Shown here one piece after another: positions 1-64,000 of a DNA stretch of 64,000 nt. Origin of the DNA: a virus; the IMG/VR virus record IMGVR_UViG_3300026875_000002. The stretch is one strand, 5' to 3'. The position numbers and the translations under genes were made by a program. The notes beneath the pieces were generated by a model. The model ran no database searches and had not been told where the DNA came from. It worked only from the letters and a program-made list of their open reading frames with translations. Every line of letters starts with the position of its first letter. Positions within the stretch are counted from its first letter, which is position 1.

Positions 1-405
1 ATGATACTAAATGATTTTTTAGGGGATTCTAATAGAATTAATATTTTAGAATCCTTTTTAGATAATGAAGGTTACAGTTTAACTCTTGAGGATGTTAGAC
101 ATATTAGTGAAGTTTCAAATCCATCATCTGATTTAACTATTTTAGTAAAAATAGGAATACTCTCTGAACGAAATGGAGAATACGAATTAAACCTAAAAGA
201 TAAGCGTGTTATTTATTTAAGTTTAATTGATAATGAAGAATATTCTAGGAAACTTAAAGAAATGGATAAAACGGGAATTTTTAATGAAGTAAAAACATTC
301 TCTTCTGATATAAAATATATTGAACAAAATTCAGGGGACAAAGCTACGTTCACGTATTCAGAAGAAGAATCATCTATTAAATCATGTGAATTAGTGAGTA
401 CATAG
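1..405 (+). CDS. Winged-helix DNA-binding protein (putative)
   Basis: N-terminal wHTH-like pattern (ILESFL..LTLEDVRHISEVS..LTILVKIGIL..NGEYEL); RBS-like GGAG seen upstream in copy 2. Confidence 0.55.
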   Translation: MILNDFLGDSNRINILESFLDNEGYSLTLEDVRHISEVSNPSSDLTILVKIGILSERNGEYELNLKDKRVIYLSLIDNEEYSRKLKEMDKTGIFNEVKTFSSDIKYIEQNSGDKATFTYSEEESSIKSCELVST

Positions 406-425
406 TATTATTGATGTGATAAAAA

Positions 426-698
426 ATGAATAAAAATGTTACTAAAGATATAAATTATGATCAATTTCCTGATGTGGACGATGAATTAGAACAAAAATAC
501 GTGAATGGTGGAGGAGTGTTATCTACTCCAAATGAAATCCACTTGATTTTATTATCTAATCGTATTATTCCTGGAAAACCATTAAGTATCTCAAGAAAAG
601 CAGAAATGGATATTATTTTAACACCGGAAACTGCTGAACAAATTGGTCAATTATTAATTTCTGAAGCTCAAAAATATAAAAAATCATCTAAAAATTAG
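426..698 (+). CDS. DUF3467-like small protein
   Basis: Y-V-N-G..STPNEIHLIL..IILTPETAEQIGQLL resembles the DUF3467 pattern as recalled. Confidence 0.5.
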   Translation: MNKNVTKDINYDQFPDVDDELEQKYVNGGGVLSTPNEIHLILLSNRIIPGKPLSISRKAEMDIILTPETAEQIGQLLISEAQKYKKSSKN

Positions 699-707
699 GA
701 GGATTAA

Positions 708-1007
708 ATGTCAAATGAAGAAGAATTTTCTGAATATGAAAAGAAAGTTCTGATAATTTTGGGTGGTTTGAATATTTCAAAAAATCGTAATGTTCAAAGA
801 CAAACAATTTTGAAACGTGTTCCTAATAAAATTCATAAGGAATGTAATAAAGCTATTGAGGATTTAATTCGTAAAGGGTATATTGGATATTATAGACGTC
901 CGGATAATTTGATGGTTTCTCAAAAAGGTCGAAAAGTTACTCATGATTTAAAAGATGAGGATAATAAAAAGAAATATGGTGATTTACGTATTTTATTGAT
1001 ATTTTAA
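708..1007 (+). CDS. Small basic winged-helix-like protein
   Basis: RBS AGGAGG; EKKVLIIL..AIEDLIRKGYI..VSQKGR wHTH-like pattern. Confidence 0.5.
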   Translation: MSNEEEFSEYEKKVLIILGGLNISKNRNVQRQTILKRVPNKIHKECNKAIEDLIRKGYIGYYRRPDNLMVSQKGRKVTHDLKDEDNKKKYGDLRILLIF

Positions 1008-1144
1008 TTATATAAATTATGATATTTACATTAAAAGATGATTATGAAAAATGTACCATCACAATAAAAAAATAATAATATAAGTAAATCAAATTATTCA
1101 ATTTTTTAAAAAGCAATTGATGATAAAAAAGGGGGGTATTCCTA

Positions 1145-2317
1145 ATGACATCAGAAATATTAATAATGACACCTAACGCGATTGCAATGGCAGCAGATAG
1201 TGTAGTTACAGTAAGTAATAAAAAAACATATGAAGGAGTAAATAAATTATTCATGCTTTCTAATAATCCTCCTGTAGGAATTATGATTTATAATAATGCA
1301 AACTTTTTTAACTTTCCAATGGAAACAATAATTAAAGATTTTCGAGAAAAACAAGGAGAACCATGTAAAACTGTTAATGAATTTAAAGCAAAATTTGAAA
1401 AATATTTAACTAATATATGTGAATCTAATATTCATCTTTTTCCTATAGATATAAAAGATGAAATTGATTATTTTATAAGAGATTTTAAAGAAGAAATGCA
1501 AAAAAATAAGAATATATTACATAATTGTAATTATGAAAAAAATACATTTGATTTAAATAAATACACAAAAAACGTTAATACTATTAATTTTAATAGTTAC
1601 TTTGACGAACAAGTAAGAGACTTTGTAAATAACTCAGATGAAATCATATTATTAAAAAAAATATTTTTTGAAAATAAAATAAATACCCAATTTACCGGTG
1701 TAGTTATTTCTGGATTTAATCAAAAGGATTTATTTCCTTCTTCAATAAGTTTTAAGATTATACCTATAGATAGCTCATTTATTATAGATCATGTTGAAGA
1801 AAACTCTGTTAATAGAGAAACAAGTGTTGTTTTAACACCATTTGCACAAATTGATACAATAACCAACTTTTTAAATGGTATTGATGAGTCTACTGCTTTT
1901 CAAATAATTAATTATTTCAATAAAGTTATTGGAGATTATTCTGATAGATTAATACAAGTTATTAATAGTAGTACTCAGGTTAATTCAGGAAAATCACTTA
2001 AATTAAATGAAATAACTGATGAAAAAAATAAAATATGTAATGATTTTTGCATGTTTATAGATAAATTGAAAGAAGAAAATTATAAGCCTATCATTAAATC
2101 AATGGCATCATTACCTAAAGAAGAATTAGCAAATTTAGCAGAATCATTGATTAATATTACATCTATGAAATTAAAAGTTCAAGATAATCTTGAAACTGTT
2201 GGAGGCGATGTAGATGTTGCATTAATTACTAAAGGTGATGGTTTTATATGGACTAAACGTAAACATTACTTTGATTCAGAGTTAAATCCTCAATTTTTTA
2301 GTAGGCATAATTATTAA
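1145..2317 (+). CDS. Proteasome-beta-like Ntn-hydrolase with large helical insertion
   Basis: N-terminal M-T-S-E..AADS, downstream NKLF lysine, C-terminal GGDVDVALITKGDGF matching proteasome beta termini. Confidence 0.6.
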   Translation: MTSEILIMTPNAIAMAADSVVTVSNKKTYEGVNKLFMLSNNPPVGIMIYNNANFFNFPMETIIKDFREKQGEPCKTVNEFKAKFEKYLTNICESNIHLFPIDIKDEIDYFIRDFKEEMQKNKNILHNCNYEKNTFDLNKYTKNVNTINFNSYFDEQVRDFVNNSDEIILLKKIFFENKINTQFTGVVISGFNQKDLFPSSISFKIIPIDSSFIIDHVEENSVNRETSVVLTPFAQIDTITNFLNGIDESTAFQIINYFNKVIGDYSDRLIQVINSSTQVNSGKSLKLNEITDEKNKICNDFCMFIDKLKEENYKPIIKSMASLPKEELANLAESLINITSMKLKVQDNLETVGGDVDVALITKGDGFIWTKRKHYFDSELNPQFFSRHNY

Positions 2318-2365
2318 TAGAATAAATAAAATATATATTCTTAATAGGATGCTGAAGATGATACT

Positions 2366-2608
2366 ATGACTAAATGGATGGAAAAAAATGAAGCTATGAA
2401 GGTGGGAAATCTTCCCGTAAATTTTGGGGAAATTCAAGCAAAGAAGTCTATGGAATCATTAAATAATATTATTGATGATATATTACAGGGAGATCAAGAA
2501 GACTCTGATGATTCATATCAGTTTAATGAATCTTTTATAAAAACCATAAAGGATAGGGAAAAACAAAAATCTATTGAAATCACTGATTTAAATCAATTAT
2601 TTGAATGA
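2366..2608 (+). CDS. Antitoxin (RelB-type, by position)
   Basis: Acidic 80-aa ORF directly upstream of RelE-like gene; C-terminal IEITDLNQLFE. Confidence 0.6.
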   Translation: MTKWMEKNEAMKVGNLPVNFGEIQAKKSMESLNNIIDDILQGDQEDSDDSYQFNESFIKTIKDREKQKSIEITDLNQLFE

Positions 2609-2617
2609 TATGATATA

Positions 2618-2884
2618 ATGTATAGAACAACGTTTAAAGAAGGTTTTTTAGAGGATACTAAGAAGATTAAAGATAAAAAATCTCAGGAAAATCTTAAAAA
2701 GAAAATTGAAGAAATTGCAACTATTTTGGAGTTTAGTCCTAATCATTTTAAACCTCTGAAAAAACCTTTGCAGGGGTATTCTCGTGTTCATGTTAATGAT
2801 TCATTTGTGTTGATTTTTAGAGTTTATTCTGATGATAAGACTGTTGATTTTGTTAAGTATGCTCATCATGATGAAGCATATTGA
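2618..2884 (+). CDS. relE: RelE/ParE-family toxin (mRNA interferase-like)
   Basis: TTFKEGFLEDTKK..KPLKKPLQGYSRVHVNDSFVLIFRV..VKYAHHDEAY is the RelE/StbE pattern. Confidence 0.85.
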   Translation: MYRTTFKEGFLEDTKKIKDKKSQENLKKKIEEIATILEFSPNHFKPLKKPLQGYSRVHVNDSFVLIFRVYSDDKTVDFVKYAHHDEAY

Positions 2885-2951
2885 TTTACTTATTTTTTTT
2901 TTAATTATTTTATTATTATATATAATATAATATAATATAATCTAATCTAAT

Positions 2952-3260
2952 TTACACTTGAAATTATACTATATGTTTTATTTCTAGTATAACACCTTCC
3001 CGCGAATATAGGGGCACCCCTAATGTACATCATGTACATCGTTCCTTCGAAACAACCATATATTCTTTAAAAAGACAATTAAAATGGCAAGAGAGTATAT
3101 TTTAATTAAATAAGATGTATATTATCATTAAATTATGTATAATCTATTTAAATTTATATTTAATATTTGGATGTACATGATGTACATCTATAAGAAGGGT
3201 ATTTTTTGGAAAAATAAACTTACATTTGAAATAAAACATGTAGTAATATTACAAGTGTAA
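2952..3260. promoter_or_regulatory. Candidate replication origin with three mini-ORB-like motifs and an AT-rich core
   Basis: TTACACTTGAAAT 2952-2964, TTACATTTGAAAT 3220-3232, reverse TTACACTTGTAAT 3248-3260. Confidence 0.5.
3023..3187. repeat. 18-bp perfect inverted repeat flanking 129 bp
   Basis: ATGTACATCATGTACATC 3023-3040 and its reverse complement 3170-3187. Confidence 0.9.
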
Positions 3261-3275
3261 ATAAATCAAAACATT

Positions 3276-3322
3276 TATATAGTACTTCTTTTATATTCTA
3301 ATATAGTACTATATAGTACTAT
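3276..3322. promoter_or_regulatory. Repeated ATAGTACT(AT) palindromic operator-like sites upstream of AbrB-like gene
   Basis: TATATAGTACT near 3276 and ATATAGTACTATATAGTACTAT 3301-3322, abutting the TTG start. Confidence 0.5.
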
Positions 3323-3511
3323 TTGAATTTAAAGGAAGTGAAAAAAATTGAAATAAAGAAAACAAGTACGACTATGAAAATTAATAAAACATCTAATGCT
3401 TTAAGAACAAATATACCAGTAGATATACAAAAACAAATGAATTTAACAGAAAAAGATTTGATTTTATGGCATTATGATGGAAAAGATGTTAGAGTGAAAA
3501 AAGTAGAATAA
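3323..3511 (+). CDS. AbrB/SpoVT-type transcription regulator
   Basis: SNALRTNIPVDIQKQMNLTEKDLILWHYDGKDVRVKKV swapped-hairpin signature; TTG start. Confidence 0.8.
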   Translation: MNLKEVKKIEIKKTSTTMKINKTSNALRTNIPVDIQKQMNLTEKDLILWHYDGKDVRVKKVE

Positions 3512-3656
3512 ACTAACAACTTCCAAATTACAAGTTTATTCTACTATTGATACATTAAAATAGCAAAAAACTATAGTAATGTAATTACTATTTTTATTAA
3601 TTACATTACTTATAATTTTTTACTTATTTTTTGATGTGTCCATTAGGAGGCATATT

Positions 3657-3998
3657 ATGTCTTTAAAACAGTGTCGATTAAATATGGAAGCAGATTTGTG
3701 GAACAAGTTTTCTGAAGTATGTCGAAATGAGAATACGAACTTCTCTGAAAAAGTCAGAGAACTCATCACCAATTATATTAACACGAATACAGAGGAAACC
3801 GTGGACCTCAGTGAAGTCTACGACCTCATAGATAGGATCGTCCAAAGGAGTGGTCATATCTCTGTAGAATGTATACAAAGAAACACCACCACAGGACAAG
3901 AACAAGCAGTACTCAAGTACTGCAAACAAAAAAATTACCCAATCGTATCCGAGAAATGGTACGAGGAAGGACGCGCGCACAAATGGGAAAACTGGTAA
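3657..3998 (+). CDS. Ribbon-helix-helix protein
   Basis: RBS AGGAGG before ATG 3657; CRLNMEADLWNKFSEVC..FSEKVRELITNY RHH pattern. Confidence 0.65.
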   Translation: MSLKQCRLNMEADLWNKFSEVCRNENTNFSEKVRELITNYINTNTEETVDLSEVYDLIDRIVQRSGHISVECIQRNTTTGQEQAVLKYCKQKNYPIVSEKWYEEGRAHKWENW

Positions 3999-4033
3999 CC
4001 ACAAATTGAATTGAATTATAGAAGGGGAGACTC

Positions 4034-4540
4034 ATGAATGAATGGAACGAATTCAAAAAAGAAATAACCACCAACATAAAAAAACTACAAAAAAAATACA
4101 ACCAGGAGGGCAACACAGAAATAAACACCCTCCTAAGAAAACTACAAAGACAAAAAAACTACAAAGAAATAAACACACTACGAAGAGAACTATACACACA
4201 AATAGACAAACACATTACACCCGAAATACACCTAATATGCAGTGTCAACCGTAAAACCAAAGATGGAATAATCTACGAATCAATAAACCCACAAATAATA
4301 GAAGACATCACAGACAAAAAAATCAGAGAACTAATAGAATATCAAAGACAATACTGCCACGATGAACGCTACAACATAGAATTCATCATGGAAAAAGGCA
4401 TACTAAACAATAGTCAATATGGATCATACACAACCATAGAAAAAAGAGACTGTACTCAGTATGTTATGGGATTACTGGAAAACCTAGAATTCCATACAGC
4501 ATATGAACAATACACCCAGCAAGGAGTTGCACAAGAATGA
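4034..4540 (+). CDS. Hypothetical protein
   Basis: 168-aa ORF with RBS AAGGGGAG; stop overlaps next start. Confidence 0.75.
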   Translation: MNEWNEFKKEITTNIKKLQKKYNQEGNTEINTLLRKLQRQKNYKEINTLRRELYTQIDKHITPEIHLICSVNRKTKDGIIYESINPQIIEDITDKKIRELIEYQRQYCHDERYNIEFIMEKGILNNSQYGSYTTIEKRDCTQYVMGLLENLEFHTAYEQYTQQGVAQE

Positions 4541-4653
4541 AAAACCTAGACAGATGGAGTACTAGTATGAAGTTAGAAGAAAAATTAATCTTTAAAATAT
4601 TAAGAAAACTAAAATTACTTGACCAGAGGGATATTAATACATTCTTCAACTAA
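4537..4653 (+). CDS. Small hypothetical protein (38 aa)
   Basis: ATGA overlap with upstream stop; below ORF-track cutoff. Confidence 0.4.
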   Translation: MKNLDRWSTSMKLEEKLIFKILRKLKLLDQRDINTFFN

Positions 4654-4671
4654 ACTAAAGGGAGAGGTATT

Positions 4672-4830
4672 ATGTATAGTAAATTAGTTGAATTAAATAA
4701 AATTCGGACAGCTATACTCTATGGAGAAGTAAACTATGAATATTACACATACTGGCTACATAAGTATGGTAAATATTATACTAAAAAAGAATTAAAAGAA
4801 TTAGAAAAATTATACAGGAAGTGGGAATAA
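4672..4830 (+). CDS. Small hypothetical protein (52 aa)
   Basis: RBS GGGAGAGG; TAATG coupling to next gene. Confidence 0.55.
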   Translation: MYSKLVELNKIRTAILYGEVNYEYYTYWLHKYGKYYTKKELKELEKLYRKWE

Positions 4831-5054
4831 TGAATACAAAAACAATATACAATGCATTATTACGAAACTATAAAGACTTTTTAGAAGTATATCATGCTAT
4901 AGAAAAGGAAATAGACAAATATGAGAAAAAAGATTCCGATAAATATCATGAGGATATTTATCACCTTAACGCTCAACATTACCTATTAAACCCGTTAAAA
5001 AAGGAGTATCAGAAAATACTTCAAGAATTCAAGGAAAGCTACGAGGTGGAATAA
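4830..5054 (+). CDS. Hypothetical protein
   Basis: TAATG-coupled start and end. Confidence 0.65.
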   Translation: MNTKTIYNALLRNYKDFLEVYHAIEKEIDKYEKKDSDKYHEDIYHLNAQHYLLNPLKKEYQKILQEFKESYEVE

Positions 5055-5152
5055 TGAAGGGGGATGATGCAGTATTCATAGTAGGACTACTTGCCCTGTT
5101 CATCTGTCTATATATAGTGTCAAGGTATCATGCCCTTGCGTTTTGGTGGTGA
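5054..5152 (+). CDS. Small membrane peptide (32 aa)
   Basis: MKGDDAVFIVGLLALFICLYIVSRYHALAFWW; RBS GAGGTG; coupled start. Confidence 0.5.
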   Translation: MKGDDAVFIVGLLALFICLYIVSRYHALAFWW

Positions 5153-5156
5153 TATT

Positions 5157-5594
5157 ATGATGGATTACAGTGTGTATATACTCGACTATGAGGAGGAAAC
5201 GGGCAAGATCATACCTAGCCGGCAGCGTGTGATGCGTTTTCTCAACTTCGTGCAGACAAAGAATGTTCCCATAACAGAGTGGATCAATACATTCTATGAG
5301 TATCAGGATTTATTTTTGGATAAATTAAGTCCAAAATCAAAAATAGTATACAGAAGTAATATCATTAGATTCATAAAATACACCATGGAACACTTTCACG
5401 GAAAGCAGGAAAGTGTTATACAAGCACATGACCACGGGGAAAACACGATATTAAAAAGTGTACTTGAGAAAGAGAAACAAGAGAAACAATCCCTGTCGAA
5501 AATTGGTGAAGTTACAAGTAAACCTATACGAAAAGATGAAAAAAGGAAGAAGAAGCATACTACGAGGATAGTGAATCATTGGAGGTACATATAA
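5157..5594 (+). CDS. Hypothetical protein (weak similarity to integrase SAM-like helices)
   Basis: RBS GGTGGTGA; LSPKSKIVYRSNIIRFIKY segment. Confidence 0.6.
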   Translation: MMDYSVYILDYEEETGKIIPSRQRVMRFLNFVQTKNVPITEWINTFYEYQDLFLDKLSPKSKIVYRSNIIRFIKYTMEHFHGKQESVIQAHDHGENTILKSVLEKEKQEKQSLSKIGEVTSKPIRKDEKRKKKHTTRIVNHWRYI

Positions 5595-5962
5595 TGATAA
5601 CACACGAAGGATTAATGAAGATTTATAAACAAGAAATGGGACGAGCAAAATTGGCGGAAGTCCCATCAACATTCTATGAGGACTGCCGAGATATTATACG
5701 TAGAACCACTGAGGCCTATAAGAAAACATTAAATCCCCTCCAAAGAAGGTTAATCAATAATTACACGAATATCATAGCACAAATACAAACCAGAAGATAT
5801 GAAAAAATAGTTTATGCTGCACTAAATGAAAAAACGTTACAATATATGGTAGGAAGTGAAAAAAACCTCTACCATGACATAAAGAAATTTAATGAGAATA
5901 AAGAGAATATAACAGAAGGAGAAGAAAATGATACAAAATTCAACATACACTACAGCAGATAA
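5594..5962 (+). CDS. GINS-family (Gins15/51 A-domain-like) protein
   Basis: LMKIYKQE..KLAEVPSTFYED..IQTRRYEKIV..EKNLY matches the archaeal GINS helical domain; RBS GGAGG. Confidence 0.65.
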   Translation: MITHEGLMKIYKQEMGRAKLAEVPSTFYEDCRDIIRRTTEAYKKTLNPLQRRLINNYTNIIAQIQTRRYEKIVYAALNEKTLQYMVGSEKNLYHDIKKFNENKENITEGEENDTKFNIHYSR

Positions 5963-6692
5963 AATACACAATGAATCTCACATATATAAGAAGATTCAAA
6001 GAGGAAAAAAGTATTTCCTCAACTCCAAAGTAAAACAATCTGGAAGAAACAACTTCCAGAAATACAACTACTTTGAACTAGGAGATATAGAACCAATACT
6101 CCTAGACTTCTGTGAAAAAGAAAACATCACTACTCGTTTTAACTTCACGCGTAGTGAAGCACTCCTTATCATACGAGATGAGGAAACAGGGGAAGAAGTA
6201 TACTATAGTATACCATTACCCGTAGTTGAAACAAAAGATCCCAGAAAAGCAATGCAAGAAATTGGGTCTTTACAGACATATGCTATGAGGTACTTGTACC
6301 TCCAAGCATTTGAAATAGTAATAAATGATTCAATTGATGTACAAGATAATACCCATAAACATCCTGAAAAGAATACCACCAATAAAACAAGAAATACTAC
6401 TCCATTAAAAAGTAGTATTCCAAAACAACATAATAATATAACAAGAAACGCAAACACAAGTAACAATACCCAGAAAGTAAGAGATGACAATGAAATAAGC
6501 AGAACAGAATTAGAATATGCAATCAAGAACCTCCAAAAAGAACTCAAAAAGGAGGGTTTGACACGTGAACCTGAATTTGTCATAAATCGTGCTGTGCAGA
6601 AGTATGGTAAAGATAGTGACATGACCCGCGGGATAAGGAAACTCTACAAAAAAGTAGAGAATAATTATGATAAAAAATATGTGACATATTAG
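5928..6692 (+). CDS. ERF-family ssDNA-annealing protein
   Basis: KQSGRNNFQKYNYFELGDI and GSLQTYAMRYLYLQAF..D motifs. Confidence 0.85.
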   Translation: MIQNSTYTTADKIHNESHIYKKIQRGKKYFLNSKVKQSGRNNFQKYNYFELGDIEPILLDFCEKENITTRFNFTRSEALLIIRDEETGEEVYYSIPLPVVETKDPRKAMQEIGSLQTYAMRYLYLQAFEIVINDSIDVQDNTHKHPEKNTTNKTRNTTPLKSSIPKQHNNITRNANTSNNTQKVRDDNEISRTELEYAIKNLQKELKKEGLTREPEFVINRAVQKYGKDSDMTRGIRKLYKKVENNYDKKYVTY

Positions 6693-6704
6693 GAAAGGGT
6701 ATTC

Positions 6705-6718
6705 TAAAAGCGTTACAT
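6705..6718 (+). promoter_or_regulatory. Conserved upstream motif TAAAAGCGTTACAT (copy 1)
   Basis: Exact copy at 56034-56047; one-mismatch copy at 7858-7871; core CGTTACAT at 8960-8967. Confidence 0.6.
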
Positions 6719-6765
6719 GTATTATAGAATAAATAAAGAAGAGTAGGAACCATGGGGTGATAATC

Positions 6766-7152
6766 ATGGTACAAACAGTATTCATAATACAAAATAATAA
6801 AATAAACGGAGTACAAAAGATAGAAGCACCAAAGAAAAAAGTTAAAATAATTTATAAACAAAAAAGATGTCATTACTCTGGATGTAATAACCGTTTTACA
6901 CCAAGGGCACCACACCAACTCTACTGCTCAGATGAGTGTAGGTACTATAGTGATATAGACCATACACTCGAAAGAGTACGGAAATTCCGAAAGAAATATG
7001 GAAATGTTCTTCGAGAATTACCAGGATATGTGGGTATGTCTCTTGGTACAGGAAAACTTGGAGAACATAGATGTGATAGTATGGAAGAGGAGAAACGGAA
7101 GATACAACAAGAGATAAGAGCACTCGGCCTTACTTCTGTTGTATCTTATTAA
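6766..7152 (+). CDS. Zn-finger protein (C-x4-C..YCSDECR)
   Basis: Cys pattern; paralog of 8228-8491; RBS GGGGTGA. Confidence 0.7.
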   Translation: MVQTVFIIQNNKINGVQKIEAPKKKVKIIYKQKRCHYSGCNNRFTPRAPHQLYCSDECRYYSDIDHTLERVRKFRKKYGNVLRELPGYVGMSLGTGKLGEHRCDSMEEEKRKIQQEIRALGLTSVVSY

Positions 7153-7232
7153 ACTCTTTTATTTTTATGAGAATATAAAAATACATAATAAAACAATAAC
7201 TTACTATATGTAAAAATTAAGGAGGGACTAAC

Positions 7233-7811
7233 ATGATACATATAGAAACAAGAAGTGTGTTATTTGTAAGAGGATATAGTGATGAGTTATTTAAATATCA
7301 GTATACTTCAAAAGAAAAAATGATTCTAGAAGATGACTCATATATTACACGACGAATAGACTCTACAAATCCTAGTGGAACATGGAATTACTATAATAAA
7401 AACAATAAATTCATAAGAAAAATACCAATAGAGGAATATCCATTTAAAGGAGTAATACCCGAGAATGGAGATGAAGAAGATGATCAATATGGAGTAATAT
7501 ATTTTGCAGATGTAGACATAACCCTAAAGGATTTTAAAAAAGAAAAATTAGACATAACCATGCTTAAAAAAGTACAAGAAAAAATAAATAAACAAATTAC
7601 TCTTTCAAACTTAGAAAAAGGTTTGAAAATATTCTTCTTAAAAACCATTGAAGAAGGAGAAAAAGGATGGTGCCCTAATGATCGTTGGTTACCTTGTACT
7701 ATTTGTAGTTTATTTAACGATCTTGACAAGACTAATGCAAGGATTAATGATAAATTTTGGGATTATTTAATGAATAATCTTGACACAATCTATGAATTAT
7801 CTCAATCATGA
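7233..7811 (+). CDS. Hypothetical protein
   Basis: 192-aa ORF with RBS AGGAGGG. Confidence 0.8.
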   Translation: MIHIETRSVLFVRGYSDELFKYQYTSKEKMILEDDSYITRRIDSTNPSGTWNYYNKNNKFIRKIPIEEYPFKGVIPENGDEEDDQYGVIYFADVDITLKDFKKEKLDITMLKKVQEKINKQITLSNLEKGLKIFFLKTIEEGEKGWCPNDRWLPCTICSLFNDLDKTNARINDKFWDYLMNNLDTIYELSQS

Positions 7812-7961
7812 ATGAAAAATATATTTTTCTCCCATCCTTCAACAATTTTCTTTTTTTTAAAATCGTTACATGTAGAGTGATGGGAGATAGTTAATCATAA
7901 TGTATGGTTATCTTAAAAGCGGTAATAGTATAGAAATAGAAATGAAAACTTGGAATCAAAA

Positions 7962-8336
7962 ATGAAAATATACAACAAACCCGGAAGAGAACACAACACA
8001 AACAATGAAGAACCCATGAAAAAAGGAATAACAAAAGTAGACAATGGATACACAATACGACACACAATCAACGGAAAGACATACTACTATGGATGCTACA
8101 AAACACTAGAAGAAGCAACAAAGATAAATCATAAACTACTCACAACAGTAAAAGACATAAAACTATACAGCACACAACACACAAAATTACACGGAAAAAA
8201 ATACAAACAAAAAATAATAAGAGAATTATGTGGAAAAAAAGAAAACACAAATGTAAATGGTGCGGAAAAACATACTACCGCAGACAAAAAAACACACAAT
8301 ACTGCAGTGAAGAATGCAGAAAACAAGGAACATTAG
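7962..8336 (+). CDS. AP2-like DNA-binding protein (3' part overlaps next ORF)
   Basis: GITKVDNGYTIRHTINGKTYYYGCYKTLEEA is AP2-like. Confidence 0.6.
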   Translation: MKIYNKPGREHNTNNEEPMKKGITKVDNGYTIRHTINGKTYYYGCYKTLEEATKINHKLLTTVKDIKLYSTQHTKLHGKKYKQKIIRELCGKKENTNVNGAEKHTTADKKTHNTAVKNAENKEH

Positions 8337-8491
8337 AAAAAAACCGAAAACGTGTAGAAAAATACAGAAAAAAATATCCACAACAACAAGTAGGAACAAG
8401 CAACATAAGCCAACACAGAAACAAGGAAAATGATAATAACAAAGAACAAAACATCATAGAAAAAGAGAAAAGAAGAATTCATATCAAATAA
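8228..8491 (+). CDS. Zn-finger protein (CKWC..YCSEECR), possibly fused to upstream ORF by -1 shift
   Basis: Cys pattern; paralogous to 6766-7152. Confidence 0.7.
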   Translation: MWKKRKHKCKWCGKTYYRRQKNTQYCSEECRKQGTLEKNRKRVEKYRKKYPQQQVGTSNISQHRNKENDNNKEQNIIEKEKRRIHIK

Positions 8492-8510
8492 AATTACTAC
8501 ACTTTATACA

Positions 8511-8585
8511 TGTGTATGGAAGTATATGCATATAATGACTAACCAATTAATGGTTTGGTGGTTTGAATCCACCCCTACACAACCA
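8511..8585 (+). ncRNA. Degenerate tRNA-like element (75 nt, ends ACCA)
   Basis: T-arm GGTGG-TTTGAAT-CCACC; acceptor TGTGTA/TACACA; AACCA/TGGTT arm; non-canonical D arm and loops. Confidence 0.4.
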
Positions 8586-8708
8586 TTTTATATGAATGAT
8601 ACGTACCAGTACTAATTGGTTAAAAATGTGTTGTAAAAAAGGCACAGCGTATCCCCTAAGAATAAAACATGATCTTATAAAAAAAAGTAGAATTGGAGGT
8701 AATAAAAC

Positions 8709-8915
8709 ATGACAGAAATACCTAAAGCACCAATAACAAGAATAGTAAAAAATGCAGGAGCAGAAAGAATAAGCAAAGAAGCAGAACAAAAAATAGTAGA
8801 AGCAGTAGAACAATACACCAATAAACTAGCATTAGCAGTAATAGACCTAGCAAAACACGCAGACAGAAAAACAATACAAGTAGAAGATGTAGAACTAACA
8901 CTCAAACACTTCTAA
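8709..8915 (+). CDS. Archaeal histone (HMf-type)
   Basis: EIPKAPITRIVKNAGAERIS..LAKHADRKTIQVEDVELTL; RBS GGAGGT. Confidence 0.95.
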   Translation: MTEIPKAPITRIVKNAGAERISKEAEQKIVEAVEQYTNKLALAVIDLAKHADRKTIQVEDVELTLKHF

Positions 8916-9063
8916 AACCTCAACTCCTAAATTCACCCCCTCACAAAAAAGTTACTTTTCGTTACATGATACATATGAAGATAATAAAAAATAGTAAATG
9001 ATATCATGCACGTTGGAGTAACAGGACACAACAAGATAACAAAAATCTTTTGATGAAAAATGA

Positions 9064-9525
9064 TGGTAACGACAGGATAATATAAAAATAATAATAATAA
9101 TAATGATTATTTCATTAAATTTCTTTGTAAAAAGGAAACAAACTATACAATAGTAAAATTATAATCTAATCAAATAAAAAAAAGTGATATCTACACTAGT
9201 AGAAAAGTATGAACTGTAAACATAAAGAAAAATTGAAACCGAGTCCTATTTTTCTTTGGATAAAGCTGATGAAGAGTAAATATTATTTTGATTATAAAAC
9301 AGATTATACCAGACCCCTAGTTGTAAATATTATTTTCATACGTCTAGTCCTGGTTGATATTTTATATTACAGCAGACGCATAATCCCCCTTAATGGATAT
9401 ATTTCTATTGTATACTAGTGAATTTATTTAATATTGAATAAATTATACTCATAGTTTAGTATATTAAATTAGTATATTAAAAATAATGTAAAAAAAAAGT
9501 TGGGGGTTCGATTCCCCCGTTACCA
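9064..9525 (+). ncRNA. Candidate structured ncRNA with tRNA-like 3' end
   Basis: Nested 8-11 bp helices in 9144-9444; T-arm GGGGG-TTCGATT-CCCCC at 9502-9518. Confidence 0.4.
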
Positions 9526-9565
9526 AATAAATCCTTTACGAGATAATTTCAATGAAGATTCAAAA

Positions 9566-9766
9566 ATGACAGAAAAAGAAGTGAAATACAAGAAAATATA
9601 CGTAAAAGTATGTCCAGAATGTAGAAACACGATCTTCAAAAAGGATTACTCCAGAAATGAAGTATACTGTAGTGCTTGTGGACTGGTATTAATAGCTCCT
9701 CCCGTATCAGGAATTATAACACCAGGATTCAAGATAATTACAATAAAAATACCTATATTAAAATAA
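9566..9766 (+). CDS. Stand-alone TFB/TFIIB-type zinc-ribbon protein (66 aa)
   Basis: CPECRNTIFKKDYSRNEVYCSACGLVL matches the TFIIB N-terminal ribbon; ATG at 9566 preferred over TTG 9500. Confidence 0.8.
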   Translation: MTEKEVKYKKIYVKVCPECRNTIFKKDYSRNEVYCSACGLVLIAPPVSGIITPGFKIITIKIPILK

Positions 9767-9780
9767 AATTTATTAGATGC

Positions 9781-9812
9781 TCCCATTTAGTTGTGAAAAA
9801 CTAGGGGGAGCT
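9781..9812 (+). terminator. Hairpin after TFB-ribbon gene
   Basis: GCTCCC..AGTT-GTGAA-AACT..GGGAGC stem followed by TTATTTT. Confidence 0.4.
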
Positions 9813-9859
9813 TATTTTCTGTAACACAAGCAGATTACCATATTTTTTAATTCTCTCTT

Positions 9860-10370
9860 ATTATTAAGAGTCTCCAAAGGGAGTCTGTGGAGAAAGTAAA
9901 ATGGTTAAAATACGTTGGATATATTTTTTTTGAATAGTATTGGGAGAAAAAGAAGAATATTTCATAAAAAAAAATTTAGGGGAAATCATCATGTTTCAAG
10001 GAAAAAGTATCCATATCCTAGCATGGAAGAGATCTATACGTGGAATTAATGAATGAATCAAAATGGTTTTTTTTATAATAAATGTTTTTTTTAAAGTTGT
10101 AAATTTTTATCAGAGAAAATTATCGTTATATGTTTTTTCATCACCCTGTGAAAAAAAGTAAAAGTAGTCTTTGCTGCAATTATGCTACGTCAGTAATAAA
10201 TATTTAACAGTATATTATGTATCCTTGAAAAAAAAGAAAAAGGGAAATCCCCCCATAATTTCCTTATCATTTGTTCCTATAATCTCCCATTTGTATGTTC
10301 ATTCCACCAGGACATACTCACTATTCAAATATATTAGGAAATAACCATTTATTTTTCACCCTCCTTAATT
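9860..10370. ncRNA. Candidate large structured ncRNA (strand unknown)
   Basis: Five perfectly nested long-range helices of 6-10 bp; no ORF of 60 aa or more. Confidence 0.45.
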
Positions 10371-10517
10371 TTATTAAATGATTTTCTACTTGGGAGTTTA
10401 AAAGTTACTCCGAAAATCAAAATACCCTAATCACCCCCCCCCCCAAGGAAGAGTATAACAGGCTGAATCCATATGTACGTGAACCGAAGAACAGGTCAAA
10501 GAATCACAGACCACGAA

Positions 10518-10622
10518 ATGAATAAGAAACTAAAAAATAATCCCCACTACACACACCCATACTCAAATGAAATCACAATAGAACATGAAACGTGGACCTA
10601 TATAAAAAGTAGGCTAGACTAA
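10518..10622 (+). CDS. 34-aa mini-ORF resembling N-terminus of 11183-11536
   Basis: MNKKLKNNPHYTHPYSNEIT vs MKKKIKNNPYLNEIT. Confidence 0.35.
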   Translation: MNKKLKNNPHYTHPYSNEITIEHETWTYIKSRLD

Positions 10623-10624
10623 AA

Positions 10625-10969
10625 ATGAAATATATTTCAAAGCTAAATAAGAAGTATTGTATTTACAAATGGTGTAATGGGAAAAATGTGTATTTTGGAA
10701 CATTTAACACACTAAAAGAAGCCCAGAAATATAGGGATTTCCTAATAAATCATGATTGGGATTTAAAGTATAGGAAAAGAAGTCCACGAAAATATAATCT
10801 CCCAAAATATATCTATAAGAAACCTGGGGAAGACATGTTTATTATCAGGAAAACAGTGGATTATCAGCAAGTACATCTTGGTTATTATAAAACATTACAA
10901 GAAGCCATTAAAGAAAAAGAGTTCTATGAGAGTATCAACTGGGATTTAGACTTACTCGACTTATACTAG
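10625..10969 (+). CDS. Tandem AP2-like domain protein
   Basis: Two repeats of KYI..Y/FII.K......F/LG.F/Y.TL.EA....L/F...W. Confidence 0.7.
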   Translation: MKYISKLNKKYCIYKWCNGKNVYFGTFNTLKEAQKYRDFLINHDWDLKYRKRSPRKYNLPKYIYKKPGEDMFIIRKTVDYQQVHLGYYKTLQEAIKEKEFYESINWDLDLLDLY

Positions 10970-11182
10970 ATTTTAACCCTTATTTTATTGGATTTTATGA
11001 TTATGTGGGGATATAATAAATTATAATTTTTTCAACAAGATCATACAAATACACTTCCCCCCATGTATTATAATATTAAGAGGTAAAAAAAATACAAGGA
11101 ATATCCACCAAATCCACTTAAATAAACTATTCACCATTAATTATTAAGAATATCTAATTAATCTAGAGGGAGAACCCCACAA

Positions 11183-11536
11183 ATGAAGAAAAAAATAAAA
11201 AATAATCCATACTTAAATGAAATAACATTCCAAACATTCACAGACACATACAAACGTAAACATGAAAACAATGAATTATACACACAACAATACCATCAAC
11301 TCACAAAAAAAATAGCACAATACCTACAAACCCCCCACCAAAACATAATAATAAACATACCCGACAAAATAATCACAATAAACATAGAACAAGACAGACT
11401 CATACTCCTAACACTACAAAAACTAACAGAACTAACAGAATACCTCGGAGTAGAAGACATCCGCATCTACACCCCAAGTAGAAACACACTCATAATAAAT
11501 TACAACAATAAAGAAGAAGAGGAAAAAGACACATGA
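11183..11536 (+). CDS. Hypothetical protein
   Basis: RBS GAGGGAG; ATGA overlap with next gene. Confidence 0.7.
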   Translation: MKKKIKNNPYLNEITFQTFTDTYKRKHENNELYTQQYHQLTKKIAQYLQTPHQNIIINIPDKIITINIEQDRLILLTLQKLTELTEYLGVEDIRIYTPSRNTLIINYNNKEEEEKDT

Positions 11537-11781
11537 CCACAAATATCAATCTACAATCACTAATAGTAGGAATACTAGGAATATCACTAATAAGTATGAT
11601 ATACCTACACTACGACACAGAACTAATCCTAGCCCTAATAACAGGACTAGTAGGAGTACTTGTACCAGTCAAAAACACAAATACTATAACAACACAAGAA
11701 GCAATAAAACAACTAGAACAAGACCCCACAATACAAGTACAAACAGAAGAGATGAACAATGATAAACAAGAATACTCCTAA
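11533..11781 (+). CDS. Two-TM membrane protein, holin candidate
   Basis: Two hydrophobic segments and a charged C-terminus in 82 aa. Confidence 0.55.
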   Translation: MTTNINLQSLIVGILGISLISMIYLHYDTELILALITGLVGVLVPVKNTNTITTQEAIKQLEQDPTIQVQTEEMNNDKQEYS

Positions 11782-11812
11782 AACCAAAACAAAAAACATA
11801 ATGGAGGGAAAA

Positions 11813-12118
11813 ATGCAAAACAAGAAAATAGAAGGAAATGAAACAATACAAGACTATCGATTAACCCTCCTAGAAAAACAAATAGCAGAAAACCAGAAAA
11901 TAATAAACGAAAACCAAAAACAACTCATAACAAAACTAGAAAGAATAGAAACACAATTCCAAAAAGACCATGAAAGAATAATACAACACGAAGCACACCT
12001 ACAACAATTAGACACAAAACTAGAAAAATACGATAAATACCTCTTCATGATCATAAGCACAGTCATCGCACAAATATTTGTATTAATAACACAATTAATA
12101 CCACACATATTCCACTAA
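11813..12118 (+). CDS. Coiled-coil protein with C-terminal TM helix
   Basis: Heptad-like region then YLFMIISTVIAQIFVLITQLI; RBS GGAGGG before ATG 11813 (ORF open from 11759). Confidence 0.65.
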   Translation: MQNKKIEGNETIQDYRLTLLEKQIAENQKIINENQKQLITKLERIETQFQKDHERIIQHEAHLQQLDTKLEKYDKYLFMIISTVIAQIFVLITQLIPHIFH

Positions 12119-12145
12119 AAAAAAGGGGAAGAAGGTGAAAACTAA

Positions 12146-12265
12146 ATGGAATCCATACACATATTCAACATAACCCTCACAATATTAAACATAATAATAT
12201 GCTTAATATGCATATACATACTCACAAACATGATAAAATACATGAAACCCCACAAAGAAGAATAA
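12146..12265 (+). CDS. Single-TM peptide (39 aa)
   Basis: MESIHIFNITLTILNIIICLICIYILTNMIKYMKPHKEE; RBS AGGTGA. Confidence 0.5.
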   Translation: MESIHIFNITLTILNIIICLICIYILTNMIKYMKPHKEE

Positions 12266-12407
12266 AAAATAACAAGACATATACTCATAAACCAAAAAAA
12301 CAACCCAAAAAAATAACAAGTACCATAATTAAAAAATTTTTTTTTAAACCACGAATTGAATAAAAATGTAACTTTCAAAAAAAAACTGCAAAAGAAGGAA
12401 ATTCAAG

Positions 12408-12986
12408 ATGACAAAACACAAATTTGACCAACAACCCCACGAATCAGAAAAATTATACAATAGATTCAAAAGATACAGAGCAAAACACAAATCCATCACT
12501 CTTGAAAAATTTGCAGAAGAAGAAGGAGTAACAAAATCAACAATAGCACAAAACAGTGCAAAATGGAATTGGGATGCACGAGCAGATGCATGGGATGCAT
12601 ATGAAGCACAAAAATTATACAAGAAAGTTCAAGATGACTTCGAAAAACTCAACAAGAAAGGATTACATGACATGGATAACTTCATTGATGAACTTAATGA
12701 ACTAAGAAAAGATGCAATGAAACGATTCAGAAAAGAAGCAATTAACAGTACTACTTGTCTTAATATTATGAAGAATTATATTACCTGTTATCGTGAGGCT
12801 ACTGAAATTTATTATATTAATTGTCGTAAACCTTTATTCCCTCCAGATATTGTTGAAGAAGATAAGGGTGCTGATGATAAAATTGATAATATCTTATCTG
12901 AAAATGAGGCTCATAATCATGTTGTACAGTTACGTAAAGAGGGGAGTGCTAAGATTATGAGACCTGGATCTAATATTTCAGATTAA
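12408..12986 (+). CDS. terS: Terminase small subunit (putative)
   Basis: N-terminal HTH (ITLEKFAEEEGVTKSTI..WNWDAR); directly upstream of terL. Confidence 0.65.
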   Translation: MTKHKFDQQPHESEKLYNRFKRYRAKHKSITLEKFAEEEGVTKSTIAQNSAKWNWDARADAWDAYEAQKLYKKVQDDFEKLNKKGLHDMDNFIDELNELRKDAMKRFRKEAINSTTCLNIMKNYITCYREATEIYYINCRKPLFPPDIVEEDKGADDKIDNILSENEAHNHVVQLRKEGSAKIMRPGSNISD

Positions 12987-13125
12987 GTTTTATGTGTTTG
13001 TTCAGCATTTCTATTTTTTTATTGAACACCTCTGATTTAAATCCCCCTATTTATTTTTTAGTAATATACATTGTTTACAATATTATCTTATTTTATACAT
13101 ATTTTATAACTGAGTGATTATTACC

Positions 13126-14559
13126 ATGTTAGTCAACTACGATAAATTAAACCAAACCATCACCGAAAGTGAACAACAAACATATATAGATGAAGTTCTA
13201 CGCAATCCATACATTCCTCATGGTAATAAAAAGGAACCATGGAAAAAAGTAGACCCATTCTATGAACAAATGTTAATACTCATGGATGAATGTGACAAAA
13301 AATACCCTGATTATAAATTAATCAGTGGAGGAGCATTTAGTGGAAAAAGTCAAATGACAGCAATCATGGCAGCAAGATACCTCATATATCCTAACTATCG
13401 TGGACTAATACTACGAAACACATATAAACAAGTAGTAAGTAGTGGCGGAGCAGTTGACAAACTCCGTGGATGGTTAGGTGATAAAAAAAGACTTGGAAAA
13501 TACACATGTAAAGAAAACAAAACAGAAATGTTCTTTGAAGCACCCAACGGGGCAAGAATATACTACAGTTACTGTGACACACCAGAACAAATGGATAAAA
13601 TAAGAGGAACAAGTTACCATGACATATTCATAGAAGAAGCAAGTGAAATACCTGGAGACATACTAGAATTTCTACCCCGCTCCATACGACCACACAGAGG
13701 AAAAGATTATATTCCTGAGGGATATGTACTTAACAGTAACCCATCATTTGGGCCTGGTGTTGACTGGCTTCATAAAATGTTTCTTGATGAAGATAGTCCT
13801 CATAAACATTACACATTAGACCTTATGATGAATCCCTTCGTGGATAGAATTGCATATGATAAAAGACTTGCAGAAATGAGTCCAGTACAACAAGCATTCA
13901 TGCGTTTTGGTGACTGGAATTATGTTCCTGATGGTGGACTTCTTCTTACACGTGAACAATTAGAAGAAGCTGAAATTGACCCCCTTGAATTTGATTATAA
14001 TGATACTATTTTTAGTTTGATTGGTGTTGATATTGCTGGTGAAGGTGATGATTACACTAGTCTTACAAGTATACTTTACCTTAAGAATGGTAATGTTATT
14101 CTTGATGATAATATTCTTCTTAATGATAGTACCCTTGAGGAACAAGTAAAACATTTCGTAGAAGAACAGACTGAGAAAACAAAACTCAATCGTATCATCT
14201 TTGAAGAAGAAGGAGGAGGAAGTGCAACCTATGCACTTAAACATTTCAAGCATGTACTAAGTGATATTCAGAAAAAGAATTATTTCAGTGTGAAAATGAA
14301 ACCAGTACGAAAAAATAAATTTGAAAGAGCAAGACCACTAGCATATGGTATACGAAATGGATTTGTACGTATCAACAAGTTTATCCCAAACAAGCAGTTA
14401 CTACAAAATCAATTCATGTATGTAAATCCAGATAAGCAGATAATGAAAAAACATAAAAGTCCGGATTTCCTTGATAGTGCCACTATCGGATATAATAGTC
14501 TTAACAGTATGTATAATCTTGAAGAATACAATAGAAAAATTAGGAGAAATAATAAATGA
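13126..14559 (+). CDS. terL: Terminase large subunit
   Basis: Walker A GGAFSGKS, Walker B IFIEEASE, nuclease GVDIA..D and SPDFLD; ORF open from GTG 13114. Confidence 0.92.
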   Translation: MLVNYDKLNQTITESEQQTYIDEVLRNPYIPHGNKKEPWKKVDPFYEQMLILMDECDKKYPDYKLISGGAFSGKSQMTAIMAARYLIYPNYRGLILRNTYKQVVSSGGAVDKLRGWLGDKKRLGKYTCKENKTEMFFEAPNGARIYYSYCDTPEQMDKIRGTSYHDIFIEEASEIPGDILEFLPRSIRPHRGKDYIPEGYVLNSNPSFGPGVDWLHKMFLDEDSPHKHYTLDLMMNPFVDRIAYDKRLAEMSPVQQAFMRFGDWNYVPDGGLLLTREQLEEAEIDPLEFDYNDTIFSLIGVDIAGEGDDYTSLTSILYLKNGNVILDDNILLNDSTLEEQVKHFVEEQTEKTKLNRIIFEEEGGGSATYALKHFKHVLSDIQKKNYFSVKMKPVRKNKFERARPLAYGIRNGFVRINKFIPNKQLLQNQFMYVNPDKQIMKKHKSPDFLDSATIGYNSLNSMYNLEEYNRKIRRNNK

Positions 14560-15995
14560 CTACATTAAATGAATTATTTCCAGAATTAGAAAATTTTCAA
14601 CAAGAATTAGAGGAATATCTTACACTTGATGAAAGTAGTACAACACAAAAAAGAGACACAATCCAACATGAATATCTTAAACCTATTGTTGATCCAAGAT
14701 TATCAAGGTATGTGTATCATCGTTGTGATGACCTTCAAAAAGTTTTAACAGTATATGCAAAAGATGTTATTCTTAATGATTTTTCATTAGAAGATGTTGA
14801 TGAAAACGATGAAAACATTGAATTAATCAATACAGTATGGAATAATAATGAAAACAAAATACAATTATACTATGCAGTACTTGAATACTTCATATATGGA
14901 TATGGAGCATTAGAAATTATTCAGCAAAGAAAAGGATATTCATTCCAACAAATACCTGCTCATACAATTAAAATAAGAGTAGAACCATTAACAAGTACTG
15001 TTACAGGTAATACATATCAATTTTATTTTCTTGAACAAGAAATTAACGGAATCAAAACACTACTAAAATTCAGTCATCTTGATTATACTCTTCTTGAAAA
15101 ATATGGTGATAAGGGTATTCTTGAGCAACTAGATTATGATAATCTTAATGAATGTCTCTGGTTTGGAGGATGTAATGAAGACCAATTCTTTGATATTCCT
15201 GCATGGGAAAGTTGTAGTGAGAAGATATATACCAACATTGCAATCAAGAAGATGAATCTTAAGAAAATTAATAAGGGAAATGTTCCTGCGGGCGTATTAA
15301 TGTTTGAAGGACCTCCAGCATTACCTGACCCTGATAATCCTGATGAAAAACGTATTGATCATATTCTTGAAGAGAATATTGATGCTACAGAGGGAGGTAC
15401 CATGTTTACTTATATTACTAGTGATAGTGAGGAGCGTGGCGTTACTATGCAGTATCAATCTCTTGTTGATAATAATTATGAATATTTTAATGGGTTAGAA
15501 GAAGCTAATCGTAAAAGTATTTATAAATGTATTGGTGTTCCTCCTATTCGTTTAATGCTCATGGATCAAAAAGAATCTATGAATAGTGATAAAAGTGATA
15601 AGGTTTTCAGTATTTATTGTGATAATGAAATACGTCCAACACAGATGCTTTTTAAGTCACCGATTAATCAGTGGAATAGGAAATATTTAAAGATTACTTC
15701 AAGTATTGTTATTGATACTCCCGAGTTTGTTGATAAGACAGGTATTCGTATTGATAATATTCTTAAAGGTTTTAATGCTGGATTATTAACTCTTGGACAA
15801 GCTCTTGAAGGATTAGTTGATATTTATCCTCAACTTGACCTTCAAAGGAATGTGGATGATCCAGAATTACTGAACATGAGATTCTATAATGGTAATGCAC
15901 TAGGTACCAATAATAATGTTAGTGATAAAGAGGAACAATACACTGACATGATTAAAGGTATGGAATCCTACCTTAACAATATGGACTCAATATAA
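14556..15995 (+). CDS. Portal protein
   Basis: Follows terL; 479 aa; YFIYGYGALEII, NKGNVPAGVL and IGVPPIRL motifs. Confidence 0.85.
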   Translation: MTTLNELFPELENFQQELEEYLTLDESSTTQKRDTIQHEYLKPIVDPRLSRYVYHRCDDLQKVLTVYAKDVILNDFSLEDVDENDENIELINTVWNNNENKIQLYYAVLEYFIYGYGALEIIQQRKGYSFQQIPAHTIKIRVEPLTSTVTGNTYQFYFLEQEINGIKTLLKFSHLDYTLLEKYGDKGILEQLDYDNLNECLWFGGCNEDQFFDIPAWESCSEKIYTNIAIKKMNLKKINKGNVPAGVLMFEGPPALPDPDNPDEKRIDHILEENIDATEGGTMFTYITSDSEERGVTMQYQSLVDNNYEYFNGLEEANRKSIYKCIGVPPIRLMLMDQKESMNSDKSDKVFSIYCDNEIRPTQMLFKSPINQWNRKYLKITSSIVIDTPEFVDKTGIRIDNILKGFNAGLLTLGQALEGLVDIYPQLDLQRNVDDPELLNMRFYNGNALGTNNNVSDKEEQYTDMIKGMESYLNNMDSI

Positions 15996-16001
15996 TGTGG
16001 G

Positions 16002-17864
16002 ATGGGATGTGATTACCCTATGCTACATAAAAAGAAATTATTAAAGGTAATTGATTACCTTTACACTGCCAAGGCATATGATGATGCAATGACTCATTAC
16101 ATGATGGATGCCATTGATGATGCTACTCTTTTTGAACTTCTTCGTAACCCCTCTCTTTTTATGAATATTGCCCTTTATAATCAGTTTACACGTAAATATT
16201 TTCCACAAATAAACACATCCAGTGATATTCAAAGAGCTGGAACACCCCTTCATAGAACAATAATTGAACAAACAATAAAACAAAACATGACAACACAGGA
16301 ACAACGAAGACAAAGAATATATAAAATTAACTATGAACAACTACTACGAGACTCTAACAGAATACGACAAAACAAACAAGTACCTAACACAACAACAAAC
16401 AATGTACGAATACATGACATACAAAACAAGACAACAAGAGACCTCACAGAACAACATGAAAAACTAATAAACGCCCAAATAGACAAACTAGAAAAAGAAT
16501 TCAGAGAACTAGTAGAACAAGATGAACCAATAATCAAGGGACCAAACATAAAAGAAAACAAGGAAATAAAAAAACTAAGAAAAGAACACAACAAACAAAT
16601 AGCGAGACAAAACAAGAGATTAGCAAAAAACAAGGACAACAGAGTCAAATGGATGACAGAACGCTTGAAAGATAAGCCCCACATCTACAAAGTATGGAAT
16701 CAAACACCAAATCCAAAGACAAGACATACTATAACAGATGGACAAAAAGTACCACTAGAAGAAAAATTTGAGGTAATTAATGATAAAACAGGACAAATAG
16801 ATATGATGGATTACCCTGGAGATTGGAAGGGTAGTCCTGCAAATACTGCTAATTGTTTATGTGAATTAAGTTTTACTGATGATGACAGTAATGTGTATGA
16901 TCCTAAGAAGAAATCAGTACGAGAGGAATATCTAGAATTACAGAAAAAAGTAGATAGACTAGAAGAAGGATTTGGTGAACGAGCAATAAAATTGATTAAT
17001 GATGCGACTTTTCTAGGAAATGATAATGATATAAAATGGGTATTAAAACATTTGGGGATAGGTTACAAAGAAAGGAATAGACTACATATATCTGATATTA
17101 ATAAAGCGTTAGATGTACGTGATAAGTATATTCAAGAGGGATATTATGAATCTGATTTTAATTTAGAAAAAGCATATGGTAAAATATATATGGAACATGT
17201 GACAGCTAATATAAATAATTTATTAGTTGATAGTGTTTCAAAAAAAAGTAATTCACATAGTTATAATATTTTATCTAAACATTATAACCGTAGAAGAATA
17301 GAAAGGGATAAGGCGCTATATTCCCCTGAAGAACTTAAAGCTTTGGATTTTTATTCAAAACCTATTTTTTATTCAACATTTAACGCATGGCAACGTCAAA
17401 ATTTTTCAAAAAAAGTATTAGAAGATGAAACTAAAAGGGAACACAGTCTTTTAAGAAAGTATGATGCCGATTCTTTAGAAAAGATCTTTAAAAAAAATTA
17501 CAATATTTTAAAAGATATGAGTATTCCATTAAACCAGGATATTATATTATATCATGGACAAGGAAATTTATATCCTAGCGATGGGAAGGAATTAAAAGAG
17601 AAGGGAGTGTGGAACAATACTTTAAGTTTAGGTGCTTTTAAGCAAAGTGGGTTAAAATATGCAACTAATAATGGTGAAAAAATGATATTATTCAAGGTAT
17701 ATATTCCAAAAGGTACAAGAGTAACACCTATATTACAATTAAGTAGTAAACTTGGTAATACTGTTGAATCAGAATTATTACTTGATAGAGGACATGAGTA
17801 TAAAGTAGATCATTATTACTATGATGAAGGCTGTGCTACTAGAGATGTAAGATTAATTAATTAA
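16002..17864 (+). CDS. MuF/SPP1-gp7-like head protein fused to C-terminal ADP-ribosyltransferase (VIP2-like) domain
   Basis: MuF: KVWNQTPNPKTRH..DGQKVPLEEKF..NCLC; ART: IILYHG, YIPKGTRV, ESELLLDRGHEYKV. Confidence 0.8.
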   Translation: MGCDYPMLHKKKLLKVIDYLYTAKAYDDAMTHYMMDAIDDATLFELLRNPSLFMNIALYNQFTRKYFPQINTSSDIQRAGTPLHRTIIEQTIKQNMTTQEQRRQRIYKINYEQLLRDSNRIRQNKQVPNTTTNNVRIHDIQNKTTRDLTEQHEKLINAQIDKLEKEFRELVEQDEPIIKGPNIKENKEIKKLRKEHNKQIARQNKRLAKNKDNRVKWMTERLKDKPHIYKVWNQTPNPKTRHTITDGQKVPLEEKFEVINDKTGQIDMMDYPGDWKGSPANTANCLCELSFTDDDSNVYDPKKKSVREEYLELQKKVDRLEEGFGERAIKLINDATFLGNDNDIKWVLKHLGIGYKERNRLHISDINKALDVRDKYIQEGYYESDFNLEKAYGKIYMEHVTANINNLLVDSVSKKSNSHSYNILSKHYNRRRIERDKALYSPEELKALDFYSKPIFYSTFNAWQRQNFSKKVLEDETKREHSLLRKYDADSLEKIFKKNYNILKDMSIPLNQDIILYHGQGNLYPSDGKELKEKGVWNNTLSLGAFKQSGLKYATNNGEKMILFKVYIPKGTRVTPILQLSSKLGNTVESELLLDRGHEYKVDHYYYDEGCATRDVRLIN

Positions 17865-17905
17865 GAAAAACACAGTAATATATAACAACAAAATTTTGGT
17901 GAAGA

Positions 17906-18226
17906 ATGTTGAAAAAATATCATGTAAAATATAGTGGGGAAAGTTTAGTAGAACATAGAGAATACTTAAAGGAAATAATAAAATATCTCAAAAAACATCC
18001 TGAAGAAGAAGGATTATACTTATTTGCCAGTGAGTTCCAATATACTCTTGGAACTGAGGATCCATTGTATGCAAGAGTTCAAGATTTATTTGATGAAAAT
18101 CCATGGTGTACAATATATAGTAACCTGCATACTAAGGCTAGAAATGGAGATATGATGGATCAAAAGGAGTTTCATGATTATTTTGTTAAGAAGTTTCCGC
18201 AGTGGAAAGATATCTATTACTACTAA
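17906..18226 (+). CDS. Candidate immunity protein for MuF-ART
   Basis: 106-aa ORF directly after the toxin domain, followed by a T-rich terminator; role inferred from position only. Confidence 0.45.
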   Translation: MLKKYHVKYSGESLVEHREYLKEIIKYLKKHPEEEGLYLFASEFQYTLGTEDPLYARVQDLFDENPWCTIYSNLHTKARNGDMMDQKEFHDYFVKKFPQWKDIYYY

Positions 18227-18275
18227 CTCTCTTTCACTCTCTTTTTTTAACTTTATTATTTTTTTTGTTTTTCAG
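18227..18275 (+). terminator. Oligo-T archaeal-type terminator
   Basis: CTCTCTTTCACTCTCTTTTTTT..TTTTTTT directly after stop. Confidence 0.45.
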
Positions 18276-18570
18276 CATTAATAGAATTCCCTCCACATGT
18301 ATTAATAGTAGTGAAGAAATGTACAATAACCTGCCTTAAATTATACGAAAATAAAAACTTTTCACCTCCACACTCCATTTTTGCCGATGATGAATTTTAC
18401 TAATTTTTTTTTATAATACTATTAATTCGGAGGTAAAAAATACAATAATTAATCCCATAATACTTAAGGGTATAATTTAATGGTTTTATTAATATAATAT
18501 AAATAATTGCTAAACCAGGTAATCCTCATTAATTATAATCCAAGAGCATAATGGAGGAGGAATAAAACAC

Positions 18571-19644
18571 ATGCCAACTGATGTAATCTACATAAAATGC
18601 TGTGTACTCGCAAGCCAAATACCAGACATAACCAATGATGTACTACAAAGAAGCGACATCAAAAAAATATTCGCAAACACTAAAAACATCAATTTCGACA
18701 TAGAACACCAACGAAAATACCTAAGTGGGATAGAGATTGTTGAGAATTATATAAATCAAACAGAAGAACACATCAAAGGTACAATGATACCTCCTGGTTC
18801 ATGGATAATGGTCTTAGCAATCTACAACAACCAACTACAAAACAGTATACAAGAGAACAAGATAAGAGGAGTAAGCCTAAGAACAGCACTAGGAGAAGCA
18901 GTAAACCTAACAGACAATACACTAACCGGAAGAATAGAATACAAAGACATACTAAACAAGGAAGAAATGCAACCAGAAAGCATAAGCTTCACAAGTGACC
19001 CAGCAAATGAAATACCAATAGAAGTAATGACATACGAGGCATACACGGCAAAAAATAAGAATAGAAGAACAGGTGACAAAATGATAAATGAAGATAGTGA
19101 AAACAGTTTTTGGAGAAGACTCTTCAAAGAAAATTTCACAGCAAAAAATACTGCAAACCCAACACCTCAACCAACAAGTGAATTACTTGGAAGTGTTGAT
19201 GCAGAAGAATTTATGAATTCTATGATAGAATCTCAAAAAGCAATATCAAAACAAACCGAACTAATACAAAAATTAGTAGAAAGTCAGACAAAAAGTGCTG
19301 ATGCAATAAATAATCTAAAAATAGAACTAGAACAATTCAAACTAAATCTTTCAGACATGAAACTAGCAACAACAAACACAGAAGAAACTACAGAACCCAA
19401 AGAACAAGACACAGAAAATCAAGAAGAAAACACAGAAGAAATAGAAACAAAACCCCAGGATGCTAAAGAAAAACAAAACACAGACAAAGAACAAGATGAA
19501 AACAAAGAAAAAGAAAAACCGGAAGAAAAACACACAGCAAAATCAAGAAAACCAGTAAGAAGGTTAGTACAAACTAATCAAGAACAAGAAGAAATCCTAA
19601 AATTCATAGCAAACAGAAGTTATGAAAACTTTATGAAAAACTAA
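18571..19644 (+). CDS. Prohead protease (XkdF-like) with C-terminal scaffold region
   Basis: NFDIEHQ..IVENYI..GSWIM..GVSL; acidic coiled-coil tail; precedes MCP. Confidence 0.75.
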   Translation: MPTDVIYIKCCVLASQIPDITNDVLQRSDIKKIFANTKNINFDIEHQRKYLSGIEIVENYINQTEEHIKGTMIPPGSWIMVLAIYNNQLQNSIQENKIRGVSLRTALGEAVNLTDNTLTGRIEYKDILNKEEMQPESISFTSDPANEIPIEVMTYEAYTAKNKNRRTGDKMINEDSENSFWRRLFKENFTAKNTANPTPQPTSELLGSVDAEEFMNSMIESQKAISKQTELIQKLVESQTKSADAINNLKIELEQFKLNLSDMKLATTNTEETTEPKEQDTENQEENTEEIETKPQDAKEKQNTDKEQDENKEKEKPEEKHTAKSRKPVRRLVQTNQEQEEILKFIANRSYENFMKN

Positions 19645-19669
19645 AAACAACCTTGGAGGAAAAAGAAAC

Positions 19670-20914
19670 ATGAATAATTTCATATTACCAGATAGTGCAT
19701 TTGCACCAGGTGTAATACCATCCTACGATGAATTAAACAAAAACAAACATGGAGTAATCAGATGGTTACCACAAAACAAATTATTATCTGAAACAGCTGC
19801 ATACACAGCAAAAAGTGCTAATCGTATGAGCTTTGAATCAAATGTAGGTGAACCATTCTATCACACAGATAATGGATCAATAGTAAAACCCGGTATGCTT
19901 CCAGCAGCAGAAGCAACAGCATTTCTAGCTGAAAGAACATACAGAAGCACATTCCACAAACTATGTAATTATGAACCATTAATTGCAAAGGAAACCAAAC
20001 GTGTATACTATGGTGTTGATGAAAACATAGAAGGTCTTGCAAATATACAAGATGGAAAACAAAGAGTAAGAAACGACATCAAAAGAGATACACACAAAAC
20101 TAGAGATAAAGTACTAAGAAGTGAAACATACGTAGAAACAGCAGACTTCACAAGAGAAGACCTTAAAAACAATCTTGAGGGTCAACGATTCCTACAAACA
20201 TACATCAACACAATCAGTCAAAAAAGAGAATGGAATTTAGGATTACTTGAATTATATTCTAAAAAAGATACAACAGCAGGGGACACTAGTGGACTTCATG
20301 TAAATGATGGATTATTCAAACAATTAGATGATGCATATACCTTCTACAAAGAACACCTTGAAGACACAGATAGTGTACTATACGGACAAGGATACTATTG
20401 TGGTATTCATGGAACAGGTACTGATAAAATACCACTCGACTTCACAAAAACAGATAGAAACCAAAGTGGAAACATTATAGAACAATTAGTTGACATGAAC
20501 ACACAATATTACACACAGCAAGGTCTTGACCAACAACAATTCCTAGTAAGTCCAGAAGCATATGGTAACCTAGGTAAACTTGCAAGTAGCAGAGAAACAG
20601 AACGTGGGGATAAATTATACTTTGATGGAGATGCACTAAGAGTAAATGGAGTACCAGTAATACCATGTATGGAACTTGGACTCCCACGTAATGGATACAA
20701 ACAACATGTACTCCTAGGTAACTTCAGAAGTGGTGTAACAAATGGATTCAGAGAAGAATTTAACACTGAAATTAATTATGATTTCAATGAATTCATGTGG
20801 AAAGTATCCACCTTTGTCGAATTTGGTACACTCCTTGAACATGAACAAGATGTACTTGCAGCTGAAGTAACTGGTCTTCCAACTCAGAAAGCAGAGACAA
20901 AGGTAACGCCCTAA
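19670..20914 (+). CDS. Major capsid protein (HK97 fold)
   Basis: Position, 414 aa, C-terminal FLVSPEAY..GVPVI..LLGNF pattern. Confidence 0.8.
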   Translation: MNNFILPDSAFAPGVIPSYDELNKNKHGVIRWLPQNKLLSETAAYTAKSANRMSFESNVGEPFYHTDNGSIVKPGMLPAAEATAFLAERTYRSTFHKLCNYEPLIAKETKRVYYGVDENIEGLANIQDGKQRVRNDIKRDTHKTRDKVLRSETYVETADFTREDLKNNLEGQRFLQTYINTISQKREWNLGLLELYSKKDTTAGDTSGLHVNDGLFKQLDDAYTFYKEHLEDTDSVLYGQGYYCGIHGTGTDKIPLDFTKTDRNQSGNIIEQLVDMNTQYYTQQGLDQQQFLVSPEAYGNLGKLASSRETERGDKLYFDGDALRVNGVPVIPCMELGLPRNGYKQHVLLGNFRSGVTNGFREEFNTEINYDFNEFMWKVSTFVEFGTLLEHEQDVLAAEVTGLPTQKAETKVTP

Positions 20915-21008
20915 CCCTGCAAAATCAAGTATAGGTATAACAGTATTTGAAGACTGATAAACCAGTAGTAGATAATACATTTGTCAAGGAGGGAGGTGAA
21001 AAAGTACT

Positions 21009-21560
21009 ATGACAGAAGAAACCAAAGAAAAAACAACTCTTGCAAATGCAACAGTAATCCTTGAAGGAAAAAGAAATAGTTTCACTGGTGAAACTGGAGA
21101 AACAGGAAATGTTGACTTCACAAAATTACCTCCAGATACATACACACTTCTGGTACAAAAAGAAGGATATGAAGACTACGTCCACAAAAAACCAATAAAA
21201 ATAGATGAAAAGAAATACAACAACATCCAACTCAACATCAAATTAAAACCACTTGAAACAGAACAAGAAACAACAACAGATGAAGAGGATACAACAAGAA
21301 CAATCATAATAGAGACAGAACCTGTAATAGAAGGAGCAGAAATAAACTTATTATCAGACAATGAAATAATAAAAACTGCAACAACAGACAATACAGGAAT
21401 TGTAACATTTGAGGATGTACAATTTGGGTCCTACACAATACAATCAAACACAGTAGGATATGAAGAAGTCACAAAAAATATCACAATAAACAGTAACAAT
21501 AAAAATCCACGAACTATCAGTATATCATTTGTAGAAACAACTAATAATACAGAGGAGTGA
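21009..21560 (+). CDS. Two-repeat Ig/PEGA-like protein (decoration candidate)
   Basis: Duplicated TGxxGxVxFxxLxxGxYTLxxxxxGYE motif. Confidence 0.6.
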   Translation: MTEETKEKTTLANATVILEGKRNSFTGETGETGNVDFTKLPPDTYTLLVQKEGYEDYVHKKPIKIDEKKYNNIQLNIKLKPLETEQETTTDEEDTTRTIIIETEPVIEGAEINLLSDNEIIKTATTDNTGIVTFEDVQFGSYTIQSNTVGYEEVTKNITINSNNKNPRTISISFVETTNNTEE

Positions 21561-21566
21561 AAACAA

Positions 21567-22016
21567 ATGAATACAATAGTAGAAGATGTACTCATATATC
21601 TTCCGGAATGGACAATTAAACCACCATCTAAACCACATAAGGAATATGCAAAAGCATTCCTAGAAAATGATTCAAATGAACTAACAAGTGAAATAAATGT
21701 AAGAAAACATATTTCACCAGAAGAGATACTGAAAACATATCATTTAACAAAAATAAGAGTATCTAATTATTTATGTCGTAAACAAGTTCCAAATGTTAAT
21801 ACATGTTATGTAGCTACATGCATGTGGACAGCAGGGGTACTTGAAGAAAAATATAAATTTAAAAGTATAACACGTTCACAATTAATAGTAGATGCTCAGA
21901 AAATGTTAGCACCATATATTAAGCATTATTTCAGAGTGCTTAATGGACATCCTCACCATCATTGTAAACCTATTTTTCATAATGAAATCCATCTAACCGT
22001 GTATGAGGATGAGTAA
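21567..22016 (+). CDS. Head-tail adaptor (putative)
   Basis: Position and size in neck module. Confidence 0.5.
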   Translation: MNTIVEDVLIYLPEWTIKPPSKPHKEYAKAFLENDSNELTSEINVRKHISPEEILKTYHLTKIRVSNYLCRKQVPNVNTCYVATCMWTAGVLEEKYKFKSITRSQLIVDAQKMLAPYIKHYFRVLNGHPHHHCKPIFHNEIHLTVYEDE

Positions 22017-22021
22017 TTTTT

Positions 22022-22510
22022 ATGCCAGGACGTTATTCTCATAGTATATATATTAAGTGTAATATACGTGCTTTAGAAAATCTTGACTTACCCGTACCAT
22101 TTTTTCCAATCAAAAAAATGCTCCGAAGATCAGCACAGGAAATTGAAAAACAAGTTGATTTCATTGTACCTGAACTTGCAGAATACAGTCAAGTAGCACA
22201 ACGTAGTGCACTTGCAGATACAGGTAGTATAATAACAGGAAAACTCGATGAAAGTATACGAATTAAGAATGGACATAATTATGCGGATATTGGGACAAGT
22301 CTATTCTATGCACAATATGTTGAAGAAGGACGGGGCCCAGTACATGCAAAAAATAAACCATACCTAGTATTTAAAATACCTGGACGAGGATGGATAAGAA
22401 AAAAAAGTGTAGGACCTGCACCTGCACGCTACTTTGTAAAAAGAAGTAGTAAGGAATTAGCAAAAGAAATACCTAAACGTCTTGAAGCGTTAGGTGATGC
22501 AATAGGATGA
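22022..22510 (+). CDS. HK97 gp10-like neck/tail-completion protein
   Basis: TGKLDESI..IGTSLFYAQYVEEGRG..PARYFV motifs. Confidence 0.8.
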   Translation: MPGRYSHSIYIKCNIRALENLDLPVPFFPIKKMLRRSAQEIEKQVDFIVPELAEYSQVAQRSALADTGSIITGKLDESIRIKNGHNYADIGTSLFYAQYVEEGRGPVHAKNKPYLVFKIPGRGWIRKKSVGPAPARYFVKRSSKELAKEIPKRLEALGDAIG

Positions 22511-22520
22511 TTGATGAATT

Positions 22521-23192
22521 ATGGTGCAACAATATAACAATACACCACCAAGAGAAGGACTTGAAGCTCTTGAAAGTGATATTGAATTCTATAATATGTT
22601 AATAGATCAACAAAGAGATGGGGACTCACTACTATCTCGTTTTAATATTGTATTAAGTGCACATTATGAGGATTATGATGCAGAAGAAGTTAATACAATA
22701 TATGTAGTACGAGGAAAATCAGAGAATATACGTACAAGTACTGAAGCAGAATGGTTTGCAGTACATATTCAAGTAATAATTCAAGTTAGTAATAATGATT
22801 CTCTTATAGCAAATCAAATACTTCGTTCAACGTATAGACGTATAAAATCATACCTTGTACGTAATCCTATATGGGGATTTATGACTACAGATACATTAAC
22901 ACCTCTCTATCGTAGTGATGGATGTGTTAGTGAATTTGTAATAGATTTCACTGCTACAGAAGTAGAAGAATTTGAATTATATAATGAATTAGATGACTGG
23001 GAATTAGACTTATGCCTAACTGCTGGTATAGATGGAACTGATGAATTAAATAAAATATTCCCCCCACTAGAAATAGTGAAAGAGAAAATACCTCATCATA
23101 AAATACAACAAACAATAAAAGAGGAAAACTCTGAAGAAATAAGCAAACAAATAAATAAAATACACTCCAAACAAAGGAGGATGTTTAACTAA
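22521..23192 (+). CDS. Tail terminator (putative)
   Basis: Position between gp10-like gene and sheath. Confidence 0.5.
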   Translation: MVQQYNNTPPREGLEALESDIEFYNMLIDQQRDGDSLLSRFNIVLSAHYEDYDAEEVNTIYVVRGKSENIRTSTEAEWFAVHIQVIIQVSNNDSLIANQILRSTYRRIKSYLVRNPIWGFMTTDTLTPLYRSDGCVSEFVIDFTATEVEEFELYNELDDWELDLCLTAGIDGTDELNKIFPPLEIVKEKIPHHKIQQTIKEENSEEISKQINKIHSKQRRMFN

Positions 23193-24562
23193 TGACAATG
23201 GATATAAATACAAGAATAGAACTTTCCAATGAAACTATAAAAAATAATACTGTTCCTGGACAAGCAGGAAAAGTAGGACTTATTGGTGCATTTCCAAGTA
23301 TCAATCAAGATGTACATGCATATACAAATCTTGCAAATTTAAGAGCAGATTATGGTATAGTAGCAAATAGTGGAAGTGAAAAAAACTTTGATGGTGCAGT
23401 TGCAGCAAAACGTATCTTCATGGATGGTATTGAAGATTATGATGGTGCAAGTAGCATTACTACTGTGAATATCTGTGATGAAAAACTTGATACCAGTAAA
23501 ATAAGTGTACAAGTAAATGATGGTAGTGAATCAACAGAGGATAATGAAAATGGTGCGAATGCAATAGTAAATACTGATAAAGCAACACTCCTCAGTTACA
23601 GCAAACTTAGAACTGCCCTTACTAAACTTGCTGATGAAGATATTGATTTACTATTCATATCAGCAGATATCAATAATGCAATACCAAAAACAGGAGATGT
23701 ACTATATGATGGTACAAAGCTTGAAAAAGATGGATCAATCGACAATGTACTAGACCTCATCTTATACTACTTGAACAAAATCTACTCTACCAAAAAACCA
23801 TGTAACTGGATATATTGGATGAACTGTGTAACAGGTGCAACAGAAGGACAGGAAACAGAAGGAATAGGTAGTAAAATAATCAATGTAAAAGAAGCGGTAA
23901 GACAAGCAGAATACATTGCACAACATGATACAACAAATCTTGCAACAGCAGGATTATACTACCAACCAGGATACATACGAAAAAGTACATATGGTACAAG
24001 TCAAACAGTAGGTAGAATGGAAATAGCAGCACATATGACCGGATTCACTGCTAGTTTACCAGTAACACAATCACTTACTAATCAGACCATCCCTGGAATA
24101 ACTGGAGTTACAGAAGAAGCATACTTTGGTGAAAAAGATGCAGGGGGACTCCTCATGAATGCAGGCATACAAGTCATCAAACCAAATGACAGACTTAATG
24201 GTACTTACTGTGTAAAAAATAGTATTCAACCAAACTTCTTTGATGTTAATCATATAAGAGCAGTAACATACCTTCTTAAACAATACAATCTTATCGATAC
24301 AATTGGTGAAGAAACCTATGATATAAATATTGAAGCACTAAAAGCACAACTTGAAGCAATCAATAAAGATGTGCTTGCAACAGTACCTGTAATCAAAGAA
24401 ATAACAGTAGGTAATCATAAAATATTATCCCCATGGAAAATTTACATCCCAATTAACATCAAATTATATGGTACAATAGATGTAATTAAAATTGGAGTTA
24501 ACATGGAAATAGTAGATGAATCGAATGCTACAGAAGTTACAAGTACAATTGTAGTTTCCTAA
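23192..24562 (+). CDS. Tail sheath protein
   Basis: 456 aa; GKVGLIGAF start; C-terminal NHIRAVTYL; followed by tube-sized gene. Confidence 0.7.
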   Translation: MTMDINTRIELSNETIKNNTVPGQAGKVGLIGAFPSINQDVHAYTNLANLRADYGIVANSGSEKNFDGAVAAKRIFMDGIEDYDGASSITTVNICDEKLDTSKISVQVNDGSESTEDNENGANAIVNTDKATLLSYSKLRTALTKLADEDIDLLFISADINNAIPKTGDVLYDGTKLEKDGSIDNVLDLILYYLNKIYSTKKPCNWIYWMNCVTGATEGQETEGIGSKIINVKEAVRQAEYIAQHDTTNLATAGLYYQPGYIRKSTYGTSQTVGRMEIAAHMTGFTASLPVTQSLTNQTIPGITGVTEEAYFGEKDAGGLLMNAGIQVIKPNDRLNGTYCVKNSIQPNFFDVNHIRAVTYLLKQYNLIDTIGEETYDINIEALKAQLEAINKDVLATVPVIKEITVGNHKILSPWKIYIPINIKLYGTIDVIKIGVNMEIVDESNATEVTSTIVVS

Positions 24563-24605
24563 AGAAAATATAACATTAAATTACTTTTTTGAGGTGTAAA
24601 AGAAT

Positions 24606-25010
24606 ATGGCAACAAAAACTCAAACATTATATGATACAACACTATTCATAGATGGTGTTCCAGTAAGTTGGGCTACAGAAGTAGAATTTACTGGAGAATA
24701 TGAAAGTGAAAAAGAAAAAACTCATAGCGGAACAATGACAAAAACAAACACTCAACCTGGATGTAGTATTGATATTACAAAATATACTAAATTCAATGCT
24801 ACAAGTGAAAATAGTTTACTTGATGCTATTGATAAATTAGCAGTTCAAGGTGGAACTGTTACTATGGTTGTACGTGAACCTCAAGCATCTTTTGTAATTA
24901 ATGCTTATGGTTGTAGGCCAGATGAAGAAACATACACTAACAATCCTGGTGAATTCCTTGAGATAGGAATTAATCTTGTTGGTGAATCATTTGAAAGGTA
25001 TTATGTTTAA
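24606..25010 (+). CDS. Tail tube protein
   Basis: 134-aa beta-rich protein after sheath. Confidence 0.7.
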   Translation: MATKTQTLYDTTLFIDGVPVSWATEVEFTGEYESEKEKTHSGTMTKTNTQPGCSIDITKYTKFNATSENSLLDAIDKLAVQGGTVTMVVREPQASFVINAYGCRPDEETYTNNPGEFLEIGINLVGESFERYYV

Positions 25011-25151
25011 ATTAAAATAGTTTACCTCCCCCCCCCACATTCTCCTCCATATTATAAGACATGTTTTTATATTATTTTAATTCTATTAGCTTATTAACTT
25101 ATTCTTTAAATGAATTAAAATAATTTACTCCATTAAATAAAATAAAAAGAG

Positions 25152-25790
25152 ATGAATACAATGAATAAAGAAGAATACACAGAAAAAATCAAACAAATAG
25201 AAAAAGAAGCACCACAAAAACCAGAAGTAACATTCAATGAAGCACAACCACAACCAAAAATAAATCCTGAAGCATTTGAAATGAAAAAAGGAGATCCAAC
25301 AAACAGAGACAAAATCAGAGACTTAATCAACAAATACGATGATCAAATACCAATACATACAAAAGAAGAAAGAGAACAAGAAAACAAGGATAAATCACTC
25401 ACAGAATTATCTTTAGAACAACAAACAGAAGAAGCATTAGATATAAGTGAATTTCTACAAACACCAGAATACATAAGGATGGGAACTGATGCAAGAACAG
25501 CAATTCCAATCAAACTGTATGGAAAAACATACAATATTTACATCAGACCACTTTCATCAAACGAATATTACAAACTACAACTAAAACAGATAAATGAGAA
25601 AAAAAGTCTCAACTATCTTGCAGCTGTAAAAGTATGTACTGATGTGAATGGTAATACACTTCCAAGTAAATTCTGGGATACTCTTGGATTTGAACTTGTG
25701 GAACGTATTGGGGAAGCAATAAGTATAGCTAGTGGTGGAGAACCACAAGAAAAAGTACAAGAAGCGATATCAAAGTTACTCGAAGATTAG
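25152..25790 (+). CDS. Tail assembly chaperone
   Basis: IYIRPLS motif; position between tube and tape measure. Confidence 0.65.
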   Translation: MNTMNKEEYTEKIKQIEKEAPQKPEVTFNEAQPQPKINPEAFEMKKGDPTNRDKIRDLINKYDDQIPIHTKEEREQENKDKSLTELSLEQQTEEALDISEFLQTPEYIRMGTDARTAIPIKLYGKTYNIYIRPLSSNEYYKLQLKQINEKKSLNYLAAVKVCTDVNGNTLPSKFWDTLGFELVERIGEAISIASGGEPQEKVQEAISKLLED

Positions 25791-25792
25791 AT

Positions 25793-25981
25793 TTGAATAA
25801 ACGTGGAAATTTATCCTATCTTACTCAATTGTATTGGAGTAGTGGGTATGATCCACGTATTGTTTTTTTTAATTATCCTGAACTTACTTTTTTCCAAGAG
25901 TATCTATTGAATATCATGTTTATTAAGATTGTTGAATATAAAAATAAAGAACTTGAAGGCGTATTTCCAACGCTTAACTAA
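25793..25981 (+). CDS. Second tail chaperone segment (gpT-like; in -1 frame)
   Basis: TTG start without clear RBS; -1 frame open from 25733. Confidence 0.45.
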   Translation: MNKRGNLSYLTQLYWSSGYDPRIVFFNYPELTFFQEYLLNIMFIKIVEYKNKELEGVFPTLN

Positions 25982-25993
25982 TTTTGACCTATT

Positions 25994-26842
25994 ATGTCTA
26001 ATGAAATCTATGATAAATTTACTAAATCATTATCTAATTTTATCCAAACAAATCAGGAACTTAATCCACCGATTATTCTTGGTTATATTACCGCTGTAAG
26101 TGGTAATCGTAAATTTGCAGATGTACAGATAACCGCAGGTAGTGCTACTGGTGTTCTTTCAAGTGTACCATGTAAAGGTTTTCCTGTTGTTGGAGATACA
26201 GTTACTGTACTGTTTATTGGCAATAATTATGAACAAGCTATATGTGATTGTCCTCGTAGTCTTCCTATTCCTGAGGGGGATTTACGTGAGTATTATAGTG
26301 GGCAATGTTATAATTACTTGGATAATGGTAATTTTGCAAATAAGAGTAAAAGATTTACAGGGGATTTTGAAATATATGAGGGGGAATCATTTACAGAGGA
26401 TAATGAATATTCTTGTTTATTATCTGAATGTGATAAAAATCTTATTTTTACTGTTGATATAAGTGATTGTACCTCTGATTACTTTAAATTCCAGATGAAT
26501 TATAAGGGTCTTGGCCAGTTAAATATCGTCTGTAAAGACACTGATTCAAATAAACTAATCCCCACACTGCCAGTTAATATGAGTCACACAAGTAAAACAT
26601 GGATTGGTACAAATAGATGGGTGTGGAATTATAATAAAGAGGTATACCCACGGAAGTCTGAGGGGACAATACATAAACACATACAATTTACAATAACCAA
26701 TACAAGTAAAAAAGTTACAGATACCAGTATTAATAATGAGAATAGATATGTTGCAATGCTCCTTGATTGTCTTCTTGTATATGATGAAAATGGTGATGAA
26801 AAGTATTATAACTCACTAAGAGATGTGGAGGATAGAATATGA
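25994..26842 (+). CDS. OB-fold baseplate spike-like protein (putative)
   Basis: GYITAVS..ADVQI..VPCKGFPVVGDTVTVLFIGN resembles the gpV/gp5 OB domain. Confidence 0.5.
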   Translation: MSNEIYDKFTKSLSNFIQTNQELNPPIILGYITAVSGNRKFADVQITAGSATGVLSSVPCKGFPVVGDTVTVLFIGNNYEQAICDCPRSLPIPEGDLREYYSGQCYNYLDNGNFANKSKRFTGDFEIYEGESFTEDNEYSCLLSECDKNLIFTVDISDCTSDYFKFQMNYKGLGQLNIVCKDTDSNKLIPTLPVNMSHTSKTWIGTNRWVWNYNKEVYPRKSEGTIHKHIQFTITNTSKKVTDTSINNENRYVAMLLDCLLVYDENGDEKYYNSLRDVEDRI

Positions 26843-29800
26843 GTGGTCAAAATTACAAGTTCACAATAGATATTGATGCAGAAGTCAATGAAAAACCATT
26901 ACAAAAAGCAGTAGTATTACTCAAAGAAATAATGACACTCGGTGATGGAGTAAAAGACAAACTCAAAGGACTTGACACAAAAATCAATATAAACACTACA
27001 AACGCAACAAAAAACGTTGATGACATAATAAATAGTGCGGGTAATGCTCAACAAGCAGTAAAAGGACTGGATGGTCAGGACGTAACACTTGACACAAAAG
27101 GTGCTGTAACAGGTCTGCAAAATGTTGAACATGAAGCAGGTAACGCTCAACAAGCAGTGAACAGTTTCGATGGTGCCAGTCTTGAGGGTCTTGCGACTAG
27201 TGTGAATAATGCTGCGAAAAGTTTTGACACCTTAGCAAGTAAAGCTGAAAATGCTTACAAAAGTACAAGTAAAGTATCACAAAAAAGTGGAAAAAGTAGT
27301 GGTGGTTTTGGCAGTTCCCTTTCTAGTGCAGCCAGTGGGCTTGGTGGTAGTGGAATACTATCTTACCTGGGTCTTGGTACTGCATATGATGCGACTGTGG
27401 GCAATGCAATGACCAAGGAGATTAACCGGGTCACAAGTAGTCAACGTGGTTATCAGATTGATGGTGCTGGAGGTCTTGATGAGATTACTAATAAGAGTCT
27501 TGTGAAGATGAATAATCTTATTCCTGCAATGAATGCTAACCAATCAGCACTTAATGTGAATATGATGCAATATGCTGATACAATAGCTAATGTGGGAAGT
27601 AAAGTAAAAGCACTTGGATACAGTGAAGCTGAAAGTACCAATGCCATGTATGACTTGGCGAAAGGACTTAACGGTGCATTCGCCAGTCTGGACCAATACG
27701 GTATAAGCGAACAGGCCCTGATGAACACAGGCCTATGGTCGGGAAAAGCAGATGATGTTGAGGGATACTTCAAAGCAGTTGACGCTGTAGTAGGAGACAC
27801 CTCCGCCTATATGGATACTCTGAGTGGTGATGTCACAACACTTGGAAAAGTATTCAGTAGTGCAGGGGGACAAATAGGACAAGAATTCAATCCTTTCCTC
27901 AGAAAAGCAGTGCAAGGAGTTACAGACTTACTCAGCAGTACTGATGCAGAAGGGAACAAGTCACCTAACGCGCTTGGGAAAGGATTAATGGGTGCGTTCA
28001 TGGTATTTAGTGCTGTTCAACCTGTCGTGGACGGACTGAATACTGTGAAAAGTACTTTTGACACGATTAAGGATGCTGCTACGGGTGCCGCGGGGGGTGT
28101 GAAAAAAATAATCCAAGGCGCCCAAGACTTGAAGGAAAGTATATCCGAGAAAGGATTAAAAGGTACAATCCTTGATAAGATAAAAGGTAACGATAAAGGA
28201 ATGGATAGTCCCTGCGAGGATAATGACACTTGTATCAAGAATGCTCAGAAAATTGGGAAAGAAAAAAAGAAGAATAATAATCTTGATAAAAAGTCTAAAA
28301 AGACTAAAAATAAGAAAGAAAAAAGTCTGAAAGATAGAATCAAAGATAAATTCTCACGAAATAAGGAAGATAAAGGGCTTGACTCTGAACCAAGCACACA
28401 TACACGAAAAGACAGAAAGCAAAGAGAAGCAGAGAAAGGAGTTCCAGGCTCACCAAAACGAAGGAAATACAATAGAGAACATGGAATTATCGAAGCAGGC
28501 CCAGGGCGTGGGGGTGATTCGAACAGGTATGGTGCGGGGTATACTCCACGCGACCGTGCATTGGGTCGTTCCCCACAAAAACCTCGAAAACCTCGAAAAC
28601 CTCGAAAACCAAAACCAAAATCAAAACCTGAGTCAACTGGGATGGACTGGAATGATAACTGGCTAAACAAATACCAGAATAACAGTACCTCAGGCACATT
28701 CACAGGAGGAGGAGTATTCAACGCAGGGGGTGCTGGGGGCAGTACCTCATCTACTAGGAAAACTGGGAAATCTCTTGATAAAAAATACAATAAAAGCGCT
28801 AAAAAGAAGATTAAGACAAGTCTTGGGGACTGCCCATCTGAATGCCCTCTTGGAAACCTAGGTAAAAGCAAAGGTAAAGGTAAAGGAAAAAGTAAACCTA
28901 CAAAAACGGGTAAATCAACAAGATTATCCACATCGTTAGACCCAGGATTAGGAGGTATCTCTTCAACAAAAGGGAAAACAAAAACCCCCTCACGGGATGT
29001 CAGCAAAAGTTTAAATCCAAAAGCTACAAGTAAAACAGGAGCTAATGCAGGAAAAGGAATACTCAGCAAAATGGGAAGTACCTTCAAATCAAGCGGTGCT
29101 AGTGTATTCAGTAAACTTGGGGGAGGAAAACTAGGTAAAATTGGTGGAACTATTGGAAAAACACTTGCTGGTGGAGCAGGGGGAGGTATTCTTGGAGGAC
29201 TTGGAAAAGTATTTAGTAAAGGAGCCGGGGGTATACTTGGTAAGGGAATAAGTGGTGCTGTTGCAAAAGTTGGAGCAAAACTAGGAGGAAAGTTACTAGT
29301 TGGGGGACTTGTAAGTTGTATTCCTATTATTGGTCAAGTTGTTGATGCATTTCTTCTTCTCACAACAGTATTAGATCTTCTTGGTATTGATTGGTGGACT
29401 CCACTCATGGGGGGACTTCAATCTATTGCTTCAACAGTATCTGGTGTTCTGGGTCCTGCATTTGAATGGATTATGGGAGCTGCTGGTAATACTGTTCAAT
29501 GGTTATCTGATGGTTTCCAACAAATATTACCAACACTTCAACAAGTTGGTTCTATGATTATGGGAGGATTAGGTCAGGCTTTCCAATTCCTTTCAAGTGT
29601 TGCTCAACAAGTATGGCCTACTATTAAAGCTGGTGCTGAAGCAGTTGGTCCAGTACTTCAGAAAATTGCTGAGATTGCTAGTGGTGTTCTTGGTCAAGCT
29701 TTCCAAACACTTTGTGATGTAGCCGGTCGTGTATGGGATGCATTTAGTAAACTTGCTAGTGGAGATATATGGGGTGCTGTAACAAGTGCTATTGATACTA

Positions 29801-31539
29801 TCAAAGCAGGTCTTGAAAAAGTATCGGAAATTATTCAACCTATCATTGATGGATTGAAAGGTATTGGTGAATTTGTAAGTAGTCATCTTCCTGGAGGTGG
29901 TGGTGAACAACAACCTGCAACTACAGAGGGTACACAAGCAACACCACAAGGAGGTATGGATACAAGTGCTATTACTGGTGTTCTCACTCAACTACAAAGT
30001 GCAGGTAGTCAAATACAACAAATTATGCAAGGAGTACTAAGTACTGCTGTGTCTACACTTCAAACTATTGTGGGTACAATTACATCTGCAATTACAACAA
30101 TTATCACAACTATTGGTACAACAATTACTAGTATTATTTCAACTATTGCTGCTAGTATTATGAGTATTATCACAACAATAGGTACTATTATAACTGGGAT
30201 TATTACTACAATTACGGCTAGTATTCAAGCAATTGGTACAACAATTACTAGTATCATCATGACTATTACTGCAAGTATTCAGGCTATTGGTGCTACTATT
30301 AATGGTGTGATTAGTGGTATTGGTGGTGCTATTAGTGGAATTGTTTCTACAATTGGTGCGACTATTATGGGTATTGTTACCAGTATAACATCTAGTATCC
30401 AATCTATTGGTAGTACTATTATTGCAGTGATTGGATCTATCACAAGTAGTGTTACAAGTATTGGAAATACAATCCAAAGTACTGTTACAAGTATTAGTAG
30501 TAGTATTAGTAGTATGGCGGGTACTCTTCCAGGTATGGTTGCTACACTTACTGGGGGTTTTACTACTCTTGCTGCGACTATGGGTGGAGCTCTTCTTGGG
30601 GCTATAGTTACACTTCAAGGAACATTCACATCTGCATTACAAGCAGTTAATGATAAAATTACAACAACAAATAGTTCTTTATCCACCATGCAAGGTACAA
30701 TTACTACTATTGCTAGTATGAGTACTATGATGGCTAACTCATTTGTCACTATGAGTACTGCAGTAGTTGCTGTTAATGCAGGTCTTGCTGCTATTGTTGG
30801 TAGTGTGGGTGCTGTTCAAGGAGCTTTCCAAGGACTTGCAAGTGTGGTTACAGCTGCATTTGCACAAATTGCAGCAGCTGTTAATGCATCACTTACTCAG
30901 GCTATTGCAAGTTTACATGCTTTTTCAAATCAGGCAATTAATATCATGAGAACCACAGCGACAGGTATGGTAAACGCCTTTAAGAGTGGATTCAATGGGA
31001 TTGCAGCTGCGGTGAACGCTGAAATGCAGAGTGCCTATGAAGCTCTCAGTTCCTGGGGAGATAAAATGATTGCTAAAGCAGAAGAAGTAGGGTCAGCAGT
31101 ACAACAAGCATATAACCATGAAGGTCTGGGTAGAAACTCACCTGGACTCATCTATAAAGGAATGTACGCTGAGATGAAAAGTGCTTACGGGGCACTGAAC
31201 GATGCAGAATACCCTATGGTGAAACAAGCAAATCAACTAGGTTCCGCAGTAGCTGACACATTTAACGGTAATGTTGTACCAAATACGTTTGGTAATATTA
31301 CACGTATTCCTGCTAATATTTCACTTCCAACCATACAAAACACGCCACAAAATAGAAATGCTGTACAAAACAATGAAAAATCACGAACAAACGACACAAT
31401 AATAAATAACACATTTAACATAGAAGGAACATTTGAAGATGAAGACAACATGAACAGACTTGTACAAAAAATAGTTGACGCGATGGACTTTGAAAACACA
31501 AGAGCAGGAAGAAAAGTAGGAACAATATATCAATCATAG
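26839..31539 (+). CDS. Tape measure protein
   Basis: 1566 aa; ASLDQYGIS tape-measure motif; amphipathic 11-mer repeats; C-terminal INNTFNI. Confidence 0.9.
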   Translation: MSGQNYKFTIDIDAEVNEKPLQKAVVLLKEIMTLGDGVKDKLKGLDTKININTTNATKNVDDIINSAGNAQQAVKGLDGQDVTLDTKGAVTGLQNVEHEAGNAQQAVNSFDGASLEGLATSVNNAAKSFDTLASKAENAYKSTSKVSQKSGKSSGGFGSSLSSAASGLGGSGILSYLGLGTAYDATVGNAMTKEINRVTSSQRGYQIDGAGGLDEITNKSLVKMNNLIPAMNANQSALNVNMMQYADTIANVGSKVKALGYSEAESTNAMYDLAKGLNGAFASLDQYGISEQALMNTGLWSGKADDVEGYFKAVDAVVGDTSAYMDTLSGDVTTLGKVFSSAGGQIGQEFNPFLRKAVQGVTDLLSSTDAEGNKSPNALGKGLMGAFMVFSAVQPVVDGLNTVKSTFDTIKDAATGAAGGVKKIIQGAQDLKESISEKGLKGTILDKIKGNDKGMDSPCEDNDTCIKNAQKIGKEKKKNNNLDKKSKKTKNKKEKSLKDRIKDKFSRNKEDKGLDSEPSTHTRKDRKQREAEKGVPGSPKRRKYNREHGIIEAGPGRGGDSNRYGAGYTPRDRALGRSPQKPRKPRKPRKPKPKSKPESTGMDWNDNWLNKYQNNSTSGTFTGGGVFNAGGAGGSTSSTRKTGKSLDKKYNKSAKKKIKTSLGDCPSECPLGNLGKSKGKGKGKSKPTKTGKSTRLSTSLDPGLGGISSTKGKTKTPSRDVSKSLNPKATSKTGANAGKGILSKMGSTFKSSGASVFSKLGGGKLGKIGGTIGKTLAGGAGGGILGGLGKVFSKGAGGILGKGISGAVAKVGAKLGGKLLVGGLVSCIPIIGQVVDAFLLLTTVLDLLGIDWWTPLMGGLQSIASTVSGVLGPAFEWIMGAAGNTVQWLSDGFQQILPTLQQVGSMIMGGLGQAFQFLSSVAQQVWPTIKAGAEAVGPVLQKIAEIASGVLGQAFQTLCDVAGRVWDAFSKLASGDIWGAVTSAIDTIKAGLEKVSEIIQPIIDGLKGIGEFVSSHLPGGGGEQQPATTEGTQATPQGGMDTSAITGVLTQLQSAGSQIQQIMQGVLSTAVSTLQTIVGTITSAITTIITTIGTTITSIISTIAASIMSIITTIGTIITGIITTITASIQAIGTTITSIIMTITASIQAIGATINGVISGIGGAISGIVSTIGATIMGIVTSITSSIQSIGSTIIAVIGSITSSVTSIGNTIQSTVTSISSSISSMAGTLPGMVATLTGGFTTLAATMGGALLGAIVTLQGTFTSALQAVNDKITTTNSSLSTMQGTITTIASMSTMMANSFVTMSTAVVAVNAGLAAIVGSVGAVQGAFQGLASVVTAAFAQIAAAVNASLTQAIASLHAFSNQAINIMRTTATGMVNAFKSGFNGIAAAVNAEMQSAYEALSSWGDKMIAKAEEVGSAVQQAYNHEGLGRNSPGLIYKGMYAEMKSAYGALNDAEYPMVKQANQLGSAVADTFNGNVVPNTFGNITRIPANISLPTIQNTPQNRNAVQNNEKSRTNDTIINNTFNIEGTFEDEDNMNRLVQKIVDAMDFENTRAGRKVGTIYQS
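28578..28604 (+). repeat. 9-bp tandem repeat x3 (KPR x3) in tape measure insert
   Basis: AAAACCTCG x3. Confidence 0.9.
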
Positions 31540-31550
31540 AGGAATGACAT

Positions 31551-32393
31551 ATGGCAAAACAAAAAACAAAGATAATTCCAATAAACATTTATTTTAAAAT
31601 AAATGGACACCCCTTCAGAATAGGACTTGATGCAAAAACAACAAGTGATCTTAATATAAAACAAAATAAAATGTTTGTAGCAAAAGAATCATGGGGATAC
31701 ACTGACTTGCAATGGTCCAACTTCACTGGTGAAGAATTACAACTTGACATATACACAAGAATCAGTGAATCCTACACTGGAGATCCAGTACAACCAAGTT
31801 GGGGTGGAGTAAAAAGTTTTTATAATACAACAAGAACACCTCACTCTGTCCTCAAATACTGGGCTCAGGAAGGATGTCCATGCAATGTTCTTACAAACCT
31901 ACAAAGCTATGAAAGTGGAGTATATATGATAACAGAGTTTTCTCAATCCAGTCCAACATATGATATTGTTCATACAGAGTTAACACTACGACAATATGAG
32001 AAACCAGAAAATATAACTCAAACGTACTGGAAACCAGTGGAACCAGGAAAAACAGTTATAAACAATAAAACAGCAAAACTCAGTGGAACAGCACTTGAAA
32101 TAAGTAAACTTGAATTTTGTGAACAAAAATGTAACTGTACAGAAAAAAGTAATCCCCAAGAATGTACAGCAGCTGCAAGTACAAATGTAGCTACGATTCA
32201 GAAATATCTTCGATTATTTGGTTATCTTCCCATCTATTCTCGTACTATTGGCCGTATTGAAATCAGTGGTCGTTTTTGTTATCATACAACTCAGGCAATT
32301 AAACAGTTACAACAGGATTATGGTTTAACTGTTAATGGTAAATTTAATAAAGAAGTAAAGGATGTTTTCAGTAAACTAAGTGGAAGTGTATAA
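31551..32393 (+). CDS. Tail tube initiator-like protein with C-terminal peptidoglycan-binding-1-like domain
   Basis: Follows TMP; VATIQKYLRLFGY..G.F..TTQAIKQLQQDYGLTVNGKF. Confidence 0.65.
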   Translation: MAKQKTKIIPINIYFKINGHPFRIGLDAKTTSDLNIKQNKMFVAKESWGYTDLQWSNFTGEELQLDIYTRISESYTGDPVQPSWGGVKSFYNTTRTPHSVLKYWAQEGCPCNVLTNLQSYESGVYMITEFSQSSPTYDIVHTELTLRQYEKPENITQTYWKPVEPGKTVINNKTAKLSGTALEISKLEFCEQKCNCTEKSNPQECTAAASTNVATIQKYLRLFGYLPIYSRTIGRIEISGRFCYHTTQAIKQLQQDYGLTVNGKFNKEVKDVFSKLSGSV

Positions 32394-32641
32394 TGATGGC
32401 AAAGGATAAAAATAAAAAAAAGGATAAGGATAAAGTAAAAAATTATAGTAATAAATATAATCCATATTGGGATTTTAAAAAAGATGATAAAAAAGAAGAA
32501 TCACCAGATATCCCAGAGTATCATATTTATATAAGTCATCAGAAACTTGGTACAGAAACAGCAGCAGTACCATATGAAGACCAAGGAAAAGATGACACGA
32601 AAAAGAGTAGTTCTTCAGATAATAGTAAAACAAGCACATAA
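32393..32641 (+). CDS. Small charged hypothetical protein
   Basis: TAATG-coupled 82-aa ORF. Confidence 0.55.
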   Translation: MMAKDKNKKKDKDKVKNYSNKYNPYWDFKKDDKKEESPDIPEYHIYISHQKLGTETAAVPYEDQGKDDTKKSSSSDNSKTST

Positions 32642-32654
32642 GAGTTGATTCATA

Positions 32655-34463
32655 ATGGTAAATATTGCATTAGCAATAGATAATATTCATGGAAGCTCAA
32701 AAGATACTGCAACACTTAACACAGTAAAATCAGTACTTGAAAGTGCAGGACATACTGTGACAAGTTATGGAGTAGGACCTAATAAGGTACAGAATGCAAT
32801 GCTTAGAAACTCTGCAGATGTGATGATACAAATAGGAGGAGGAATTTGTTTAGGGACTCTTGTTGATTTCATGGCAGGTATCCGAAAAGGATATTATCAT
32901 GCAAAAAAGGGAGGATTCATGTACTATGACATCACCCGTTTCGATGTTCCATCTTGGAAGGCTGTACGTGCACATGATGATCATTTCAGTAGCCAAGCAA
33001 GTTTACAACCTTACATCGGTAAAACACTAGATAGTATTTACCAACAAAATAGTGATATCATGACATATAGTTATGGTACTGATGCAACAAAAATGGCTCA
33101 AGATTGGCTAACAAAATTTGGTGGGGGTAGTGTCTCTGGTGGTGCTGAAATAGTTGAAGGTTTTATTGAAAGTGGTCGTGGGGGAAACAAAAAAAGCAGT
33201 CCCCAATTTTGGAATCAAGAAAACTATGAACCATACAAAGAAATACCCTTCCAAAACTTCAAAGTAGTAGAAGAATTTCCCAGAACAATGACAGCAGAAT
33301 TTGAAACAATAGAAAATATAGACCTTACACAGGGACGTGTAGCAGTACTGATAACAGGTGATTGCAACCCCTTTGGGGGAATAATAATCTCCAAACAGTA
33401 CAATAGTAAAGAAGGCAACTACACTTATAAATGTCAGGGGTTCATGGAGCGAATCATGGCAAACAGTATTTATGCAGTGTATAATGGAGGAAAAGATGTA
33501 TACACTGTACTTCAAGAAGTACTCGCAGATATAGGATTACCAGATACAGGGTTACTTAAAAAGAAAGAATATGATACAGCAATCACTAAAGAAAACAAGA
33601 AAAAACTAGCATCCGACACAAAACTAACAGAAACAAGTGACATGTATGATAGTGACACAAGTGACACTATCACAGATAATACAAAAAACATCACAGGAAA
33701 AGATAAACTGAACCCTATGACCACAAAAGTAAAAGGAATCTATGATAAACCAACCGTGTACGATTTCATCGCTACACTGCTTTTCAAGTACGGGGTGAAT
33801 ATTGATTTTTATGGGGATATCAATGGTATTCCTCATTTCGATGTTCAAACACTTGACTCGTGGAAAAATGATGTGTGGGTGTTTGCTTCAAAACGTGGCT
33901 TTGAAAATAATTATAAATATGGGTTTGACATCACTAACGCGGTTACACAAGTAGCCGTGAAAAACATCAGCGCTACCAATGGTACTGGTGAAATATACAC
34001 AAGTAAAGAACTGCTCGGAGTGCCCCTTGAGAATTATATAGGGCGTATGGGTATAGTTGTAGATAACCCTACAAGCAGTAGCGGTAATGGAAGTAGTACA
34101 AATCAGAGCCAGAATGGTGAGTATCAAGACAGTACGAGTAAGAAATATACGAGTACACAGATAATTACAACCAATGGGAAACCATCTTGTACAAAATGTA
34201 AGGAGATAAATGGGGGTAAAAAACCAACCTACAAATCATACAAGAAGTACTGGTATAATAAGTGTCCCTCATGTGAGGAAGAAGGAGAATTATCAAGTAC
34301 AAATAAAGGAGATGGAGTAACAGTATGTAATGAATGCAATACAAAATACTGCCAATACTGCGGATATGAACTAAAAAACCATAAATTAAGGTTAACAGAA
34401 CTGTTCAAGACAAGTAGTAATAATAGTACAAATACTACCTCGGAGGATGATGATAATGACTGA
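32655..34463 (+). CDS. Baseplate hub-like protein with extra N-terminal domain and C-terminal 4x CxxC region
   Basis: Central XkdQ/gp27-like segment (FGGIII..YTYKCQGFMERI); Cys cluster. Confidence 0.55.
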   Translation: MVNIALAIDNIHGSSKDTATLNTVKSVLESAGHTVTSYGVGPNKVQNAMLRNSADVMIQIGGGICLGTLVDFMAGIRKGYYHAKKGGFMYYDITRFDVPSWKAVRAHDDHFSSQASLQPYIGKTLDSIYQQNSDIMTYSYGTDATKMAQDWLTKFGGGSVSGGAEIVEGFIESGRGGNKKSSPQFWNQENYEPYKEIPFQNFKVVEEFPRTMTAEFETIENIDLTQGRVAVLITGDCNPFGGIIISKQYNSKEGNYTYKCQGFMERIMANSIYAVYNGGKDVYTVLQEVLADIGLPDTGLLKKKEYDTAITKENKKKLASDTKLTETSDMYDSDTSDTITDNTKNITGKDKLNPMTTKVKGIYDKPTVYDFIATLLFKYGVNIDFYGDINGIPHFDVQTLDSWKNDVWVFASKRGFENNYKYGFDITNAVTQVAVKNISATNGTGEIYTSKELLGVPLENYIGRMGIVVDNPTSSSGNGSSTNQSQNGEYQDSTSKKYTSTQIITTNGKPSCTKCKEINGGKKPTYKSYKKYWYNKCPSCEEEGELSSTNKGDGVTVCNECNTKYCQYCGYELKNHKLRLTELFKTSSNNSTNTTSEDDDND

Positions 34464-35406
34464 AGATACAAGTACAAGTACTGGAACAGTAGCAACACAG
34501 AGCGATGGTACAACAGGTACTACTACTGGAAGTACGGATGGTACTGCTGAGCAAGTTGCGAAGAATGATCCTGAGAAGAATAAGACTCTTGCAGAAATTG
34601 AGATGAGTGAATCACTCCGTGATATGTATGACCTTGAGTTTGAACTGCCTCACACGTTTAAAGGACTACATACGAATCGATTTATATTTATGGAGTTGAA
34701 TGATCAGTTTTATGAGCAGAATTATGCGAAGATTATTGACGCTATTAAGAATAAGAAGTTTGCTCGTTATGCTGGTTTTGAGAAGGGTCGTTTTTTTGTT
34801 GAGCGTCATGAATATGGCGGGGGGATTGATGGGAGTTATACAAAGCTGAAGGTTAATCCCTTGGCTAATAGTTATGGTACCTATATGAAGCAACAGCAAC
34901 AGGCTGAGAAAACTTTGATTCAGGCAATGAACCAAGGAAAAGGAGGAAATAATAGTGGTGGAGGATTAACAAATGTAAGTGGACAAGATTGTGGAGCTGA
35001 TGTGTCCACATGGACTTCACATTCATGGGGACCAGCACAATTTGAAAAAACAGCACAAAAAATAATAGGAAATTCCTCTGCAAATTATGCTACTGATACA
35101 GCTAATATGAGTGCGGAGGAAGCAGTGAAAAGCATCAAACATAGTTATTCCTATTATAATAATAATCTGCATTGCCCTCAAGAATTATGGAAAAGTTATC
35201 CTAATATCGCCTGTAATTGTGCTGATTGGGCACGTCTTGTTAAGTGTATTTGTGATGTGCATGGAGTAAAATGTGCGATACACCACGGTAGCCATCACTA
35301 TTGGAATTATGTATATATTAATAATAAATGGGAATCAGTGGATCTTTGTACAAATAGAAATAACACATGGGATGGACATCTACGAAATACTGCGGGGTGG
35401 CAATGA
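34447..35406 (+). CDS. Tail protein with C-terminal transglutaminase-fold (PeiW/PeiP-like) cysteine peptidase
   Basis: NCADWARL..HYWNYVYINNKWESVD gives a Cys-His-Asp triad. Confidence 0.7.
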   Translation: MMIMTEDTSTSTGTVATQSDGTTGTTTGSTDGTAEQVAKNDPEKNKTLAEIEMSESLRDMYDLEFELPHTFKGLHTNRFIFMELNDQFYEQNYAKIIDAIKNKKFARYAGFEKGRFFVERHEYGGGIDGSYTKLKVNPLANSYGTYMKQQQQAEKTLIQAMNQGKGGNNSGGGLTNVSGQDCGADVSTWTSHSWGPAQFEKTAQKIIGNSSANYATDTANMSAEEAVKSIKHSYSYYNNNLHCPQELWKSYPNIACNCADWARLVKCICDVHGVKCAIHHGSHHYWNYVYINNKWESVDLCTNRNNTWDGHLRNTAGWQ

Positions 35407-35652
35407 ATGATAAGTAATGAACTAAAAAATTTGATAATACCTAACCTGAAATTACATCTTCCTGAAGAAAGATATCAGTATATTGAACAATGTTTTGCGG
35501 AATGTTATATCACAATTGAGGATGGTCAACAAATAGTATCCTTGGCTCCTGTCCTTGATGATGGGCTTTCCCTCCAATTTGATTTTTTGACTGGCACATT
35601 TTTTGATATTGTGAACTGGGAAGAGGTGAAAAAGGAGGGTAAATTGTTATGA
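35407..35652 (+). CDS. Hypothetical protein
   Basis: 81-aa ORF coupled to neighbours. Confidence 0.55.
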   Translation: MISNELKNLIIPNLKLHLPEERYQYIEQCFAECYITIEDGQQIVSLAPVLDDGLSLQFDFLTGTFFDIVNWEEVKKEGKLL

Positions 35653-38084
35653 AATACACAACTGAAGTTGGTGAAAATGGGGAGTTCCACGCCCCCACAG
35701 AACTAATACCAGGAAGGTACAAGACAACAATCAACTATACAGACAACAAAAACCAGAAATTCGGGTCCTCAGAATGGACTGGAAAACTACACATCCGGCA
35801 CAGCGTATACCTTGAATGTAAGGACATTTCCGTGGATGCATACAGTACGACCACAATAAAAGAACGTTTGGTTGATTACCAAAAAGAACCTCTCGTAAAC
35901 GCTGAAGTTAAAATGAAATATTCAAATAGTAGTACTGTCACTACTCTTACTACTGACTCTGAAGGTTATTTTTCTTTTGTGTACAATGCTACTCGGAGTG
36001 GTACTGTTGACGTCACTTTCTCTTATGCGGGAAGTAAGTATTATATTCCCATAACTGGAACTATTACTATTACTACATTACCTTCAACGCCTACAATTAC
36101 AATAAGTGATGTGAAGAGGTATATAAAACAAGACCTTGAAATACCGGTTACGCTTAGTGTTCATAATCATAAACTAATTAATAAAACACTTATTTTCACA
36201 ATCAATAATAATACATATACTGTTACAACTGATAGTGGTGGGAATGCTACACTTACAGGGTGTTCTATTGATACTACAGGCACATATAACTGTACAGTTT
36301 CATACACTCCTAGCACAGAGAAGGTTAATGGGAGATGTGACAGCTGGGATTATAATAGTGTTTCAAAGAGTTTTATAATCATAGTTATGCCAAAAAGAAC
36401 GCCTATCGTCACTGCTACTGTTACAAGTCCTGTGGATTATAAGGGGACTAGTAACTTTGTGTTAACGTACGTGGATCCTGCTACAAATCAGCCTGTGAGT
36501 GGTGTAGGTATAATTATACAGATTCCACGCGAATCTTTTTCGGATTATCTCATCACTGATAGTAATGGTCAGATTAGTTTGAGTCATACCATGACAGTGG
36601 TAGGGTTGAATGATATTGTATTTATCACGAATGAAAGACGAGCTTTTAATAGGGTACGTGTTTCAAAAGTTGTTATTGTCAACCCTGTACAAACGAAACT
36701 TTCTGGAACAACAAATAGTATAATGTATAGTGAGGAAGCGAGTGTTACATGTACATTAACAGATGTAGATGGGAATAAGTTGAGTAATAAACGTATTACT
36801 GTATATTCTAATGATGGTGATTTTGTAGGTAATGGTACAACAAATAATAATGGGCAATGTATCATCAAATTCACTCCAGCCAATGTAGGTACACTTACCT
36901 ATACCCTACAATTCGAGGGAGACAATCAATATTCTTCACAAAACGCACAGTTTACACTCACCGTACAGAAGATATCTACAAAATTCACTGGAAATACTAC
37001 AATATCCCCACATGCAGGGGAAGAAATACCAATTACATTAACCCTTGTAACAAACAAGGGAAAAACATTACCCAACAGGACAATCACAGTCACAGATAAT
37101 AATAAAACAATTACAACAACAAGTGATTCAAAGGGACAATTCACATTCAACACCATTGGAGGATTAAATGAGAAAAGAAGCGCAACAGTAAAATATCTGG
37201 GAGACACGTATTATAACACATGCACAGCAACAATAACACTCAATTTTGGAAAATATGTTCCAACATTAAATGTAGACACAAGGGAGAATAGTATAGGGTC
37301 ACCATGTGTATTCTATGTGAAAGTATCAGGAGCTAATAATGTAACCCCTACTGGTAGTGTTACTTATGAAGCAGAATCACAGAAAAATACAGTTACATTA
37401 AGTCCTGGTGAGTGGAGTATATGTGACAAGTATGTCCCTACAGAGGCAGGGTATAACGATATCACACTAACTTACAAGGGTGATGATAATTATATTTCAG
37501 TAACAAAGGACATATCAGTCTACACTTCTCCAGGGATTGTTGAAGATTGTTCTAGTCTTGATCATTTTTACATACGAACAATCAAGTATCAAGATTATTA
37601 CCCTACTCCTACAGAGAACCCTATTGTTGACGGAGGAGGAATTCATGGGTTTTACGGTCGAGCAATCTGGGCTGAAAACCTGAAAGTAACAAATAACTGT
37701 AAGGTTACCATGGAGATACAAGTGAAAAATGTGGATCATGGTTTCAATTTTGGACTTGTAACAAAGGGAAATATGTCCCGTACTGCGGTACTTCTTGAAC
37801 AGAGTTCGAGTAGGGCTTATTTTTATTTTGCAACAAATACAAATGGAAAATATAATATTCCAAGCGTGAACTGGAATAGATTATCTCTGAATACATGGTA
37901 TACTGTTGAGTTCAATATTCAAAATGGTAAATGTACAGTGAAGGTGAATAATTCTACGTATACTCATGATATTATTATTGATGATAATACGTATCCTGCG
38001 ATTTTTGTGTGGAGTCCTCGTTTGAGTGGTGAATCTTCTTCTAGTGAAATTATATGTAGAAAGATTGTATTAATCAAAAGGTGA
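35649..38084 (+). CDS. Adhesin-like tail protein with Ig-like repeats and C-terminal ConA-like domain
   Basis: Repeated TTDSxGxxxF Ig motifs; LNTWYTVEFNI..VKVNN C-terminus. Confidence 0.75.
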   Translation: MKYTTEVGENGEFHAPTELIPGRYKTTINYTDNKNQKFGSSEWTGKLHIRHSVYLECKDISVDAYSTTTIKERLVDYQKEPLVNAEVKMKYSNSSTVTTLTTDSEGYFSFVYNATRSGTVDVTFSYAGSKYYIPITGTITITTLPSTPTITISDVKRYIKQDLEIPVTLSVHNHKLINKTLIFTINNNTYTVTTDSGGNATLTGCSIDTTGTYNCTVSYTPSTEKVNGRCDSWDYNSVSKSFIIIVMPKRTPIVTATVTSPVDYKGTSNFVLTYVDPATNQPVSGVGIIIQIPRESFSDYLITDSNGQISLSHTMTVVGLNDIVFITNERRAFNRVRVSKVVIVNPVQTKLSGTTNSIMYSEEASVTCTLTDVDGNKLSNKRITVYSNDGDFVGNGTTNNNGQCIIKFTPANVGTLTYTLQFEGDNQYSSQNAQFTLTVQKISTKFTGNTTISPHAGEEIPITLTLVTNKGKTLPNRTITVTDNNKTITTTSDSKGQFTFNTIGGLNEKRSATVKYLGDTYYNTCTATITLNFGKYVPTLNVDTRENSIGSPCVFYVKVSGANNVTPTGSVTYEAESQKNTVTLSPGEWSICDKYVPTEAGYNDITLTYKGDDNYISVTKDISVYTSPGIVEDCSSLDHFYIRTIKYQDYYPTPTENPIVDGGGIHGFYGRAIWAENLKVTNNCKVTMEIQVKNVDHGFNFGLVTKGNMSRTAVLLEQSSSRAYFYFATNTNGKYNIPSVNWNRLSLNTWYTVEFNIQNGKCTVKVNNSTYTHDIIIDDNTYPAIFVWSPRLSGESSSSEIICRKIVLIKR

Positions 38085-38118
38085 AGTAAATAATACAGTA
38101 GGGAGGAAAAGAAGTAAA

Positions 38119-39180
38119 ATGATAAATTGTACAAAAATAAACATAAAAGAAGGAAGTACTGGAGATAATGTAAAAGAGGTACAAAAATACCTCAAATACC
38201 TCGGGTTATATGAGGGAAAAATAGATGGAAACTGTGGAAAACTAACAGTGAATAGTATCAAACAACTACAAAAACAAGAAAATATTGTACAAGATGGAAA
38301 TTTTGGACCAATAACGTGCAAAAATAGTGGTATAAATGGAAAAGATATAAGTGAATCAAATATTACACTAGATATTGGGACATGGCTTGACATGGTCAAA
38401 AGATATGATAAATATGTGGCAACAAACAAAAAAGAACCACAAATATCATATATAGATGTAAATAATAAGTATCAATACATCACAAATGTAAAATACAAAG
38501 AGATAAAAAGAAGGTATGATGAATACCTATCAAAAAATAATAATAAACCTAACTTTGTCTATATTAACTATCCTAAAACAATAACTTCAACTCCTAATAT
38601 AACAACAAAAAATTCTAATTCTAATACAACATTATATGCAAGCAGCCCTCATTTTGTATCAAGTGGTTGTAATAAGCTTGGTCAATGTACTCCTTATTAT
38701 TGTGGTGTTCATAGCCTACGACAAGTTCTATGTAAATTTGGTATAGAAGATTATAAAGAATCTACTCTTGCAGGGTGGGCTGGAACAACAACAGCGGGTA
38801 CAAGTCATGGAGGGATAAATACTGCAATAAAAAAGGTAAACAGTAAAAAAGGAACCAATATTGTAATTACTTGGAAAAATTTCAGTGATTTTGGCAGTAC
38901 AACAAAGGAACGTTTCAAAAACTTAGGAAAAGAAATCAGTAAATCAAATACGGATGCAATTATTCATAATCTCTACAGGAATAAGTATGGTCATTATGAG
39001 GTAATTAAATCAATTGATACAAAAAATAATATTGTAAAAGTATTGAATAGTCTTGGTAATCGCTGTAGTAGGCCTGCTTATTGTGGTTATATTGAAAATC
39101 GTAGTTTCAATACATTTGCTTCTTATATTGCTAATACTCCTGGTGGTCAACCTAGTATTGGTTTAGTTGTAAAAAAATAG
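38119..39180 (+). CDS. Pseudomurein endolysin (PeiR-like C39 peptidase with PG-binding and PMBR-like repeats)
   Basis: N-terminal IKEGSTGDNVKEVQKYL..DG.FGP.T; two RY..Y...N..P..YI repeats; catalytic CGVHSL and GHYEVI. Confidence 0.8.
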   Translation: MINCTKINIKEGSTGDNVKEVQKYLKYLGLYEGKIDGNCGKLTVNSIKQLQKQENIVQDGNFGPITCKNSGINGKDISESNITLDIGTWLDMVKRYDKYVATNKKEPQISYIDVNNKYQYITNVKYKEIKRRYDEYLSKNNNKPNFVYINYPKTITSTPNITTKNSNSNTTLYASSPHFVSSGCNKLGQCTPYYCGVHSLRQVLCKFGIEDYKESTLAGWAGTTTAGTSHGGINTAIKKVNSKKGTNIVITWKNFSDFGSTTKERFKNLGKEISKSNTDAIIHNLYRNKYGHYEVIKSIDTKNNIVKVLNSLGNRCSRPAYCGYIENRSFNTFASYIANTPGGQPSIGLVVKK

Positions 39181-39400
39181 TAAGGTAATGTGAATTGAAA
39201 GTGAAAAGATTTAAGGGTAGCTTTAAAAAACCATTACGTGAAATAAGAGAATTTAAAACTCATTGGGAGTGAAAACAAATGAATATACAATTTGAATGGA
39301 AAATACTCAAAAACAAAATTAGAAATAAATTAAACATCCCACGAAAAAACGAAACAATAAATGAAGAAGACGGAAGAAAATTTGTACAATAAAAGAGGGA

Positions 39401-40579
39401 GTGTACACATATATGACACTTGAGTATGAACTTGGTACTGATATTGATAGGCATTGGATTCTGAATAGTGAAGGTGACCTTCAAACAGTCAGTGGAAAAG
39501 ATAACCTGCGACAAGCTATTTATAATAGGATTACATGTTATTTTGATAATCTTTCATGGTGTTATGACAATTATGGTAGTTATGTGAAAGATTGGTTCGG
39601 GAGAATTAATGATGAGTATCATAAAAACACTCTAACCCATGAAATAGAAGTAAGAGTACAAGAAGATTTACGGATAGCAGAAGTAACATGTACTATTACA
39701 GATTATTCACCTTATTATATTGGTGTTCTTATTAAGGGTATTGTTGTTGAGGATTCTAGTGAGTTTAATGAATATTATATATTTGCATCAGGAACTCATG
39801 ATACTATTGTAGATAATTATAATGAAACATTTCATGAGACACATATTGTTACGGAAGGTGTTGGGTATTATAGTACTTATGGTAATGTTGTACGTGTTCA
39901 TTGTCATGTACTTGATGAAAGGAATAAACGTGTTCCAATTGGTAATGTAAGCCTTTGGTTTGGGGGTCATTTTGTGGATAGTCTTGAAATAGAGCAAAGT
40001 GGTGATACTGAGCCAGGTAGTGTTACTTTTAATGTGACCACACCTTTGTATATGAATTATGGTCGACACGAACTCAAATTTATGTATCAAGGAAAACCGG
40101 GGTATAACCCATGCGAACACACTGCGTATATTACTATTCTTGAAAAACTTCCAACGACTTCGATGATTGAAGATGAAAGTAGCCTGTATGTTATCAATAA
40201 TACGGATAACGTTGGAAGGAACGTGAATGTGGATGTGAAAGATGTTAATCTTCAACCTGTGAACATGGGTGTGGCAAATGCATCTGTGGATGATGGAGTT
40301 ATTGACACAATTACAATAACGAATCCTATTATTTATTGTAACGCAAATCTTGTTGAAGAAAAAGTATCAATAACTACAATACCTCTTCTTAGTCAACTTA
40401 CAAAAAGGTATATTTTTGTAATATCACGTAACTTCAGAGATAATGATATTATTCGTTTGATTGATAAAGATGCAAATCTTATTGATAATCTTCTTATAAG
40501 GTACCAAAATGGAAAATATTATTTTACAACTACGAAAAAGGAATATAATACAGAAACAGTGTTGAAGGTGTATGCATGA
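39401..40579 (+). CDS. Baseplate wedge (gp25-like) fused to Ig-like domain
   Basis: GDLQTVSGKDNLRQAIYNRI..YGS..EDLRIAEV; ATG alternative at 39413. Confidence 0.7.
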   Translation: MYTYMTLEYELGTDIDRHWILNSEGDLQTVSGKDNLRQAIYNRITCYFDNLSWCYDNYGSYVKDWFGRINDEYHKNTLTHEIEVRVQEDLRIAEVTCTITDYSPYYIGVLIKGIVVEDSSEFNEYYIFASGTHDTIVDNYNETFHETHIVTEGVGYYSTYGNVVRVHCHVLDERNKRVPIGNVSLWFGGHFVDSLEIEQSGDTEPGSVTFNVTTPLYMNYGRHELKFMYQGKPGYNPCEHTAYITILEKLPTTSMIEDESSLYVINNTDNVGRNVNVDVKDVNLQPVNMGVANASVDDGVIDTITITNPIIYCNANLVEEKVSITTIPLLSQLTKRYIFVISRNFRDNDIIRLIDKDANLIDNLLIRYQNGKYYFTTTKKEYNTETVLKVYA

Positions 40580-43413
40580 CTAAGAAAAAACTTGGAAGTA
40601 ATAAGGTACGTGAAGGAAAAAGTAGTATCCCCCTGAAAGTTAAGGATAAACTAGAATTAGGACAATACCCATTAAACATTGAATACGAAGAAAATAGAAC
40701 GTATGCAGAAAGTAATGCCTATGGAACACTATTTTATGGTTGGAAAAGTTTTGTACATTGTCCGAATGTTTATGTTGTGGAGGGGGAGGATATGTATACT
40801 ACACTTCGTGCAAATATATTCAGTAATGAAGATATTGTTTATGCTGGAGAAGGTAGTTTTAGCATAAAAGAGAAAACACAAGAAAAAGTTCCTGTAGAAG
40901 ATGGGTGTGCTACTCATCACTTATCTGATATTCAAAGTTGGAAAAATAAGAATCCTTACTTTAGTTTTCTGTATGATGTGCACCTGCCCTTGAATTATTG
41001 TTCTGCGCGTAGTAATACTGCTGAAATAATATACCTTCCTCATACAAAACGGTACGCGGTGGTTGTCAAAATTATCACAGATCCTGTGATAGGATACACT
41101 GGGGATACAGTACGTGTTATTGCAAGGATATACAAAGCACAGTATGGTAGTCTGATTGATCATAAGGATGTACCAGATAATGGGTATGCGCGGTTACTAA
41201 TTGATGGAGCGGTAGCTGGTACTACTAGTATAACTGACACGGGATATGTGTCATTTGATTATACTGTACCTGAAATGGGTTGTGGGGTGTACTCCGTGGT
41301 TGTGGAGTATGTTTCTCAAGATGAATACTATGATGATAGTGCATGTGAAGGCACATTATTCGTACCGTCCCACGACGTAACACTTCCTACTGCCACATGT
41401 ACCCAAATATGGCACTCTCTTGGTGGTACTGCTAGTATCCCTGTTACTTTTTCTGATATATCCCTATTTGACAAGGTGCAAGTGTATATTGATAGTCAGC
41501 TTGTACCTGTAGAGGGAAGTGATGAAAATGGTTACTTGATTGTACAAGGTACAGAAGTTACGCTTACGTTTAATATTCCCAAGGGATATTCCTCAAAGTG
41601 TGTGTGGGCTTATTCAGGGGAGCATCTTATGTACCTTGAGTATACGGATAATGTTCATCATGTTACACGAAAACTATTTCTCCCATTCCTTCTGATTCAG
41701 TATCCTACAGCAATCCAGCTAAAATCGTATGGACTTGATGATACAAGCACAATGATTGTAGGAAATAATATTGAAGGGACGGTAATTAATACATTTGAAC
41801 CGAAACGGTTTGTAAATCATGGACTTATTACTATTGATATTGAAGGATTGGAGGTTCTTCTTTCAGTAACACGTGATGTTGATTGTAGCATGGGGGTGCA
41901 ACATCCTCAGGGTATATTGTTTGTAAATGAAACATGTACGTTCAGAGTAACAGCTCAAAGCAATACTACTGTACCCATCCCTAATCGGACTGTAACACTT
42001 GTTACAGGAAATCAAAATTATACATCTACTACTGATGAGGATGGTGTTGCAACATTTTCAAAGAAATACACTCAGAGTGGGACAGATACTGTATACGCAC
42101 TATTTCCAGGTACAGAAACAGAAGCAGAAACACAAACAACACCAGTAACACTGGAAATACTTGACCTAATCAAATCTGAATTATCCCATGAGATATCTTC
42201 AGATAATCTCATAACATCAATTACTCCTATTAGGGAGAGTTTTCCCCATGGGGGCACAATAAGTGTCACATTCAAGCCTGTGCCTCTATTTACAGTTATT
42301 CCCCCATTACAGGATAATTTCAAAGTGGGAGAATCTATAGTAATAAAAGCAAATGTTTCCCTCGAATACAAACCAGCAGTAGATATCCCTGTGATATTAA
42401 GAGTAAGTATAACAAAAGAGGATGGTACAGTACAAGACTATGAGTCAATACAAACAATGAAAACAGACTCTGTGGGGGACATAACATGTACTACTGCTCA
42501 GGATGTATCAGGTGAATGTAGCTACACACTCTTCATTGAGGGTACAGATGATTATGAACAATGTGTATCAGATGAAATAATCCTTGATGTAACAAGAATA
42601 CAAACCACAATATCCTCAACAGTAACAAATAACCAAGCTGGAAGTAGTAGTATAGATGTAACACTCATTGACGAAGATAACAATGGGGTTGTTGACGTAA
42701 ATATAATTGTAACACTTACTGATGGGTCAACAAGGTCTGGTACAACAGACAGTTCGGGAAACGTGAATATACCATTAACATCACTCCAAGTAGGGTCCCA
42801 TACGTTAACAGTATCATTCCCAGGAAATAATAAGTACGAACCTGCAAGTACAACATGTACTATAGATATCGCCCCAAACATAGATTTCTATAATAGTGCG
42901 AATTGGGGAGGAAACCCTGTAATAGATGTTACTAACCAAAAAATAACAATGACTGGTGCAAACATCACATATTATGAGGGAGCTTCTGTAAAGGACTTGC
43001 TTAGTGACACTGCTATTAGTCTTACATATTTCCATAATGGCCGGGATGGACGGAAAGCATTAGGAGTTTATAATCCTGAACTAAGTTCATGGATAGGTTA
43101 CTGTACCCCCAGCCCGAACGGTAGTGAAGGACATGGAGTAAATGAGGAAAAAGGTTACACGCATAACATATCTACAGATGTAACAAACGCAGCCTCATGG
43201 ATGCGGGATGGACAGGAAAGTCCACTCGTGATAGGCTATAATGAGGTTGAGGACAATATTTCACTTCAGTATACAAGTCAAGATGGAACAGAAAATGTGA
43301 CTGTAACCATCCCTCTTGAGGGAGTGGATCTTAGTAAATATTACCTCGCATTCTATGATTACCGCGGAATGGGAATGTATGTGAAAAATATAACACTCAT
43401 GGAGGACATGTAA
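40576..43413 (+). CDS. Large Ig-like-repeat tail/adhesin protein
   Basis: 945 aa with repeated TTDxxGxA Ig motifs. Confidence 0.75.
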   Translation: MTKKKLGSNKVREGKSSIPLKVKDKLELGQYPLNIEYEENRTYAESNAYGTLFYGWKSFVHCPNVYVVEGEDMYTTLRANIFSNEDIVYAGEGSFSIKEKTQEKVPVEDGCATHHLSDIQSWKNKNPYFSFLYDVHLPLNYCSARSNTAEIIYLPHTKRYAVVVKIITDPVIGYTGDTVRVIARIYKAQYGSLIDHKDVPDNGYARLLIDGAVAGTTSITDTGYVSFDYTVPEMGCGVYSVVVEYVSQDEYYDDSACEGTLFVPSHDVTLPTATCTQIWHSLGGTASIPVTFSDISLFDKVQVYIDSQLVPVEGSDENGYLIVQGTEVTLTFNIPKGYSSKCVWAYSGEHLMYLEYTDNVHHVTRKLFLPFLLIQYPTAIQLKSYGLDDTSTMIVGNNIEGTVINTFEPKRFVNHGLITIDIEGLEVLLSVTRDVDCSMGVQHPQGILFVNETCTFRVTAQSNTTVPIPNRTVTLVTGNQNYTSTTDEDGVATFSKKYTQSGTDTVYALFPGTETEAETQTTPVTLEILDLIKSELSHEISSDNLITSITPIRESFPHGGTISVTFKPVPLFTVIPPLQDNFKVGESIVIKANVSLEYKPAVDIPVILRVSITKEDGTVQDYESIQTMKTDSVGDITCTTAQDVSGECSYTLFIEGTDDYEQCVSDEIILDVTRIQTTISSTVTNNQAGSSSIDVTLIDEDNNGVVDVNIIVTLTDGSTRSGTTDSSGNVNIPLTSLQVGSHTLTVSFPGNNKYEPASTTCTIDIAPNIDFYNSANWGGNPVIDVTNQKITMTGANITYYEGASVKDLLSDTAISLTYFHNGRDGRKALGVYNPELSSWIGYCTPSPNGSEGHGVNEEKGYTHNISTDVTNAASWMRDGQESPLVIGYNEVEDNISLQYTSQDGTENVTVTIPLEGVDLSKYYLAFYDYRGMGMYVKNITLMEDM

Positions 43414-43456
43414 TAATGAATAATATATACATAGCAACAGTTACAGGAGGAATAAT

Positions 43457-44176
43457 ATGACTATTAAAAATAAAACACTACCTGTAACAGAGGAAAAATG
43501 TATTTTTCCCCTCACAAATCTCCGGGGGGAGTATGTATGCACAATTGAATACTCTGGTGATTCACATTATATGGGTGCTACAGAAGATAATTATCATTTG
43601 AAATTAACCCCTACCACAAAAACAGTCAACATGAATGATAATGGGGAATGGGATATCCAGTATTGCGCAGATGCAACAAACCCTGTTGACCCTACATTTG
43701 GTAGTACAATCAAGAGTGGAGTATTTTCAGAGGTGATTCATAAAATAAGAACACGCGTGAATTCAAGGTATGTTTGTGAAATAACAGTAAACCAAGAGGG
43801 ATCGAATCAAGGATTTATTCTTGGTTTTTTTGGTTCAAAACAGGTTGATGATAATATAATCTGGACATACACATGGGGTATTGAATCAGACGAACTTGGA
43901 ACTCACTTTACAAGTAATGAATCTCAGGAGAGCATACATGATATTGAAGAATTATTCCCTCAGGGTGTACAAACAAGAGTGATATTTGATATTCTTGCAG
44001 TGAATGAGGGGGATGATTGTTATGTGTCAATCAGTATTGGAAACACTACTTTTGAAAATATTGTACAGTTTGATGAACCAGAGGACCTCCGGTTTGGTTT
44101 CATGTCAACAGCACCTGAAGACAAACAGTTAGTAATTCACTCTCTGAAATATACTGAGTGGGATGCGGAAGAATAA
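43457..44176 (+). CDS. Beta-sandwich tail-associated protein
   Basis: RBS AGGAGG; beta-rich 239 aa. Confidence 0.6.
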   Translation: MTIKNKTLPVTEEKCIFPLTNLRGEYVCTIEYSGDSHYMGATEDNYHLKLTPTTKTVNMNDNGEWDIQYCADATNPVDPTFGSTIKSGVFSEVIHKIRTRVNSRYVCEITVNQEGSNQGFILGFFGSKQVDDNIIWTYTWGIESDELGTHFTSNESQESIHDIEELFPQGVQTRVIFDILAVNEGDDCYVSISIGNTTFENIVQFDEPEDLRFGFMSTAPEDKQLVIHSLKYTEWDAEE

Positions 44177-44201
44177 TAAAAAAAAACAAAAAGGTAAAGG
44201 A

Positions 44202-45596
44202 ATGATAATATTGGTTGATGAAATAATAACAAATTTTGACGGGTCAACAATAAACCGGTCAAATAAATTACAGGAACTCATAAATTACTACAATGAAGCA
44301 TATGGAACTAACCTCTCAGACATATGTGACCTCAGTGAAGGTAGTGAGATAAGAACATTTCTAGAAAGTTTTATCGTGGAAAGTATGGATATTGAACGTC
44401 AAATGTATGCATTATTCGAGCAGACGTTCACAAAATACGCAACAGGATACTTCCTAGACCTCAAAGCATGTGAACAAAAAATAAGTAGAAAACAAGGAAA
44501 TGTTGCAACAGGGACGGTAACATTCACCTTATCTGAAACACAAACTGAAGACTATACTATACCCCAAGGGACTGTGATTCTTCATAGGCAAACGGGTAAT
44601 GAATATATTTTGAGTAGTGATGTAACAATACAAAAGGACACCTATAGTGCGGATGGTATTGTGTACAGTAGACTACTTGGTAGTGAATATAATGCTGAAC
44701 CTGATACTTTAACCGCTTTTGAAGATATAATCAGCGTACCAAGTAACCTTGAAGTAACCAATAATGCTGCGATTACTGAGGGAGAATCAGTAGAAACCGA
44801 TGACAGTCTACGTGAACGTATATACAACGCACGTCGTGAAAGGGCGAATGGTACTATCACTGCATATACTAATATGCTTCTCGCACTCGAGGGGGTACAT
44901 GATGTATCATTTGTAAACCCCTCAAGGATGACTAATCATTACAAAACAGTGGTTAACGCTGATGGTACAACTAGTAATGTTCATTGTACTGATTGTACGA
45001 GGGTTATTCTTGTGAATGATGAGAATAGTAAGCCTTGTCGACAGAGTGTACTTGAAAATGTTGAAAACGTCATGACGAATCAGGACAATATTATTATAGG
45101 GCATATGTTTCATGTTCAACCTGCGACAGTTGCAAGTAGGTGTTTTGATGTAACATTGTATTATTCGGATAGTCGTGTGTATGAGAAGGATGTTGTTGAC
45201 GCAATCACATCATACTTTGATGGAGGGGTTGTAGGAACACGAAATTTCACGGGACTTAATATAGGGGAAGATATCAGAAAAAGTAAAATGATTACCGCAA
45301 TTGAAGAGGTGCCAGGCGTGGATCAGGTGGAATCTATAGTGCTCACAAGATATAACAAGGATCTTCCAACAAATATCAAATACTGGACAAAAAATAGTGC
45401 AACTGATTATAGCTACCAAGATACTGATGGATTTGTATACCATAGAGGAACCTCCCAGAGCAGTATCAACAGGTGGGGGTCACGTAATTTTAACACAATC
45501 CCTGTGTATGATTGGCAAATTGCCAGTTTTATTTCAAAAACTAGGCTGGACCCTGAGGCTACGAATGATATTGGATTAACTCAATACCCCGCATGA
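44202..45596 (+). CDS. Baseplate J-like protein
   Basis: ATGYFLDLKA..ATGTVTF..IPQGTVI..G..YN..ETDDSLRERI. Confidence 0.9.
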   Translation: MIILVDEIITNFDGSTINRSNKLQELINYYNEAYGTNLSDICDLSEGSEIRTFLESFIVESMDIERQMYALFEQTFTKYATGYFLDLKACEQKISRKQGNVATGTVTFTLSETQTEDYTIPQGTVILHRQTGNEYILSSDVTIQKDTYSADGIVYSRLLGSEYNAEPDTLTAFEDIISVPSNLEVTNNAAITEGESVETDDSLRERIYNARRERANGTITAYTNMLLALEGVHDVSFVNPSRMTNHYKTVVNADGTTSNVHCTDCTRVILVNDENSKPCRQSVLENVENVMTNQDNIIIGHMFHVQPATVASRCFDVTLYYSDSRVYEKDVVDAITSYFDGGVVGTRNFTGLNIGEDIRKSKMITAIEEVPGVDQVESIVLTRYNKDLPTNIKYWTKNSATDYSYQDTDGFVYHRGTSQSSINRWGSRNFNTIPVYDWQIASFISKTRLDPEATNDIGLTQYPA

Positions 45597-45607
45597 GGTG
45601 ACAAAGT

Positions 45608-46090
45608 ATGACAAATAGATGGACTCCTATAGAGAATAGACTACATGAAGAAAGTGCATTACACTACCCAGATAACACGATGCGGCGAATACTCGAACCA
45701 CTCTTAAATGGTCTGTTTGACGCGATAGAAGAGGAAATGAATGATATTATCTATGAATGTTTCCTCCTCACCAGCACTGGACAGTACCTAGATTTTTTCG
45801 GCGTGGAAATAGGACTTACACGTGAAAATGATGAAAGTGATAATGAGTATAGACAAAGATTGTTCAATGCACTTTCAGAGTACTTGAGTGTCAGTTTTGT
45901 GAAACTTCAAGGAATAATACTATACGCAAAAGAAGAATTGTACAATGATATCCGGATAAATATGACTAGTCAAAATCCCTATATGAGCAATATTTATGCA
46001 GGGATACCTCGAAATGATGTAAGTAGCAGATTCTTGTTATACGATATGATTTATGAGTATACTGTCTGTCATTATGTGAAGGGGTGGTAA
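45608..46090 (+). CDS. Baseplate wedge (gpI-like) protein
   Basis: STGQYLDFFG..GLTR..ESDNEYRQRL. Confidence 0.7.
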   Translation: MTNRWTPIENRLHEESALHYPDNTMRRILEPLLNGLFDAIEEEMNDIIYECFLLTSTGQYLDFFGVEIGLTRENDESDNEYRQRLFNALSEYLSVSFVKLQGIILYAKEELYNDIRINMTSQNPYMSNIYAGIPRNDVSSRFLLYDMIYEYTVCHYVKGW

Positions 46091-46093
46091 TTT

Positions 46094-48319
46094 TTGATGC
46101 CTAGTTACCATCATCTTCTTGAAGCCGATTTTGCACAAATAGAACACATCAACCAGATTATACACAATAATATCATTCATGATAGCTGGGAATGCTTTGA
46201 CACAGCATTATTACTTGAACAACACCCCCAGTATGGGGTGTATAATTCTACAAATCCTCGGAGTAGTAAAATCACAAAGAATGTTACAGATGTACGATAC
46301 AATAGTTTTCTGGTGAATATTGATACTATTTCTTATGCAGATTACAAGGCATATATGTATACTTTTGAAGTAAGGAACGTCCTGTGGGATGGTGCGTACA
46401 AAATTACGCGGAGCAAAAATAATAATAATGACCCTGACATAACACATAAAGGGGTTGTACAAGTAACAAAAGGCACTGATGACAATACAATCAATATTTA
46501 TGTTGAGGGTGAGGGATGTGAGGATATTCGTGTTTGTTTCCATATGAGTCAGGCGGGAACGGGCAGAAATATCAGTACAAGCAGTATTATCATACAGAAC
46601 GATGACTTGTATGAAGAACAATATGACAAAAGCTTCAATCACACTGGTAAAGTTGTAGATGCACTAGGAAAACCCCTGTCAAATGTGGAACTAACATTAT
46701 CAGCGTGTACTAGTGAGGGGCTTGACACCGAAGGAGGGATTCCTTCATGTGTTGGGAAAAGGAGTGATAAAAATGGAAATTACACACTCACATATGGAGC
46801 TACGGACAGACCTGGTTTGTACTATGCCAAAATCACTGCAAAGCAGGGGCTGTTCGAAGTATCAAAAGTAATTCAAGTGAACAAAATACAGGAAAACAAA
46901 AGAGGTGTAATATGGGGTGATGAAAAACAGTACACTGGGGTGTGGAAAGGAAGTATTAAAGAGTTTAAGATACACATCGCGGTGTACAACAAGTATAACA
47001 TACATGACCCTGATTTGGATAAACAACTTATAGGTAGTAGAGTGAATGTGACTATGATTAATCCTCACACAAAGGAACAGGTATCACAAACATGCACGAT
47101 TCAACAGGATGGCTATATAACCCCTCGTGTGAATTACAGGAGATATTATGAGGATAAAAGTATCCTCCGTGTGAGTCTTGAAGCAAATACAGCGTTTGGT
47201 ACGGTAATCAGCGAACGAGAGGTAACTCATGAGTATGCAAAAGCAACCAGTTGGGTAAACTTGAACACAATGATTTCAAGTGATGATGGTCCTGATTGGG
47301 TTATGGTCCCTGCAAGTACTATCTCACCAAATGAGGATATTCAAACAATAACTATTGCACGGGATATCACCATTTGTGGAACAAAAGGAACAAATGCCTG
47401 CAAAATTGACGGACTGGATAAATACAATCCATTCGTAGTTTCAAATAGTAGTCCTGCTACTGATAATAGTATAAAATTCAGACTTATTGGCGTATCTATT
47501 TATAATTGTACCCCCGCAATTCTAGTGAACGAGGGTAGTGCATTGTACATTGATAAATGTGTGTTCAGAGGTAATTCTCATCCTGCACATCATCACAAAG
47601 GCTGTTGTATATACACGCGTAATACTGATTTCACAAATAAACAGCATAACCTTTTCCAAACTCACGTCACAAACAGTACTTTTTACAACAATGTAGGAAA
47701 TGAGATACAAAGTATAGGGGAATCTCATCTCGATCATAACTTATTCAGGACAGATAATAGTAAATATCTCATGCAACCCGAACCAAAAGTTGTTAGTGTG
47801 GTGGCGGGGGAGGTAACATACAAGTATAACAAGTCACACATCAAAATCACAGATAAAGAAATGACAAGTAATCATTCCTATGCAAAAGCATTGGCGTACG
47901 TATACCGTGGAGCAAAATTTAATGGAAGAGGTCCAAATCAGTTGTATGGAGATATGACCTTGCCTCTTTATGATGATCCTTGGTATAACCAGGCGTATAC
48001 TTACGCCATATATTACTATCCTTACCTCCACAGGCCAACAAAAATTGTATGTAGCCCTCGGAAAGGTTTTGAACGGAAATCGACGGGGCACGGGAGTAGT
48101 TCGAAACGATGGATTTTCTACGATGGATACTATTTTATACGAAGAGAACAGGGAAAAGGAAACAAGAATGATCCTTGGACTAGCACAGAACTAGCAATCC
48201 CTGTGAATACAGGGATATATGATTCATATTATGATGAATTCACACAAAAAGAATACGACCCAAGATTAAGCAGTTATAAAACCCGAAAAGAAACAAAATT
48301 CATGCCGGACACATGGTGA
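46094..48319 (+). CDS. Tail fibre/adhesin with beta-helix segment
   Basis: Follows baseplate genes; CVFRGN and STFYNN repeats. Confidence 0.65.
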   Translation: MMPSYHHLLEADFAQIEHINQIIHNNIIHDSWECFDTALLLEQHPQYGVYNSTNPRSSKITKNVTDVRYNSFLVNIDTISYADYKAYMYTFEVRNVLWDGAYKITRSKNNNNDPDITHKGVVQVTKGTDDNTINIYVEGEGCEDIRVCFHMSQAGTGRNISTSSIIIQNDDLYEEQYDKSFNHTGKVVDALGKPLSNVELTLSACTSEGLDTEGGIPSCVGKRSDKNGNYTLTYGATDRPGLYYAKITAKQGLFEVSKVIQVNKIQENKRGVIWGDEKQYTGVWKGSIKEFKIHIAVYNKYNIHDPDLDKQLIGSRVNVTMINPHTKEQVSQTCTIQQDGYITPRVNYRRYYEDKSILRVSLEANTAFGTVISEREVTHEYAKATSWVNLNTMISSDDGPDWVMVPASTISPNEDIQTITIARDITICGTKGTNACKIDGLDKYNPFVVSNSSPATDNSIKFRLIGVSIYNCTPAILVNEGSALYIDKCVFRGNSHPAHHHKGCCIYTRNTDFTNKQHNLFQTHVTNSTFYNNVGNEIQSIGESHLDHNLFRTDNSKYLMQPEPKVVSVVAGEVTYKYNKSHIKITDKEMTSNHSYAKALAYVYRGAKFNGRGPNQLYGDMTLPLYDDPWYNQAYTYAIYYYPYLHRPTKIVCSPRKGFERKSTGHGSSSKRWIFYDGYYFIRREQGKGNKNDPWTSTELAIPVNTGIYDSYYDEFTQKEYDPRLSSYKTRKETKFMPDTW

Positions 48320-48326
48320 TAATAAT

Positions 48327-48665
48327 ATGTATTTTAGAAACAAATTTAATGAAGAATTTCTTCAATTATGTAATTTAATCCCTAAAGGTGCTTCAACAAG
48401 AATAGGGAACTATTCCTCCCTTTTTTTTGAATTCAGAAAGAATCCTCACACAAACAGAGTATTAGTGCTTCCCCTCATTATGTGTAATCGTATCAAAAGT
48501 ACGAATAGTCATGATGTTAATTTACAGGATTACGCGATGCTTTGTGAGGATAAGCAGGATACAATAATAACAGCGTATTATGATGAAGATTATGTTCAAA
48601 ATACGAGAGAACAGTATATCTGTGAAATAGCTAGTAATAGTGGAGATTTTATTAGTGAGGAGTAA
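48327..48665 (+). CDS. Hypothetical tail-module protein
   Basis: 112-aa ORF within operon. Confidence 0.55.
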   Translation: MYFRNKFNEEFLQLCNLIPKGASTRIGNYSSLFFEFRKNPHTNRVLVLPLIMCNRIKSTNSHDVNLQDYAMLCEDKQDTIITAYYDEDYVQNTREQYICEIASNSGDFISEE

Positions 48666-48668
48666 GTT

Positions 48669-51128
48669 ATGAAATTGAAACCAAAAAGATTGGGTGATGA
48701 ATTTACACTTGATGAATACAATGCATGTCAATACTTATTGTACAAAGTACCTTTTGCTGAATCAATACGTTTACAAGGTGCAGACGCGTATACTGGTAAA
48801 TTTGCTACATATCTTCTTGATGAATCAAGGAATACAAGTGTGGGTATAGATAAATATGATACTTTTGAAATATTAAAAGACCTTACACATAATACACAGT
48901 ACATATACATTACGCTTAGCAACCTTATTAATCAGAATCTTCAGTATACGGCAACAATATATTATCAAACACCTGAAGTTATAACAGTAGTGGATCAAAC
49001 AAATGAACAGTATTCCGTAAATCCGCAAGATGCAAAAGATGTGAAAATGGTTACACAGGTAGCAAGTGAGGATGTACGAAGAGATTATCAAAGTATCACA
49101 GTACAATGTACACAAGAAGGAAATACACTCAAAATACCATTATACATAGAAGGGGAAGATGGAACAAAACAGGGAATTTATAGAGAAAATACAGTATTCA
49201 GTAGATTAATAGATTTCACACTCACCCTGAGTGACAAACCATATATTGATGTGAATAATGGAAAAGCAAATCAAATCGATGAAATACTCCTTGATAATGT
49301 ACAAGAATTCCAGAAAATAGTCCCTTACACACCTCGAGATAATGTAAAAATAATATACAGACTTGATTCAAACTACGATTACAAACTAACAAAAACATTC
49401 ACAATACAAGAAAATATGAATGTAGAAATAAGGGGAGGAACAAACAAAAAATCAAAAATAATAGGAACAAACACTGGGAGATTATTTATAATAAAACCAG
49501 GAGGAACACTTACACTCCAAAACATACATTGTTATGATGCAACAGCAAACAATACAAGTTATGCGAAAGGATGTGGAGGAGCAATACTTATAGAAACAAA
49601 TGAAGAATCATATGGTACACTCACATGTAATGATTCAATATTTGAAAAATGTACAGCAGAACTTGGAGGAGCAATCTATAGTCCTAATGCAAAATTGGCA
49701 CTTGAGCGATGTACCTTCCAAAATTGTAGTGTACAAGGTGATGGGGGAGCAGTATTCTATCAAGCAAAACGTGTAAAAATAGCATTTCCTGATATTATAA
49801 CAAAACCAGGACAGACAATAACACTAAAAGTTAATGTGACAGATATGGATGGAGAAAAAATTGATACAGGCACAATACAATTCATACTTAACTCAAAAGA
49901 ATTAGATGAAGTTGATATACATGATGGAGTGGCACAAGTACAATATAAAGTACCAAGTGATTTTAAACAAACATCCTTCAATGTAATAGCATATCTTCAA
50001 GGAACAAGTACAACAAGTAGAGAGTCCGTCCAGAATACAGTGTTTGTTCAACAACCACCAAAACTAACATTTAAATGTAACACTAGTCTGAAAGGATATC
50101 CTGGCGATAAAATAAGAGTAACTGTTGAAGCATATGAAAAAAATACATTAACAACAGAATGTCCAGGGGTATTCACAGTATTTAATAAAACATATAATGC
50201 AAACATAGATGCATCTACAAATAAATATTACCTCGATGTAACAATCCCTTCAACAAATACAGCAAAATCATACTCCATACAATTCACATGCAAAGATGCA
50301 GAATGTACACCACTAAAAGGAACAATAACTGTTCTTGCAACACAAACAAGTGGAATATCTGCAGTATATGTAAATAACACGCCATCTGACCTTACAATCT
50401 CACAAAAATTAATAAACACCTGGGTAAACAAAGGAATAACAGATGCATATGTACGATGTAGTGATTATACAGGAAATAATTTCATTGACAAAGTACTACA
50501 ATACACGAAAAATACAAAAATAAGAGTACATGCTACATTAAACTGTTTCCATGATGAAAATGGTTTCATTAATCCTGAAAATACAAATAATATAAATTCT
50601 ATTAAAAAGGATATTAAAGCAATACATGATAATACAAATATAGCCGGTTTCCACCTTGATTATATAAGGTATGCAACTGCGAACTCTGATGAAAATAAAC
50701 ATAAAGTAATAACAAAACAAGTGAAAGCATTATCAGATTATATTTATTCACTCAATACAAAGTATATTGTTTCAGGTACCGTTATGCCTGAAGGCGCAAC
50801 AAATAGTCCAGTATACGGCCAAAATTTCAAAGAACTTGGAAGTATTCTAGATTATATATGCCTAATGGCATATAAAGGAAACTATAAGACAAATGATACC
50901 TGGATAGGACAACAAGTAAAATATGCAAAAGATAATGGCAGTAAAGTAGTATGTGCACTTCAAACATACAATAGTGATAATGATTCTACTAGACGAACTG
51001 TTGCAGATATGGAAGCAAGTATCAAAGTAGCAATCAAAAATGGAGCAATAGGATATGCATTATTCCGCGAAGGAAGACTACCAAATTATCCACGAACATA
51101 TGATACAATTAAAAAGGAGACACAATAA
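48669..51128 (+). CDS. Adhesin with beta-helix and Ig domains plus C-terminal glycoside-hydrolase-like TIM barrel (GHL10-like)
   Basis: GGAI repeats; GITDAYV, RVHA, GFHLDYIRY, LDYICLMAY, GYALFR motifs. Confidence 0.75.
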   Translation: MKLKPKRLGDEFTLDEYNACQYLLYKVPFAESIRLQGADAYTGKFATYLLDESRNTSVGIDKYDTFEILKDLTHNTQYIYITLSNLINQNLQYTATIYYQTPEVITVVDQTNEQYSVNPQDAKDVKMVTQVASEDVRRDYQSITVQCTQEGNTLKIPLYIEGEDGTKQGIYRENTVFSRLIDFTLTLSDKPYIDVNNGKANQIDEILLDNVQEFQKIVPYTPRDNVKIIYRLDSNYDYKLTKTFTIQENMNVEIRGGTNKKSKIIGTNTGRLFIIKPGGTLTLQNIHCYDATANNTSYAKGCGGAILIETNEESYGTLTCNDSIFEKCTAELGGAIYSPNAKLALERCTFQNCSVQGDGGAVFYQAKRVKIAFPDIITKPGQTITLKVNVTDMDGEKIDTGTIQFILNSKELDEVDIHDGVAQVQYKVPSDFKQTSFNVIAYLQGTSTTSRESVQNTVFVQQPPKLTFKCNTSLKGYPGDKIRVTVEAYEKNTLTTECPGVFTVFNKTYNANIDASTNKYYLDVTIPSTNTAKSYSIQFTCKDAECTPLKGTITVLATQTSGISAVYVNNTPSDLTISQKLINTWVNKGITDAYVRCSDYTGNNFIDKVLQYTKNTKIRVHATLNCFHDENGFINPENTNNINSIKKDIKAIHDNTNIAGFHLDYIRYATANSDENKHKVITKQVKALSDYIYSLNTKYIVSGTVMPEGATNSPVYGQNFKELGSILDYICLMAYKGNYKTNDTWIGQQVKYAKDNGSKVVCALQTYNSDNDSTRRTVADMEASIKVAIKNGAIGYALFREGRLPNYPRTYDTIKKETQ

Positions 51129-52312
51129 TGGTTAATACTGGATGGAAAACACCAAATACAGTAGTACAGGATGCAAGATGGAAAGTAGTCAATGGTGGAA
51201 CAGCAAATAAATGGGTGGATCTACGAAGACTGACAGAAAGAACACAAAATCTAAAACACTACGCAGAAATAGGACGATACGGAACAGCAGCAGCAAGAGC
51301 AAGTCCTGTACTATACCTCTCGAATTACGGATTTAACATACCCGGGAATGCAACAATAACAAAAGTTACAATAGAATGTACAGTAAAAGAAGGAAAAACA
51401 AATGAAGGAATCAAAACAAAAACATTAAAACTCAAAACAGGACCAAGTACAACGGATTGGGGAGTAGGAAAAAATAAAGCAAAAAGTGACCGATGGACTT
51501 GTAGAAGTAATCCATGGACTGTTCAGACTTATAGTTTTTCTCCCCAGGACTGGGGGGTTCCTCTTTCTCCTCAAGTTGTGAATAATAGTAATTTTGGTGC
51601 TGTTTTTCAGTGTGTAGGGCTAGATAATTACACTGTTAGTCATGGTACTTGGGGTATTTATTCACGAAATTATAATCATTGGAGTTTGCCTCTTGTTAAT
51701 CGTATTCGTATGAATGTTGAGTATAGTGTTCCTCATAGTGTTACTAGTGCTGAAAGAGGTAAATTTGGTCTTACTCCTGCGCCTTATTTGAGTAGTAATT
51801 CTTTGAATATTAGTAATCCGAATACTCCTATTATTCTGACTATTTCTTATAAGCATATACTTGGAGAAAATGGTAAGTATAATAGTGGTGAAACACCTGT
51901 TACGAAGGTTACTAGTTCTACATTGAAGATTGGGGGTAGTAAACTTTCTTCATATACGGTTCCTACAATTAAGGTACCTACTGAGACGGAGAGTAGTACG
52001 TATACTACTACTGTTAAGATTTATCCTAGTCTTACTACTGGGGAGCATACTATTATTGTTACTGCTAATGGTGAATCTTATACTTTGAAGATTCAGGTTA
52101 ATAGTGGTAATGGTATTGATGTGAATTATGGTGAGGATGGTCGTGGTTTAATGATTCATGGTTGTATTTTTAAGGAGGATCATGCTGATAATACTGGTGG
52201 GGCTATGCTTGTTGATGGTAAGAATGTGTCTATTAGGGAGTGTAAGTACATTAGTAATAGTGCTACTGTTAAGTGTCCTAATGCTATACTTAATGGTGAA
52301 TGTAAATCTTAA
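51128..52312 (+). CDS. Adhesin-like protein with short C-terminal beta-helix
   Basis: C-terminal CIFKEDHADNTGGAMLVDG..CKYISNSA. Confidence 0.65.
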   Translation: MVNTGWKTPNTVVQDARWKVVNGGTANKWVDLRRLTERTQNLKHYAEIGRYGTAAARASPVLYLSNYGFNIPGNATITKVTIECTVKEGKTNEGIKTKTLKLKTGPSTTDWGVGKNKAKSDRWTCRSNPWTVQTYSFSPQDWGVPLSPQVVNNSNFGAVFQCVGLDNYTVSHGTWGIYSRNYNHWSLPLVNRIRMNVEYSVPHSVTSAERGKFGLTPAPYLSSNSLNISNPNTPIILTISYKHILGENGKYNSGETPVTKVTSSTLKIGGSKLSSYTVPTIKVPTETESSTYTTTVKIYPSLTTGEHTIIVTANGESYTLKIQVNSGNGIDVNYGEDGRGLMIHGCIFKEDHADNTGGAMLVDGKNVSIRECKYISNSATVKCPNAILNGECKS

Positions 52313-52392
52313 ATATTTTAATGTATACATGTAACATTCTGTTTTAAAATTAGGTATAAAAAAGTATTACTTTTAATTAAAAAAGTATATCA

Positions 52393-52415
52393 AAATGAAG
52401 GTAAACCCTTCATTT
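52393..52415. other. 9-bp inverted repeat upstream of integrase (attP core or terminator candidate)
   Basis: AAATGAAGG-TAAAC-CCTTCATTT. Confidence 0.35.
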
Positions 52416-52486
52416 CTATAAAGAGATTAGTTTAATTATTACTCAAAAATGTAAGCTTTTATACTATTTTTTACATATACACTACT

Positions 52487-53629
52487 ATGTCAACACAAAC
52501 AAAAAAGAATAATATACAAACAATATATAATGATGAACTCTTTAAAGAGTTTTGTATATTAAGAAATTTAAAACAAAGTAGTATAAAATCATACGCAGTA
52601 GTGTTAAATAGTTATGTAAAAGTACAGCAAACAGATTTAACAACACTTATAAATGAAGCAGATGAAGAAGAAGAACAAAGAATAAGACTAAGCAAAAGAA
52701 AAATTAAACGACGTTTAAATAAGTACAAAATAGAATTACAAAAACAAAAATTAAGTGACAGAACAATAAATGATAGAATTACAAAAATAAGAACATTTTA
52801 CTCACAATTTGACATAACTCCTCCAAAAATAACAAGAAAACCAGTGAAAAACATAGAAACATATAAACAAATAATCACACCAGAACAAATAAGAAAAGCA
52901 GTAAACACGAGTAAAAATAATAAAACAAGAGCATTAATATTATTTATGGCATCATCTGGAACAGCAGCAAAAGAAACAAGTAATATAACAATCAAAGATT
53001 TTATTGAAGCAACAAGCGAATATCATAATGAAACAAGAATAGAACAAGTAATATATGCATTAAAAAATAGAAAAGATATTATTCCAACATTTACAATTAT
53101 CAGACAAAAAACACAAACTCCTTATTTCACATTCTGCACACCTGAAGCAACACAACAAATATTAATTTATCTCACTGAAGAATTAATGAAAAGAGACTTA
53201 AAAGAAGACGATAAATTATTTAATATTACTCCTCAGAGTATACAAACAAATTTTGAAAGATTAAATGATTGTTGTGGGTTTGGATGGAAAAATAATCATT
53301 GTCGTTTTTTTCATAGTCATGGTTTACGAAAAATGTTTGGATCAAGAATGTTTGATGCAGGATTATCAGAGTTAACTATTGATTTCTTAGAGGGACGTAG
53401 TATAGGAGCAACTCGTCAAGCGTATTATAAGCCAAAACCTGAAGAATTAAAGAAGAAATATGTTCGAGTATTGAATACTGTTAGTTTTTTTAGTGATGTT
53501 GAGTATCATGATATTACCTCTGAAGAAAAAGAAGAGTTATTACAGTATCGTGAAAAAGAAAAAGTGAGGGATGAAAAAATTAATAATTTAGAACGTATGT
53601 TGCAAGATTATTTACGTTCTTCTTCATAA
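52487..53629 (+). CDS. int: Tyrosine recombinase/integrase
   Basis: SAM-like N-terminus; HSHGLRK, FLEGR, QAYY; first catalytic Arg position reads SSGTAAKE. Confidence 0.9.
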   Translation: MSTQTKKNNIQTIYNDELFKEFCILRNLKQSSIKSYAVVLNSYVKVQQTDLTTLINEADEEEEQRIRLSKRKIKRRLNKYKIELQKQKLSDRTINDRITKIRTFYSQFDITPPKITRKPVKNIETYKQIITPEQIRKAVNTSKNNKTRALILFMASSGTAAKETSNITIKDFIEATSEYHNETRIEQVIYALKNRKDIIPTFTIIRQKTQTPYFTFCTPEATQQILIYLTEELMKRDLKEDDKLFNITPQSIQTNFERLNDCCGFGWKNNHCRFFHSHGLRKMFGSRMFDAGLSELTIDFLEGRSIGATRQAYYKPKPEELKKKYVRVLNTVSFFSDVEYHDITSEEKEELLQYREKEKVRDEKINNLERMLQDYLRSSS

Positions 53630-54860
53630 TTCCTTTTTTAGTATTTTAGTTATTATTTCTGTTTGGGTTTGGTTTGTTTCGTTGAGTTTTATTCCAAATT
53701 CTCTGAGTATGTCCCATGCTAATCTTATGTTTTTTGTTTTTGTTATTTTTTCTACGATTAATTCTATTACTTCTTCTTGTATTGGTATATTAAATGCTAT
53801 GTTACATCGTTCTTTTATTATATGTGTGTATTGTTCTCTATTGTATGGTTTGAAGTATACTTCTCGTGGGGTGAATAGTGTATTTACTTCTTGTTCAAAT
53901 TGATATTTGAATTCTTGACTTGTTATGATAGGATATATTCCTACTATTATGTTGTAACTTTCGTTTACTCGTGTTAGTTCTCTGATTATATTTTGTGCTG
54001 TGGGGCTTGCCGTGTTTTTGGAACCTAATAGGTAGTTTGCATCATCTAGTGCTATTATTAATGCTTTGTTGGTTTTAGTTAGTTCTTTCATGATTTTTTT
54101 AAATATATTTCTAGTGCTACTTCCAAAGTGTGGGGCTTCTGTATTTAATACTTTTTTGTATATTTGGCCATATATTGTGTAGGGGGTGTTGTGTTTTCTA
54201 CAGTTTATGTATACTGGAATTATGTCTGGGATTGTTTCTGTTATTTCTTGAAATAATTTTTGTATTGCAGTTGTTTTTCCAGTTGCATTGTCTCCTATTA
54301 TTACTGCATGATTGGGTACTCCTCCATAAAGTATGGGGGCTATGTAACTTGCTATTGTTTCCATTTCATTTTCTCTATGGTGGAATTCTCGGGGTATGCA
54401 TTGGGGGTTTAGGTATTTTATGTTTTTGAACACGTTTTTTTCTGTGTATTTTTTAAAGTATGTCATAGTTCTTTTTTTATTTTTTGAGTTATTTAAATAA
54501 AACTTGTCAAGAGCCCTTATTTAGTTGTTATAAAGTCCCCCTCCCCTTTTTTACACTTGCAATTAAAGACTATTGGTAAATTGTACTTTTTATTATAGTT
54601 ACTTATGTAGTGACCTTACATTTAATTGACCATACTCTAAGGGTTTCCAAAGGAATTTAAATATTACTAAAAATAGAATTACTAATTGAAAGGGAACTGG
54701 AGGTGGAAGTTCTTAAAAAAAGAGAGTAATATTAACAATATGAGAAAAAGATAGTACATGTAATATGTGATTAAAAAAAATATGATGAGAATGCAAAAAT
54801 GTATAATTCCTCTTTTTTTTTTAAACTTTCAACACAAACAAAAAAAAGAATAATATACAA
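52490..54860 (+). repeat. ~30-bp imperfect direct repeat (52490-52519 and 54829-54860) bracketing int and cdc6
   Basis: TCAACACAAAC-A6/A8-GAATAATATACAA. Confidence 0.85.
53624..54466 (-). CDS. cdc6: Orc1/Cdc6 homolog lacking C-terminal winged-helix domain
   Basis: LNPQCIPREFHHRENEM, Walker A GDNATGKT, YINCR, Walker B IIALDDAN, FKPYN; only 280 aa. Confidence 0.9.
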   Translation of the reverse strand: MTYFKKYTEKNVFKNIKYLNPQCIPREFHHRENEMETIASYIAPILYGGVPNHAVIIGDNATGKTTAIQKLFQEITETIPDIIPVYINCRKHNTPYTIYGQIYKKVLNTEAPHFGSSTRNIFKKIMKELTKTNKALIIALDDANYLLGSKNTASPTAQNIIRELTRVNESYNIIVGIYPIITSQEFKYQFEQEVNTLFTPREVYFKPYNREQYTHIIKERCNIAFNIPIQEEVIELIVEKITKTKNIRLAWDILREFGIKLNETNQTQTEIITKILKKEL

Positions 54861-55284
54861 TTTGAACAGACAAAATAAATAATTTTCTAATCACTATGTA
54901 CATGTACTTAATAATTTTCATTTCATTATAGTAAAATAATACAGGTAATAGTAATATTCTACTACATGTACTATTTTTGTATAGAGCTACTATAATAATT
55001 AATCGAATAATTTATATATTTTCTTATGATTAAATGATAAAGTACTCATGAAATAATAATCTAAAATTAATGAAAAATGATAAAAATTGGTAAACTTTTA
55101 AAATAGAATGATTTTTTTGGTAAAAAAAGGTAAAATTCGTTTTATTCATTGTCCAACCGACTAAAATTAGAACAATGAATAAAAAATAATGATTAATTAC
55201 CTTAAGTACATATCTATATAAGAAAAGTACTATTGTACTATTTTTTTATTAATACTTTATGTACTTTTTCATTAATTACATGTA
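54755..55284. promoter_or_regulatory. Cluster of TACATGTA palindromes in divergent cdc6/RHH control region
   Basis: Copies at 54755, 54899, 54963, 55277. Confidence 0.5.
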
Positions 55285-55361
55285 TATGTAATTCGTTATT
55301 AATCACTACTTTTACCTTTTAATTATATCAAATAATCTATTTTTCAAAGGGGGTATACAAA

Positions 55362-55946
55362 ATTAAAAATAAACTCATTGGTGCATTAGTCAGTGAAGAA
55401 CAATATAATCATATTCAACAAAATATGCAAAGATATGCTTTTAAAAATATGTCTGAATATGTGAGATCTGCTTTAGATTTTTTTGATGCACGAAGATATA
55501 ATGCATCAAAAAATAATGAGATAGCAATAATACAAGAATGCATTACTATACTTCAACATCATAAGAAAGATGTTGAAAAAAATATGATGCAAGAAACCTT
55601 AAATGAATTGAATGAAAATATTAAAAATCAAAATCATAAAAACGAGGAAACATTAAAGGAATTAGATGAAAACCTAAAACAGAATATTAAATGTTCAGAA
55701 AAGCAAAGCTTAAAGGAATTAGATGAAAATATTAAAAAACAAAAAAATAATAAAAGAGAAAATAGAGTAATTCCTATGGAATCTGTAATTCAAACGCTTA
55801 TTCGAATTACACACGTGAAAGGAAGACCTTCAGATCATGATTTTAGTTTTCAGGCAAAACGATGTGGAAAAAGTAAAAAAGAATTAATTGATTTTTATGA
55901 TGAGAATTATGATTATTTTACGAAAGAGTCTGATAAATACATGTGA
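55362..55946 (+). CDS. RHH/CopG-type regulator with coiled-coil repeats; probable ATT start (first ATG 55425)
   Basis: Frame open upstream giving KLIGALVS-EEQYNHI-MSEYVRSAL; RBS AAGGGGG before ATT; three L-x-EL-D/N-EN-x-K repeats. Confidence 0.65.
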   Translation: MKNKLIGALVSEEQYNHIQQNMQRYAFKNMSEYVRSALDFFDARRYNASKNNEIAIIQECITILQHHKKDVEKNMMQETLNELNENIKNQNHKNEETLKELDENLKQNIKCSEKQSLKELDENIKKQKNNKRENRVIPMESVIQTLIRITHVKGRPSDHDFSFQAKRCGKSKKELIDFYDENYDYFTKESDKYM

Positions 55947-56070
55947 AAACAATCTTTAAATAAAAAACATTAAATGCTTTAAAAAATTCTTTTTAGTAGG
56001 AATATACTTTTTTTCTAATAATATAAAACGTTTTAAAAGCGTTACATATAATAATAAGAGGGATAAAACA

Positions 56071-56289
56071 ATGTCATACCATCATATATGTTTACAACAA
56101 GATATAATTAACACAATAGGAAATACAATTCACCCCCTTACAAGACAAGAAATATTACATGAAGTAATTAACAGAGGCTTCAAAAAACAAAGAATATACG
56201 TAGATGATGAAATATTAGAAATATTAGAAAACCTTTTAGAACAAGGATATATAATACAAAAAAAGGACAAATATGAATGGAAAAAGTAA
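56071..56289 (+). CDS. Small winged-helix-like protein
   Basis: RBS GAGGG; LTRQEILHEV..ILENLLEQGYI. Confidence 0.6.
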   Translation: MSYHHICLQQDIINTIGNTIHPLTRQEILHEVINRGFKKQRIYVDDEILEILENLLEQGYIIQKKDKYEWKK

Positions 56290-56306
56290 GAAAGGGGAGA
56301 TTGAAT

Positions 56307-56459
56307 ATGGTAAAAGAATTAAAAAAAGGAAATAATGTACCTTATCATGGATACTTACTAAATATACATGAATATGAACAATATACTCAATTCCAGAAGA
56401 TTGCACCTGCGCTATTGGAATATATTCAACAAGAAAAAGAGGGAAACAGACTCGGATGA
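56307..56459 (+). CDS. Small hypothetical protein
   Basis: RBS AAGGGGAG before ATG 56307. Confidence 0.5.
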   Translation: MVKELKKGNNVPYHGYLLNIHEYEQYTQFQKIAPALLEYIQQEKEGNRLG

Positions 56460-56679
56460 TAAAACAAGAACAAACATTAAAAGCGGTATTATGTATAATT
56501 ATAATAATATGTATTGTACTATTTAAATTACATTAAGTTATACAACATAATTCCTTTTCTTTAATTATCATTTAATTAATGGAATATTTTTTAATTAAAA
56601 AGGTGATAAATAATGTATATAGTTAATAAGATAACTATGATACATAAAAAGAGAAATATTTCAGGAAAAGGGAATAAAA

Positions 56680-57432
56680 ATGAAGAAACAGGCAATAATA
56701 TTAATTATGGGGGTTATCATTCTAGCTTGTATAATTGGAGTGGGAGTGTATATTCTAACACAACCACAATACAAGACAATAAATATGACAGGAATAACAC
56801 TAGAAGTACCCGATACAAATGCAAATGTACAAAATAATAGTCCAAACTATAATACATACAATGACCAAAAAAATAATCTCACAATCAAGACATGGGCATA
56901 CCGTGATATAAACGATGCAAATGGAACAGCACAAGCAGTACTAGAAATAGGAACACAATATGGATTAAACATGGCACAAAATGTTACATATGATAATGTA
57001 TCAGTAGCAAATAAAAGTGGAACATACTCTTATTATGAAACAGATGAAACCAACAAATGCATTATATTAATTACTGGTACAAACATAGACCAAGTAACAC
57101 ATGCAGTTAAAAGCATAAACAAAACAGGAATAAATCCAGTAGGAGGAAATATAACACTTGGAAATTTGACGAATCAAACAGGGAATATTACAAATAATAC
57201 AACAGTAAGTAATGATAATAATAATAATGGTCAAAGTACAACACAAACAACAAGTAAAACGAGTAAGAAAACAAGTAGTTCATCAAATAAACCAGATTAT
57301 ACTGATACAGATGATTATAAGAATGGATACATTGATAAAAACGGATATACTACAGGTAAAGGACAGTTTCAAGAAGCAGGACTTAGTCCACGAGAACAAC
57401 AGAGAATATTACGTGAAATAGGAGATAGTTAA
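56680..57432 (+). CDS. Membrane-anchored extracellular protein
   Basis: N-terminal TM/signal (AIILIMGVIILACIIGVGVYIL); Asn/Thr/Ser-rich linker. Confidence 0.8.
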   Translation: MKKQAIILIMGVIILACIIGVGVYILTQPQYKTINMTGITLEVPDTNANVQNNSPNYNTYNDQKNNLTIKTWAYRDINDANGTAQAVLEIGTQYGLNMAQNVTYDNVSVANKSGTYSYYETDETNKCIILITGTNIDQVTHAVKSINKTGINPVGGNITLGNLTNQTGNITNNTTVSNDNNNNGQSTTQTTSKTSKKTSSSSNKPDYTDTDDYKNGYIDKNGYTTGKGQFQEAGLSPREQQRILREIGDS

Positions 57433-57757
57433 AGAAAATAATTGAGGAAGGGGGGGGGGTTTTTATGAAAATTATGATAAAAAAGAATATCATGGAAATA
57501 TATGTTATGAAGAGAATAAAATAAGGTTAAATATACTAGCACAATAAAAAAAGATAATCTCCTCCTTCTTATTTTCTAAAATTGGGCTATAATGTGAATT
57601 ATAAAATACATGAAATGAACTAAAAAAAAGTATGACTCAAAGAATAAATACCCAAAAAAAGATAAATAATAATTAGAATTTATAATACTTCAAAAATATT
57701 AATAGTTATAATAACAAAATTAGAATTATTATTACATGTTACGGATAGGAGAAAAAT

Positions 57758-58162
57758 ATGATACTAAATGATTTTTTAGGGGATTCTAATAGAATTAATA
57801 TTTTAGAATCCTTTTTAGATAATGAAGGTTACAGTTTAACTCTTGAGGATGTTAGACATATTAGTGAAGTTTCAAATCCATCATCTGATTTAACTATTTT
57901 AGTAAAAATAGGAATACTCTCTGAACGAAATGGAGAATACGAATTAAACCTAAAAGATAAGCGTGTTATTTATTTAAGTTTAATTGATAATGAAGAATAT
58001 TCTAGGAAACTTAAAGAAATGGATAAAACGGGAATTTTTAATGAAGTAAAAACATTCTCTTCTGATATAAAATATATTGAACAAAATTCAGGGGACAAAG
58101 CTACGTTCACGTATTCAGAAGAAGAATCATCTATTAAATCATGTGAATTAGTGAGTACATAG
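57758..58162 (+). CDS. Duplicate of 1-405 (wHTH protein)
   Basis: Identical translation. Confidence 0.55.
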   Translation: MILNDFLGDSNRINILESFLDNEGYSLTLEDVRHISEVSNPSSDLTILVKIGILSERNGEYELNLKDKRVIYLSLIDNEEYSRKLKEMDKTGIFNEVKTFSSDIKYIEQNSGDKATFTYSEEESSIKSCELVST

Positions 58163-58182
58163 TATTATTGATGTGATAAAAA

Positions 58183-58455
58183 ATGAATAAAAATGTTACT
58201 AAAGATATAAATTATGATCAATTTCCTGATGTGGACGATGAATTAGAACAAAAATACGTGAATGGTGGAGGAGTGTTATCTACTCCAAATGAAATCCACT
58301 TGATTTTATTATCTAATCGTATTATTCCTGGAAAACCATTAAGTATCTCAAGAAAAGCAGAAATGGATATTATTTTAACACCGGAAACTGCTGAACAAAT
58401 TGGTCAATTATTAATTTCTGAAGCTCAAAAATATAAAAAATCATCTAAAAATTAG
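58183..58455 (+). CDS. Duplicate of 426-698 (DUF3467-like)
   Basis: Identical translation. Confidence 0.5.
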   Translation: MNKNVTKDINYDQFPDVDDELEQKYVNGGGVLSTPNEIHLILLSNRIIPGKPLSISRKAEMDIILTPETAEQIGQLLISEAQKYKKSSKN

Positions 58456-58464
58456 GAGGATTAA

Positions 58465-58764
58465 ATGTCAAATGAAGAAGAATTTTCTGAATATGAAAAG
58501 AAAGTTCTGATAATTTTGGGTGGTTTGAATATTTCAAAAAATCGTAATGTTCAAAGACAAACAATTTTGAAACGTGTTCCTAATAAAATTCATAAGGAAT
58601 GTAATAAAGCTATTGAGGATTTAATTCGTAAAGGGTATATTGGATATTATAGACGTCCGGATAATTTGATGGTTTCTCAAAAAGGTCGAAAAGTTACTCA
58701 TGATTTAAAAGATGAGGATAATAAAAAGAAATATGGTGATTTACGTATTTTATTGATATTTTAA
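58465..58764 (+). CDS. Duplicate of 708-1007
   Basis: Identical translation. Confidence 0.5.
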   Translation: MSNEEEFSEYEKKVLIILGGLNISKNRNVQRQTILKRVPNKIHKECNKAIEDLIRKGYIGYYRRPDNLMVSQKGRKVTHDLKDEDNKKKYGDLRILLIF

Positions 58765-58901
58765 TTATATAAATTATGATATTTACATTAAAAGATGATT
58801 ATGAAAAATGTACCATCACAATAAAAAAATAATAATATAAGTAAATCAAATTATTCAATTTTTTAAAAAGCAATTGATGATAAAAAAGGGGGGTATTCCT
58901 A

Positions 58902-60074
58902 ATGACATCAGAAATATTAATAATGACACCTAACGCGATTGCAATGGCAGCAGATAGTGTAGTTACAGTAAGTAATAAAAAAACATATGAAGGAGTAAAT
59001 AAATTATTCATGCTTTCTAATAATCCTCCTGTAGGAATTATGATTTATAATAATGCAAACTTTTTTAACTTTCCAATGGAAACAATAATTAAAGATTTTC
59101 GAGAAAAACAAGGAGAACCATGTAAAACTGTTAATGAATTTAAAGCAAAATTTGAAAAATATTTAACTAATATATGTGAATCTAATATTCATCTTTTTCC
59201 TATAGATATAAAAGATGAAATTGATTATTTTATAAGAGATTTTAAAGAAGAAATGCAAAAAAATAAGAATATATTACATAATTGTAATTATGAAAAAAAT
59301 ACATTTGATTTAAATAAATACACAAAAAACGTTAATACTATTAATTTTAATAGTTACTTTGACGAACAAGTAAGAGACTTTGTAAATAACTCAGATGAAA
59401 TCATATTATTAAAAAAAATATTTTTTGAAAATAAAATAAATACCCAATTTACCGGTGTAGTTATTTCTGGATTTAATCAAAAGGATTTATTTCCTTCTTC
59501 AATAAGTTTTAAGATTATACCTATAGATAGCTCATTTATTATAGATCATGTTGAAGAAAACTCTGTTAATAGAGAAACAAGTGTTGTTTTAACACCATTT
59601 GCACAAATTGATACAATAACCAACTTTTTAAATGGTATTGATGAGTCTACTGCTTTTCAAATAATTAATTATTTCAATAAAGTTATTGGAGATTATTCTG
59701 ATAGATTAATACAAGTTATTAATAGTAGTACTCAGGTTAATTCAGGAAAATCACTTAAATTAAATGAAATAACTGATGAAAAAAATAAAATATGTAATGA
59801 TTTTTGCATGTTTATAGATAAATTGAAAGAAGAAAATTATAAGCCTATCATTAAATCAATGGCATCATTACCTAAAGAAGAATTAGCAAATTTAGCAGAA
59901 TCATTGATTAATATTACATCTATGAAATTAAAAGTTCAAGATAATCTTGAAACTGTTGGAGGCGATGTAGATGTTGCATTAATTACTAAAGGTGATGGTT
60001 TTATATGGACTAAACGTAAACATTACTTTGATTCAGAGTTAAATCCTCAATTTTTTAGTAGGCATAATTATTAA
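58902..60074 (+). CDS. Duplicate of proteasome-beta-like Ntn protein
   Basis: Identical translation. Confidence 0.6.
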   Translation: MTSEILIMTPNAIAMAADSVVTVSNKKTYEGVNKLFMLSNNPPVGIMIYNNANFFNFPMETIIKDFREKQGEPCKTVNEFKAKFEKYLTNICESNIHLFPIDIKDEIDYFIRDFKEEMQKNKNILHNCNYEKNTFDLNKYTKNVNTINFNSYFDEQVRDFVNNSDEIILLKKIFFENKINTQFTGVVISGFNQKDLFPSSISFKIIPIDSSFIIDHVEENSVNRETSVVLTPFAQIDTITNFLNGIDESTAFQIINYFNKVIGDYSDRLIQVINSSTQVNSGKSLKLNEITDEKNKICNDFCMFIDKLKEENYKPIIKSMASLPKEELANLAESLINITSMKLKVQDNLETVGGDVDVALITKGDGFIWTKRKHYFDSELNPQFFSRHNY

Positions 60075-60122
60075 TAGAATAAATAAAATATATATTCTTA
60101 ATAGGATGCTGAAGATGATACT

Positions 60123-60365
60123 ATGACTAAATGGATGGAAAAAAATGAAGCTATGAAGGTGGGAAATCTTCCCGTAAATTTTGGGGAAATTCAAGCAAAG
60201 AAGTCTATGGAATCATTAAATAATATTATTGATGATATATTACAGGGAGATCAAGAAGACTCTGATGATTCATATCAGTTTAATGAATCTTTTATAAAAA
60301 CCATAAAGGATAGGGAAAAACAAAAATCTATTGAAATCACTGATTTAAATCAATTATTTGAATGA
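60123..60365 (+). CDS. Duplicate of antitoxin
   Basis: Identical translation. Confidence 0.6.
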   Translation: MTKWMEKNEAMKVGNLPVNFGEIQAKKSMESLNNIIDDILQGDQEDSDDSYQFNESFIKTIKDREKQKSIEITDLNQLFE

Positions 60366-60374
60366 TATGATATA

Positions 60375-60641
60375 ATGTATAGAACAACGTTTAAAGAAGG
60401 TTTTTTAGAGGATACTAAGAAGATTAAAGATAAAAAATCTCAGGAAAATCTTAAAAAGAAAATTGAAGAAATTGCAACTATTTTGGAGTTTAGTCCTAAT
60501 CATTTTAAACCTCTGAAAAAACCTTTGCAGGGGTATTCTCGTGTTCATGTTAATGATTCATTTGTGTTGATTTTTAGAGTTTATTCTGATGATAAGACTG
60601 TTGATTTTGTTAAGTATGCTCATCATGATGAAGCATATTGA
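60375..60641 (+). CDS. relE: Duplicate of RelE-family toxin
   Basis: Identical translation. Confidence 0.85.
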   Translation: MYRTTFKEGFLEDTKKIKDKKSQENLKKKIEEIATILEFSPNHFKPLKKPLQGYSRVHVNDSFVLIFRVYSDDKTVDFVKYAHHDEAY

Positions 60642-61079
60642 TTTACTTATTTTTTTTTTAATTATTTTATTATTATATATAATATAATATAATATAATCT
60701 AATCTAATTTACACTTGAAATTATACTATATGTTTTATTTCTAGTATAACACCTTCCCGCGAATATAGGGGCACCCCTAATGTACATCATGTACATCGTT
60801 CCTTCGAAACAACCATATATTCTTTAAAAAGACAATTAAAATGGCAAGAGAGTATATTTTAATTAAATAAGATGTATATTATCATTAAATTATGTATAAT
60901 CTATTTAAATTTATATTTAATATTTGGATGTACATGATGTACATCTATAAGAAGGGTATTTTTTGGAAAAATAAACTTACATTTGAAATAAAACATGTAG
61001 TAATATTACAAGTGTAAATAAATCAAAACATTTATATAGTACTTCTTTTATATTCTAATATAGTACTATATAGTACTAT

Positions 61080-61268
61080 TTGAATTTAAAGGAAGTGAAA
61101 AAAATTGAAATAAAGAAAACAAGTACGACTATGAAAATTAATAAAACATCTAATGCTTTAAGAACAAATATACCAGTAGATATACAAAAACAAATGAATT
61201 TAACAGAAAAAGATTTGATTTTATGGCATTATGATGGAAAAGATGTTAGAGTGAAAAAAGTAGAATAA
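61080..61268 (+). CDS. Duplicate of AbrB-type regulator
   Basis: Identical translation. Confidence 0.8.
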   Translation: MNLKEVKKIEIKKTSTTMKINKTSNALRTNIPVDIQKQMNLTEKDLILWHYDGKDVRVKKVE

Positions 61269-61413
61269 ACTAACAACTTCCAAATTACAAGTTTATTCTA
61301 CTATTGATACATTAAAATAGCAAAAAACTATAGTAATGTAATTACTATTTTTATTAATTACATTACTTATAATTTTTTACTTATTTTTTGATGTGTCCAT
61401 TAGGAGGCATATT

Positions 61414-61755
61414 ATGTCTTTAAAACAGTGTCGATTAAATATGGAAGCAGATTTGTGGAACAAGTTTTCTGAAGTATGTCGAAATGAGAATACGAACTTC
61501 TCTGAAAAAGTCAGAGAACTCATCACCAATTATATTAACACGAATACAGAGGAAACCGTGGACCTCAGTGAAGTCTACGACCTCATAGATAGGATCGTCC
61601 AAAGGAGTGGTCATATCTCTGTAGAATGTATACAAAGAAACACCACCACAGGACAAGAACAAGCAGTACTCAAGTACTGCAAACAAAAAAATTACCCAAT
61701 CGTATCCGAGAAATGGTACGAGGAAGGACGCGCGCACAAATGGGAAAACTGGTAA
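61414..61755 (+). CDS. Duplicate of RHH protein
   Basis: Identical translation. Confidence 0.65.
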   Translation: MSLKQCRLNMEADLWNKFSEVCRNENTNFSEKVRELITNYINTNTEETVDLSEVYDLIDRIVQRSGHISVECIQRNTTTGQEQAVLKYCKQKNYPIVSEKWYEEGRAHKWENW

Positions 61756-61790
61756 CCACAAATTGAATTGAATTATAGAAGGGGAGACTC

Positions 61791-62297
61791 ATGAATGAAT
61801 GGAACGAATTCAAAAAAGAAATAACCACCAACATAAAAAAACTACAAAAAAAATACAACCAGGAGGGCAACACAGAAATAAACACCCTCCTAAGAAAACT
61901 ACAAAGACAAAAAAACTACAAAGAAATAAACACACTACGAAGAGAACTATACACACAAATAGACAAACACATTACACCCGAAATACACCTAATATGCAGT
62001 GTCAACCGTAAAACCAAAGATGGAATAATCTACGAATCAATAAACCCACAAATAATAGAAGACATCACAGACAAAAAAATCAGAGAACTAATAGAATATC
62101 AAAGACAATACTGCCACGATGAACGCTACAACATAGAATTCATCATGGAAAAAGGCATACTAAACAATAGTCAATATGGATCATACACAACCATAGAAAA
62201 AAGAGACTGTACTCAGTATGTTATGGGATTACTGGAAAACCTAGAATTCCATACAGCATATGAACAATACACCCAGCAAGGAGTTGCACAAGAATGA
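61791..62297 (+). CDS. Duplicate of 4034-4540
   Basis: Identical translation. Confidence 0.75.
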   Translation: MNEWNEFKKEITTNIKKLQKKYNQEGNTEINTLLRKLQRQKNYKEINTLRRELYTQIDKHITPEIHLICSVNRKTKDGIIYESINPQIIEDITDKKIRELIEYQRQYCHDERYNIEFIMEKGILNNSQYGSYTTIEKRDCTQYVMGLLENLEFHTAYEQYTQQGVAQE

Positions 62298-62586
62298 AAA
62301 ACCTAGACAGATGGAGTACTAGTATGAAGTTAGAAGAAAAATTAATCTTTAAAATATTAAGAAAACTAAAATTACTTGACCAGAGGGATATTAATACATT
62401 CTTCAACTAAACTAAAGGGAGAGGTATTATGTATAGTAAATTAGTTGAATTAAATAAAATTCGGACAGCTATACTCTATGGAGAAGTAAACTATGAATAT
62501 TACACATACTGGCTACATAAGTATGGTAAATATTATACTAAAAAAGAATTAAAAGAATTAGAAAAATTATACAGGAAGTGGGAATA

Positions 62587-62811
62587 ATGAATACAAAAAC
62601 AATATACAATGCATTATTACGAAACTATAAAGACTTTTTAGAAGTATATCATGCTATAGAAAAGGAAATAGACAAATATGAGAAAAAAGATTCCGATAAA
62701 TATCATGAGGATATTTATCACCTTAACGCTCAACATTACCTATTAAACCCGTTAAAAAAGGAGTATCAGAAAATACTTCAAGAATTCAAGGAAAGCTACG
62801 AGGTGGAATAA
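62587..62811 (+). CDS. Duplicate of 4830-5054
   Basis: Identical translation. Confidence 0.65.
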   Translation: MNTKTIYNALLRNYKDFLEVYHAIEKEIDKYEKKDSDKYHEDIYHLNAQHYLLNPLKKEYQKILQEFKESYEVE

Positions 62812-62913
62812 TGAAGGGGGATGATGCAGTATTCATAGTAGGACTACTTGCCCTGTTCATCTGTCTATATATAGTGTCAAGGTATCATGCCCTTGCGTTT
62901 TGGTGGTGATATT

Positions 62914-63351
62914 ATGATGGATTACAGTGTGTATATACTCGACTATGAGGAGGAAACGGGCAAGATCATACCTAGCCGGCAGCGTGTGATGCGTTTTCTC
63001 AACTTCGTGCAGACAAAGAATGTTCCCATAACAGAGTGGATCAATACATTCTATGAGTATCAGGATTTATTTTTGGATAAATTAAGTCCAAAATCAAAAA
63101 TAGTATACAGAAGTAATATCATTAGATTCATAAAATACACCATGGAACACTTTCACGGAAAGCAGGAAAGTGTTATACAAGCACATGACCACGGGGAAAA
63201 CACGATATTAAAAAGTGTACTTGAGAAAGAGAAACAAGAGAAACAATCCCTGTCGAAAATTGGTGAAGTTACAAGTAAACCTATACGAAAAGATGAAAAA
63301 AGGAAGAAGAAGCATACTACGAGGATAGTGAATCATTGGAGGTACATATAA
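62914..63351 (+). CDS. Duplicate of 5157-5594
   Basis: Identical translation. Confidence 0.6.
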   Translation: MMDYSVYILDYEEETGKIIPSRQRVMRFLNFVQTKNVPITEWINTFYEYQDLFLDKLSPKSKIVYRSNIIRFIKYTMEHFHGKQESVIQAHDHGENTILKSVLEKEKQEKQSLSKIGEVTSKPIRKDEKRKKKHTTRIVNHWRYI

Positions 63352-63719
63352 TGATAACACACGAAGGATTAATGAAGATTTATAAACAAGAAATGGGACG
63401 AGCAAAATTGGCGGAAGTCCCATCAACATTCTATGAGGACTGCCGAGATATTATACGTAGAACCACTGAGGCCTATAAGAAAACATTAAATCCCCTCCAA
63501 AGAAGGTTAATCAATAATTACACGAATATCATAGCACAAATACAAACCAGAAGATATGAAAAAATAGTTTATGCTGCACTAAATGAAAAAACGTTACAAT
63601 ATATGGTAGGAAGTGAAAAAAACCTCTACCATGACATAAAGAAATTTAATGAGAATAAAGAGAATATAACAGAAGGAGAAGAAAATGATACAAAATTCAA
63701 CATACACTACAGCAGATAA
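63351..63719 (+). CDS. Duplicate of GINS-like protein
   Basis: Identical translation. Confidence 0.65.
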   Translation: MITHEGLMKIYKQEMGRAKLAEVPSTFYEDCRDIIRRTTEAYKKTLNPLQRRLINNYTNIIAQIQTRRYEKIVYAALNEKTLQYMVGSEKNLYHDIKKFNENKENITEGEENDTKFNIHYSR

Positions 63720-64000
63720 AATACACAATGAATCTCACATATATAAGAAGATTCAAAGAGGAAAAAAGTATTTCCTCAACTCCAAAGTAAAACAATCTGG
63801 AAGAAACAACTTCCAGAAATACAACTACTTTGAACTAGGAGATATAGAACCAATACTCCTAGACTTCTGTGAAAAAGAAAACATCACTACTCGTTTTAAC
63901 TTCACGCGTAGTGAAGCACTCCTTATCATACGAGATGAGGAAACAGGGGAAGAAGTATACTATAGTATACCATTACCCGTAGTTGAAACAAAAGATCCCA
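63685..64000 (+). CDS. Duplicate of ERF gene (cut by window end)
   Basis: Matches 5928-6243. Confidence 0.8.
   Translation, partial: MIQNSTYTTADKIHNESHIYKKIQRGKKYFLNSKVKQSGRNNFQKYNYFELGDIEPILLDFCEKENITTRFNFTRSEALLIIRDEETGEEVYYSIPLPVVETKDP

What the first reader, a model, noticed from the sequence alone, without database searches (positions are those of the whole stretch)
8492..10450. Synthesis: 2-kb locus interleaving structured RNAs with histone and TFB-ribbon genes
Seen: in an otherwise densely coding genome, about 1.5 kb of non-coding DNA is concentrated here and much of it is pairable, with two tRNA-like pieces, directly before the late operon. Inference only: an RNA-plus-protein module for host takeover or the early-to-late switch, with tRNA-like ends acting as processing signals for RNase P/Z. 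This is the best candidate for an undescribed system.
Basis: inference. Interest (0 to 1): 0.75.

Follow-up and report, generated by a model that had tools for sequence, protein, structure and literature searches.

The report
tRNA-like elements beside viral TFB-ribbon gene
A virus of the gut methanogen Methanosphaera carries stripped-down tRNA look-alikes (acceptor stem plus T arm, no anticodon) in the gene-poor stretch before its structural genes. They recur with compensating mutations in related viruses next to a mini transcription-factor gene, so they are probably RNA signals or small RNAs handled by the host's tRNA-trimming enzymes.

Summary
The window is a wrapped circular 57,757-bp tailed virus of Methanosphaera. 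The locus is real. It holds 1,573 nt of ORF-free DNA in three blocks, a histone gene (PF00808), and a 66-aa TFB zinc-ribbon-only gene (PF08271). It also holds the genome's only two T-arm motifs. "Much of it is pairable" holds only for discrete elements.

The tRNA-like pieces belong to a family not matched above threshold in Rfam and not found in the papers I could search. A member has a 7-bp acceptor stem, an A-A-A-G-G motif, an AT-rich interior of 21-431 nt with no anticodon arm, a T arm and a discriminator A. I found about 35 members in related proviruses and viral contigs. They form arrays of 1-6 and are always co-oriented with a ribbon gene, usually 50-1,300 nt downstream of it. In 10 members retrieved without requiring pairing, 79 of 80 free stem positions pair.

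They are not att sites, not copies of host tRNA ends and not hidden intron-bearing tRNAs. tmRNA function is unsupported.

Best reading: RNA-level tRNA "top-half" mimics cut by RNase P and tRNase Z. Expression is untested. The histone is a recent host capture, not part of the conserved module. The window's own three elements are atypical members. This scan noted comparable tRNA-framed elements in haloarchaeal proviruses.

The parts
8228..8491 (+). 87-aa CxxC...CxxC zinc-ribbon ORF directly upstream of the first tRNA-like elements
   Evidence: ORF list. 63% identical to its homologue in L001. phrog_13750, 7e-9.
8511..8585 (+). W-a: atypical tRNA-like element. It has a 6-bp acceptor stem (TGTGTA/TACACA) with one unpaired C. 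Its T arm is 8557-8573 (GGTGG TTTGAAT CCACC). It ends with an encoded A-CCA (8582-8585).
   Evidence: Read directly from the sequence. T-arm scan. Weak end-to-end match that draws the acceptor, a hairpin and the T arm. The stretch AATTAATG plus T arm is shared with L001 element 5864-5921. ARAGORN and Rfam call no tRNA here.
8598..8656 (+). W-b: three-way junction with a 7-bp acceptor-like stem (GATACGT/GCGTATC) followed by CCC. It is the orthologue of L001 5864-5921, but its second hairpin has lost the T-loop motif.
   Evidence: Fold: -16.2 kcal/mol, z -3.2, 0 of 200 shuffles as stable. L001 has the same closing stem, and its first hairpin has a different sequence but the same shape. The 3' flank is 91% identical over 23 nt.
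8709..8915 (+). Archaeal histone gene (68 aa)
   Evidence: PF00808, 1e-15. HMfA/HMfB, 1e-15. 72-88% identical to single histone genes in ten Methanosphaera MAG contigs. The flanks of those genes carry no other homologue of this virus.
8945..8967 (+). Promoter-like motif AAAAAAGTTACTTTTCGTTACAT, one copy of the recurrent AAAA(G/T)CGTTACAT motif
   Evidence: CGTTACAT occurs four times in the genome, always on the + strand and always intergenic, ahead of early genes. It sits at the same positions in L001 and L147. It is 100% identical over 23 nt to L001.
9064..9526 (+). W-c: tRNA-like closure of a 431-nt AT-rich interior. The 5' strand TGGTAAC (9064-9070) is followed by GACAGGA. The T arm is 9502-9518 (GGGGG TTCGATT CCCCC). 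The 3' strand is GTTACCA (9519-9525) and the discriminator is A9526. The element ends 39 nt before the ribbon start codon.
   Evidence: The unconstrained fold closes with exactly this stem, z -3.2. T-arm scan. Acceptor search. My estimate is that the long-range 7-mer match alone has about a 10% chance of being coincidence; the adjacent AGG motif lowers that.
9566..9766 (+). TFB/TFIIB zinc-ribbon-only protein (66 aa)
   Evidence: PF08271, 34.2 bits against a cut-off of 29. Best solved match 1pft. Homologues upstream of TerS/TerL in L001, L147 and L148. Small stand-alone ribbon ORFs occur in many Methanobacteriaceae genomes; where a TerL match was recorded on the same contig, it lies 1.6-4.5 kb downstream.
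9779..9819 (+). Terminator-like hairpin (GCTCCC...GGGAGC) followed by TTATTTT, after the ribbon gene
   Evidence: Read from the sequence. The window 9760-9879 gives z -3.5.
9924..10092 (+). Cluster of three T8 runs on the gene strand (9924-9931, 10067-10074, 10085-10092), likely transcription stops separating the ribbon unit from the next unit
   Evidence: Three of the eleven T8-or-longer runs on the + strand of the genome lie here. The other runs I placed also lie in intergenic gaps after gene blocks.
9855..10375 (+). ORF-free stretch with nested long-range complementarity (for example 9889-9907 with 10342-10360)
   Evidence: Fold z -1.9, 3 of 100 shuffles as stable. Inverted repeat I19. No homologous sequence in relatives, so there is no comparative support.
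10473..10622 (+). 49-aa ORF; real gene that sits elsewhere in the relative (L001 8381-8560)
   Evidence: Similarity of the two translations read by eye, not scored.
10625..10969 (+). 114-aa protein with a DNA-binding domain of the kind fused to phage HNH endonucleases (AP2-like)
   Evidence: phrog_99 positions 220-282, 7e-10. No Pfam hit.

Best explanation
The tRNA-like pieces are members of a virus-borne family of anticodon-less tRNA 'top-half' mimics. A typical member has six parts:
- a 7-bp acceptor stem
- a short A-A-A-G-G stretch where the D arm would be, possibly supplying the G18/G19-type contacts to the T loop as in the tmRNA tRNA-like domain
- an AT-rich interior of free length and sequence
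- a 5-bp T stem with a canonical T loop
- the 3' acceptor strand abutting the T stem
- a discriminator A

Shown: the helices are kept by compensatory change, the interior is not conserved, and the elements are co-oriented with and linked to a TFB-ribbon-only gene ahead of the late genes.

Inferred: they are transcribed with the neighbouring genes or as short arrays. Host RNase P cuts at their 5' side and tRNase Z after the discriminator. This would release stable tRNA-framed small RNAs and define the ends of the flanking messages. In this window W-a and W-b would separate the zinc-ribbon ORF message from the histone message. W-c would be removed from the leader of the ribbon mRNA, leaving a 39-nt 5' UTR.

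The rest of the spacer is ordinary: a terminator hairpin, three T8 runs and promoter-like motifs that insulate the early side from the late operon. The ribbon-only TFB may act on RNA polymerase (as a competitor or adaptor), but nothing here tests that.
For: - T arms are confined to this locus.
- Related loci carry elements with abutting 7-bp acceptor stems: L001, L147, L173 (four in a row), L175, L191, L192, L233 and IMG/VR contigs L234-L239 with arrays of 1-6.
- Unbiased test: 10 distinct elements were retrieved by a pattern that fixes only 4 of the 12 pairs. They pair at 79 of 80 free positions and show 7 different acceptor sequences.
- On alignment A7, 8 of 12 pairs show changes on both sides, against 36-53% pairing when the partner column is slid. 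Those rows had been chosen by pairing.
- Orthologues L147c, L173_4 and L233 differ by compensated changes.
- Within sub-families the top half is 78-100% identical, while interiors are 30-77% identical against a shuffled baseline of 49%.
- All ten loci with both features have the element on the ribbon gene's strand, 50-1,300 nt downstream of it. In the window it lies just upstream instead.
- Terminal elements of arrays are followed by T6-T12 runs.
- Rfam models align the elements end to end as tRNA (29.5 bits) or as tmRNA tRNA-like domains (25.7 bits).
- Archaeal t-elements are cut by RNase P and tRNase Z and release flanked RNAs in vivo (PMC4326828).
Against: - There is no expression or end-mapping data.
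- The window's own elements are atypical. W-a has a bulged acceptor and a TTTGAAT loop. W-b has lost the T loop. W-c has a U1-A72 stem that closes over 431 nt.
- Several ribbon-bearing relatives have no element (L148, L174, L176-L190 apart from true tRNAs, L241-L244).
- Arrays of four to six are more than punctuation needs.
- In L001 a hairpin plus T8 run lies about 15 nt before element L001c, which is awkward for read-through transcription.
- GAAAGG is also the BRE of host tRNA promoters, so an internal-promoter reading of that motif is not excluded.
Confidence: 0.55

Rival explanations
1. Trans-acting tRNA mimics. The elements are made as small RNAs that receive CCA and perhaps an amino acid. 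They would act on host machinery that reads the acceptor/T-arm half of tRNA. Examples are decoys for tRNA-targeting defence nucleases or toxins, sponges for synthetases or the CCA enzyme, or amino-acid carriers. In this reading, processing is only their biogenesis.
For: - Sub-families with the same acceptor sequence and T stem recur across different viruses, like isoacceptor identities.
- Arrays of up to six exceed what punctuation needs.
- L147c looks like a stand-alone gene, with a BRE/TATA-like AAAAGGATAATATT about 40 nt upstream and a T12 run 14 nt downstream.
- W-a and L001a encode CCA.
Against: - No target is known.
- No G3:U70 or other recognisable identity set was seen.
- The interior is unconstrained.
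- No expression data exist.
- This rival overlaps the best explanation rather than excluding it.
Confidence: 0.2
2. Non-canonical but decoding tRNA genes, for example with large or oddly placed introns, that standard finders miss.
For: Perfect acceptor and T arms. One relative (L234 1855-1941) just reaches the Rfam tRNA threshold, 29.5 bits against 29. Tailed viruses often carry tRNA clusters between early and late genes (general knowledge).
Against: - ARAGORN finds none by default, nor with introns allowed at its default threshold; relaxed thresholds give calls no denser here than elsewhere.
- No conserved D or anticodon arm is present.
- I removed any single segment at any position to leave a 39-47-nt interior. 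This gave ARAGORN calls for 7 of 22 elements, against 6 of 22 for controls with shuffled interiors.
- Interiors range from 21 to 431 nt.
Confidence: 0.07
3. Decaying remnants of an ancestral viral tRNA gene cluster with no present function.
For: - The window's own copies look degraded: W-a has C56 changed to T and a bulge, and W-b has lost the T loop.
- Presence among relatives is patchy, and number and position turn over quickly.
Against: Neutral decay would hit stems as much as interiors. Instead, 79 of 80 free stem positions pair and changes are compensated, while interiors are at noise level. T-loop positions 54-58 keep the tRNA consensus in nearly all members.
Confidence: 0.07
4. Attachment (att) sites or scars: copies of the 3' ends of host tRNA genes used by the viral integrase.
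For: Integrases often target tRNA 3' ends (general knowledge). The virus has an integrase-like gene at 52487-53629 (PF00589, 1.8e-5, below the curated cut-off).
Against: - No host sequence within 3 mismatches of the 3' halves of W-a, W-c or the GGTTCTG type was found in 24 Methanosphaera genomes.
- The element is internal in the integrated provirus G004:C113, about 14 kb from the integrase end. Viral genes lie on both sides and non-viral flanks lie beyond.
- Both acceptor strands are present.
- The elements form arrays.
- In the window the integrase-like gene is about 14 kb away around the circle.
Confidence: 0.03
5. tmRNA-like RNAs that enter stalled ribosomes.
For: The architecture matches: acceptor, reduced D loop with GG, and T arm closing a variable interior. 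The Rfam tmRNA model aligns relatives end to end (25.7 and 20.2 bits) and the permuted model scores 26.9 bits.
Against: - The scores are far below the gathering threshold of 47.
- No element has G3:U70.
- SmpB was not found in any of 24 Methanosphaera genomes, three of which (G001, G004, G013) carry elements, while 10 bacterial controls were positive.
- ARAGORN's tmRNA search found nothing.
- Interiors as short as 21 nt cannot hold a tag frame.
Confidence: 0.02

Closest known systems
Haloferax volcanii t-elements (tRNA-like elements, e.g. upstream of 5S rRNA; Hölzle et al. 2008 and 2012 as cited in PMC4326828)
   Same: Both are archaeal tRNA-like structures that are not tRNAs. They are embedded next to other RNAs and are recognised by RNase P and tRNase Z, so that flanking RNAs are released. 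This is the mechanism proposed here.
   Different: The Haloferax elements are cellular, single and haloarchaeal. The elements here are viral, sit in arrays of 1-6 and have sub-families with conserved acceptor identities. They also have interiors of 21-431 nt, a conserved AAAGG motif and linkage to a TFB-ribbon gene. Cleavage is untested here.
tmRNA tRNA-like domain (Rfam RF00023 / RF04321)
   Same: The 5' and 3' ends form an acceptor stem stacked on a T arm. The D arm is reduced to a short G-G-containing stretch right after the 5' strand. There is no anticodon arm and the interior is variable.
   Different: No G3:U70, no SmpB in the host genus, no recognisable tag frame, and scores well below threshold. 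The resemblance is of architecture, not membership.
Canonical tRNA genes and phage tRNA clusters
   Same: Acceptor stem, T stem and loop consensus, discriminator base, tandem arrangement with short spacers, and a position between early and late genes.
   Different: No D arm and no anticodon arm. The elements are not called by ARAGORN and are at or below the Rfam threshold. They have no counterpart among host tRNA 3' ends.
mascRNA-type tRNA-like 3'-end signals (MALAT1; PMC8457004) and plant mitochondrial t-elements (own knowledge)
   Same: A tRNA-like fold embedded in a longer transcript is cut by RNase P and RNase Z to make the ends of the neighbouring RNA.
   Different: Those are eukaryotic or organellar and are single elements. 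There is no sequence relationship.
tRNA-framed RNA modules in haloarchaeal proviruses noted earlier in this scan (e1-5855918, e1-5800857; AI notes, unchecked by me)
   Same: Tandem tRNA-like units without a normal anticodon arm, in non-coding leaders of archaeal tailed proviruses.
   Different: Different host phylum and a different genomic position (ahead of replication genes). Some keep complete tRNA bodies. I did not compare the sequences.

Membership tests
Canonical tRNA | 7-bp acceptor stem and a 5-bp T stem with a T54-Psi55-C56-R57-A58 loop | tested here: met
   W-c and about 35 relatives meet it. W-a meets it only approximately: 6 bp plus a bulge, with loop TTTGAAT.
Canonical tRNA | D arm and anticodon arm with a 7-nt loop; called by tRNA finders or reaching the Rfam RF00005 threshold | tested here: not met
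   ARAGORN finds 0 genes in the window and relatives, also with introns allowed. No RF00005 match in the window at E up to 10. The brute-force intron removal test did no better than shuffled controls.
tmRNA | Rfam RF00023 gathering score; G3:U70 alanine identity | tested here: not met
   Best scores 25.7 bits against 47 in relatives. In the window only a 17-nt T-arm match. No element has G3:U70.
tmRNA | SmpB partner protein in the host or the virus | tested here: not met
   PF01668 found in 0 of 24 Methanosphaera genomes, which include provirus-bearing ones; 10 bacterial controls were positive. The window's own proteins were not all scanned for SmpB.
t-elements (tRNA-like processing signals) | tRNA-like acceptor/T-arm fold embedded beside other RNAs | tested here: met
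   Structure and covariation. W-a and W-b lie between two ORFs, and W-c lies in the ribbon leader.
t-elements (tRNA-like processing signals) | Cleavage by RNase P at the 5' side and by tRNase Z after the discriminator | not testable with these tools
   This needs enzyme assays or end-mapped RNA-seq.
Phage att site in a tRNA gene | Sequence identity with the 3' part of a host tRNA gene | tested here: not met
   0 matches at up to 3 mismatches in 24 host-genus genomes for three element types.
Phage att site in a tRNA gene | Located at the provirus-host junctions | tested here: not met
   The element is internal in provirus G004:C113.
TFB/TFIIB (for ORF 9566-9766) | N-terminal CxxC...CxxC zinc ribbon (PF08271) | tested here: met
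   34.2 bits against a cut-off of 29. 1pft match. The four Cys are invariant in five homologues.
TFB/TFIIB (for ORF 9566-9766) | B-linker and two cyclin folds that bind TBP and DNA | tested here: not met
   The protein is 66 aa and only the ribbon matches. Host full-length TFBs of about 336 aa match only over ribbon positions.
Archaeal histone (for ORF 8709-8915) | Histone fold of HMf type over its full length | tested here: met
   PF00808 positions 1-63 of 65, 1e-15. HMfA residues 1-68, 9.5e-16.

The most novel reading that the evidence does not exclude
Methanogen viruses encode a multi-member family of anticodon-less tRNA mimics with isoacceptor-like acceptor identities. These would be matured by host tRNA enzymes, receive CCA and possibly be aminoacylated. 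They would act in trans, for instance as decoys against acceptor-end-targeting defence or toxin systems or as non-decoding amino-acid carriers. They would be co-inherited with a ribbon-only TFB that retargets RNA polymerase at the early-to-late switch. Together with the haloarchaeal cases noted in this scan, this would make tRNA-framed RNAs a general feature of archaeal tailed viruses.
Probability: 0.15. Interest if true: 0.9.

Novelty: new variant of a known kind. Interest (0 to 1): 0.68.

Why it matters
RNA elements of archaeal viruses are almost unexplored. This is a structurally well-supported RNA family in viruses of gut and rumen methanogens. It is absent from Rfam at threshold, and I found it in no paper I could search. 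It points to viral use of the host tRNA-maturation machinery. That would be either a compact way to cut polycistronic messages and stabilise small RNAs, or mimicry of the half of tRNA that many enzymes and defence toxins read.

The family is easy to test: about 90-130-nt RNAs, with defined cleavage sites. It could also provide natural tRNA scaffolds for RNA expression in methanogens. The conserved pairing with a TFB zinc-ribbon-only gene just ahead of the late genes gives a concrete handle on how these viruses time transcription.

Tried and rejected
- Phage database search (blastn, distant mode) with 7800-11300: no match.
- No whole genome is held for the window.
- IMG/VR scans with the histone, the ribbon, the 117-aa protein and the 87-aa protein found only one relative contig.
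- Pattern GATACGT...GCGTATCCCC in IMG/VR gave 38 hits. All were chance matches except the same relative.
- The first genome-contig scan with TerL found nothing because the patterns were narrow. The genome search then found proviruses.
- Covariance model R1, built on full-length elements, depended too much on the interior. It missed the short-interior training members and W-c, so I did not use it for distribution.
- The pattern GAAAGG...GGTTCRAWTCC in 301 family genomes mostly hit true tRNA genes behind their GAAAGG-TATA promoters. Only five hits were elements, all in Methanosphaera genomes, most beside viral genes.
- The metagenome scan with the ribbon alignment gave eight loci. Seven were scanned and none held an element; the eighth (L245) is the G004:C113 provirus stretch already analysed.
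- The block GGGAAAAATCTTTGCACCA is shared only by L147 and L173 and was not pursued.
- ARAGORN at relaxed thresholds gives 17 calls per genome and is uninformative.
- The AP2 label is not supported by Pfam. Only a PHROG match to the DNA-binding part of HNH endonucleases supports it.
Full report
**What the window is.** The first 6,243 bases repeat exactly at 57,758-64,000, so the window is a circular 57,757-bp genome read past its end. All long ORFs but one lie on the + strand.

- It encodes TerS (phrog_6299, 2.7e-14), TerL (PF04466/PF03237), an ERF recombinase, an integrase-like protein (52487-53629) and a Cdc6-like ATPase on the minus strand.
- The host is Methanosphaera. The histone is 72-88% identical to single histone genes on ten Methanosphaera MAG contigs. 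Related proviruses sit in Methanosphaera genomes.
- The virus is not in the phage collection. IMG/VR holds one close relative, L001.

**The observation.** The ORF-free blocks are 8492-8708, 8916-9565 and 9767-10472, 1,573 nt in all. A further 213 nt lies at 10970-11182. The 69-aa ORF 9209-9418 has no family hit.

- The histone (PF00808, 1e-15; HMfA 9.5e-16) and the 66-aa TFB zinc ribbon (PF08271, 34.2 bits against 29; 1pft) are confirmed.
- A scan for a 5-bp Watson-Crick stem around TTYRANN finds two sites in the whole genome, 8557-8573 and 9502-9518. Both are on the gene strand and both have GC-rich stems in a genome of roughly 30% GC.
- General pairability is weak. Of 69 overlapping 120-nt windows, three reach z below -2.4. 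As wholes, 9060-9530 gives z -3.2 and 9855-10375 gives z -1.9.
- ARAGORN and Rfam at gathering thresholds find nothing.

**Anatomy in the window.**

- W-a (8511-8585) has a 6-bp acceptor stem, an irregular middle, the T arm with loop TTTGAAT, and an encoded A-CCA.
- W-b (8598-8656) is a three-way junction closed by GATACGT/GCGTATC, with z -3.2.
- W-c closes 431 nt between TGGTAAC (9064) and GTTACCA (9519). The latter abuts the T arm GGGGG-TTCGATT-CCCCC and is followed by A9526. The unconstrained fold finds this closure.
- W-c ends 39 nt before the ribbon start codon. It lies about 100 nt downstream of a promoter-like motif (8945-8967).
- That motif recurs ahead of early genes here and in relatives.
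- After the ribbon gene come a terminator-like hairpin (9779-9819) and three of the genome's eleven +strand T8 runs. Part of the spacer is therefore ordinary insulation between transcription units.

**Relatives.**

- L001 shares 67-89% DNA identity with the window over the flanking genes. It has two tandem histones and the ribbon gene.
  - Its element L001a (5864-5921) has the same acceptor stem as W-b, the T-arm context of W-a, and ends C-CCA.
  - Its element L001c (7153-7255) lies downstream of the ribbon gene.
- The integrated provirus in G004:C113 (L147; TerL 70% identical) has the ribbon gene. After about 460 nt comes an element with GGTGTTG/CAACACC, the T arm TGGGG-TTCAATT-CCCCA, a discriminator A and a T12 run.
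- G013 (L173) has four elements in a row downstream of its ribbon gene. G004:C25 (L175) has two. G277, G295 and G001 have one each.
- A pattern scan of IMG/VR found six more viral contigs with arrays of one to six.
- A more distant relative (L148; TerL 49%) and several metagenome loci keep the ribbon gene with no spacer or element.
- The histone occurs only in the window and L001.

**Is the structure selected?**

- Ten distinct elements were retrieved by a pattern that fixes the AAAGG motif, the T loop and only four of the twelve pairs. They pair at 79 of 80 free positions and show seven different acceptor sequences.
- On alignment A7, eight of twelve pairs change on both sides. Sliding the partner column drops pairing from 100% to 36-53%. 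Those rows had been picked by pairing.
- Orthologues differ by compensated changes: GGTGTTG, GGGTTTG and GGAGTTG with their matching 3' strands, and TGGGG, TGTGG and TGAGG with theirs.
- Within sub-families the 32-nt top half is 78-100% identical. Interiors are 30-77% identical against a shuffled baseline of 49%, and their lengths run from 21 to 431 nt.
- T-loop positions follow the tRNA consensus.
- Selection therefore acts on the acceptor/T-arm half of a tRNA shape and on little else.

**What they are not.**

- *Not att sites.*
  - No Methanosphaera genome (24 searched) has a sequence within three mismatches of the 3' halves.
  - The element is internal to an integrated provirus.
  - Both acceptor strands are present.
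- *Not hidden tRNAs.*
  - There is no D or anticodon arm.
  - Removing any single segment to mimic an intron gives ARAGORN calls no more often than with shuffled interiors, 7 against 6 of 22.
- *Not tmRNA in function.*
  - The tmRNA model aligns relatives end to end, but at 25.7 bits against 47.
  - There is no G3:U70.
  - SmpB was not found in the host genus, with positive bacterial controls.
- *Not host repeats.* In 301 family genomes the motif pattern otherwise hit true tRNA genes behind GAAAGG-TATA promoters.

**Mechanism.** A 12-bp acceptor/T-arm stack, an elbow-forming T loop and a discriminator are what RNase P and tRNase Z read (established knowledge). In Haloferax, tRNA-like t-elements are cut by both enzymes and release flanked RNAs in vivo (PMC4326828).

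- I therefore infer that these elements are transcribed and cut out. This would yield tRNA-framed small RNAs and set the ends of the neighbouring messages.
- Close packing in arrays (18-27 nt spacers), T-runs after the last element, strict co-orientation with the ribbon gene in ten of ten loci, and intercistronic or leader positions in the window all fit this.
- Whether the released RNAs also act in trans is open. Sub-families with conserved acceptor identities hint at it.
- The ribbon-only TFB is conserved just ahead of the late genes in many Methanobacteriaceae proviruses. It could compete with or adapt host TFB at RNA polymerase. That is inference only.

**Limits.**

- There is no transcript evidence. 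Two tools that could have supplied closer relatives or reads were unavailable.
- The window's own elements are atypical members.
- By my estimate, W-c's long-range closure alone has roughly a one-in-ten chance of being coincidental.
- The Medvedeva et al. compendium of methanogen viruses is not in the searchable library. Prior description there cannot be excluded.

**Verdict.** The locus is real and the tRNA-like pieces belong to a well-supported, apparently undescribed viral RNA family linked to a TFB-ribbon gene. The processing-signal idea is the best-supported mechanism but is untested. The histone is a passenger recently taken from the host.

Noticed in passing
window 6711, 7864, 8960, 56040 (also L001 3679, 5175, 6482; L147 minus strand 6972, 6215): A motif AAAA(G/T)CGTTACAT, often followed by ATAATA, sits in intergenic DNA ahead of early genes. 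It is always on the gene strand and is conserved in position in relatives. It is probably a virus-specific BRE/TATA-type early promoter or an operator.
   Followed up: partly
window 8709-8915; L001 6001-6207 and 6231-6434: The viral histone is 72-88% identical to single histone genes of Methanosphaera MAGs whose flanks are not viral, which suggests recent capture from the host. The closest relative carries two tandem, diverged histone genes (84% and 43% identical to the window's).
   Followed up: partly
window 54467-55424: This is the largest ORF-free gap of the genome (958 nt, very AT-rich, with several T8/A8 runs). It lies next to the minus-strand Cdc6-like ATPase gene and is a likely replication origin.
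   Followed up: no
window 9855-10375: Nested long-range complementarity (for example 9889-9907 with 10342-10360, and 9914-9942 with about 10318-10338) encloses about 330 nt. The fold gives z -1.9 only, and there is no homologous sequence in relatives.
   Followed up: partly
window 10473-10622 versus L001 8381-8560; window 10516-10577 versus 11181-11227: The small 49-aa gene sits at a different place in the closest relative. Its middle part is repeated at the start of the 117-aa gene (direct repeats D2 and D10). This indicates module shuffling around the locus.
   Followed up: no
G004:C113 about 14.3-78.0 kb (L147, L151, L152): This is an integrated relative of the virus in a Methanosphaera MAG, with a different gene order. 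After the tail genes come a second MuF-like gene and homologues of window genes 1145-2884. The integrase is at the opposite end. No tRNA gene was found within 14 kb of the integrase end.
   Followed up: partly
L238 8179-8260 and L239 572-490 (minus strand): A compact 72-nt tRNA-like element with a D-arm-like hairpin, a 7-bp stem carrying a 5-nt loop in place of the anticodon loop, and T loop TGCAACT. ARAGORN does not call it.
   Followed up: no
host genomes, e.g. L214, L215, L217, L229: Methanobacteriaceae tRNA genes are preceded by GAAAGG directly followed by TTTATATA-like boxes. The same GAAAGG follows the 5' acceptor strand of many viral elements, which leaves an internal-promoter reading of that motif open.
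   Followed up: partly
L185 8920-9000 and L181 1418-1340 (minus strand): Elements with normal interior length (41-45 nt) and D-loop-like sequence, probably true tRNA genes, lie within about 2-5 kb of ribbon genes in other Methanobacteriaceae genomes. They served as positive controls for the element-finding script.
   Followed up: no

Follow-up and report, generated by a model that had tools for sequence, protein, structure and literature searches.

A tRNA-like module enclosing a long variable body: a candidate t-element in a virus of Methanosphaera-type methanogens

The locus and the virus that carries it

We analyzed a stretch of 64,000 nt of viral DNA (IMG/VR record IMGVR_UViG_3300026875_000002), referred to below as the window, in which a structured element of ~460 nt lies on the + strand between an archaeal histone gene and a gene for a zinc-ribbon protein. 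Bases 1-6243 of the window are identical to bases 57758-64000 (6,243/6,243), and the virus genome, which is 57,757 bp long and wrapped in the window, is therefore complete and either circular or circularly permuted. The + strand carries nearly all the genes of this 57.8-kb virus. The following genes were annotated with Pfam and PHROGs:

5928-6692: ERF recombinase
8709-8915, + strand: archaeal histone (PF00808, E 1e-15), ending 149 nt 5' of the element
9566-9766, + strand: TFIIB-type zinc-ribbon protein of 66 aa (PF08271, E 3.4e-8), starting 40 nt past the discriminator of the element
12408-12986: terminase small subunit
13114-14559: terminase large subunit
14556-15995: portal
52487-53629: tyrosine integrase
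Elsewhere in the virus genome: a prohead protease and a baseplate J protein
Also present: two proteins with pseudomurein/peptidoglycan-binding domains, one of which also has a C39-type peptidase

The named relative of the terminase is from Methanosphaera (70% identity), a related provirus (L002) was found on a 101-kb contig of a Methanosphaera MAG, and the stretch itself was found in DNA runs from animal gut and rumen metagenomes. From these observations and its gene content, we conclude that this is a temperate head-tail virus of a Methanosphaera-type methanogen, and the preliminary description of this sequence, which had taken the DNA for viral and archaeal, is borne out. No tRNA-related enzyme was found among the virus ORFs in the Pfam and PHROGs scans, and named phage records presented no match to positions 8000-20000 (near search) or 8900-9600 (distant search of a phage collection). 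At another place in the genome (2366-2884), an ORF of 80 aa precedes a gene for a ParE/RelE-type toxin (2618-2884; PF05016, E 2e-7), and the two likely represent a viral toxin-antitoxin pair.

The element is composed of the following parts, given in the literal register of the assembled sequence and in the register of the related elements described below:

9064..9071, + strand: 5' acceptor strand (literal register, TGGTAAC at 9064-9070; family register, GGTAACG at 9065-9071, preceded by T as in L002)
9072..9080, + strand: D-loop-like GG motif ACAGGATAA, directly 3' of the 5' strand
9072..9501, + strand: variable body of ~430 nt with nested helices, including a non-genic-looking ORF (9209-9418)
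9456..9481, + strand: two tandem copies of TTAGTATATTAAA, TATA-like and self-complementary
9502..9518, + strand: T-arm GGGGG / TTCGATT / CCCCC, which fits the t-element motif GGTTCRANYCC
9518..9526, + strand: 3' acceptor strand and discriminator (literal register, GTTACCA at 9519-9525 and A9526; family register, CGTTACC at 9518-9524 and A9525)

The preliminary description had reported the T-arm at 9502-9518, followed by GTTACCA (9519-9525) complementary to TGGTAAC (9064-9070), and this can be read directly in the sequence. The two ends are complementary over 8 nt (TGGTAACG at 9064-9071 and CGTTACCA at 9518-9525) if the final C of the C-run is included. The inner helices listed in the same description are all found both in the sequence and in the MFE fold: 9144-9153/9405-9414 (10 bp, perfect), 9160-9167/9301-9308 (8 bp), 9168-9178/9283-9294 (with a bulge), 9224-9233/9248-9257 (10 bp), 9421-9428/9437-9444 (8 bp) and the hairpin formed by ACCAG (9310-9314) and CTGGT (9351-9355). 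The MFE of 9064-9525 is -88 kcal/mol (shuffles: -70.0 +/- 4.5; z = -3.96; 0/100 shuffles as good), and this fold contains the 7-bp closing stem together with all of these helices. Folded alone (9072-9500), the body shows more structure than shuffled sequences on the + strand (z = -2.61; 1/100) and no such excess on the - strand (z = -0.27; 38/100). The early caution that the 7-bp closing pair alone could be due to chance was justified: TGGTAAC is found three times in 57,757 nt, which corresponds to a chance probability of ~0.02 within 440 nt and is by itself not decisive. A closing stem over ~440 nt is also kinetically less sure than one over 60-100 nt.

The GG that follows the 5' strand could contact the T-loop, in the role of the D-loop; at the same place, relatives present AAAGGAAC, AAAGGCAAC, AAAGGAAAAG, AAAGGAAAC, AAAGGGTTA and ATAGGGAAC. 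The 24-mer composed of the T-arm and the acceptor is unique in the virus genome and has no exact match in IMG/VR. A protein-coding body was rejected, the ORF at 9209-9418 being a low-complexity hydrophobic string with no Pfam match.

Our view of RNA is limited to the assembled contigs of four runs, in which ends and strand are not readable and DNA carry-over is possible. The body is overlapped by contigs (9191-9377 and 9364-9480) of two RNA libraries, each from a different study; given the possible DNA carry-over, they weakly suggest that the body is transcribed. The stretches that are not covered by RNA-library contigs (e.g., 8870-9150 and 9528-9715 in strain X17) are uninformative. After the zinc-ribbon gene, the non-coding stretch 9794-10359 is covered by RNA-library contigs of two studies (X17, 9794-10359; X18, 10132-10359), and both contigs end at 10359, where a DNA contig continues, which weakly hints at an abundant non-coding RNA ending there. 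The stretch begins just past a long hairpin (AGCTCCC...GGGGGAGCT, ~9779-9813).

Related elements in other viruses and proviruses

Relatives were gathered with terminase and zinc-ribbon profiles from IMG/VR, metagenomes, GTDB genomes and 314 host-family genomes. We counted T-arm closures on both strands of 47 non-redundant sources (392,176 nt), defining a strict T-arm as a GC-rich 5-bp stem with the loop TTCRANN and its partner as a 7/7 match with at most one G.U, located at most 800 nt upstream. We found that 12 of the 13 strict T-arms have a 7/7 upstream partner, 30-438 nt away. Shuffled acceptors yielded a mean of 1.03 and a maximum of 4/13 (500 shuffles), and both the reversed-acceptor control and the downstream-search control yielded 1/13. 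The sole T-arm with no partner has a G.U-containing stem and lies on the opposite strand of L052. The closure of the T-arm by the acceptor is not due to chance, since 12/13 related T-arms are closed alike vs ~1/13 in the controls. The T-arm and acceptor closure noted in the preliminary description is a real tRNA-like module, which is evolutionarily maintained and can enclose a long body. The distances from the 5' strand to the T-arm are as follows:

Window: 438 nt
L011: 230 nt
L053: 202 nt
L044: 88 and 129 nt (two elements)
L054: 94, 106 and 107 nt (tandem), plus a fourth element with a degenerate loop
L001: 78 and 30 nt (two elements)
L002: 62 nt (element at 7721-7807)
L061: 58 nt (element at 2448-2530)

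The window contains the longest-bodied member of this family (~430 nt, vs 30 to ~230 nt in the relatives).

All the acceptor cells (84/84) and T-stem cells (60/60) of the 12 elements, 144 in total, present standard pairs; this set was itself chosen by pairing, and the controlled count of 12/13, not the tally of pairs, constitutes the real test. Variation in the acceptor is found at positions 2 and 4-6, where both strands change and each position has two to five pair types. The T stem follows the pattern NNNGG/CCNNN, in which the first three pairs covary and G53-C61 and G52-C62 are invariant. Pairs were counted by script, with no family covariance model; the stem sequences differ between members, and both strands of the stem change. 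The T-loops are TTCGATT, TTCGAAT, TTCAAAT or TTCAATT, and 10 of the 12 elements have A as discriminator. The acceptor 5' strand reads GGTnnnG, and the 3' strand CnnnACC, in seven of the 11 elements of the relatives, and A(A/T)AGG is found directly 3' of the 5' strand in six relatives. The MFE folds of the relatives recover the acceptor and the T-arm. MAFFT left the 5' strands of eight compact members out of register, and a looser scan seeded on the AnAGG motif yielded mostly noise and no further clear member.

Two of the relatives also have long bodies. L011 and L053 are orthologous over bodies of ~200-230 nt and have in common a D-arm-like motif, GCTCAGAGGTATACA, at mid-body, which we did not find in the window. 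They also keep a hairpin abutting the T-arm despite its wholly different sequence, and their acceptor pair 4-69 shows a compensatory difference (C-G / T-A). These bodies with conserved motifs show that the family tolerates long inserts. The idea that the long body is the conserved part of the element did not hold: the module of the relatives encloses 30-230 nt, no homolog of the window's body was found in any of the loci compared, and L001 has no element at this position.

We further examined the register of the stems. The C-run of the window (9514-9518) has five C as assembled, which is either real or an assembly slip. With five C, the T stem has only 4 bp in the family register, and in the literal register the acceptor stem starts with U1-A72, compared with a G-C start in all 11 relatives; the stem still folds with five C in the MFE of 9064-9525. 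A natural strain from another study (X15), in which the element is nearly unchanged, has one extra C in this run (place 9513). With six C, X15 presents a 5-bp T stem, a 7-bp acceptor stem GGTAACG/CGTTACC, G1-C72, G7-C66 and A73, which is the family consensus, and the MAFFT alignment to the relatives requires a one-base gap in the C-run of the window. The 3' part of the window's element (9450-9525) aligns with L001 7620-7703 (AGTTTAGTA, tandem repeat, A-run and T-arm), where the counterpart of the tandem repeat is AGTTTAGTA plus two copies of GTACAAATGT. At the 5' end, the window reads T-GGTAACG-ACAGGA vs T-GGTGTTG-AAAGGA in L002, and thus has the family signature GGTnnnG followed by AnAGG. Against the long form as the functional unit, MAFFT aligns AATATTG of the window to the local 5' strand of the relatives. 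Because of the 8-nt complementarity, the T/ACAGGA flanks, the L001-like 3' part and the register restored by a single C, the distant 5' strand is most likely the true partner of the window's 3' strand. Strain X17 differs around ACCAG/CTGGT (loose end before 9364), which means that strict conservation does not extend to all the inner helices, this one at least being an exception.

Two smaller tRNA-like elements precede the histone gene, as the long element precedes the zinc-ribbon gene:

8598..8654, + strand: second element, GATACGT ... GCGTATC followed by C, homolog of L001 6312-6366
8511..8585, + strand: third, degenerate element, with T-arm GGTGG TTTGAAT CCACC at 8557-8573, a 6/7 acceptor and ACCA at 8582-8585

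The second element and its L001 homolog share the acceptor stem GATACGT/GCGTATC and keep both inner hairpins with different sequences, and their folds yield z = -3.59 in the window and z = -3.20 in L001. The L001 copy (6312-6369) has a TTCAAAT T-loop and an encoded CCA (6367-6369), compared with a degenerate T-loop and CCT in the window (8598-8657). The third element presents a weak match to a model of tRNA-shaped sRNA (E 1.8), and its fold is not significant (z = -0.95).

Within the viral genomes, the elements separate the replication/early genes from the packaging genes. In the six elements immediately followed by a gene, the spacing between the discriminator and the next ATG is constant, at 40 nt in the window and L053, 41 nt in L002 and L061 and 46 nt in L011, with 58 nt in L001, and T-runs follow several of the elements that are last in their array. 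Searching the 314 host-family genomes with the family pattern, we found it at four places in two genomes, all of which are known proviral loci, and control patterns yielded no match. As far as this pattern can tell, the elements are associated with viruses and are missing from host chromosomes outside of proviral loci. In L054, a provirus in a complete genome, four tandem tRNA-like elements follow the zinc-ribbon gene (5936-6510; G126:C1, ~1,501,735-1,502,310). The last of them is followed by AATCAATAC and a T-run, and the same trailer is found in L002. This array looks like a cluster of tRNA genes in which every member is a top-half mimic.

L001, whose terminase is 91% identical, lacks the 460-nt region at this position; its zinc-ribbon gene comes closely after a conserved box, which in turn comes closely after the histone genes. 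Neither L001 nor L002 has the region between this box and the zinc-ribbon gene; their homologous elements are located 3' of the zinc-ribbon gene, between ERF/zinc-ribbon and terminase, and the window's element lies before the zinc-ribbon gene. The long form may possibly result from a recent insertion of ~370 nt into a compact ancestral element. Three viruses (window, 8947-8969; L001, 6916-6938; L002, ~6897-6925) have the box, AAAAAGTTACTTTTCGTTACAT (core CGTTACAT), in the interval that separates the zinc-ribbon gene from the histone gene or from whichever gene precedes it; the box is possibly a promoter or operator. L001 has two tandem histone genes (6449-6882) vs one in the window. About 1.1 kb downstream of the element, in a mostly non-coding stretch of 1.4 kb that is missing from the relatives, an ORF of 114 aa (10625-10969) has its only similarity to phage HNH endonucleases in their DNA-binding part (phrog_99, E 7e-10) and looks like the remnant of a homing endonuclease.

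A candidate processing signal and its alternatives

The minihelix formed by the acceptor stem and the T-arm is the part of tRNAs that is recognized by RNase P, tRNase Z and the CCA-adding enzyme. For this reason, we propose that the element (9065-9525, + strand) is a giant-bodied t-element: a mimic of the top half of tRNA, carried by Methanosphaera head-tail viruses and proviruses and by those of related Methanobacteriaceae, that marks cuts by RNase P and tRNase Z. We consider this reading probably correct, if only just. The 7-bp acceptor-like stem would stack on the canonical T-arm, the GG stretch would stand in for the D-loop, and the variable body would replace the D and anticodon arms. The element would be co-transcribed with the neighboring genes, and a cut by RNase P at ~9064/9065 would then set the 3' end of the histone message. 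A cut by tRNase Z past the discriminator (~9525/9526) would free a stable structured RNA of ~461 nt and would give the zinc-ribbon mRNA a defined leader of ~40 nt. We infer both cleavages, as well as transcription over the full length of the element and any role of its body.

The alternative that survives best, although we judge it unlikely, is that a compact tRNA-like element, or a tRNA gene of the virus in decay, was interrupted by ~370 nt of inserted sequence. Its two halves would still match, but the long form would have lost its fold and its function, and any importance would be confined to the local T-arm hairpin. Such a relic would fit a body with no homolog, the lack of the region between box AAAAAGTTACTTTTCGTTACAT and the zinc-ribbon gene in L001 and L002, and a C-run that is one short of the family geometry, and the HNH-endonuclease remnant 1.1 kb downstream points to local rearrangement. 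Against a relic, the element retains a perfect complementarity of 8 nt and the AnAGG motif, and its fold has a closed stem and a body that is structured on the + strand only. Bodies of 202-230 nt, with inner motifs that are conserved, are tolerated in relatives. The distance to the following gene equals the 40 nt of the family, and the element has stayed nearly unchanged in strain X15 from another study.

The TATA-like repeats (9456-9481) raise the possibility of a promoter, in which they drive a start at ~9500. This would leave the 5' strand out of the RNA: the T-arm would be a leader hairpin of the zinc-ribbon mRNA, and the 5' strand would share no transcript with it. An A/T-rich TATA-like sequence indeed lies directly before the T-arm in several members, and the constant spacing to the ATG (40-46 nt) is also in favor of this reading. 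We regard it as improbable: the long-range acceptor pairing, found in 12/13 cases with compensatory change, is not explained at the level of DNA or of a promoter, and no TATA-like run precedes the T-arm in L011, L053 or L054c. The RNA-library contigs (9191-9480), which lie upstream of the supposed start at ~9500, also argue weakly against it.

We give slightly less credence again to an RNA acting in trans. In this scenario, a 461-nt RNA with authentic tRNA ends, CCA-tailed and perhaps charged, would serve as an archaeal functional analogue of tmRNA, or as a decoy or sponge that engages tRNA-binding enzymes of the host or defences directed at tRNAs, and the body would be a strain-specific working part on a conserved handle. 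Set against the t-element reading as a rival, such an RNA (CCA-added, perhaps aminoacylated, and either tmRNA-like or a decoy or sponge for tRNA-binding host factors) seems a shade more doubtful still. An acceptor, a D-loop-like GG and a T-arm around a long structured body correspond to the layout of tmRNA, A73 is found in 10/12 elements, some small members encode CCA (L001 6367-6369), and the tandem arrays of the relatives are followed by T-runs, like independent RNA genes. The tmRNA-like architecture put forward in the preliminary description stands for the acceptor and T-arm, which are formed from both RNA ends and close a long body, but the likeness to tmRNA is limited to this tRNA-like closure. 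The G3.U70 alanine identity pair is absent, pair 3-70 of the window being G-C (literal register) or T-A (family register), and among the 12 members T-A is found in 10 and G.U in none. Neither a tag frame nor pseudoknots were detected, and ARAGORN predicted no tmRNA in the window. The Rfam search that had been proposed yielded no match at gathering thresholds in the window and no tmRNA assignment; the matches to tmRNA models are far below threshold and cover only the T-arm at 9502-9518 (beta_tmRNA, 14.8 bits vs 84; tmRNA_permuted, 13.2 bits vs 47). The body is neither conserved nor constant in length, and it has no conserved tag-like frame, its only ORF looking random.

Finally, fragments of the 3' end of tRNAs are the typical att cores of integrating archaeal viruses and plasmids, and the element resembles them in presenting a T-arm and a 3' acceptor segment in a temperate archaeal virus that encodes a tyrosine integrase. 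That it represents an attP core copied from the 3' end of a host tRNA gene is nevertheless very unlikely, since it has no host tRNA identity, is not adjacent to the integrase (13.6 kb away) and possesses its own complementary 5' strand upstream, for which an att core has no need. No exact match to the 24-mer was found in the genomes of 185,579 species (one per species) and, at up to three mismatches, none in 201 host-family genomes or in the Methanosphaera MAG with the related provirus; it is not a copy of a host tRNA. Moreover, in L001 and L002 the homologous elements have viral genes to either side and are not at provirus ends.

Implications and comparison with known tRNA-like RNAs

To our knowledge, almost nothing is known about how archaeal viruses shape their transcripts. 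If the t-element reading is correct, viruses of gut and rumen methanogens would punctuate their messages with the tRNA-maturation enzymes of their host, like plant mitochondria and haloarchaea, and a tRNA-like handle would tolerate enclosed bodies from 30 to >400 nt. The family would then offer a concrete set of substrates on which to study RNase P and tRNase Z of archaea, compensatory variants found in nature included. It would also explain why tRNA finders miss such genes, and it calls for caution, as isolated fragments of T-arm and acceptor in viral genomes need not be att sites. In open-access texts, we found no account of tRNA-like elements in methanogen viruses.

A canonical or intron-bearing tRNA was rejected: ARAGORN predicted none in the window or in any family member, Rfam gave no tRNA match up to E 10, and manual threading of the 3' flank revealed no anticodon stem. 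tmRNA is not known in archaea. The element is similar to tmRNA in its end-formed acceptor stacked on a T-arm, its reduced D-loop analogue after the 5' strand and its long structured body, and differs from it in that no G3.U70, tag frame or pseudoknots were detected and the body is not conserved among relatives. Other tRNA-like folds let RNase P and RNase Z define the ends of neighboring RNAs, as in the tRNA-miRNA units of the gammaherpesvirus MHV68 and the cellular mascRNA of MALAT1. Unlike the element of the window, these are eukaryotic, have full cloverleaf-like folds and enclose no long body.

The preliminary description had proposed a new tRNA-like-ended viral RNA. Its tRNA-like module is real, but the class of t-elements fits the family better than a new tmRNA-like RNA does. 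The motif GGTTCRANYCC is found in the window (GGTTCGATTCC at 9504-9514) and fits all 12 members, and an acceptor-like stem 3' of the T-arm has its partner upstream, within an otherwise non-canonical cloverleaf. Forner (2007; PMC1920247) describes t-elements of plant mitochondria with this motif as signals for RNase Z and RNase P at mRNA ends. Likewise, Maier/Marchfelder (2014; PMC4326828, citing Holzle 2008, 2012) describe a tRNA-like structure upstream of the 5S rRNA of Haloferax volcanii that is cut by both enzymes in vivo. As far as these accounts go, the present elements resemble t-elements in their GGTTCRANYCC T-arm and acceptor-like stem, in D and anticodon arms that are non-canonical or missing, in their location at message borders (here with a constant spacing to the start codon) and in being missed by tRNA finders. 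Relative to the same accounts, they differ in belonging to an archaeal virus, in forming tandem arrays in the relatives, in enclosing ~430 nt in the window vs a core of tRNA size or smaller, and in that their cleavage is predicted. The element of the window stands out by the length of the body it encloses and by the natural variant of its C-run.
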